Assembly: GCA_044225365.1 (NCBI GenBank)
Contig: JBGAIQ010000067.1
Coordinates: forward strand, 1 to 28,273
Length of the DNA stretch: 28,273 nucleotides
Reading direction: 5' to 3'
Source: Planctomycetota bacterium
GTDB taxonomy: Bacteria > Planctomycetota > B15-G4 > JADJEK01
The position numbers and the translations under genes were made by a program. The notes under the pieces were generated by a model. The model did not search any database. It was not told the origin of the DNA and saw only the letters and a list, made by a program, of their open reading frames with translations. Positions 1 to 28,273 of the stretch are shown in pieces; within the stretch, counting starts at the first letter, position 1; each line of letters opens with the position of its first letter.

Positions 1-901
1 CGCCATCGAGGCTGCCGAGCATCCGGAGATAACTATCGTATCGTTCGCGACGGACGAGCCCGGCGTTCACGGCCTGGATGACCGTGCACCCGGGCTCGTG
101 TGCGTGAGTACAGTCCGGGTATTTGCAGTCCACCGCATGCGGGCGAAGATCCGGCATCAGAATCGCGAGTTCCGCGGCGGGGACGTCGACGATGCCGAAG
201 CCGCGAAGCCCGGGTGAATCGACGACGAATCCGCCGCGGGGCAATCGCCACAACGAAACGCTCGTCGTGGTGTGTCGACCGCGCCCATGCTTCGCGACCG
301 TCCCCGTACGCAGCGTCAGACTCGGGTCGACGGCGTTCAACAACGAGCTCTTCCCCACGCCCGAATGCCCGACGAAGAGCGAAGTCTTGTCCTTCAACTG
401 CGCTTCCAGGCTCTCGATGCCGACGTTCGACGTCGTGCTCGTGAACAACACCGGGTAACCCATTTCACGGTAGATGGCGAGTCGCGAAGCGAGTTCGGCC
501 TCCGACGTTTGATCGATCTTGTTCACGACGATGACGGGATCCATCTCGTTGCGTTCGGCGACGACGAGGAATCGGTCGATGAGGCCTTCGCGCAGAGGCG
601 GATCCTTGGCGGCCGAGACGATGACGAGCTGATCGATGTTGGCGGCCGTCACTTGAATGATCCGAGGATCCCGCGGCGTGGGGCGACCGAGCTGGTTGTG
701 CCGCGGAAGCCGCTCTTCGATGATCCCCCGCCCGCCGTCGAACGTGACGCGGACGCGATCGCCCACGGCGACCGGGTTCTTCTCGTCCGTCTTCGTCTGG
801 AACAGCTTGGGACGAAGCGTGCAGGGCAGGACGACGCCGTCGATGTCGACGCTCCACATCCGCGCCTCGATGCGAATGAGAACGCCCGTTCCTTCCGTCA
901 T
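1..901 (-). CDS. rsgA: Ribosome small subunit-dependent GTPase A (3' end runs off the window)
   Basis: Not in the ORF track; translated by hand from ATG at 901: MTEGTGVLIRIEARMW...VAVGDRV...AANIDQL...NKID...GHSGVGKSSLLN...GRHTTT...DSPG...CKYPDCTHAHEPGC. Circularly permuted GTPase motifs (G4-G1-G2-G3) plus C-terminal Zn finger. Start overlaps the recD2 stop (ATGA). Confidence 0.97.
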   Translation of the reverse strand, partial: MTEGTGVLIRIEARMWSVDIDGVVLPCTLRPKLFQTKTDEKNPVAVGDRVRVTFDGGRGIIEERLPRHNQLGRPTPRDPRIIQVTAANIDQLVIVSAAKDPPLREGLIDRFLVVAERNEMDPVIVVNKIDQTSEAELASRLAIYREMGYPVLFTSTTSNVGIESLEAQLKDKTSLFVGHSGVGKSSLLNAVDPSLTLRTGTVAKHGRGRHTTTSVSLWRLPRGGFVVDSPGLRGFGIVDVPAAELAILMPDLRPHAVDCKYPDCTHAHEPGCTVIQAVNAGLVRRERYDSYLRMLGSLDG

Positions 902-3132
902 GGTGCACGCACTCGCTGCGCGAGCGCAGCGGACAGTCGCTCCTCCAACCAGCAGAATCGATCGTGCGTCGCACTATTGCCCGCGGCGATCTCGATCGCG
1001 CGCCGATTGCCGACGATGACGCACAATTGCCGAGCCCTCGTGATCGCCGTGTAGAGCAGATTGCGTTTGAGCAGCGGGAAGTGCTGGGTGTGGAGCGCGA
1101 TGACGACCGCCTTGTACTCGCCGCCCTGCGCGCGATGGACGGTCGTCGCCCACGCGGGAAGGAGCATTCCGAGTTCTTCGAACTCGTAGGTTACTTCTTC
1201 ATCGTCGAGGCGGGCGATCAGAGTTCCGCTCGGTTTGTCGATCGCGGTCACGAACCCCTGATCGCCGTTGTAGACGTTCTTTTTGTAGTCGTTCTTGATC
1301 TGGACGATGCGGTCGCCCACGCGCAGGGTCCGTCCGCTGCGCGAGACCTCGTTCTCGGGATTGGGATTCAGCGCCCTTCCGAGCACTGCGTTCAGATTTT
1401 CGGCGCCAGCGCTGCCTTTGTGCATCGGGGTCAATACCTGAACGTCGTTCCGCGCATCGAGCCCGTAGGCCGCAGGAATCCGTTCCACGACGATTTGCCG
1501 AATCGTGTCCGCGAGCTGCTCGGGACTCTCCCGCTCGACGAAGAACATCTCGCCGCCCGCCCCCGGCGGGTCGAAAGAGGGCATTCGCCCGTGGTTCACT
1601 TCGTGCGCACCTTCGACGATGCGCGAGCCGTCGCGCTGGCGGAAGACGCGCTGGAGTCGAGTCGCCTCGATCCCTTCGTTGGCGCAGACGGCCCGAAAGA
1701 AATCGCCGGGACCGACGGACGGCAACTGATCGGCATCGCCGACGAGCGTGACGCGCGCACGCTCCGGCAAGGCGCGGAATAGCGCGGCCGCGAGCGGCAG
1801 ATCCATCATCGAACATTCGTCGACGATGATGTGATCGACATCGAGCGCCTCTTCGGTGCCAACGCGGAAATCGTCGATCGTCGGGTCGTACTTCAGAAGG
1901 CGATGGATCGTCGATGCGCTGCGCCCCGTCGCCTCGGAGAGTCGCTTCGCTGCGCGGCCGGTCGGCGCGCAGAGCGCCACTTCGACCTCGTCCTGCAGGA
2001 GTCCTGCTACGAGCAAACGCACGATCGTGGTCTTGCCCACGCCGGGGCCACCCGTGATGACGGCGAGCTTGTGCGTGAGAGCGCGAACGATGGCCGCCTC
2101 CTGCTCGGGCGCCAGCTCGAGATTCGCAGTCTTCGCCGCGCCGAGGACTCGCTCCCGCGCGCTCTCGAACGGGATCGCTTCGAAGGCGCCCTGCGCGATC
2201 GTCTCGGCGACGAAGCGTTCGGCGTGGTACATCTCCGGGGTGTAGAGCACCGGCCCCGATCGATCCCATCCCTTCTCCGGAACGAGCGCTTTCGCAATCG
2301 CGGGGGCGGTCTCGTCGCGGCGGACGTCTGCGACCGCGACGAGTTCGTCGATCGCCTTGCGCGTCGCGGATTCGCCGATCTCGAGACCCTCGGCTCGCCG
2401 ATAGACCTCGGATTCGGGGAGGAGCGTATGACCCTGACCGCTGGCTTCGCCGAGGAGATAGAGCACTGCGGCGCGAGCACGCTCCGGTGCGTCCTTGCTC
2501 ATCCCGATCGCCTGAGCGATCTTGTCGGCCGTCTTGAACCCGATGCCCTTCACCTCGTCCGCGAGTCGGAACGGGTTGCTGCGCACGAGCGCGACGGTTG
2601 CGTCGCCGTATTGGCGAAACAGCTTCATCACGGCCGAGTAACTGATCCCGAAGCCCTGCAGGAACGTCGACGCCTCGCGCACGTTGCGGCGCTCGTTCCA
2701 TAGCGCAGCGATCTTCTTCGCCTTCTTCTTGCCGATGCCCTCGACTTCCTTCACGCGATTCGGATCGGCATCGAGGATCTCGTACGTCGCGTCACCGAAC
2801 TTGTCGACGATGCGCTCCGCGAGAGCGCCGCCGACGCCTTCGAAGAAACTCGACAGGTAGGCGATCATGCCGGAGCGAGAACTCGGCCGCGACTCCTCGT
2901 GCCACTCCACCACGAACTGCCGACCGAATCGGGGGTGCTCCTTGTACGCGCCTCGCATCTTGAGCAAAGCGCCCTCGGAGAGTCCGTAGAGCCGACCGGT
3001 GACCGTGAGGGGTAGGACGAGGCCCGTGACGTCGACGCGGAGGACGGCGAAGCCGCTCTCCTCGCTCTCGTAGAGGATGTCGCGAACTTCGCCGACGAGG
3101 TCGACCTTCTTGTCTTCCGACTCGGCCATCAC
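898..3132 (-). CDS. recD2: ATP-dependent RecD-like DNA helicase RecD2 (SF1B)
   Basis: 744 aa ORF: N-terminal OB-like region (HPRFGRQF), HhH motifs (VEGIGKKKA, VKGIGFKTAD), Walker A GGPGVGKTT, APTGRAAKRL, IIVDECSM, GDADQLPSVGPG, TTVHRAQGGEY, LLYTAITRAR. Start is GTG 3132 or ATG 3129. Confidence 0.96.
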   Translation of the reverse strand: MMAESEDKKVDLVGEVRDILYESEESGFAVLRVDVTGLVLPLTVTGRLYGLSEGALLKMRGAYKEHPRFGRQFVVEWHEESRPSSRSGMIAYLSSFFEGVGGALAERIVDKFGDATYEILDADPNRVKEVEGIGKKKAKKIAALWNERRNVREASTFLQGFGISYSAVMKLFRQYGDATVALVRSNPFRLADEVKGIGFKTADKIAQAIGMSKDAPERARAAVLYLLGEASGQGHTLLPESEVYRRAEGLEIGESATRKAIDELVAVADVRRDETAPAIAKALVPEKGWDRSGPVLYTPEMYHAERFVAETIAQGAFEAIPFESARERVLGAAKTANLELAPEQEAAIVRALTHKLAVITGGPGVGKTTIVRLLVAGLLQDEVEVALCAPTGRAAKRLSEATGRSASTIHRLLKYDPTIDDFRVGTEEALDVDHIIVDECSMMDLPLAAALFRALPERARVTLVGDADQLPSVGPGDFFRAVCANEGIEATRLQRVFRQRDGSRIVEGAHEVNHGRMPSFDPPGAGGEMFFVERESPEQLADTIRQIVVERIPAAYGLDARNDVQVLTPMHKGSAGAENLNAVLGRALNPNPENEVSRSGRTLRVGDRIVQIKNDYKKNVYNGDQGFVTAIDKPSGTLIARLDDEEVTYEFEELGMLLPAWATTVHRAQGGEYKAVVIALHTQHFPLLKRNLLYTAITRARQLCVIVGNRRAIEIAAGNSATHDRFCWLEERLSAALAQRVRAP

Positions 3133-3170
3133 GCTTCCACTGTGCCCGATCCGTTAGACTCGGGCGATCC

Positions 3171-4235
3171 GTGGTCCACGATCGTCAGCCATCGCTACAC
3201 CGCAAGAGCAAGCTCGACCTCCTCGACGCCGAGGAAGTCGTGTTCGAAGCCGATTCGTACCATTCCAACTGCCGCTGCGACGCGTTCCTCACAAGATTCA
3301 TGACTTGGCGCAGTCGCACCAGCATCCAGCGGCTGATCAAGGAAGGCAAAGTAGCGCTGGTTCGAGGCGGCGCCAAATCGTCGAGAATGCTGGGAGGGAC
3401 GGGGCTGAAGGCTTCGACGATCGTCTTGCCCGGCGACCTCCTCCACGTGATGTTGCCGAAGCCGAAGCGCGACGTCGAAGCGATCCTGCACGATCCTGAC
3501 GATCCCATCATCCGTCCCCTCTTCGAGGATCGCTGGCTCCTGGCCCTGAACAAACCGCCGAACGTCCCCGTCCACCCCGCCGGGCAACATCTGCATCGCA
3601 CGATCATCACGGCGCTCAACAAGCTCTATCGCAAGCCGGACGATCCCGAACGCGACATCGTTCCGAAGCTCTGCCATCGCCTGGATCTCGAGACGTCGGG
3701 GGTCCTGCTCTGCGGCAAGGACGACGATGCGCATCGCCTGGTGTCCGAGCAGATGTTCGCCCGCACTCCGGAGAAGGAGTACCTCGCGATCGTGCACGGC
3801 GTGCCCGCGGAGGATCACGGCATGATCGACCTGCCGATCGGCCCCGCGCTGCGGCGACGCGTCCAGGTCATGAAAGGCGTGCGCTACGACGAGGAAGGCA
3901 AGCCCTCACGCACCGAGTACTGGGTCGAGAAGAAGTTCAGCGAGTTCGCGCTCCTTCGACTGCGATTGCATACCGGCCGCATGCACCAGATCCGCGTCCA
4001 CTGTTCGGCGATCGGTCATCCTCTCGTCGGAGACAAGATCTACGGCGGCGACGACTCGATCTTTCTCCGCTACTACGACGGTGCAATGACCGACGACGAT
4101 CGGAAGCAACTGATCCTCTCGCGCCACGCGCTCCATGCACACCGCCTGCGGATCACGCATCCCATGACGAACGAACCCCTCGAGATCGTGGCTCCCCTCG
4201 CGGACGACATGGCGGAGTTGCTCGGTCGCCTGTAG
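3171..4235 (+). CDS. RluA/RluD-family rRNA pseudouridine synthase with N-terminal S4 domain
   Basis: S4-like RCDAFL...SRTSIQRLIKEGKV; LNKPPNVPVHP; catalytic CHRLDLETSG; LHTGRMHQIRVH; GHPLVGDKIYG; ALHAHRL. Confidence 0.95.
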   Translation: MVHDRQPSLHRKSKLDLLDAEEVVFEADSYHSNCRCDAFLTRFMTWRSRTSIQRLIKEGKVALVRGGAKSSRMLGGTGLKASTIVLPGDLLHVMLPKPKRDVEAILHDPDDPIIRPLFEDRWLLALNKPPNVPVHPAGQHLHRTIITALNKLYRKPDDPERDIVPKLCHRLDLETSGVLLCGKDDDAHRLVSEQMFARTPEKEYLAIVHGVPAEDHGMIDLPIGPALRRRVQVMKGVRYDEEGKPSRTEYWVEKKFSEFALLRLRLHTGRMHQIRVHCSAIGHPLVGDKIYGGDDSIFLRYYDGAMTDDDRKQLILSRHALHAHRLRITHPMTNEPLEIVAPLADDMAELLGRL

Positions 4236-4355
4236 CGGTGCGTGCCTTCGAGCTCGATGCTCCGTCGTTCCTTGATCCTCTCGATCCCGGGCGGAATCGG
4301 CGTCCCTCCAGTTGCTGCGGCCCGATCGCCGCGATGAGGCCATTCCTCGAAGAGT

Positions 4356-7300
4356 ATGCGCAAACCCAACGACTCGGACACGCATCGGAGGAACAGCTTC
4401 CTCCCCATCGTCGTATTCCTTTCGGCGCTCATCGGCGTCTCGTTCGAAGCCGCTCGCGGCGGAGACGTCGACGCGCGCCACGCGCCCTTCCTGCAGTTCG
4501 AGTCCGGCCCGACCAATTCGCTTCTCCTCACTCGCGACGGTACGCGCCTGCTCGTCCTGAACACGACTGACGATCGCGTCGAGGTCTACCGAATCGCAGG
4601 AACCCCGCTCCCCGGCCAACCCGGTATGGGTGGAAGCATCTCGTCGTCCGCCGGTGGCGTATCCTCGAGCGGCGGCGTGATCGGCAATTCGCCGGCACTT
4701 CCTTCCATCCTCGCGATCGAGTCCTCGATCTTCACGGGGCTCGAGCCCGTCGCGATGGTGGAGCATCCGACGCAGGACGACATCGTCTTCGTTGCGAATC
4801 ACGTGTCGGACAGCGTTTCGGTGGTCGATCTCGCATTGGGAAACGTCATCGCGACGATCCAGGTCGGAGACGAGCCGCAAGGGCTCGCGATCGCCGAAGG
4901 CAAGCTCTTCGTCGCCTGCGCGCGCGCGCCAGCGACACCCCTCGCGCCCGGCGCAACTCTTCCCGGTCCGATCGAGGAGAACGTAGTCGTCGTTGCCCAG
5001 GCCGACCCGCCCTACTCGCTCCTGAAGAACGTCGTGCTCGATGGAATGAAACCGCGAGGCGTCGCCGTCGCGGGCGGAACCGTATACGTCGCGATCCAAA
5101 ACTCGGGGAATCACACGACGCTCCTCGACGAGAACCACACGAAGCCTCTCGGTCTCGAGCAGACGGTGTGGGATGCCTTCGACGGCGGGCCATTCCCGAT
5201 CAATCCCGTGCTCGTGAAGCCCGAGCTCAACGCGCAGAACTTTGCTCGCGGTTGGTACGTTCCGAATGCGGGCCGCATCGTGTTCGACTTCGAATACCCG
5301 AATCTCGTTCACTCGCTCTCGGATCAGGATGTCTTCGCGCTCGACGCCGCGACCGGTTCGCGGTTGCCGTTCCTGGCGACCGGAGTGGGAACCACCCTCT
5401 ACGACATCGCCGTGAACCCGATCACTCAGAAGCTCTGGATCACGAATACGGATGCGCGCAACCGCACGCGCTTCGAGCCGCGTCTCGAGGGATCCGCGAC
5501 GACGAATCGGATCACGCTCGTCGACGCCATCAACGGAACGCATCAGGAGGTCGAACTCACCCCTCCTACGCTCCCCGCGAACGAAGCGCTCCCGACGGCG
5601 ATCACGTTCGGCGCGGGCCCGACTCCGCTCGCCTTCGTGGCCGCTTCCGGAACGGCGTCGGTGCTCGTATTCGATGCCGCGACCGCCGCCTTCCGCAAAC
5701 GAATCGCGACGGGGCCGATTCCGAGCGGCCTCGCGTTCGACTCGAAGCGCTCCCTGTTGTTCGTCCACACGCGCGGCGATGAGTCGATCCGCGCGTACGA
5801 CGGGAAACGATTCGACGCGGTCCTTCCCATCGTCCGGCTCCCGTACGACCCCGAGCCCCCGCACGCGCGCGCGGGACGCATCCACCTCTACGACGCTCGT
5901 AGCTCCTCCGGTCATGGCAACGGATCGCTCGCCTGCGCGAGTTGCCATGTATTCGGCCATGGGGATGGCCTCGCCTGGGATCTCGGAGATCCGGAGGGAG
6001 GTCTCGCGTATTGCTTTCCCGACATCTTGAAGGGTCTCGGCAGTTTCGAGAACGAGCTGGTCGTCGCGCCGACGACGCCCGTGCAGCATCCGTTGAAAGG
6101 ACCGATGGTGACGCAGTCGCTGCGTGGACTCATCGACCCGGACACGAAGGACGACCTCCCGCTGCACTGGCGCGGGGATCGGCGAACGTTCCATCAATTC
6201 AAGAACGCGTTCCGGGCCTTGCTCGGAGGGTCTGGCGTCGCGGAGGCGGACATGCAATCGTTCGCGCGCTTTCTGCGCTCGCTGCGATACGCGCCGAATC
6301 CGTACGGTCCGCGCGATCGCGTGTACACCGGGACCGATGCGGCGGGCGCGGACAAGTTCGGAATGAACCCGTCGTTCAGCGGCAAGGACTACAGCGCTGC
6401 GGTCGGCGTGTCGTGCATCGACTGCCACAACGGGGATTTCTTCGGCAAACACGATTTCACCGGCTCGCGACCGGTATCGAGCGCGGGCAGCTTCACGCAG
6501 ATCTTCCAGACCGCGCAGCTCCGCATGGCGTACGAGAAGCACTCGCCCGAACTCACGGGCTTCGGTCTCCTCCACGACGGCGCGGTCGACGGCGTGCGCG
6601 GCTTCATGGATTTCACGATTCCGAACGGCGGCGGCGCGACGTTCCACAACTTCACGACGCAGGACAAGGATGAGGTCGCCGCGTTCGTCGAGCATTGGGA
6701 TCACGGGCTCTCGCCGCTCGTCGGGGCACAATTCACGCTCGACCCCTCCAACGTCGCGGCCGCGACGAGTTTCCTCGATCTCGCCGAGACCCAGGCGAAG
6801 ACTCCTCTTTCCAACGTCGATCTCGTGCTGAAGGGATATCGCATCGCGCCGGACGGGGCGATCCTCGACCGCGGGGCGCTGTACCAGTGGAACCCGAGTC
6901 AGCAGAAATGGGGATACCAGTTCGACACCGGCGATTTCGTCGATCGCAATGTCGTTCTCCTCGTCGTGCAGGCCGGCATCGCGCGCTTCACCTTCACCTG
7001 CGTACCGCCCGGACTCGGCACACGACTCGGAATCGACCGCGACGAGGACGGAGCGTTCGACTTCGTCGAGCACATGGCAGGACTCGATCCGACACGACCC
7101 GACACGGATGGGGACGGCTACCTCGACGGTTTCGAGCGCGGAATCGGAGCCGACCCGAAGCACGCGGATGCGATTCTCCCCGATTCTGCGCCGCCCACGT
7201 TCGAGTCGCTACGGGCGCTCGAGATCGGCTCCGACATCGCGACGCTGGAAGTGGTGTGCGACGAGCCTGCGAGACTGCAGGTCGATGTCGGGACTCACGC

Positions 7301-7835
7301 CGGGTCCAACGACGTCGCATCTCTTGCAATCGAAGCTCTGCGCCGCCGCCACGATGTCGTGCTCGACGAACTTCCCCCTGGAACGAAACTCTTCGTCACC
7401 GTCACCGCGAAGGACCGGAACGACAACGCGACGACGTCGGCGCTCTCGTTCACTCCTCTGCCTCCGTTCGTCCACATCGATTCGATCGCGCTCTCAAAGA
7501 CCGGAACCGGGCCCTTCGTCGTGACGGCGCAGGTGAAGGTCGTCGACCGCAACGACCAACCGGTTCTCGGTATCCCGCTCGCAGTCTTCTTCGCGGGCGA
7601 CATCGGCAATCAGGCGTGGCAGCGCACCGGAACGACGGGGTCGAACGGCATCGCGACGATCGCGCTCGCCCCCCTCGCGCCATCGGGTTCGAGCGAGATC
7701 GCGGTGAGCGTGGCGTTCGTGGGTTCGATCGATCCCGCGAGTCCGTGGTTCGTGGGCAAGGGCGGGTCGATCCCGAAGTTCTTCTACGACGCGTCCGTCA
7801 ATCGCACGAACTACGCGCGTCTCACCGTGCCGTGA
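4356..7835 (+). CDS. Exported YVTN/YncE beta-propeller + di-heme cytochrome c (CcP/MauG-like) fusion with Ca-binding TSP3-like repeats and C-terminal FN3/Ig-like domains
   Basis: Signal peptide (RRNSFLPIVVFLSALIGVSFEAARG); propeller blades (VFVANHVSDSVSVVD, IQVGDEPQGLAI, LWITN); two CxxCH motifs, CASCH at 5934-5948 and CIDCH at 6414-6428; CcP-like segments TQSLRG, LHWRGDR, LHDG; DRDEDG...DP..PDTDGDGYLDGFE repeat. Confidence 0.85.
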   Translation: MRKPNDSDTHRRNSFLPIVVFLSALIGVSFEAARGGDVDARHAPFLQFESGPTNSLLLTRDGTRLLVLNTTDDRVEVYRIAGTPLPGQPGMGGSISSSAGGVSSSGGVIGNSPALPSILAIESSIFTGLEPVAMVEHPTQDDIVFVANHVSDSVSVVDLALGNVIATIQVGDEPQGLAIAEGKLFVACARAPATPLAPGATLPGPIEENVVVVAQADPPYSLLKNVVLDGMKPRGVAVAGGTVYVAIQNSGNHTTLLDENHTKPLGLEQTVWDAFDGGPFPINPVLVKPELNAQNFARGWYVPNAGRIVFDFEYPNLVHSLSDQDVFALDAATGSRLPFLATGVGTTLYDIAVNPITQKLWITNTDARNRTRFEPRLEGSATTNRITLVDAINGTHQEVELTPPTLPANEALPTAITFGAGPTPLAFVAASGTASVLVFDAATAAFRKRIATGPIPSGLAFDSKRSLLFVHTRGDESIRAYDGKRFDAVLPIVRLPYDPEPPHARAGRIHLYDARSSSGHGNGSLACASCHVFGHGDGLAWDLGDPEGGLAYCFPDILKGLGSFENELVVAPTTPVQHPLKGPMVTQSLRGLIDPDTKDDLPLHWRGDRRTFHQFKNAFRALLGGSGVAEADMQSFARFLRSLRYAPNPYGPRDRVYTGTDAAGADKFGMNPSFSGKDYSAAVGVSCIDCHNGDFFGKHDFTGSRPVSSAGSFTQIFQTAQLRMAYEKHSPELTGFGLLHDGAVDGVRGFMDFTIPNGGGATFHNFTTQDKDEVAAFVEHWDHGLSPLVGAQFTLDPSNVAAATSFLDLAETQAKTPLSNVDLVLKGYRIAPDGAILDRGALYQWNPSQQKWGYQFDTGDFVDRNVVLLVVQAGIARFTFTCVPPGLGTRLGIDRDEDGAFDFVEHMAGLDPTRPDTDGDGYLDGFERGIGADPKHADAILPDSAPPTFESLRALEIGSDIATLEVVCDEPARLQVDVGTHAGSNDVASLAIEALRRRHDVVLDELPPGTKLFVTVTAKDRNDNATTSALSFTPLPPFVHIDSIALSKTGTGPFVVTAQVKVVDRNDQPVLGIPLAVFFAGDIGNQAWQRTGTTGSNGIATIALAPLAPSGSSEIAVSVAFVGSIDPASPWFVGKGGSIPKFFYDASVNRTNYARLTVP

Positions 7836-8020
7836 CGAGAGCGTCGGAACGGTCTCCCACGCCGAAGGCTCGCCTTCGATCGGAATGAAATCTCGGGATT
7901 TCCGAAACCGGACCCCCGTGGCCGAACGCTCCCCCGCGATCGATCCACGGTTGGCCGAGAGCCCAAGGGTCGCGATGTCGTATCCTGCTCGCTCGGCGCA
8001 CCCAAAGAGGAGAGCACACC

Positions 8021-9865
8021 TTGAATTGCCGACTCGTACGGTTCGCACCCTCCCTTTTGTTCTGGTCGTTCTGTTTCATTTCCGGATCTTCGTTCGCCGC
8101 CAACTCGCCTGCGAACCCCGAACCGGCCCTGCCGCCCGGTTTCGCCTGGCCGGATGAATTCGGCGACGGGTTCTTCGGACGTGCGGAAGTCGGTCAGATC
8201 ACCGAGGACCTCGTTCCCGACGTCGTCCTCCTTCGCGGTCCGGTACCCGCTCCCGGCAAGGTCGACGATACGGCGTTCCTCGTGTACGGCCCGTCGACAT
8301 ATCGCGGCGTCATCCCGCTGCCGGGACCGGTTTCCGATTTCGCTATCGTGCACGGGGCCGGGCCCGATGGGCGAGATGCCATCGCTCTCGTCGACGCGTT
8401 CGGACTCTCCCTCGCGACGGTCGAGGACGGCGCGAACGAGTTCACGATCACCTCGCTCGACATGCCGGCATTCGTCGGCGCCCTGCGCGTTCGCACCGCC
8501 GACTACGATCACGATGGCGACTGCGATGTCTTGGGTCTCAGCTTCGACTCGAAGCGTCTCGTCGTCGCGCAGAACCTCGGCAGCGGATTCGTCCTGCTTT
8601 CTTTCGATCTCCCAAAGACGACCGCCGGATTCGACTTCGTGTACGTCGACGGGTCCGACGCGAACTCCACGCGGATCGCGATCCTCGACAAGAATGGACT
8701 CGCGTTCGCACACGCCGATTCGGGAAACCCGTACTTCGTGCTCGATCGCAACTACCGTTCGTCCTTGCCCGGCGGGCCGATCGCGACGCTTCGTGGAAGC
8801 CTGGGCGCGAACGCCAAGGTCTCGTGGATCACGAGCGCTCCCAATCCCGTGAACCAACTTCACCTCGTGTGCAATTCCCTCGGGTACGAGCCGTGGCCGG
8901 TGATGTACGACTCGCAGGGGATCGTCGCGACCGCATGCGGTGATCTCGACGCGGACGGGGACGACGACGCCGTCATGACTCGAACATCGATGGCGGGATT
9001 CCTGATCCATCGCAGTCAGGCATCGAACGGTGGAGTGTCGTTCACCTCGAATCCCGAGTCGCTATCGTCGATCGTTCCGCCGGACGTGCCTTCCGTCCCG
9101 GAGCCGGATCAGCACGCGTGGCCCGTCATCGGGGATCTCGACCACGATGGTGATCGCGACCTGTTCCTGGCCTGCCAAGCCGCGGGTCTCCTCTCGATGA
9201 TCGACGGATCGACGCTGGGGCCGCCGCCGTCGTCGTTCGTCCCGCCGCCCTCGCCTCCCGTTCTCACTTCGAGCGACTTCCGGAACGATCCCGAAGGCGC
9301 CTACTCTCCGAGCAGCACTGGTGATCTTCGACTCGTCTACTCGGTCGACGATTCTCTCGGCAGCGACTTCCGCCTCCAGGTCATCGCCTGGCGTGAGTCC
9401 GCTTACGCTCAGCCCGTCGAGGCGGACGCGACCTTCTCGACGCGAATCAGCCTGCCGAACGGGCAATCGGGACCGCCGATCGCGGAGTGCGTGATCGACA
9501 TCGACGAGACGCCCGCGTTCCCGTTCCCTGCGATCTACTGGATCGAGTCGCGCTACGTCCGCATCGATCCGTCGAACGGTCATGTCGTCGAGAGCTTCCC
9601 TGCGATCGTGTACGCCTACGCCGCCGCGAACGTCTCGCTGCCCGATTCCATTCCTACGGGCCCTTCGATCACGCCGTTGCTCGCCGAGCCCGGCACGGGA
9701 CCGACGCTCCACGTGATCTTCGATTATCCGGGTTTCGGCGCCGGTGCGGTTCAATGCGGCGGGCTGGTGCCGAAGGCGTCGGTTCCGTACTTCCCGCCGG
9801 GACCGAACATCCCGCGGCCCGGTGGGAGTTCGGGATCCGGCTCGGGTGGAAATCCCGGAGGCTGA
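8021..9865 (+). CDS. Exported FG-GAP/VCBS (DxDxDG) repeat protein with Pro-rich linker and C-terminal beta domain
   Basis: TTG start preceded by AGAGGAG; signal peptide ending SFA; ADYDHDGDCDV, GDLDADGDDDA and GDLDHDGDRDL plus degenerate repeats; PPPSSFVPPPSPP linker; Pro then Gly/Ser tail. Confidence 0.85.
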   Translation: MNCRLVRFAPSLLFWSFCFISGSSFAANSPANPEPALPPGFAWPDEFGDGFFGRAEVGQITEDLVPDVVLLRGPVPAPGKVDDTAFLVYGPSTYRGVIPLPGPVSDFAIVHGAGPDGRDAIALVDAFGLSLATVEDGANEFTITSLDMPAFVGALRVRTADYDHDGDCDVLGLSFDSKRLVVAQNLGSGFVLLSFDLPKTTAGFDFVYVDGSDANSTRIAILDKNGLAFAHADSGNPYFVLDRNYRSSLPGGPIATLRGSLGANAKVSWITSAPNPVNQLHLVCNSLGYEPWPVMYDSQGIVATACGDLDADGDDDAVMTRTSMAGFLIHRSQASNGGVSFTSNPESLSSIVPPDVPSVPEPDQHAWPVIGDLDHDGDRDLFLACQAAGLLSMIDGSTLGPPPSSFVPPPSPPVLTSSDFRNDPEGAYSPSSTGDLRLVYSVDDSLGSDFRLQVIAWRESAYAQPVEADATFSTRISLPNGQSGPPIAECVIDIDETPAFPFPAIYWIESRYVRIDPSNGHVVESFPAIVYAYAAANVSLPDSIPTGPSITPLLAEPGTGPTLHVIFDYPGFGAGAVQCGGLVPKASVPYFPPGPNIPRPGGSSGSGSGGNPGG

Positions 9866-12634
9866 TCAGCTCGATCGCCGGCGCCTACGAGTGCGCAGCG
9901 TCCAGCCGACCGCGAGCAAGACCGCGCCGCTCGAAAGGACCGTCACCGTGGTCCACGAGCGGTGCGGTTCGCGTTCACGCACCGAGCTACGAAAGGTCAA
10001 GGGACGATGCCCGAGGCCGTCGAGACGGAATCGCGCCGCGACGCGACGACGCTCTTGCGCGTCGAACGAATCGCAGTCGTCGAGCAACCACGAGCGCGCC
10101 CGCGCGAGCGCCTCACTCGGCGAGTCTTGGAGCCGCATCCGCTCGTGCATCGTGAGGAGGAGGGCGGCGGTCGGGCCTGCGCGCACGTCGCTCCCTGCCG
10201 AAACGACCGCCCTCGCGCCGCCGAGCAGGAATGCACCGCTGAGATCCGCAGCGCCTGCATCGCCGCGGCGGAGCGGGCCGACGCCGGAGCGACAAGCCGC
10301 AAGCACGACGAGATCCGCCGCGGGCAGCGTTTCGGCGATATCGCAGGTCAGCGCGAACGCGGGATGACCGCCGGACGGAGCGAGCACGAGCCGCGCGGGC
10401 CGGGGATCGGATGGATCGAGGAAACCGTGCGTGAAGAACTGAAGCGTCACGGGCGGAATCGAGAGAGCAGCCCGCAATCCGTCGAGAGTCGCGCCGTCGC
10501 CGTCGAGGACGAGTGCGTCCCCGTAGAGATCCGAGAACTCGGTCACCCGAGCATCGGCGGCAGAGAGCGGCGCGAAGACGGGGTCGCCCGAATCATGCGA
10601 ATCGTGAGGATCGTGCGACGGGGGCGGCGTCGGCGCCGCGACGAGTAGGAGGTCTCGCCCCCGCTTCGGCTCGGTGGCACGCGCGCGGCGCACGAGCCAC
10701 GAAAGGCTGGGAACTCGGCAGAGCGCTTTTTTCGCCCCGAACATCTCGCCGCTCGGGAGTCGCGCGGCCTCGATGGCCGGAGCGCCGAACGATTCGAGCC
10801 CGCAGACCGTGACGAACCGCGACGCTTCGAGAACGGGCACGACCTCGCTCGGAACCAACAACTCGAAGAGCGCGCGGCCCGCGTCGCGATCGTCCTGCCC
10901 CGAGTCCAACGCATCGTCGAGCGCCGCCGCCGCGTCGCGAAGCCTCGAGATCCCCGCTCGATCGAATCGCGACACGCGATCGTGAGTGACGACGAAGAGC
11001 TGCGTCGACTCCGGCGACGGCAGCCACGCGAGCAGCACCTCTCCCGGTTCGAGAACGGCGGAGCGCAGGTCCTCGAGCGAGGCCGGCACTCCGCCACCGA
11101 GCCGCGAGCGGGCGTCGATGGCGAAGACGAGATCGAGCGCACGCTCGTCTCCCCCGCCGCCCTCATTCAACTCCGCTTCCGCGCGAATCGCCTCCACGAT
11201 CAACTCGCAGCGACTCGCGAAGTGGAAGAAGCCCAGCCCTGCCGGGATTCGCGGGGCGGCGTCCCACTCCGAGAGCACCTCCTTCACCGCGGTCCGGAGT
11301 CCGACGGTCGCCGTGTGGAGTCGATCGCCCTTTCCCGTCGACGGATCATGTCTCTCGAGATCCGCCGCGAGAGCGCACCGCTGCGCCTCGAGAGTTCCCA
11401 TTGAAGCCTGTCCCGCCGCGTCGAGAAGGCCGCGCGCCGCGTCGAGATGTCCGCGAGCCGACGCGATCTCGTTCGCGAGGATGGCCACCCGCGCTGCCGC
11501 GAACCGCGCGAGGATGCGATCCTCCGCGGTGAGGACGTCGCCTCGCTCGACCCATTGGATCGCCACTTCCGCCCGCCGCCTCGCCTCGGGCAAGCGCTGT
11601 CGATCGTCGATGGCGGCGCGGGCGGAGGCCTGCGCGGCGCGGACGTCGAGAGCCGCGATCGCGCCGATTCCGAGAGCGGCGAGTCCTTGGTCTCCTGCGG
11701 CGTCCGCTTTGGTCGAGTCGATGAGTTTCAGAGCCGAGCGATCGTCCTCGCGTGCCAGCGCCAAATGGATGCGGTGCAGGATCGAAGCAAATCTCGTTTC
11801 GGGCGGTTGCGACGCGTCCGCGAGTCGTCGCTCGAGATCGAACATCGGCGCAGCGAGATCCGCACGACCGAGGTCGAGGAAGACTTGTCCGCGTTCCCCC
11901 GCGATCTCGCAGCGGGTCGTCGAATGAAGGTCGATCGGATCGACCAGCGCGCGATCCAGGAGCGCTGCTTCCGCGAGATCGAGCGACGCGAGTGCGCCGC
12001 GGAAATCGCCCTTGTCACGCTCGAGGCTCGCGAGTTCGGCTCTCAGGATCGGGCCGACGCGGCGAGCCGTCCCACACACCGGCAATTCCTCGAGGAGGAT
12101 CGAAAGGGCTTCGTCCACCCGACCGCCGCGAGCTCGCAGGCGCACTCGTGGAAGCGTCACGCTTGCGCGCAGCTCGGGATCGGCTTCGCTCCAATGCTTC
12201 AACATCGTCGCCGCGAGATCCAATCGCGTGAGCGCAACCTCGGGAGCGACGAAGTCCGCGAGTCGGATCGCACCGGCCGCATACGTCACGATCGCTTCGA
12301 AATCGCTCGAAGCCCCGCTCTCGACGATCGAAGAACAATCGCGTAGGAGCGCTTCGAGTTCGTCGATCGCATGGGCCCGCTGATCCACGTCCGCGGAATC
12401 GAGCGCGCCGTAGATCGACCCGAATCGTTCCCGAAGACTCGGAGGCTCTCGGAATGTCGCCCATGAAGGAGCGGCGAACGCTCCCGCGATCGTGAGGAGC
12501 GCCGCGATCAGTGTTGCGCGACGACGACGTGCGCGCTCGACTTCGCGACCTCGATGTTCGTCGCGTCGAGCACGCGCACCTCCCAGCGAAATCGGCCGGG
12601 CAGCTTCGCGATGTCGGCAGGTTCGAGGATCCAA
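9866..12634 (-). CDS. CHAT-domain (caspase-like clan CD) protease with TPR-like helical region, probable signal peptide and C-terminal TM anchor
   Basis: Catalytic dyad motifs LQFFTHG (His codon 10427-10429) and VVLAACRSG (Cys codon 10292-10294); LSGAFLLGGARAVV; SPSEALARAR; Ala/Leu-rich helical repeats; hydrophobic LIAALLTIAGAFAAPSWA near the N-terminus and VTVLSSGAVLLAVGWTL-RTRRRRR at the C-terminus. True start uncertain (TTG 12634 or CTG 12511). Confidence 0.9.
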   Translation of the reverse strand: MDPRTCRHREAARPISLGGARARRDEHRGREVERARRRRATLIAALLTIAGAFAAPSWATFREPPSLRERFGSIYGALDSADVDQRAHAIDELEALLRDCSSIVESGASSDFEAIVTYAAGAIRLADFVAPEVALTRLDLAATMLKHWSEADPELRASVTLPRVRLRARGGRVDEALSILLEELPVCGTARRVGPILRAELASLERDKGDFRGALASLDLAEAALLDRALVDPIDLHSTTRCEIAGERGQVFLDLGRADLAAPMFDLERRLADASQPPETRFASILHRIHLALAREDDRSALKLIDSTKADAAGDQGLAALGIGAIAALDVRAAQASARAAIDDRQRLPEARRRAEVAIQWVERGDVLTAEDRILARFAAARVAILANEIASARGHLDAARGLLDAAGQASMGTLEAQRCALAADLERHDPSTGKGDRLHTATVGLRTAVKEVLSEWDAAPRIPAGLGFFHFASRCELIVEAIRAEAELNEGGGGDERALDLVFAIDARSRLGGGVPASLEDLRSAVLEPGEVLLAWLPSPESTQLFVVTHDRVSRFDRAGISRLRDAAAALDDALDSGQDDRDAGRALFELLVPSEVVPVLEASRFVTVCGLESFGAPAIEAARLPSGEMFGAKKALCRVPSLSWLVRRARATEPKRGRDLLLVAAPTPPPSHDPHDSHDSGDPVFAPLSAADARVTEFSDLYGDALVLDGDGATLDGLRAALSIPPVTLQFFTHGFLDPSDPRPARLVLAPSGGHPAFALTCDIAETLPAADLVVLAACRSGVGPLRRGDAGAADLSGAFLLGGARAVVSAGSDVRAGPTAALLLTMHERMRLQDSPSEALARARSWLLDDCDSFDAQERRRVAARFRLDGLGHRPLTFRSSVREREPHRSWTTVTVLSSGAVLLAVGWTLRTRRRRRSS

Positions 12635-13185
12635 CGAGGCTCCTGGAGAAACGGGCTCTCGAGGATCGGGACCCGCGTCGTACCGAGCTCATCATAAACG
12701 CGCACGACGAACGAACCGGCGCTCGGCAATTCCGCTTCGAACGAGAACTGCGTGACGCTCGTGACCTCGCCCGTGGGCTCCAGTCTCCAGTCCGTCGCGC
12801 CACCGAGAGTCGTGCCCGACTCCGGCCGATCGGGTCGCATCGCCCGGAATGCGATTCCGATCGTCGCGAGGACGAGGATCGCCGCGGCGACCCGAACGAT
12901 TCGGGAGATCGGCACGGGGTGCGGGCGACTTCGTCGTCCGGCAGCAAGATCGTCACCCGGAACGATCTTCCTGCCCGAGGATTCCCCCGAAGGAAATGCG
13001 CGACGTGTTCCCGCGCGCTCCAGGTTTCCTGCCGTTTCGAGGGTGGCTTCGAGGCGTCGCAGATCCGCGAGCGCCGCCTGACACTCGGTGCAGGCGTCGA
13101 TCTTCTGCTCGATCTCGGCAGCGAGCGTTTCGCCCGAAAGACGCATGACGAGCCAGTCTTCGTGACTCGAATCGTGCGCACTCAC
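12508..13185 (-). CDS. Probable transmembrane anti-sigma factor (degenerate zf-HC2/ZAS, one TM, extracytoplasmic beta domain)
   Basis: GTG at 13185 overlaps the sigma stop (GTGA); EIEQKIDACTECQAAL CxxC motif; TM IVRVAAAILVLATIGIAF; C-terminal beta-rich domain (FVVRVYD...FRWEVRVLD). The ORF-track start at 13521 lies inside the sigma gene. Confidence 0.8.
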   Translation of the reverse strand: MSAHDSSHEDWLVMRLSGETLAAEIEQKIDACTECQAALADLRRLEATLETAGNLERAGTRRAFPSGESSGRKIVPGDDLAAGRRSRPHPVPISRIVRVAAAILVLATIGIAFRAMRPDRPESGTTLGGATDWRLEPTGEVTSVTQFSFEAELPSAGSFVVRVYDELGTTRVPILESPFLQEPRWILEPADIAKLPGRFRWEVRVLDATNIEVAKSSAHVVVAQH

Positions 13186-13802
13186 GACGCACCCGCCGTG
13201 GCGAGCTCGCCGCCTTGGAATCGCTCGCGCAGCTTCAGCAGTGCGCGGTAATACGTCGTCTTCGCGGTGTTCGAGGAGATCGCGAGCTTCGCCCCGATCT
13301 CCTCGAACGTGAGCATCTCGAAATGCTTGAGCCGAATCACGCGCTCGCTCTCCCACGGCAGTTCCTGGAGCAGGCGAAGTGCCCGCTCGATCGCGAAGAC
13401 GTCCGGCGTCGACCCGGGATCGGCGCTCGCCGCATCGACGGAATCGGGGTCGAGCGCTGGCCGACGGCGCTGGCGGCGCAGGAAGGTGAGGATCTCGAGC
13501 TGGCAGATTCGATACACCCAACTCTCGAGGGTCGCTCTTCCCTCGAACGTCGGGAGCTTCTGCCAGACGAGGAGCATTACGTCCTGACCCACGTCGTCGA
13601 GATCGGACGCCCCCAAGGGTCGACCGAGTTGCTCGTTCTGGGCCGACAGGATGCGTGGCACACAGGACATGCGGTCGAGGATCTGTTCCATCGCGGGTCG
13701 CTCGCCTGCGGAGGCCGCACGCGCGAGCGCCAAGTCGCCCGGTGCGATCACTTCCGCTCCGGGCATTGGCGTCTCGAATGGACCGGACGGTTTCACCTGC
13801 AT
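13182..13802 (-). CDS. ECF-type RNA polymerase sigma factor
   Basis: Region 2 DLDDVGQDVMLLVWQKLPTFEGRATLESWVYRI; region 4 LPWESERVIRLKHFEMLTFEEIGAKLAISSNTAKTTYYRAL. Alternative start ATG 13766. Confidence 0.93.
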   Translation of the reverse strand: MQVKPSGPFETPMPGAEVIAPGDLALARAASAGERPAMEQILDRMSCVPRILSAQNEQLGRPLGASDLDDVGQDVMLLVWQKLPTFEGRATLESWVYRICQLEILTFLRRQRRRPALDPDSVDAASADPGSTPDVFAIERALRLLQELPWESERVIRLKHFEMLTFEEIGAKLAISSNTAKTTYYRALLKLRERFQGGELATAGAS

Positions 13803-13825
13803 CGAGAATCTCTGCGAGGCCGTAG

Positions 13826-13849
13826 GACGCGACTACCGGATCAAGTTTC
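13826..13849 (-). promoter_or_regulatory. Candidate ECF promoter upstream of the sigma/anti-sigma/CHAT operon
   Basis: Minus strand GAAAC-N15-CGTC, resembling the common ECF AAC/CGT consensus, directly upstream of the ECF gene. Spacer is one base shorter than the usual 16. Confidence 0.4.
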
Positions 13850-13884
13850 GCCGTCGCGGTCGAGATCCTTTTGGAGGTGCGCTC

Positions 13885-14364
13885 CTACAAGGAAAGCTCC
13901 ATCTCCCCGGAGCGATGCGCGAAGCCCGCATTGGAATACACGGGAGCACCGGCCTCGGTCGCGTGCAGACGCAACCGCCCGAGACCGAGCGATCGAGCCT
14001 TCGCGAGCGAAGCGGACACGAGTGCGCCTGCCACGCCGTTACGACGCCAGGCGGGCATGGTGTAGACGTTCAGCAGGTAGCCTTCTGCCCGCGCCGTGAG
14101 CAGCGGCGAGGGCAATCGCGGGTAGATGAGCAGCGCGAGCGAACCGATCGCGATCGCGTCGCGATTCTCGGCGAGCCAGGCGATGCATTGCCCACGCTCG
14201 ATCGCTTCCGAGAAGGCCTCACTCGAAGCCGCCTCGAAGAGTGCGGTCGCCTCTACCGGGTACTTCCCGAGTTCCCGGAACAATGCGCCACGCAGTTCCG
14301 TGAAGGTGCGCGCGTCGGCGGGCGTTGCGACGCGGATCGAGAACGACGAGGCGGAGGGGAGCAT
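13885..14364 (-). CDS. GNAT family N-acetyltransferase
   Basis: IRVATPADA; GYLLNVYTMPAWRRNGVAGAL (acetyl-CoA binding motif A); LRLHATEAGAPVYSNAGF. Confidence 0.92.
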   Translation of the reverse strand: MLPSASSFSIRVATPADARTFTELRGALFRELGKYPVEATALFEAASSEAFSEAIERGQCIAWLAENRDAIAIGSLALLIYPRLPSPLLTARAEGYLLNVYTMPAWRRNGVAGALVSASLAKARSLGLGRLRLHATEAGAPVYSNAGFAHRSGEMELSL

Positions 14365-14427
14365 GCGCGGAGTCTCGGTGGCCGGGAGCGGCTCGACGAG
14401 AAGAAGATCAAACTCTTAGGCGGAGTG

Positions 14428-14479
14428 CAAAAGATGCGCCGCCGCAAACGTCCGACCAGAGTCGTTTGCGACGGCGCGT
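14428..14479 (-). terminator. Probable intrinsic terminator of the 18277->14583 operon
   Basis: Inverted repeat 14434-14450 / 14463-14479; the internal mismatch becomes a G-U pair on the minus strand, followed by CUUUU. Confidence 0.6.
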
Positions 14480-14582
14480 TGAGGATTCGAAAGAGCCGCC
14501 ACGTCGGGAGTGGGGAGACTTGTGACGTCGAACGAGCCGACGTCCACCGACAGAGACTCCTCTCTCGAAACCTTGTCGTTCG

Positions 14583-15407
14583 TCAGTTTCCGCCGGGCTG
14601 CTTCTGCGAGCCGCCCGTGCCGGGCTTCGCAGCTCCACCGCCCTGGCCATTGTTTCCAAAGCCGCCACCGAATCCGCCGGGCCCGCCGCCACCACCACCA
14701 CGACCGCCGCGACCGCCGCCGCCGAAGGGATTGCCGTAGCTCTCTTCGTACTTGGTGATCTGCTCGTTGGTGAGATAACGGGCGAGGTCGTTCTTGGTCT
14801 CGGTTCGCAGCGTGTCCCACTGCGACTTCATCGAAGCGAAGTCCGGCGGGTTGCCGTTGTTGTTCTGCATCTGATCGCGCATCGCGTCGCGCTTCGCCTG
14901 CTCGTCGGTGAGCGTCTTGCGCATTTCCGTCTGCTGGAACGCGTTCAGATTCAGGTCCTTCGCGATCTGCGTGAAGCGCTGCTCGAAGCGTTCGGCATCG
15001 CGCTTCTTGCGATCCTCCTCACGCTTCTGCTCTTCCTTGGCCTTTACGTCGGCGATCACGGTCTCGACCTGCTGGCGAAGACCGTCCGGAACCTTGTTCG
15101 GCTCGCGGAGCGACTCCGCGAGCTGCCGCAGTTCCGGCGTGAGGTCGGCGGCCGGTGCCTTCGCGGCGACTTCCTCACGTTGCGGTGAGGCGGTCACCAC
15201 GGGACTCTGCTCCAGCATCTTCACGCGCTGCAGAAGGTCCTCATTGATGCTCTTCAGTGTCGACAGTTCGGAGCGGAGATCGACCACGCTCGGGTCGTTG
15301 CTCGCCACGCTCGACTCGTGCGTGGAGCCGAGTCCGGCAGCGAGGTAGCCGCCGACACTGCCCGCGACGAGCGCCGCAATGGCGCTGAACAAGATCTGTG
15401 CTTTCAT
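14583..15407 (-). CDS. Exported or membrane-anchored coiled-coil protein with LTxxQ-like motifs and Gly-rich (RGG/FGG) tail
   Basis: Hydrophobic N-terminus ILFSAIAALVAGSVGGYLAAGL; charged helices; LNLNAFQQ and YLTNEQ; tail GGGGRGGRGGGGGGPGGFGGGFG; strongly biased codon usage. Confidence 0.8.
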   Translation of the reverse strand: MKAQILFSAIAALVAGSVGGYLAAGLGSTHESSVASNDPSVVDLRSELSTLKSINEDLLQRVKMLEQSPVVTASPQREEVAAKAPAADLTPELRQLAESLREPNKVPDGLRQQVETVIADVKAKEEQKREEDRKKRDAERFEQRFTQIAKDLNLNAFQQTEMRKTLTDEQAKRDAMRDQMQNNNGNPPDFASMKSQWDTLRTETKNDLARYLTNEQITKYEESYGNPFGGGGRGGRGGGGGGPGGFGGGFGNNGQGGGAAKPGTGGSQKQPGGN

Positions 15408-15415
15408 GGAATCAC

Positions 15416-16423
15416 TCAGCTCGCGAAATGGGTGAGGACTTCTTCGGGAACCTTGACCTCGACGGCGCCGGTCTTCGAGATCGCGTACGTCGACTTGCGC
15501 TTCATGTCGATGTGTCGGTCCTCGAGATCCATCGACATCTGCGTGTCGAGGACGATCGATTCGACCGTACCGTCGGCCGCAACGACCATTTCGAACAGAC
15601 CGGTCGCCTTGCGCTCCGGACCCGCGTCGTCACCGTCACGGCGGCGGCCACCCATCTGGGTGAGCGCGAGCGCCGCGGCCTCGGTGAGCTTGCCCTTGAT
15701 GATGGACTTGCCGTCCTTCGTCTCCATCGTGGCTTCGGCGATCTTGCCGTCGAAGTCCTTCGCGAGCGCGCTCGGCGTGCGCAACGACGTGAGGCCCATG
15801 AGGCCACCCATCATGCCGCCCGGGCCGCGACCACCGCGCCCCCCGCCACCGCCCGCCGCGCCGCCGGCACCCGCGCCTTCGCCTGCCTTCGGCGGCGCCG
15901 CGCCGCCGCCGGCACCGGCCTTGGGCGCGCCACCCGCGCCGTCCGCACCCTTGGCGCCGCCGCCTTCACCGCCTGCGCCGCCCTGACCACCGGGACCGCC
16001 CGGTCCGCCGGGACCTCGACCGCCGCGACTGCGGTCGAGCAGTTCCCACGCGCCCTCGGCGTTCTTGTGGACGATCTTGCCGTCCTGAACGTAGGCCTCG
16101 GTGTCGCCCTGCTTCACATGCATCGGAACGCCACTCTGGAATTCGACGTGCGTCGTCTGGGGCGGACGCGGAGCGCCGCCGCCGGCGCCACCGCCACCAT
16201 CGCCACCGCGGCCGCCGCCGAAGCCGCCGCTCATCTCCGTCGTGAGGTCGAACATGTAGCTCTTCGCATCCGCGAGCTTCTTGCAGGCCGCGGCGAGCGC
16301 CGCCTTGGTCTCGGGAGCGATCGTGGGCGCGGCCTGAGCAGCGGGCGCCGGCGCCGCGGGCTTCGCGGCCGTGTCCTGGAACGGGGAGGCCAAAAGGAGG
16401 CAGGCGAAGACGAACGAACTCAT
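15416..16423 (-). CDS. Exported hypothetical protein, possible LolA/LppX-like beta fold interrupted by Gly-rich inserts
   Basis: Signal peptide MSSFVFACLLLASPFQ; SD AGAAGGA; ATGA overlap with upstream gene; beta-strand pattern KLADAKSYMFDLTTE...YVQDGKIVHK...FEMVVAADGTVESI...VEVKVPEE. The fold call is inference. Confidence 0.78.
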   Translation of the reverse strand: MSSFVFACLLLASPFQDTAAKPAAPAPAAQAAPTIAPETKAALAAACKKLADAKSYMFDLTTEMSGGFGGGRGGDGGGGAGGGAPRPPQTTHVEFQSGVPMHVKQGDTEAYVQDGKIVHKNAEGAWELLDRSRGGRGPGGPGGPGGQGGAGGEGGGAKGADGAGGAPKAGAGGGAAPPKAGEGAGAGGAAGGGGGRGGRGPGGMMGGLMGLTSLRTPSALAKDFDGKIAEATMETKDGKSIIKGKLTEAAALALTQMGGRRRDGDDAGPERKATGLFEMVVAADGTVESIVLDTQMSMDLEDRHIDMKRKSTYAISKTGAVEVKVPEEVLTHFAS

Positions 16424-17208
16424 GGGTTTTCCTTCTCGTCGTTGGATTCGGTCATCCGACCCCCACGCGGACCACGGCGATCGAACGAGAGTCGTTCGGC
16501 ATGGAACCGGTCGAGCGTGGGCTTGTCGGCGATCGTGGATAGATTGGCTTCGAGCTGATCACGGAGTTTCGTGAGCTCGGTCATGGGATTCGGCGCGTTC
16601 GGGTCGGCCTTTGCCGTTTCGGAACCCTTCGCGCACCCTGGCCCGCCGCTCGCGGCAGAACTGGCCGGACCGGTGAAGGGCGCGAACGATGCGAACACCT
16701 TCTGCTTGTCGCTCTCGTAGTCGGAGAGCAGCGTTTCGACCCGCTTCATCGTTGCGGCATCGAACTGCGCATTCTTCTTGAACCAGGCGACGTTGGATGC
16801 GACGCGCTCGCGGCGATGTCGCTCGAACATCTGCTCCGTCAGTTCCTTCATCTTGGCGCGCTGCTCGTCCGTGAGGATCGCGAGCAGGTCGCTGCGCGAC
16901 TTGTCGCGGATCTCGTGCATCGCGTCCTCGTGTTCACGCATCGCGACCGAAGCGGCGTCGAGGATCTTCGAGACTTGCTCGCGCTGTTCGTCGGTGAGGC
17001 CGAGATCGGTCACTAGGTGGCCGATCGAACCGAAGAGCGGACCTTCGAAACGATGCCCGTGGTCGCGATCTCCCCAGCCGATTCCGCGAGGCGTCGACTG
17101 CGAGTTCGGATTGGAGGGAGGCGAACTGGTCGCGAAGATCCGCGACGATTCCCAGCCGATCCCGAAGACGAGCGCGGCGAGCGCGCCGAGCCAGAGTGCG
17201 GATCTCAT
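16420..17208 (-). CDS. Periplasmic Spy/CpxP/CnrX-like LTxxQ helical protein
   Basis: ATG 17208 with GGAGG SD and ATGA overlap; signal/TM MRSALWLGALAALVFGIGW; two LTDEQ motifs (DLGLTDEQREQV, AILTDEQRAKM). Confidence 0.82.
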   Translation of the reverse strand: MRSALWLGALAALVFGIGWESSRIFATSSPPSNPNSQSTPRGIGWGDRDHGHRFEGPLFGSIGHLVTDLGLTDEQREQVSKILDAASVAMREHEDAMHEIRDKSRSDLLAILTDEQRAKMKELTEQMFERHRRERVASNVAWFKKNAQFDAATMKRVETLLSDYESDKQKVFASFAPFTGPASSAASGGPGCAKGSETAKADPNAPNPMTELTKLRDQLEANLSTIADKPTLDRFHAERLSFDRRGPRGGRMTESNDEKENP

Positions 17209-17573
17209 TCCGGGACCTCCACATTGAAGAGGTCGGCGACCAGGCGGTCCGGAGTGGCGCTCGCCGCGTTCTCCGTGTCGCTCGAATCGACGGCGAAGAG
17301 CGACTGGACGACGTCGTCGTCGCCCGCTCCGAACGTTGCGGTCTTGCCGCGATGTGCCGCGACGACGAGTGATACGAGTAGGCCCGCCGCGACGACCGTC
17401 GCATTGCGCAACCGACGGGAACCGATCTCGGCGTTCACGTCCCGCGGCGACCGGGAACCGATGCGAGCGAGCACCGCGCCGACATCGACGCTCGATGCGG
17501 ACGCACTCCGATCGAGAACGCCGCGCACCAGCGCGTCGATTTCGATCTCTGCGGATTCGCGATCGTCGTTCAC
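17205..17573 (-). CDS. Small single-pass membrane protein, probable anti-sigma factor
   Basis: GTG 17573 overlaps the sigma stop (GTGA); 122 aa; acidic N-terminal helix EIEIDALVRGVL; TM ATVVAAGLLVSLVVAA; lies directly downstream of an ECF gene. Confidence 0.65.
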   Translation of the reverse strand: MNDDRESAEIEIDALVRGVLDRSASASSVDVGAVLARIGSRSPRDVNAEIGSRRLRNATVVAAGLLVSLVVAAHRGKTATFGAGDDDVVQSLFAVDSSDTENAASATPDRLVADLFNVEVPE

Positions 17574-18277
17574 GATGGGATCCTCGATGCCTGCGAGACT
17601 CTCGGTTCGTCCGGTCCTCCGGGTCCACCCGGGCCGCTCTCTTTCGTATCGTCGCTCCTCGTACCCGACCATTTCCTTCCCGGCGGAGCGGGGCCCGAAT
17701 GGTCGGGTCCCGGACCGGAGGGACGGACGGTCGCTCTTTCCGACCTTCCAAGCTCTTCCAGTTGTTTCAATTGATCCATCAGGCGCCCGCGCGCCCGGTG
17801 GATCCACGTCGCAACCGTGCCCGGCGGGCAGGAGAGCGACGCGGCGATGTCTTCGTAGCGGAAGCCCTCGACGTGCAGCAGGAACGCCGCTCGTTCGCGG
17901 GGTGGCAACGCCTTGAGGGCGCGCCGTACGTCGTCCGCGACTTCCGCGTCTCCGGCTCCGAGATCGGTCGTTGCGAGATCGCCAGGTGAGAAAGTCTCCC
18001 TCACGAGTCGCCGCAACCGATTCTTCGCACTCATCGCCTCGCGCACGGCGATCTTGAACATCCAGGTCTTGAAGCTCGCCCGGAACTCGAAACTCTCGAG
18101 CCGCCGGTACACGTTCCACCAGACCTCTTGCGCCACGTCTTCGGCCAGATGGCGATCCATCACGAGACCGGAGACGAGCCGCAGCAGCGCGCGATGATGA
18201 CGCTTCACGACCTCGTCGAAACGGGAAGGAGCCCCCGCCAGGACCGCCCGGATCGCGGGCGCGTCGGGATCTTCCAC
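17570..18277 (-). CDS. ECF-type RNA polymerase sigma factor with Pro/Gly-rich C-terminal extension
   Basis: Region 2 LAEDVAQEVWWNVYRRLESFEFRASFKTWMFKIA; region 4 LPPRERAAFLLHVEGFRYEDIAASLSCPPGTVATWIHRAR. Confidence 0.93.
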   Translation of the reverse strand: MEDPDAPAIRAVLAGAPSRFDEVVKRHHRALLRLVSGLVMDRHLAEDVAQEVWWNVYRRLESFEFRASFKTWMFKIAVREAMSAKNRLRRLVRETFSPGDLATTDLGAGDAEVADDVRRALKALPPRERAAFLLHVEGFRYEDIAASLSCPPGTVATWIHRARGRLMDQLKQLEELGRSERATVRPSGPGPDHSGPAPPGRKWSGTRSDDTKESGPGGPGGPDEPRVSQASRIPS

Positions 18278-18492
18278 GACGCGACGATCCTGAGGAACAG
18301 TCAGGCGAACCTCCTCGGCACGTTCGATTCGCTCGGCCGGAACTCACCCCGGCGCCGGAAATGCCATCCGCAGTACGGGGCAATGGAGCCCTCGAAGGGG
18401 CCTGTTTCTTTCAGCACTTTCCGATTCTTCGTGAAAAGGCGCCGCAGGACCGGAGGAAGGCTCGGCAGACCGAGAACGACCGAACGCAGGGA

Positions 18493-19494
18493 TTATCGCA
18501 CACCGACGCCGAATTGGCTCGCCAGGGTCGCCTGCAAGAGCTTCGCCACCTTGGCGTTGGCGACTCCGTTCGGATGGGAATCGAATGGGTTGGCCCAAAG
18601 GGTCGCGAGTTCCTCGTCCTGGGCGAAGGCATCCCCGAGGTCGACACAGGGCAGCGCGAGTTCCTTCGCCGTCAGCCTCGCCGCCTCGTCGATCACCCGG
18701 AACGGGTTGCGGTCGAGGCGGAGGAGATGGGGATAGATCGCCACGAGCAGCGGCACGTGCGCGGCCTGGCAGTCGGTCATGATGCGATGCAGTCCGATCC
18801 GGACTCGTTCGCGACCCCCCTGCTCGAAACTGTTCAGCACCGACCCGACCCAGCCGTTCGATTGTTCGCCGAACACCGATCGGACGAGCGCGCGGCCGCG
18901 CATGCCGAGCCATTGCAATGTCGCCGAGCGCAGCGGATATTCGCCGAGCGTGTCGATGCGCGCATCGGCCGGGATGTTGCCCGACTGCAGGTTGACCTCG
19001 ACGTCGTTGAAGATGAACACGTAGACGACGACATCGGGCTTCAGCGGCAGCACCTTCGACTCGAGGATCGCCGCCACGTTCTCGATGTTGTAGCCGGGGA
19101 CGCCGCAGTCGAGCGCGACGGCATTCACGTGCGACGCCTTCCAGAGCCGCTCGAGCTGCGCGGGAAACGTGTCGGAGAATTCGATCGCGTTGCCGAACGT
19201 CACCGAATCCCCGACGAACGCGACGCGAGTGAGCCCCGGTTCGGGCGCTCGGAACTCGCCTCCCCGAAATCCCGACGAATTGGTCGAGATCTCGATGCCC
19301 TTGTAGAGCGTGGTGAACGACGGTCGTAGTTCGTGCGAGAGTCCATGGACTTTCGAAGGCACGAAAGGCGTCGTCCCGCAGAGCGGCACGATCCGCCGCA
19401 GTGCGACTTCCGCGATGCAAAAGCCGATCGCGAGCGGCGCGAGCGCGAGCAGGAGCCGGAGGACGAGGGGAGCGCGGGGTGGAGCGCCGTTCAT
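18493..19494 (-). CDS. Membrane-anchored SGNH/GDSL hydrolase-family protein
   Basis: N-terminal TM; NSSGFRG; block I FVGDSVTFG; block II GVPGYN; block III FIFND; block V DSHPN. Confidence 0.9.
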   Translation of the reverse strand: MNGAPPRAPLVLRLLLALAPLAIGFCIAEVALRRIVPLCGTTPFVPSKVHGLSHELRPSFTTLYKGIEISTNSSGFRGGEFRAPEPGLTRVAFVGDSVTFGNAIEFSDTFPAQLERLWKASHVNAVALDCGVPGYNIENVAAILESKVLPLKPDVVVYVFIFNDVEVNLQSGNIPADARIDTLGEYPLRSATLQWLGMRGRALVRSVFGEQSNGWVGSVLNSFEQGGRERVRIGLHRIMTDCQAAHVPLLVAIYPHLLRLDRNPFRVIDEAARLTAKELALPCVDLGDAFAQDEELATLWANPFDSHPNGVANAKVAKLLQATLASQFGVGVR

Positions 19495-19516
19495 GGGCGC
19501 GATCAGGCCGGGCGAC

Positions 19517-21619
19517 TCAGCCGTCCTTCTTCTTGGCGCCGCCCTGGATCTCTACGACGAGTTCGTGCGCGCCGTAGATCTTCTCGAGGGCCTCGATGAT
19601 CCCGCCGCAGTGCACCGACAGCGAGCGGTCCGCCCCATTCGCGTAGACGAGGTCGTTCGCGAGGCTCTGGACGTTGCCGTCGAACACGAGGCCCACGATC
19701 TCACCCGCGCGATTCAGCGTCGGGCTTCCCGAGTTGCCGCCCGTGATGTCGCAGGTGTGCACGAAATCGAGCGGCGTGCTGAGATCGAGATCCTTCTCGT
19801 GCGCGAGCACGCTCTTCGGCAGGTGGAACGGCGGCTTGCCATCGAACGCGTGGAAGCGCTCGAACAGGCCATAGAACGTCGTCTTCCACGGCACGAGCGT
19901 GGTGTCCTCGGAGTAACCGCGCACGGTTCCGTACGCGAGACGCAATGTGAACGTCGCGTCGGGATAGACCGTGTTGCCGTAGATCTGGAAGCGCGCTTGC
20001 GCGATCTTTCCGGCCGCGTCGGAGGTGACGGCGCTGGCCTCGTCCTGCTTCTTGATCAGCTCGCGCAGCATCGGATCGACCTTGCGCGCGAGGACGATGA
20101 GAGGATCCTCGCACTTGTCGACCGCCGCTTTGCCGCCGTCGACGAGCGCCTTGCGGAACTCGGGGTCCATCAGCTTCGTTCCAGCGACGATCCGCTTCGC
20201 GACCGCCGCGGGCGAGTCGCCGCCGAGCGCGGCCTGGACGAACCCGTCGTCCGAGCCGAGGTTCTCCGCCGCGAGTTCGAAACCGGTGCGGAGCATCGTC
20301 TCTTCGAGGCCGGGGTAGATCGGCGCGGTCGAAAAGAGATCGAGCCGAGTCGAGTCGAGACTGGAATCGCGATACTGCGGCAGACGTTCGCCGTTCGGCT
20401 TCGTGATCTCGTTGACGAGTCGAACGATCGACAATGCGTGACCCGCGAGCGCGCCCTGCATGCGGCGGAACGCGCGCTGCTGGTCGCTCATGGCGTTGTC
20501 GCGCTGCACCTTCTCGATGACCTCGAAGGCGTCTCCGACCGACTTGCTCAGCTTCTCGTTCGCCTGGATCGTGGTGCGCAGCTCCTGCTCGGACTGTTTC
20601 TTGTGAGTCATCAACTCGGGATCGCGCAAGCCGACGAGTTCACCGGTATAGGCCTTGCGCGAGTTCTCGATCCCGAAGAGGGCTTCTGCCGCTTGACGGC
20701 GCGCCTCCTCGCTCGTCCGCCCGAACTCGTTGAGCGCATCGGAGAGACGCGTGAGGATCGCGAGCGACCGCGGACGGCCGACATCGCGCAGATACTCGAC
20801 CTGGGCGTAGGTGCGAAGGCGTTCCGTCGAGCCGGGATGTCCCGAAGTGAAGACGAGATCGCCTTCCTTCAGGCCGTTCGAATTCCACTTCAGGAAGTTC
20901 GGCGTCGCCGCCGGCTTGCCGTCCTCGTACACGCGGAAGAGCGCGAAATCGAGGTTGTAGCGCGGGTACGTGAAGTTGTCGGGATCGCCGCCGAAGTAGC
21001 CGACCGCGACCTCGGGCGCGAACGCGAGTCGGACGTCGGTGTATTGCTTGTACTGGTAGAGCCAGTACTCGCCGCCGCGATAGAGCGCAACGACGTTGCT
21101 GCGCAGGCCGTTCTGCTTGCGCGCGTCGTTCTCGATGCGGCTCGTCGCCGCGCGGCGCGCCGCCGCGGACTGCTCGGGTGTCATCCCGTCCTTCACCGCG
21201 GACTTCACCTGCTCGGTGACGTCGGCCATCGAGACGAGGACGTTGAGCTCGAGATCGGGGCACTTCAATTCGTCGGCCTGCGTCTTCGCATGGAAGCCGT
21301 TGTCGAGGAAGTCCGAGACGTCGCTCGACAGCTTGTGGATCGATTCCGATGCCACGTGATGATTCGTGAGCACGAGTCCGTTGCCCGAGATGAAGGAGCC
21401 CGAACCGCCAGAGTTGAAGCGGACGGACGACAGGCGCACGTGGTCGAGCCACTCCTGCGTCAGGTCGAAGCCGTACTCGTCCTTCAGCTTCTTCACCGGC
21501 GGGTTGTGGAACGTCCACATCCCTTCATCGCCGAGTGCGACGCACGAGATCCCGAACACGCACAACGTGGCGAGCTTCACCGTGATCGATGCGAAAGGCG
21601 AACGGGCGGCGGTCTTCAT
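19517..21619 (-). CDS. S46-family dipeptidyl peptidase (DPP7/DAP BII-like), exported
   Basis: ATG 21619 with AGGAG SD; signal peptide then DEGMW; TNHHV (His); YPRYNLDF (Asp); DITGGNSGSP (Ser); GLVFDGN. The ORF-track extension to 22321 is antisense to the cyclophilin gene. Confidence 0.95.
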   Translation of the reverse strand: MKTAARSPFASITVKLATLCVFGISCVALGDEGMWTFHNPPVKKLKDEYGFDLTQEWLDHVRLSSVRFNSGGSGSFISGNGLVLTNHHVASESIHKLSSDVSDFLDNGFHAKTQADELKCPDLELNVLVSMADVTEQVKSAVKDGMTPEQSAAARRAATSRIENDARKQNGLRSNVVALYRGGEYWLYQYKQYTDVRLAFAPEVAVGYFGGDPDNFTYPRYNLDFALFRVYEDGKPAATPNFLKWNSNGLKEGDLVFTSGHPGSTERLRTYAQVEYLRDVGRPRSLAILTRLSDALNEFGRTSEEARRQAAEALFGIENSRKAYTGELVGLRDPELMTHKKQSEQELRTTIQANEKLSKSVGDAFEVIEKVQRDNAMSDQQRAFRRMQGALAGHALSIVRLVNEITKPNGERLPQYRDSSLDSTRLDLFSTAPIYPGLEETMLRTGFELAAENLGSDDGFVQAALGGDSPAAVAKRIVAGTKLMDPEFRKALVDGGKAAVDKCEDPLIVLARKVDPMLRELIKKQDEASAVTSDAAGKIAQARFQIYGNTVYPDATFTLRLAYGTVRGYSEDTTLVPWKTTFYGLFERFHAFDGKPPFHLPKSVLAHEKDLDLSTPLDFVHTCDITGGNSGSPTLNRAGEIVGLVFDGNVQSLANDLVYANGADRSLSVHCGGIIEALEKIYGAHELVVEIQGGAKKKDG

Positions 21620-21808
21620 GCGGCGACTCCTGCGGAAGCGAGGGAACCGAGCAGAATACCGATTTGCGCTGCGATCGTTGGGACTTCGCGGTGCGAAACC
21701 GTGCGCTTTTTCGATTGATCGCGGACGCGAATTGCCGTTGCATCGCGCGAAATACCGTTGCCTGCGGCCGACGCCATCGACACGCAGTAGGAATCCGAGG
21801 ACACGCGC

Positions 21809-22600
21809 ATGAAGCTCTCGACGACGCTCGTCGCTCTCTCCCTTCTCTTCGCTGGAAGCACGTTTGCGCAGGATGGAAAGGCCGAAGCACCGAAGGCCGA
21901 CGACAAGAAGCCGGCGGCCGAAGCACCGAAGACCGAGAAGACGGACGCAAAGGCAACGAGCGATGCGGCGATCGACCAGATCAAGAAGTTCATCGTCGAG
22001 AGCGGCGCGAAGATCGACAAGTCGAAGCCCGACTGGAAGTCGCATCTGCCGAAGCCGCCGAAGCTGACCTTCGACGCGAAGAACGATTACTTCTGGAACA
22101 TCACGACGAACTTCGGCGAGATCAAGGCGCGCTTCTATCCCGAGGCCGCGCCGATGCACGTCTCGAACGCGATCTTCCTCTCGCAGGTCGGTTTCTACGA
22201 CGGCTTGTTGTTCCATCGCGTGATCCCGGGATTCATGGCGCAGGGCGGCGATCCCGATGGGCGTGGCACCGGCGGCCCGGGGTACACCATCGACCTCGAG
22301 GTGAATCCGAAGTTCCTCCACACCAAGCGCGGCATCCTCTCGATGGCCCGCAAGCAGGATCCGAACTCCGCGGGCAGCCAGTTCTTCATCACGTTCGGCG
22401 CGACGAAGAGTCTCGACAACGGGTACTCGGTGTTCGGCGAAGTGGTCGAGGGCATCAAGGTGCTCGACGAACTCGAAAAGCGCGGCTCGGCGAGTGGCGC
22501 GACCTCGGAGAAGCTGCAGATCACCAAGGCGACGATCAGCGTCGCGCCGAAGGCCGAAGCTGAGACGGCCCCGCCTGCCCCCGCCACCAAGAAGGACTGA
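21809..22600 (+). CDS. Cyclophilin-type peptidyl-prolyl cis-trans isomerase, exported
   Basis: GAGG SD; signal peptide MKLSTTLVALSLLFAGSTFA; FYDGLLFHRVIPGFMAQGGDP; GILSMAR; SAGSQFFIT; YSVFGEVVEG. Confidence 0.95.
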   Translation: MKLSTTLVALSLLFAGSTFAQDGKAEAPKADDKKPAAEAPKTEKTDAKATSDAAIDQIKKFIVESGAKIDKSKPDWKSHLPKPPKLTFDAKNDYFWNITTNFGEIKARFYPEAAPMHVSNAIFLSQVGFYDGLLFHRVIPGFMAQGGDPDGRGTGGPGYTIDLEVNPKFLHTKRGILSMARKQDPNSAGSQFFITFGATKSLDNGYSVFGEVVEGIKVLDELEKRGSASGATSEKLQITKATISVAPKAEAETAPPAPATKKD

Positions 22601-22652
22601 GCGTCCGCGCGATTCCCTGCTTCGTTCCTCTCACGTCGTGGAGTCCCCTCGA

Positions 22653-23234
22653 ATGCCTCTCGAAGCGATCAAGAAGTTCATCGGTGAGAACGCCAGCAAG
22701 ATCGACAAGTCGAAGTCGAGCTGGAAGACGCAGCTACCCAAGCCGCCGCAACTGACCTTCGACAAGGCGAAACAGTACTTCTGGACGATCACGACGAACC
22801 TCGGCGAGATCAAGGTCCGCCTGATGCCCGACGTGGCGCCGATGCACGTGTCGAGCACGATCTATCTCGCCGAACTCGGGTTCTACGACGATCAGATCTT
22901 CCATCGGGTGATCACGGGCTTCATGGCGCAGGGCGGCGATCCGCTCGGCAAGGGTTTCGGCGGCCCGGGATATCAATACGCGGGCGAGTTCGACCCCAAG
23001 GTGAAGCACACCAAGGGCGGGCTGCTCTCGATGGCGAACGCCGGCCCGGGCACCGACGGGAGTCAGTTCTTCCTGACCTTCGTCGCGACTCCCTGGCTCG
23101 ACGGCAAGCACACGATCTTCGGCGAGATCGTCGAGGGGCTCGATGTCCTCAAGCAACTCGAAGCGCGCGGCTCTCAATCGGGCACCCCGAAGGAGAGGCT
23201 CGCGATGGTGAAGACGAAGATCACCGTCGTCTAG
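22653..23234 (+). CDS. Cyclophilin-type peptidyl-prolyl cis-trans isomerase, cytoplasmic
   Basis: ATG 22653 after GGAG; no signal peptide; FHRVITGFMAQGGDP; LSMANAGPGTDGSQFFLT; WLDGKHTIFG. Confidence 0.95.
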   Translation: MPLEAIKKFIGENASKIDKSKSSWKTQLPKPPQLTFDKAKQYFWTITTNLGEIKVRLMPDVAPMHVSSTIYLAELGFYDDQIFHRVITGFMAQGGDPLGKGFGGPGYQYAGEFDPKVKHTKGGLLSMANAGPGTDGSQFFLTFVATPWLDGKHTIFGEIVEGLDVLKQLEARGSQSGTPKERLAMVKTKITVV

Positions 23235-23244
23235 GGACGCACGC

Positions 23245-23422
23245 CCCCATCCGGTTTCCGGGGACCGCCGCGCTCCAGCGCGGCTTCGGTCGTCGCCGGT
23301 TCGAAAGGGAAGACGGGCCGACAGCCGCCCTACGAACCCCATCCGGGACCGCCGCGCTGCAGCGCGGCTTCGGTCGTCGCCGGTTCGAAAGGGAAGACGG
23401 GCAGACAGCCGTCGGCCCCTAC
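23245..23422. repeat. Tandem duplicated composite REP-like element (2 copies)
   Basis: 67-nt core at 23261-23327 and 23345-23411 with 2 mismatches. Each has a GCCGCGCT-SC-AGCGCGGC palindrome (23267-23284, 23351-23368) and ends in a minus-strand GTAG-initiated hairpin, complete at 23399-23422 and 5 nt shorter at 23315-23333. Confidence 0.85.
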
Positions 23423-23476
23423 GGCACCACCCCACCAACGGCCCGCGCGACTTTTTACGTAACGTCTGCAAAAAAC

Positions 23477-23512
23477 GGAAACGCGAACCCCTTCGCGTCG
23501 TTCTGTTATCCT
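23477..23512 (+). promoter_or_regulatory. Candidate promoter(s) of the first zincin gene
   Basis: GGAAAC-N16-CGTT (ECF-like, 23477-23502) preceded by an A-tract; immediately followed by TGnTATCCT (extended -10-like, 23504-23512). Confidence 0.4.
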
Positions 23513-23581
23513 CTGCAGTCGCGCAGGTCGGAGAAGAGTCGCAGCCTTGGATCGCGACGTGGCTGCATACGGGATGGTGTC

Positions 23582-25372
23582 ATGAAGAAGCTGGTCTTCC
23601 TCGCCTTGAGTATCGGGTCGGTCGTCCTTGCCCAGTTCTGCCTCGCACGGGGCGCCGGCAAACTGTACCGCGACCCCGCTTACAAGTTCTCGATCCACTG
23701 GTTCTCGGATTGGGAGCAGCTTCCGCCCGAAGCCGGCCAGAAGGTCGTCGTCGCCAAGTTCCACGATCCCGCCGACAAGGGCCGCATCGTCGCGACCGAG
23801 ATCGAGGTCTACCGGGTCTCGACGTCGAAGGGCGGCGAGACGCCCGTCACCGGCGGCGACAAGCCGCTCGACAAGGATCAATTGAAGGAGCTCGCGCAGG
23901 ACTACTTCGGGCCGAAGGACGCGTTCACGGCGATGACGCAGTTCCTGCGCGTTCCGAAGGGCCAGAAGCTCCCGGACAAGGACAAGGACGCGAAGCCGGT
24001 CGACTCCGCCGATGGAATCCACGGCAAGATGTACAGCTTCGAGGTCAATCTCGCGGGAGAGGAGAAGATCACCTACGGCACGGTGAAGGACTACACGTAC
24101 TTCGCCGTCATGGCGGTCTTCGCCAAGGACAACATCGAATACGGCATCAAGGCGATGTGTCCCACGCGCGATCGCAAGAAGTACGAGGCCGACTACAAGT
24201 CGGTGATGAAGACCTTCAAGGTTTTCGACGACCAGGCAAAGGACGTTCAATCGCTCGACGTGCTGAAGGACGTCAAGATCTCGGCCGCGCGGCGCCAGGA
24301 GATCGAGCGCCAGATGATCAAGGGCTGGGGCGTGATGATTAGCCCCAAGAAGAACTACGTCGTGATCTACAACACGCAGCGAGGAAAGAACAAGGAACTC
24401 GCCACGACGATCTCCGACCGCATCGAGAAGATTCGCGAGAGGGTTTACGAAAGCAAATTCCCCCCGGCGCAGCCGATCGATGCCGTCTCTGTCATCCGCA
24501 TCTGCAAGGACGAAGCCGAGTATCACGGTTACGGCGGACCGGGCGGATCGGCGGGTTATTGGAACTCGGGAACCGAAGAGCTCGTGTTCTACGACATGAG
24601 CAAGAGCAAGAAGGTCGACGAGAACACGCTCTCGGTCCTCTATCACGAGGCCTTCCACCAGTACATCTACTACAGCGTCGGCAACGTTGCGCCGCATAGC
24701 TGGTTCAACGAGGGGCATGGCGACTACTTCGCCGGCTCGAAGTACACCAACGGCAAGTTCGACATCGGCCCCTTCAAGTGGCGCATCGGCACCGTGAAGA
24801 ACGCGATCCGCGAAGGCGCGCGGCAGAAGACGGTGACGAAGGACGCGAAGGGCAATGAGGTCGTCTCCTGGACCAACAAGGGCTACACGCCGCTCAAGGA
24901 CCTCGTCGCGTTCTCGCAGGGTGATTACTACTCGTACCCGGGCGTGAGCTACGCGCAGGGATGGAGCATCATCTACTTCCTCCGGGAGCGAGTGCCGAAG
25001 AACCCGGCCTGGAACGCGAAGTGGGGCAAGATCCTCGACGTGTACTTCAACACGTTGAAGGACGACGTGAACAAGACGGGCAAGCTGCAGCGCGGCGGGC
25101 TGGTCGATCCGAAGAAGCCCGGTCCCGACGATCCGGGCAAGGGCGGCGGCGATGACCCGGGCAAGGGTGGCGGCGATGATCCCGGCAAGGGCGGCGACGG
25201 CGATGGCGATGGCCCCGACGAGCCCGAGAAGGATCCCGGACTGCCCCCCGAACAGGACGGATTCTCCACGCCGAGCGCTCTCCAACACGCCCTCGATGCT
25301 GCCTTCAAAGGCATCGATTGGGACGAGTTCGAGAAGGCCTGGAAGGACGAGATCCTGAAGATCAGCGGCTGA
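23582..25372 (+). CDS. Exported DUF1570-like HExxH zinc metallopeptidase with possible N-terminal PsbP/DcrB-like domain
   Basis: Signal peptide MKKLVFLALSIGSVVLAQFCLA; GSAGYWN...ELVFYD; VLYHEAFHQY...WFNEGHGDYF; YAQGWSIIYFL. N-terminal region YRDPAYKFSIHWFSDW...SVMKTFKV. Confidence 0.85.
   Translation: MKKLVFLALSIGSVVLAQFCLARGAGKLYRDPAYKFSIHWFSDWEQLPPEAGQKVVVAKFHDPADKGRIVATEIEVYRVSTSKGGETPVTGGDKPLDKDQLKELAQDYFGPKDAFTAMTQFLRVPKGQKLPDKDKDAKPVDSADGIHGKMYSFEVNLAGEEKITYGTVKDYTYFAVMAVFAKDNIEYGIKAMCPTRDRKKYEADYKSVMKTFKVFDDQAKDVQSLDVLKDVKISAARRQEIERQMIKGWGVMISPKKNYVVIYNTQRGKNKELATTISDRIEKIRERVYESKFPPAQPIDAVSVIRICKDEAEYHGYGGPGGSAGYWNSGTEELVFYDMSKSKKVDENTLSVLYHEAFHQYIYYSVGNVAPHSWFNEGHGDYFAGSKYTNGKFDIGPFKWRIGTVKNAIREGARQKTVTKDAKGNEVVSWTNKGYTPLKDLVAFSQGDYYSYPGVSYAQGWSIIYFLRERVPKNPAWNAKWGKILDVYFNTLKDDVNKTGKLQRGGLVDPKKPGPDDPGKGGGDDPGKGGGDDPGKGGDGDGDGPDEPEKDPGLPPEQDGFSTPSALQHALDAAFKGIDWDEFEKAWKDEILKISG
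25127..25198 (+). repeat. Intragenic 24-bp tandem repeat x3 encoding DDPGKGG(G/D)
   Basis: gacgatccgggcaagggcggcggc / gatgacccgggcaagggtggcggc / gatgatcccggcaagggcggcgac; differences mostly synonymous. Confidence 0.9.
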
Positions 25373-25396
25373 CCCACGAAGCGGTCGAGTTCGAGC

Positions 25397-25438
25397 GAAA
25401 CGGCTCGCGGCGAAGAGTTCGTCGCGAGCCGTTTCTTT
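25397..25438 (+). terminator. Intrinsic terminator after the first zincin gene
   Basis: GAAACGGCTCGCGGCGAA-GAG-TTCGTCGCGAGCCGTTTC followed by TTT; one G-U pair; 24 nt after the stop codon. Confidence 0.75.
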
Positions 25439-25527
25439 GACCGATCGATGGGAACCTCCGCGCGAGCCGACGAGGACCGCGCGTATGCTCTAATCCCGCA
25501 TCGCCCCCCGCAAGAGCGATCCCCACC

Positions 25528-28273
25528 ATGCACAGGTCCATTTCGCGCACCGGTCGATCGTCGTTCGCCGTATTCGCACTTCTTTGTCTCCCGCCGACCT
25601 CGCGTGGACAGGACGTGCCCGAGGTGAAGGGACTCTCACAAGCCACGATCGACGCCCGCAAGCCGATGGTCCTCGCGGCGAAAGCGGCGCTCGACAAGCA
25701 CGATGCCGGCGGGGCCGAGCGAGCTCTGCTGGACGCGCTCCGTTTCGACCCGTTCGCGCTCGATCTCTACGAGCTTGGACTCGCTTCGAGCACGCTCGAC
25801 GCGGACACGCGTGCGCTCCTCGCGCTTCGCTATGCCGGTGCAAAGGCCGACGAGAAGGGCGCGTTCGCGGCGCCAAAGCCGATCGTCGACGCGCAGCCAT
25901 CGCTCTTTGCCGAACTGCAGAAGCTCGAGGTTGCGCGCGCGCAGGCCGTGAGCGACGTCCTCGGGCTCGGCAAGAAGTTCGGGCGCGGCAACAAGGACGT
26001 CGCCGGCCCGATCGTCGCGCGCTACCTGAACGAGCTCTACCTCGATCTCACGCGCAGTGCGCCGGCGAGTTGGAAGAACGCAAAGCCGCTCTTCGAAGAC
26101 GCCTGTTCGATGCGCGCCGACGCCTACGTCGTCTTCACGAACGGCCTCGAGAAACTGATGAAGGACGCGTACGGGAACGGCAAGCTCGAAGTCGCTGCGA
26201 TGGCGGCGCGCAGTCTGCATGGTCTCGCCGTCCAATCCGCGCTGAAGGACCTCAAGGGACCGAAGGCGCCGGATCTCTCGAAGAAACGCCAGGAGGCGGC
26301 GGAGATGCTGGGGCGCATCCGCGCGATGTACGCGCAAGCGAACAAGCCGCTGTCGATCGAGGAACTCGATCAGATGATCGAGGACGACCGGATCAAGTTC
26401 ACGCTCGAGCACCAGACGATCGCCAATCCGGGAGTTTCCGTCACTCCGAACGGCCTTTACCGCATCGAGACGATCTGCGGTCACGGCACGCTGCTCGGCG
26501 CCGCCGAGACCGTGGAGTATCACCATCAACGGCTCGTGAAGTGGTACGGCCAGGATCCGTTCGTGGGACGACCGGGCACGATCCGCATCGTGCCCGAAGC
26601 CGTCGATCTCGAAGTCGAGGGCGAGCCCTTCTGGTGGGCGGGCGGCTTCCAGTCGGGCGATACCACGGTAGTTCGCTTCAACGCGAGCAACATCGCCGCG
26701 CTCGGCCACGGCATCACGCACGAGCTCACCCACCGCTTCGACGGCGCCCTCTACGGCGGCCTGCCGTCGTGGCTCGCCGAAGGTCGCGCGGTGTGGACTG
26801 CCGACAGCTACGGCAAGATCACGGACGAGGACTTCGTCCCGAACAAGGCGAATTTCGGCACCATCGAAGAGACGATGCGACGCGGTTACGGCGGAGAGGA
26901 GAAGCTGAAGAAGCTCCTCGACGGCACGATCGACGACTATCGCGACAACTACGTCGCCGGCTACGCGCTCTTCGTGTACCTGAATTCGTGGGAGGAGCCC
27001 GAGGGCCACAAGGTGTTCGCCCCGCGCCTCACCAATTACCTGAGCACCGCCGGCCGCTCGCACAAGAAGCCCGTCGACGCGTTCGAAGACGCGTTCTGCG
27101 ACGGCAAGGATGGCCGGCCGAAGGACCTGAAGGGCTTCGCGCAGATGTTCGCCACGTTCACGAGCGGCTTCTACTGGCTCGCGAACCCGCGGCCCACCTT
27201 CCTCGGTCGATACAACCCGAACGGCCTGCCGGGAGACGACGCGAAGACCATCGACGATGCGCCCACCTGGCAATTCTCGCGTTCGCGCGCGGAGCCGTGG
27301 TTCGGCCAGGAGCAGGCGGCCGAAGCCGGAGTCCTGCTCGCGAAGAACGGAATGCCGACCGAAGCCGCGTCGGCGCTCGCGTTCGGAATGCAGGTCGACG
27401 AATTCCATCCCGAGAGAGCGCTCATGCTCGCGGATCTGCTCGACAAGCAACGCGACCCGCTCGCGGCCTTCGTGCTGCGAGCCAAAGCCGCGTTTCGCGA
27501 TCCGGATCGCTACAAAGCGCCGACCTCGCCCCTGCTCTCCGCACAGCTCCCCAAGTTGAAACTGTTCGCCGATCAGCTCCGCGCGAGCGCCGACGCGATC
27601 GCGAACACCACGCCGCGCGCGGCGGCGGCGCTGCGGGGCGACGCGGCTCGACTGCTCACGTATCTCGGGCTCGATGCGAAGGGCGAGAGCCCGCCCGCCT
27701 TCGATCAGTCCAAGGCCCCGTTCTGCGACATCCCCCACCTCATCGGTCGCTTCTCGTACGTCGAGGATGGGCTCACGGACTACGAGCAGTATCGCGTGCC
27801 GAACCTATGGTTCACGACCGACGACGGCGATCTCCACGTCGGTCGCGAGAAGCCGCGCGACAGCACCGGCACGCTCGATCGCAACGCCGGGCAACACCAC
27901 GCGTTCGCCCGAGGCCAGGAATGGCTGACGCCCGGTCGCACGCACCTGCGCGGAAGGATCCAATTCACGACCACGTTCGTGAACGGCGCGGTGATCTTCG
28001 GCTACACCCGCCGCGATCGGAATCTGCGCTTCAGCTTCGGCGCCGGCGACTACATGTACTCGATCGGGCAGAAGGCGGAAGCCGAGAAGATGGACTCGGT
28101 GAACGTCAGCCTCACGGCGATCCGCGACGCCGAGGGCGGCCAGGAACACCCGCTTCCCGGCACCAACGTGAAGTTCGATTCACCGCGCGACAGCTTCGAG
28201 TACGAGATCCTGATCGACGGACCGCTCGCGGTGCTCTTCGTCGACGGCAAGCTCATCGGTTCGTATTCGACCG
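25528..28273 (+). CDS. Large exported HExxH (gluzincin/DUF1570-like) metallopeptidase-like protein with helical/TPR-like regions and a C-terminal beta-sandwich (3'-truncated)
   Basis: Not in the ORF track (no stop in window); open from ATG 25528: MHRSISRTGRSSFAVFALLCLPPTSRGQD...; WWAGGFQ...ITHELTHRF (HELTH at 26719-26733)...LPSWLAEGRAVW...NYVAGYALFVYL; ends FEYEILIDGPLAVLFVDGKLIGSYS. Confidence 0.88.
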   Translation, partial: MHRSISRTGRSSFAVFALLCLPPTSRGQDVPEVKGLSQATIDARKPMVLAAKAALDKHDAGGAERALLDALRFDPFALDLYELGLASSTLDADTRALLALRYAGAKADEKGAFAAPKPIVDAQPSLFAELQKLEVARAQAVSDVLGLGKKFGRGNKDVAGPIVARYLNELYLDLTRSAPASWKNAKPLFEDACSMRADAYVVFTNGLEKLMKDAYGNGKLEVAAMAARSLHGLAVQSALKDLKGPKAPDLSKKRQEAAEMLGRIRAMYAQANKPLSIEELDQMIEDDRIKFTLEHQTIANPGVSVTPNGLYRIETICGHGTLLGAAETVEYHHQRLVKWYGQDPFVGRPGTIRIVPEAVDLEVEGEPFWWAGGFQSGDTTVVRFNASNIAALGHGITHELTHRFDGALYGGLPSWLAEGRAVWTADSYGKITDEDFVPNKANFGTIEETMRRGYGGEEKLKKLLDGTIDDYRDNYVAGYALFVYLNSWEEPEGHKVFAPRLTNYLSTAGRSHKKPVDAFEDAFCDGKDGRPKDLKGFAQMFATFTSGFYWLANPRPTFLGRYNPNGLPGDDAKTIDDAPTWQFSRSRAEPWFGQEQAAEAGVLLAKNGMPTEAASALAFGMQVDEFHPERALMLADLLDKQRDPLAAFVLRAKAAFRDPDRYKAPTSPLLSAQLPKLKLFADQLRASADAIANTTPRAAAALRGDAARLLTYLGLDAKGESPPAFDQSKAPFCDIPHLIGRFSYVEDGLTDYEQYRVPNLWFTTDDGDLHVGREKPRDSTGTLDRNAGQHHAFARGQEWLTPGRTHLRGRIQFTTTFVNGAVIFGYTRRDRNLRFSFGAGDYMYSIGQKAEAEKMDSVNVSLTAIRDAEGGQEHPLPGTNVKFDSPRDSFEYEILIDGPLAVLFVDGKLIGSYST

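Follow-up and report, generated by a model that had tools for sequence, protein, structure and literature searches.

A conserved planctomycete cassette of ECF sigma factor, membrane anti-sigma factor, TPR-CHAT protein and FG-GAP protein as a putative split form of DdvA-type envelope signalling

Classical regulated intramembrane proteolysis of anti-sigma factors is represented by RseA with DegS and RseP, RsiW with PrsW, and cell-surface signalling with Prc. The closest described relative of the locus reported here is DdvA/DdvS of Myxococcus xanthus (PDB 8rot and 8rw5; PMC11506125). That report presents the TPR-CHAT region of DdvA as experimentally periplasmic with a solved structure, and puts forward, as a proposal only, that CHAT cuts a TM-proximal linker before RseP acts; DdvA-like proteins were found by its authors only in Myxococcota and one Comamonas (PMC11506125). 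A further context is that of ECF54, where CHAT, carboxypeptidase and subtilase genes are described near the sigma gene (PMC8999054). The initial annotation of our locus, which knew of no experimental characterisation, was only partly right in this, overlooking DdvA/DdvS, a fused equivalent carrying the same unproven site-1 idea (PMC11506125).

The locus lies in a 28,273-nt stretch of planctomycete DNA, analysed as a whole and hereafter called the window. Three co-oriented genes were correctly recognised by the initial annotation, running on the minus strand from sigma factor to anti-sigma factor to TPR-CHAT protein with successive overlaps: the anti-sigma start (GTG 13185) overlaps the sigma stop as GTGA, and the CHAT frame from TTG 12634 overlaps the 3' end of the anti-sigma gene by 127 nt. 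A fourth gene, encoding an FG-GAP protein, is convergent with the CHAT gene, and the two stop codons abut. The features are as follows.

8021..9865, plus strand: secreted FG-GAP/VCBS beta-propeller protein, 614 aa (Pfam FG-GAP_3)
9866..12634, minus strand: TPR-CHAT protein, 922 aa from TTG 12634 (Pfam CHAT, AF2)
9869..9955, minus strand: C-terminal TM helix of the CHAT protein (894-913) and tail RTRRRRRSS (sequence, AF2)
10070..10771, minus strand: CHAT protease domain, residues 622-855 (Pfam, E 6.6e-23)
10292-10294, minus strand: Cys781 of the CHAT protein (invariant, 54/54)
10427-10429, minus strand: His736 of the CHAT protein (invariant, 54/54)
12458..12634, minus strand: start region and signal-like peptide, CHAT residues 1-59 (AGGAG, hydropathy, conserved place)
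12508..13185, minus strand: single-pass anti-sigma factor, 225 aa (AF2 model; without a Pfam or NCBIfam match)
12511..12789, minus strand: FN3-like beta-sandwich ectodomain of the anti-sigma factor, residues 133-225 (AF2, VIA-align)
12802..12807, minus strand: Leu127-Gly128, predicted scissile site, juxtamembrane (conservation, co-fold)
12838..12906, minus strand: anti-sigma TM helix, residues 94-116 (AF2; hydrophobic run IVRVAAAILVLATIGIAF)
12997..13170, minus strand: cytoplasmic anti-sigma domain of three helices, residues 6-63 (AF2, conserved H4/H8/C32/C35)
13182..13802, minus strand: ECF sigma factor, 206 aa (Pfam, TIGR02937)

The sigma ORF exceeds the Pfam cut-offs for Sigma70_r2 (residues 66-114), Sigma70_r4_2 (residues 139-191) and Sigma70_ECF, scores 59.8 bits against TIGR02937 (cut-off 42.9), and has E. 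coli RpoE and similar sigma factors as its nearest solved structures. Judged by these matches its product is the ECF sigma factor first annotated, a sigma factor of group 4. Synteny was surveyed at 60 anti-sigma homologue loci, picked by the anti-sigma factor alone, from 22 genomes and nine families within the phylum. A related sigma gene lies upstream at 58 of the 60 loci and a TPR-CHAT gene directly downstream at 54, an adjacent CHAT gene being absent at the other six; at most loci the CHAT gene overlaps the anti-sigma gene. Since the trio recurs at 54/60 loci chosen in this way, its overlaps and order are far beyond chance, and the trio is conserved across homologous loci. What the initial annotation had missed is the convergent FG-GAP gene, which sits beside the CHAT 3' end at 49 of the 54 loci with CHAT. 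The source genome of the window holds exactly three such cassettes, each with an FG-GAP neighbour, and the multiplication of the cassette within genomes suggests many input specificities. The cassette has no further dedicated protease gene that is conserved, a search for a shared promoter motif found none, and inspection of the window's proteins revealed neither CRISPR nor defence genes, in keeping with the CRISPR-independence first proposed. The source genome also contains 18 PSD1 copies, which agrees with its assignment to the planctomycetes.

The anti-sigma factor matched no family in Pfam or NCBIfam and belongs to a family of 397 representatives (E ≤ 1e-3), almost all close to 225 aa in length. 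The combination of a CxxC motif, a TM segment and an extracytoplasmic domain noted at the outset is borne out by its AF2 model (pLDDT 84). Three cytoplasmic helices (6-16, 23-31 and 33-63) carry the motif as C32-x2-C35, and the family profile matches the zinc anti-sigma factor RslA (3hug_B, E 3.6e-4). Among the 60 closest representatives, at least 90% retain each of H4, H8, C32 and C35, whereas only 19/60 members of the wider genome-derived set retain C32. Beyond the TM helix, L127 is likewise kept in at least 90% of the alignment of closest representatives, while among the genome-derived homologues the linker Leu and Gly are each retained in 49/60. The strands of the ectodomain span 139-222 with pLDDT above 90. 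VIA-align places this domain on the FN3 domain 9bfp_A (Z 8.5, rmsd 2.5 Å, 81 aligned residues), followed by many further FN3 domains, and Foldseek gives weak FN3/CopC-type matches (E ~1e-3). As modelled, the ectodomain is a common FN3-like fold without a specific relative.

The CHAT protein is also confidently modelled (AF2 pLDDT 90, pTM 0.86). Its top Foldseek match is DdvA (8rot_A, E 1.3e-12), which alone in the PDB also matches CHAT at the sequence level (8rot_B, E 3.6e-11) and shows the highest identity among the CHAT structural matches (19%); by VIA-align Z, the craspase TPR-CHAT reaches 26.2-26.8, separase 25.6 and DdvA 22.8. The His/Cys dyad is intact, as annotated, with H736 and C781 invariant in 54/54 aligned family members and aligned to the HG and AAC motifs of DdvA.

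The signal-peptide-like N-terminus claimed for this protein requires translation to start at TTG 12634, which has AGGAG upstream of it at a spacing of 5 nt. From this start the protein begins with an RRRR n-region followed by ATLIAALLTIAGAFAAPSWA, with an h-region at A40-A55 and then SWA/TF; the claim holds for this frame and fails for P0002, the publicly annotated product of 840 aa, which starts at GTG 12388 without the signal-like segment. Of 54 homologous loci with CHAT, 50 have a basic and hydrophobic segment at this same place, where the anti-sigma gene stops, as called by a crude hydropathy rule that 113/436 interior 80-residue tiles (26%) also meet. At the other end, the annotated TM segment with its Arg tail is present as WTTVTVLSSGAVLLAVGWTL followed by RTRRRRRSS, modelled as a helix at 892-921. 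Of 54 family members, 35 have a C-terminal TM with two or more Arg/Lys after it, as do 5/6 database homologues; the anchor is missing in the remaining 19 of the 54. A natural fusion, P0071 (935 aa), joins anti-sigma domain, TM, linker with the same Leu-Gly, FN3 and TPR-CHAT in one chain that lacks both a second TM and a signal peptide and whose residues 222-934 match the CHAT family profile (E 8e-84). Taken in silico, the signal-like segment, the positive-inside tail, this fusion and the periplasmic DdvA domain support the extracytoplasmic location first proposed. A signal-like N-terminus combined with a C-terminal anchor and cytoplasmic Arg tail would make the protease periplasmic, at the inner membrane, and would thus place it beside the anti-sigma ectodomain.

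CHAT residues 60-890 were co-folded with anti-sigma residues 117-225, using alignments built in this analysis. The resulting score, a model confidence and not a measurement, was 0.71 (runs 0.69, 0.71 and 0.77) against 0.00 for the best of three controls; in the benchmark, 58 of 80 solved complexes attained this mark, as did 2 of 110 mismatched pairs. The runs had at least 86% of contacts in common, with partner pLDDT of at least 79. The association that had been proposed between the two proteins is thereby favoured by the model, in which CHAT residues 734-739, 779-782 and 816-822 contact anti-sigma 122-132. H736 and residues 816-819 of CHAT touch anti-sigma residues 126-128 (expected error 2.1-2.5 Å; CHAT:anti-sigma pairs 736:127 and 736:128), so that the conserved Leu127-Gly128 is predicted to sit at the His736/Cys781 dyad. 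At a second site, CHAT residues 257-263, from a conserved LGxxDxAA motif in which G256 is invariant, contact the conserved ectodomain loops P154-G157 and D207-N210. The predicted anti-sigma interface as a whole is no more conserved than the remainder (0.407 vs 0.420), a value that 5887 of 10000 random residue sets also reached.

In the exported FG-GAP protein the N-terminus is signal-like and residues 372-378 form a DxDxDxD motif; its acidic/Pro-rich tail contains [IV]PxF and an invariant P600. Its family profile matches CRTAC1 (9etn_A, E 7.9e-9) and, weakly, integrin alpha. It may be either a co-sensor or the main output.

We assign a probability of about 50% to the reading that these four genes make up an envelope signalling cassette that divides the DdvA-type TPR-CHAT anti-sigma factor between separate proteins and in which a predicted CHAT cut releases sigma. 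The sigma factor would be co-transcribed with its membrane anti-sigma factor, and the TPR part would dock onto the FN3-like ectodomain, feeding the juxtamembrane Leu127-Gly128 into the CHAT active site. Upon a signal, which may be sensed via the TPR array or via the FG-GAP partner, CHAT would make the site-1 cut in the linker; an RseP-type site-2 protease would then clear the remaining stub of about 11 residues, whereupon sigma would be freed. An M50 family site-2 protease is encoded in the window's genome. The earlier description of the CHAT protein as 'ligand-activated' is a guess.

The linker modelled in the CHAT active site could equally be a substrate or a pseudo-substrate inhibitor, between which the co-fold does not distinguish. 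The anti-sigma linker and ectodomain might accordingly silence CHAT in the manner of securin, or CHAT might shield the anti-sigma factor as RseB does RseA; CHAT would then have its true substrates elsewhere among periplasmic proteins, for instance in the FG-GAP partner or in a protein from an invader, and sigma would be released by another site-1 protease or by loss of the shield alone. Separase, a structural relative (Z 25.6), is described as held by a pseudo-substrate (PMC11506125), and the conserved exported FG-GAP protein, with its conserved tail motif, is available as a possible substrate. We nevertheless regard this as fairly unlikely: cleavage at the Leu-Gly pair, some 11 residues away from the membrane, would yield a good substrate for a site-2 protease, the fusions P0071 and DdvA make most sense if a cut frees a bulky domain, and the cassette holds no other conserved dedicated protease gene.

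It is quite unlikely that the CHAT and FG-GAP proteins are mere outputs of the sigma factor, the anti-sigma factor being inactivated generically by DegS/Prc-type proteases or by redox at its zinc site. Neighbours of ECF sigma genes are often targets, and authors caution that context alone does not separate regulators from targets (PMC7826278). GAAC is weakly enriched upstream of the FG-GAP genes (18/21; shuffle mean 9.9, maximum 15), and zinc-ligand-like H/H/C/C residues are present in the close anti-sigma relatives. These points are countered by the CHAT/anti-sigma gene overlap at most loci, by the existence of the natural fusion P0071, and by a co-fold that outscores its controls and brings conserved motifs together at the interface. 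Moreover, the loss of Cys ligands in most distant members means that redox sensing cannot be general. A cytoplasmic, tail-anchored CHAT protein starting at GTG 12388 and cutting the cytoplasmic part of the anti-sigma factor, as Csx29 does Csx30 in type III-E systems, is highly improbable: although the public call and those of the four closest database homologues lack a signal peptide and the craspase TPR-CHAT gives the top VIA-align Z (26.8), it is opposed by the in-frame signal-like segment at the same spot in 50/54 loci, the AGGAG ahead of TTG 12634, an Arg-rich tail which, following the final TM, is in keeping with a C-terminus in the cytoplasm and hence a domain outside, the position of TPR-CHAT after the ectodomain in P0071, and the periplasmic TPR-CHAT reported for DdvA (PMC11506125).

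The locus is a split, four-gene variant of DdvA-type systems, for which we infer cleavage of the anti-sigma factor by the CHAT protease. Like DdvA/DdvS, it pairs an ECF sigma factor with a single-pass anti-sigma factor bearing a small cytoplasmic zinc-type helical domain, and has a separase/craspase-like TPR-CHAT with a His/Cys dyad, periplasmic here by prediction; the co-fold suggests the same linker-cleavage logic. DdvA is a single 991-residue chain with proposed self-cleavage within a dimer, whereas here anti-sigma factor and protease are separate, the 225-aa anti-sigma factor has an FN3-like ectodomain, the protease carries a predicted signal peptide of its own and, in many members, a C-terminal anchor as well, and the set includes a convergent FG-GAP gene. 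DdvS is described as controlling a CBASS-CRISPR island (PMC11506125), whereas no defence gene was seen in the window. The present family also differs from the known DdvA-like proteins in its taxonomic home, the planctomycetes. With its parts on two proteins instead of DdvA's one, such a system would lend itself more readily to testing.

Type III-E craspase (Csx29/Csx30/CASP-sigma) similarly ties a TPR-CHAT protease to release of an ECF-like sigma factor via a partner cut, but is cytoplasmic and RNA-activated through Cas7-11, whereas protease and target site are here predicted outside the cytoplasm; Csx30 is unrelated to the present anti-sigma factor and the window has no cas gene. ECF54-type contexts share an ECF sigma factor with a conserved CHAT-domain gene nearby, and proteolytic control has been proposed from that context alone; ECF54 is described without an anti-sigma factor (PMC8999054), whereas a membrane anti-sigma factor is the centre of the present cassette. 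With the classical route the cassette would share a single-pass anti-sigma factor, a site-1 cut outside the membrane and a subsequent M50 site-2 cut, but where the classical site-1 enzyme is a general cellular protease of the serine or metallo type, here it would be a TPR-docked, caspase-family CHAT protease from the same operon.

The ECF sigma, anti-sigma and TPR-CHAT genes of the window are met at their 3′ end by a fourth, convergent gene encoding an FG-GAP propeller, which the initial annotation had not included. These four genes and their ordinary neighbours are arranged as follows:

13802-13182, minus strand: ECF sigma factor, 206 aa (Pfam Sigma70_r2, r4_2, r4 and Sigma70_ECF above their cut-offs)
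start GTG 13185, minus strand: anti-sigma factor, 225 aa, its start overlapping the sigma stop as GTGA
TTG 12634 to 9866, minus strand: TPR-CHAT protein, 922 aa (Pfam CHAT, residues 622-855)
8021-9865, plus strand: FG-GAP propeller protein, its stop abutting the CHAT stop
2-901, minus strand: RsgA GTPase, ordinary neighbour
898-3132, minus strand: RecD2-type helicase, ordinary neighbour
19517-22321, minus strand: peptidase S46, ordinary neighbour

At E ≤ 1e-5, a profile search with the anti-sigma factor gave matches in 135 of 401 genomes from the phylum, many of them covering the N-terminal domain only. Among the matches listed, those reaching into the ectodomain defined 60 loci from 22 genomes and 9 families, including two from the window's own genome; a partial match in one further genome (G416) and fragments of genes already taken were left out, and 6.4–6.9 kb was taken around each locus, or less at contig ends. 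In 58 of the 60 loci the anti-sigma gene is preceded by a related ECF sigma gene (of the other two loci, one is truncated by the end of its contig and the other has no sigma gene), and in 54 it is followed immediately, on the same strand, by a TPR-CHAT gene, the remaining six having unrelated genes there; these counts are not independent, since loci within a genome are paralogous and the genomes are related. In this survey the three genes, which the initial annotation took for one system, form a recurring trio. At least seven anti-sigma candidates were found in each of three genomes, and one genome yielded 21 CHAT matches. The window's own genome has two more CHAT-family genes (C34:241120-244773 and C71:43607-47161, frames of more than 1100 aa), around which a sigma, anti-sigma or FG-GAP partner is absent within 6 kb, and a sixth Pfam CHAT match in that genome, on contig C89, falls below the family profile. 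Pattern searching of named genomes for close CHAT relatives gave 167 matches, of which tblastn confirmed 0. The initial annotation had also inferred a stand-alone, CRISPR-independent system, which the window's proteins support: Cas-related families were absent from the large ORFs of the window, and PADLOC analysis of nine proteins around the cassette returned no match and no defence genes. The TPR-CHAT gene is not accompanied there by Cas7-11/gRAMP and Csx30, as it would be in a type III-E craspase module.

The sigma factor is a member of the ECF (group 4) sigma-70 proteins (TIGR02937, 59.8 bits against a cut-off of 42.9). G+C content is even across the window at ~64–70%, a sigma-70 promoter scan returned 0 sites, and the region has 3 terminator-like sites where 4.0 would be expected by chance. 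A hairpin resembling a terminator, followed by a T-rich stretch, lies at 13896-13913 (minus strand) where a GNAT acetyltransferase gene ends, shortly before the sigma gene begins, and is a hint of independent transcription of the sigma operon. No shared promoter emerged from the regions upstream of 57 sigma and 24 FG-GAP genes (the latter including three loci taken twice), where counts of −35/−10 dyads were not or barely above those of shuffled sequences; enrichment of GAAC upstream of the FG-GAP genes is a weak lead.

The anti-sigma protein, ectodomain included, has no Pfam or NCBIfam family match, and Pfam zf-HC2 does not match it. A full scan of 1.84 billion representatives recovered 397 relatives at E ≤ 1e-3 (counted after clustering at 50% identity), nearly all of ~225 residues, and H4, H8, C32, C35, L127, W185, P196 and W201 are each kept in at least 90% of the 60 closest. 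A search for longer, fused relatives through the word index gave none at E ≤ 1e-5, which is weak evidence by that method. Its adjacency to a sigma gene in 58 of the 60 loci makes it the putative binding partner and inhibitor of its cognate sigma factor. The AlphaFold2 (AF2) model (pLDDT 84) comprises cytoplasmic helices 6-16, 23-31 and 33-63, a disordered stretch, a transmembrane (TM) helix at 94-116, a short linker and a beta-sandwich at 139-222; this N-terminal three-helix domain followed by a TM helix is the layout of class I (zinc-type) anti-sigma factors. The profile matched the zinc anti-sigma factor RslA (3hug_B) with E 3.6e-4 and RsiW weakly. Of the canonical H-x3-C-x2-C zinc motif, C32-x2-C35 is present and position 28 is Lys, H4 and H8 being conserved in close relatives instead. 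Among the 60 genome-derived homologues C32 is kept in 19 and C35 in 20, a shortfall that may partly reflect where alignments were cut, and zinc binding is, on this sequence comparison, probably not general in the family. The ectodomain is FN3-like (VIA-align Z 8.5, rmsd 2.5 Å, 81 residues aligned; Foldseek E only ~1e-3), a common fold for which there is no specific relative. Within the linker, Leu127-Gly128 is kept in 49 of the 60 genome-derived homologues.

The TPR-CHAT protein matches CHAT (PF12770) with E 6.6e-23 and has the catalytic His-Cys dyad: H736 and C781 do not vary across the 54 aligned family members, and they line up with the dyad region of DdvA, an anti-sigma factor of Myxococcus xanthus. 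Its AF2 model (pLDDT 90, pTM 0.86) runs from an N-terminal helix through a TPR-like array (67-507) and a caspase-like domain to a final helix (892-921), and the 54-member alignment shows a single strongly conserved motif in the TPR part (G256, D259, A261). Foldseek placed DdvA (8rot_A, E 1.3e-12) first, followed by Csx29, craspase and separase, and in VIA-align the craspase TPR-CHAT scored Z 26.8, separase 25.6 and DdvA 22.8, with DdvA highest in identity (19%). DdvA is also the only sequence-level CHAT match in the PDB (E 3.6e-11), spanning the HG and AAC motifs.

The public gene call for the CHAT protein starts at GTG 12388 and gives 840 aa, so that a signal-like segment is missing from it. 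An AGGAG lies upstream of TTG 12634 at a spacing of 5 nt, and translation from this codon yields RRRR, a 16-residue hydrophobic run that begins exactly at the anti-sigma stop, and SWA/TF. A basic-plus-hydrophobic segment occurs at the anti-sigma stop in 50 of the 54 homologous loci by a crude rule (within 35 residues before or 45 after the stop) that 113 of 436 interior tiles also satisfy, the loci being clearly enriched; many of the signal-like segments end in A-x-A or AQE-type sites. The four closest database homologues are likewise called downstream of the signal-like segment, at 840–864 aa. Public calls likely begin too late because the true CHAT start overlaps the preceding gene, and annotation would then mislabel the whole family as cytoplasmic or tail-anchored. 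At the other end, 35 of the 54 CHAT proteins have a C-terminal TM segment followed by at least two Arg/Lys residues, and the other 19 stop just past the CHAT domain. PEP-CTERM or another sorting signal at the C-terminus was ruled out by eye, the sequence before the TM segment having only Trp-rich helix starts and no conserved motif. The two proteins are naturally fused in one database entry, P0071 (935 aa), in which a helical N-terminus, a TM segment, a PLG-bearing linker and an FN3-like domain precede the TPR-CHAT part (Pfam CHAT at 651-917; CHAT family profile E 8e-84 over residues 222-934), with no second TM segment and no signal peptide. Taken together, the signal-like segment, the positive-inside tail, this fusion and the periplasmic TPR-CHAT of DdvA lead us to infer that the protease domain is extracytoplasmic, on the same side as the anti-sigma ectodomain.

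The FG-GAP gene was recognised by ORF clustering of 23 wider loci, in 13 of which one family adjoins the CHAT gene on the opposite strand. With a family profile, a convergent FG-GAP homologue was found at the CHAT 3′ end in 49 of the 54 loci, mostly at a gap of −100 to +130 nt (larger in three loci); in the other five the homologue is on the same strand (one locus) or absent (four). The protein scores 28.4 bits against Pfam FG-GAP_3 (cut-off 26.9), its profile matches CRTAC1 (E 7.9e-9), and D372, D374, D376 and D378 of a DxDxDxD motif are nearly invariant in the family, as expected of FG-GAP (integrin-alpha-like) beta-propellers with Ca-binding DxDxDG-type loops. The N-termini of the family are signal-like, and the propeller is predicted to be secreted. 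The window's genome has 52 FG-GAP-type ORFs, and the best three (1e-172, 1e-171 and 4e-50) are those beside its three cassettes. An Atlas search with the FG-GAP protein returned generic FG-GAP clusters only, with all scores below 0.9. Residues ~575-614 (9740-9865, plus strand) form a disordered acidic and Pro-rich tail with a loose G-G-x-[IV]-x3-[IVL]-P-x-F motif and an invariant P600; this may be a short peptide recognised by the TPR array or by the protease. As a conserved partner, the propeller offers a lead to the signal of the cassette.

The protein encoded at positions 4356-7835 (plus strand; 1159 aa) matches Big_1 and TSP3 weakly; homologues occur near the cassette in 5 of the 23 wider loci, in varying orientation, and it may be an accessory or target gene. 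Three tandem genes at 14583-17751 (minus strand) specify proteins that look exported and contain long Gly-rich stretches (GGGRGGRGGGGG); LTXXQ matches one of them weakly, and the three gave no other family match and no PADLOC match. Cyclophilin and GDSL lipase genes lie further along the window. PSD1 is present in 18 copies in the window's genome against 0 in 14 control genomes, in keeping with Planctomycetota.

Co-folding of CHAT residues 60-890 with anti-sigma residues 117-225, with a separate alignment for each, gave a score of 0.71 (runs of 0.69, 0.71 and 0.77) against 0.00 for the best of three controls; 58 of 80 solved complexes attain this score mark, as do 2 of 110 mismatched pairs. 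Between runs, 86% or more of the contacts recurred, and partner pLDDT was at least 79. The controls having been passed, the model supports, as a prediction, binding of the CHAT protein to the anti-sigma ectodomain, the pairing that the initial annotation had put forward. The predicted interface has two patches: CHAT 257-263 and 291-300 face ectodomain loops 152-158 and 205-214, and CHAT 734-739, 779-782 and 816-822 face linker 122-132, with H736 at L127/G128. In the anti-sigma ectodomain, conservation is concentrated at L127, G128, P154, G157 and D207. Interface conservation as a whole is raised on the CHAT side only: residues there, the catalytic ones among them, score 0.451 and the remaining residues 0.363, and 14 of 10000 random sets did as well, whereas on the anti-sigma side the two values are 0.407 and 0.420 and 5887 of 10000 random sets did as well.

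For such a complex, the chances that CHAT is the site-1 protease of the anti-sigma factor, making the first of the successive cuts that release sigma, are about even; its main rival is a pseudo-substrate or shield arrangement, in which the same two proteins would be partners and CHAT would not cut the linker, and with which the co-fold is equally compatible. If CHAT is the site-1 protease, a cut at Leu127-Gly128 would leave ~11 periplasmic residues. A site-2 protease is available, as PF02163 (M50) was found above its cut-off in the window's genome, the best match (contig C66) being insert-split as in RseP-like proteins. The fullest reading, to which we give a probability of roughly 0.2, is a three-protein periplasmic proteolytic switch serving as the Planctomycetota's own form of cell-surface signalling. 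The secreted propeller would sense an outside ligand and engage the TPR array through its conserved acidic [IV]PxF tail; the membrane-anchored caspase-like protease would thereby be unlocked and would cut the anti-sigma factor at Leu127-Gly128. Whole cassettes (sigma, anti-sigma, protease and propeller) would have been duplicated, up to at least seven in a genome, and their genes would have co-diverged to give a set of matched receptors. If true, this would be the first caspase-family site-1 protease to act in trans on an anti-sigma factor, and a case of separase/securin-like control outside the cytoplasm. The phylum is rich in unexplained ECF sigma factors, and the anti-sigma family is large (its 397 representatives) and present in several copies per genome.

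To our knowledge, DdvA is the only TPR-CHAT anti-sigma factor to have been studied. As described for M. xanthus (PMC11506125), it is a single-pass protein with a zinc-bound three-helix domain that acts on the sigma factor DdvS; its periplasmic TPR-CHAT was seen by cryo-EM, it is degraded by RseP once the periplasmic part is removed, and its CHAT domain is proposed, without proof, to clip the linker in trans within a dimer. There the site-1 idea could not be put to the test, the enzyme and its substrate forming a single polypeptide whose signal is not known (PMC11506125). DdvA carries the anti-sigma domain, TM segment and TPR-CHAT on one polypeptide, whereas here the anti-sigma factor and CHAT protein are encoded by separate genes in different frames with a 127-nt overlap, and are separate in the 54 loci too; P0071 is one fused relative elsewhere. 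The craspase/Csx30/CASP-sigma route (PMC10028731) is cytoplasmic and CRISPR-bound. ECF54 contexts have been described with CHAT genes and no anti-sigma factor (PMC8999054), unlike the present cassette with its anti-sigma gene. Targeted literature searches gave no description of the split cassette, and supplementary tables (ECF group descriptions, DdvA table S7) may already list such contexts; the main text of Casas-Pastor 2021 contains neither 'CHAT' nor 'caspase'. Put most safely, the window holds an envelope cassette of four genes, conserved as a set, that is a split form of the DdvA type. With enzyme and substrate separate, and with a predicted site at Leu127-Gly128 and a docking surface, the site-1 idea becomes simply testable in this variant.
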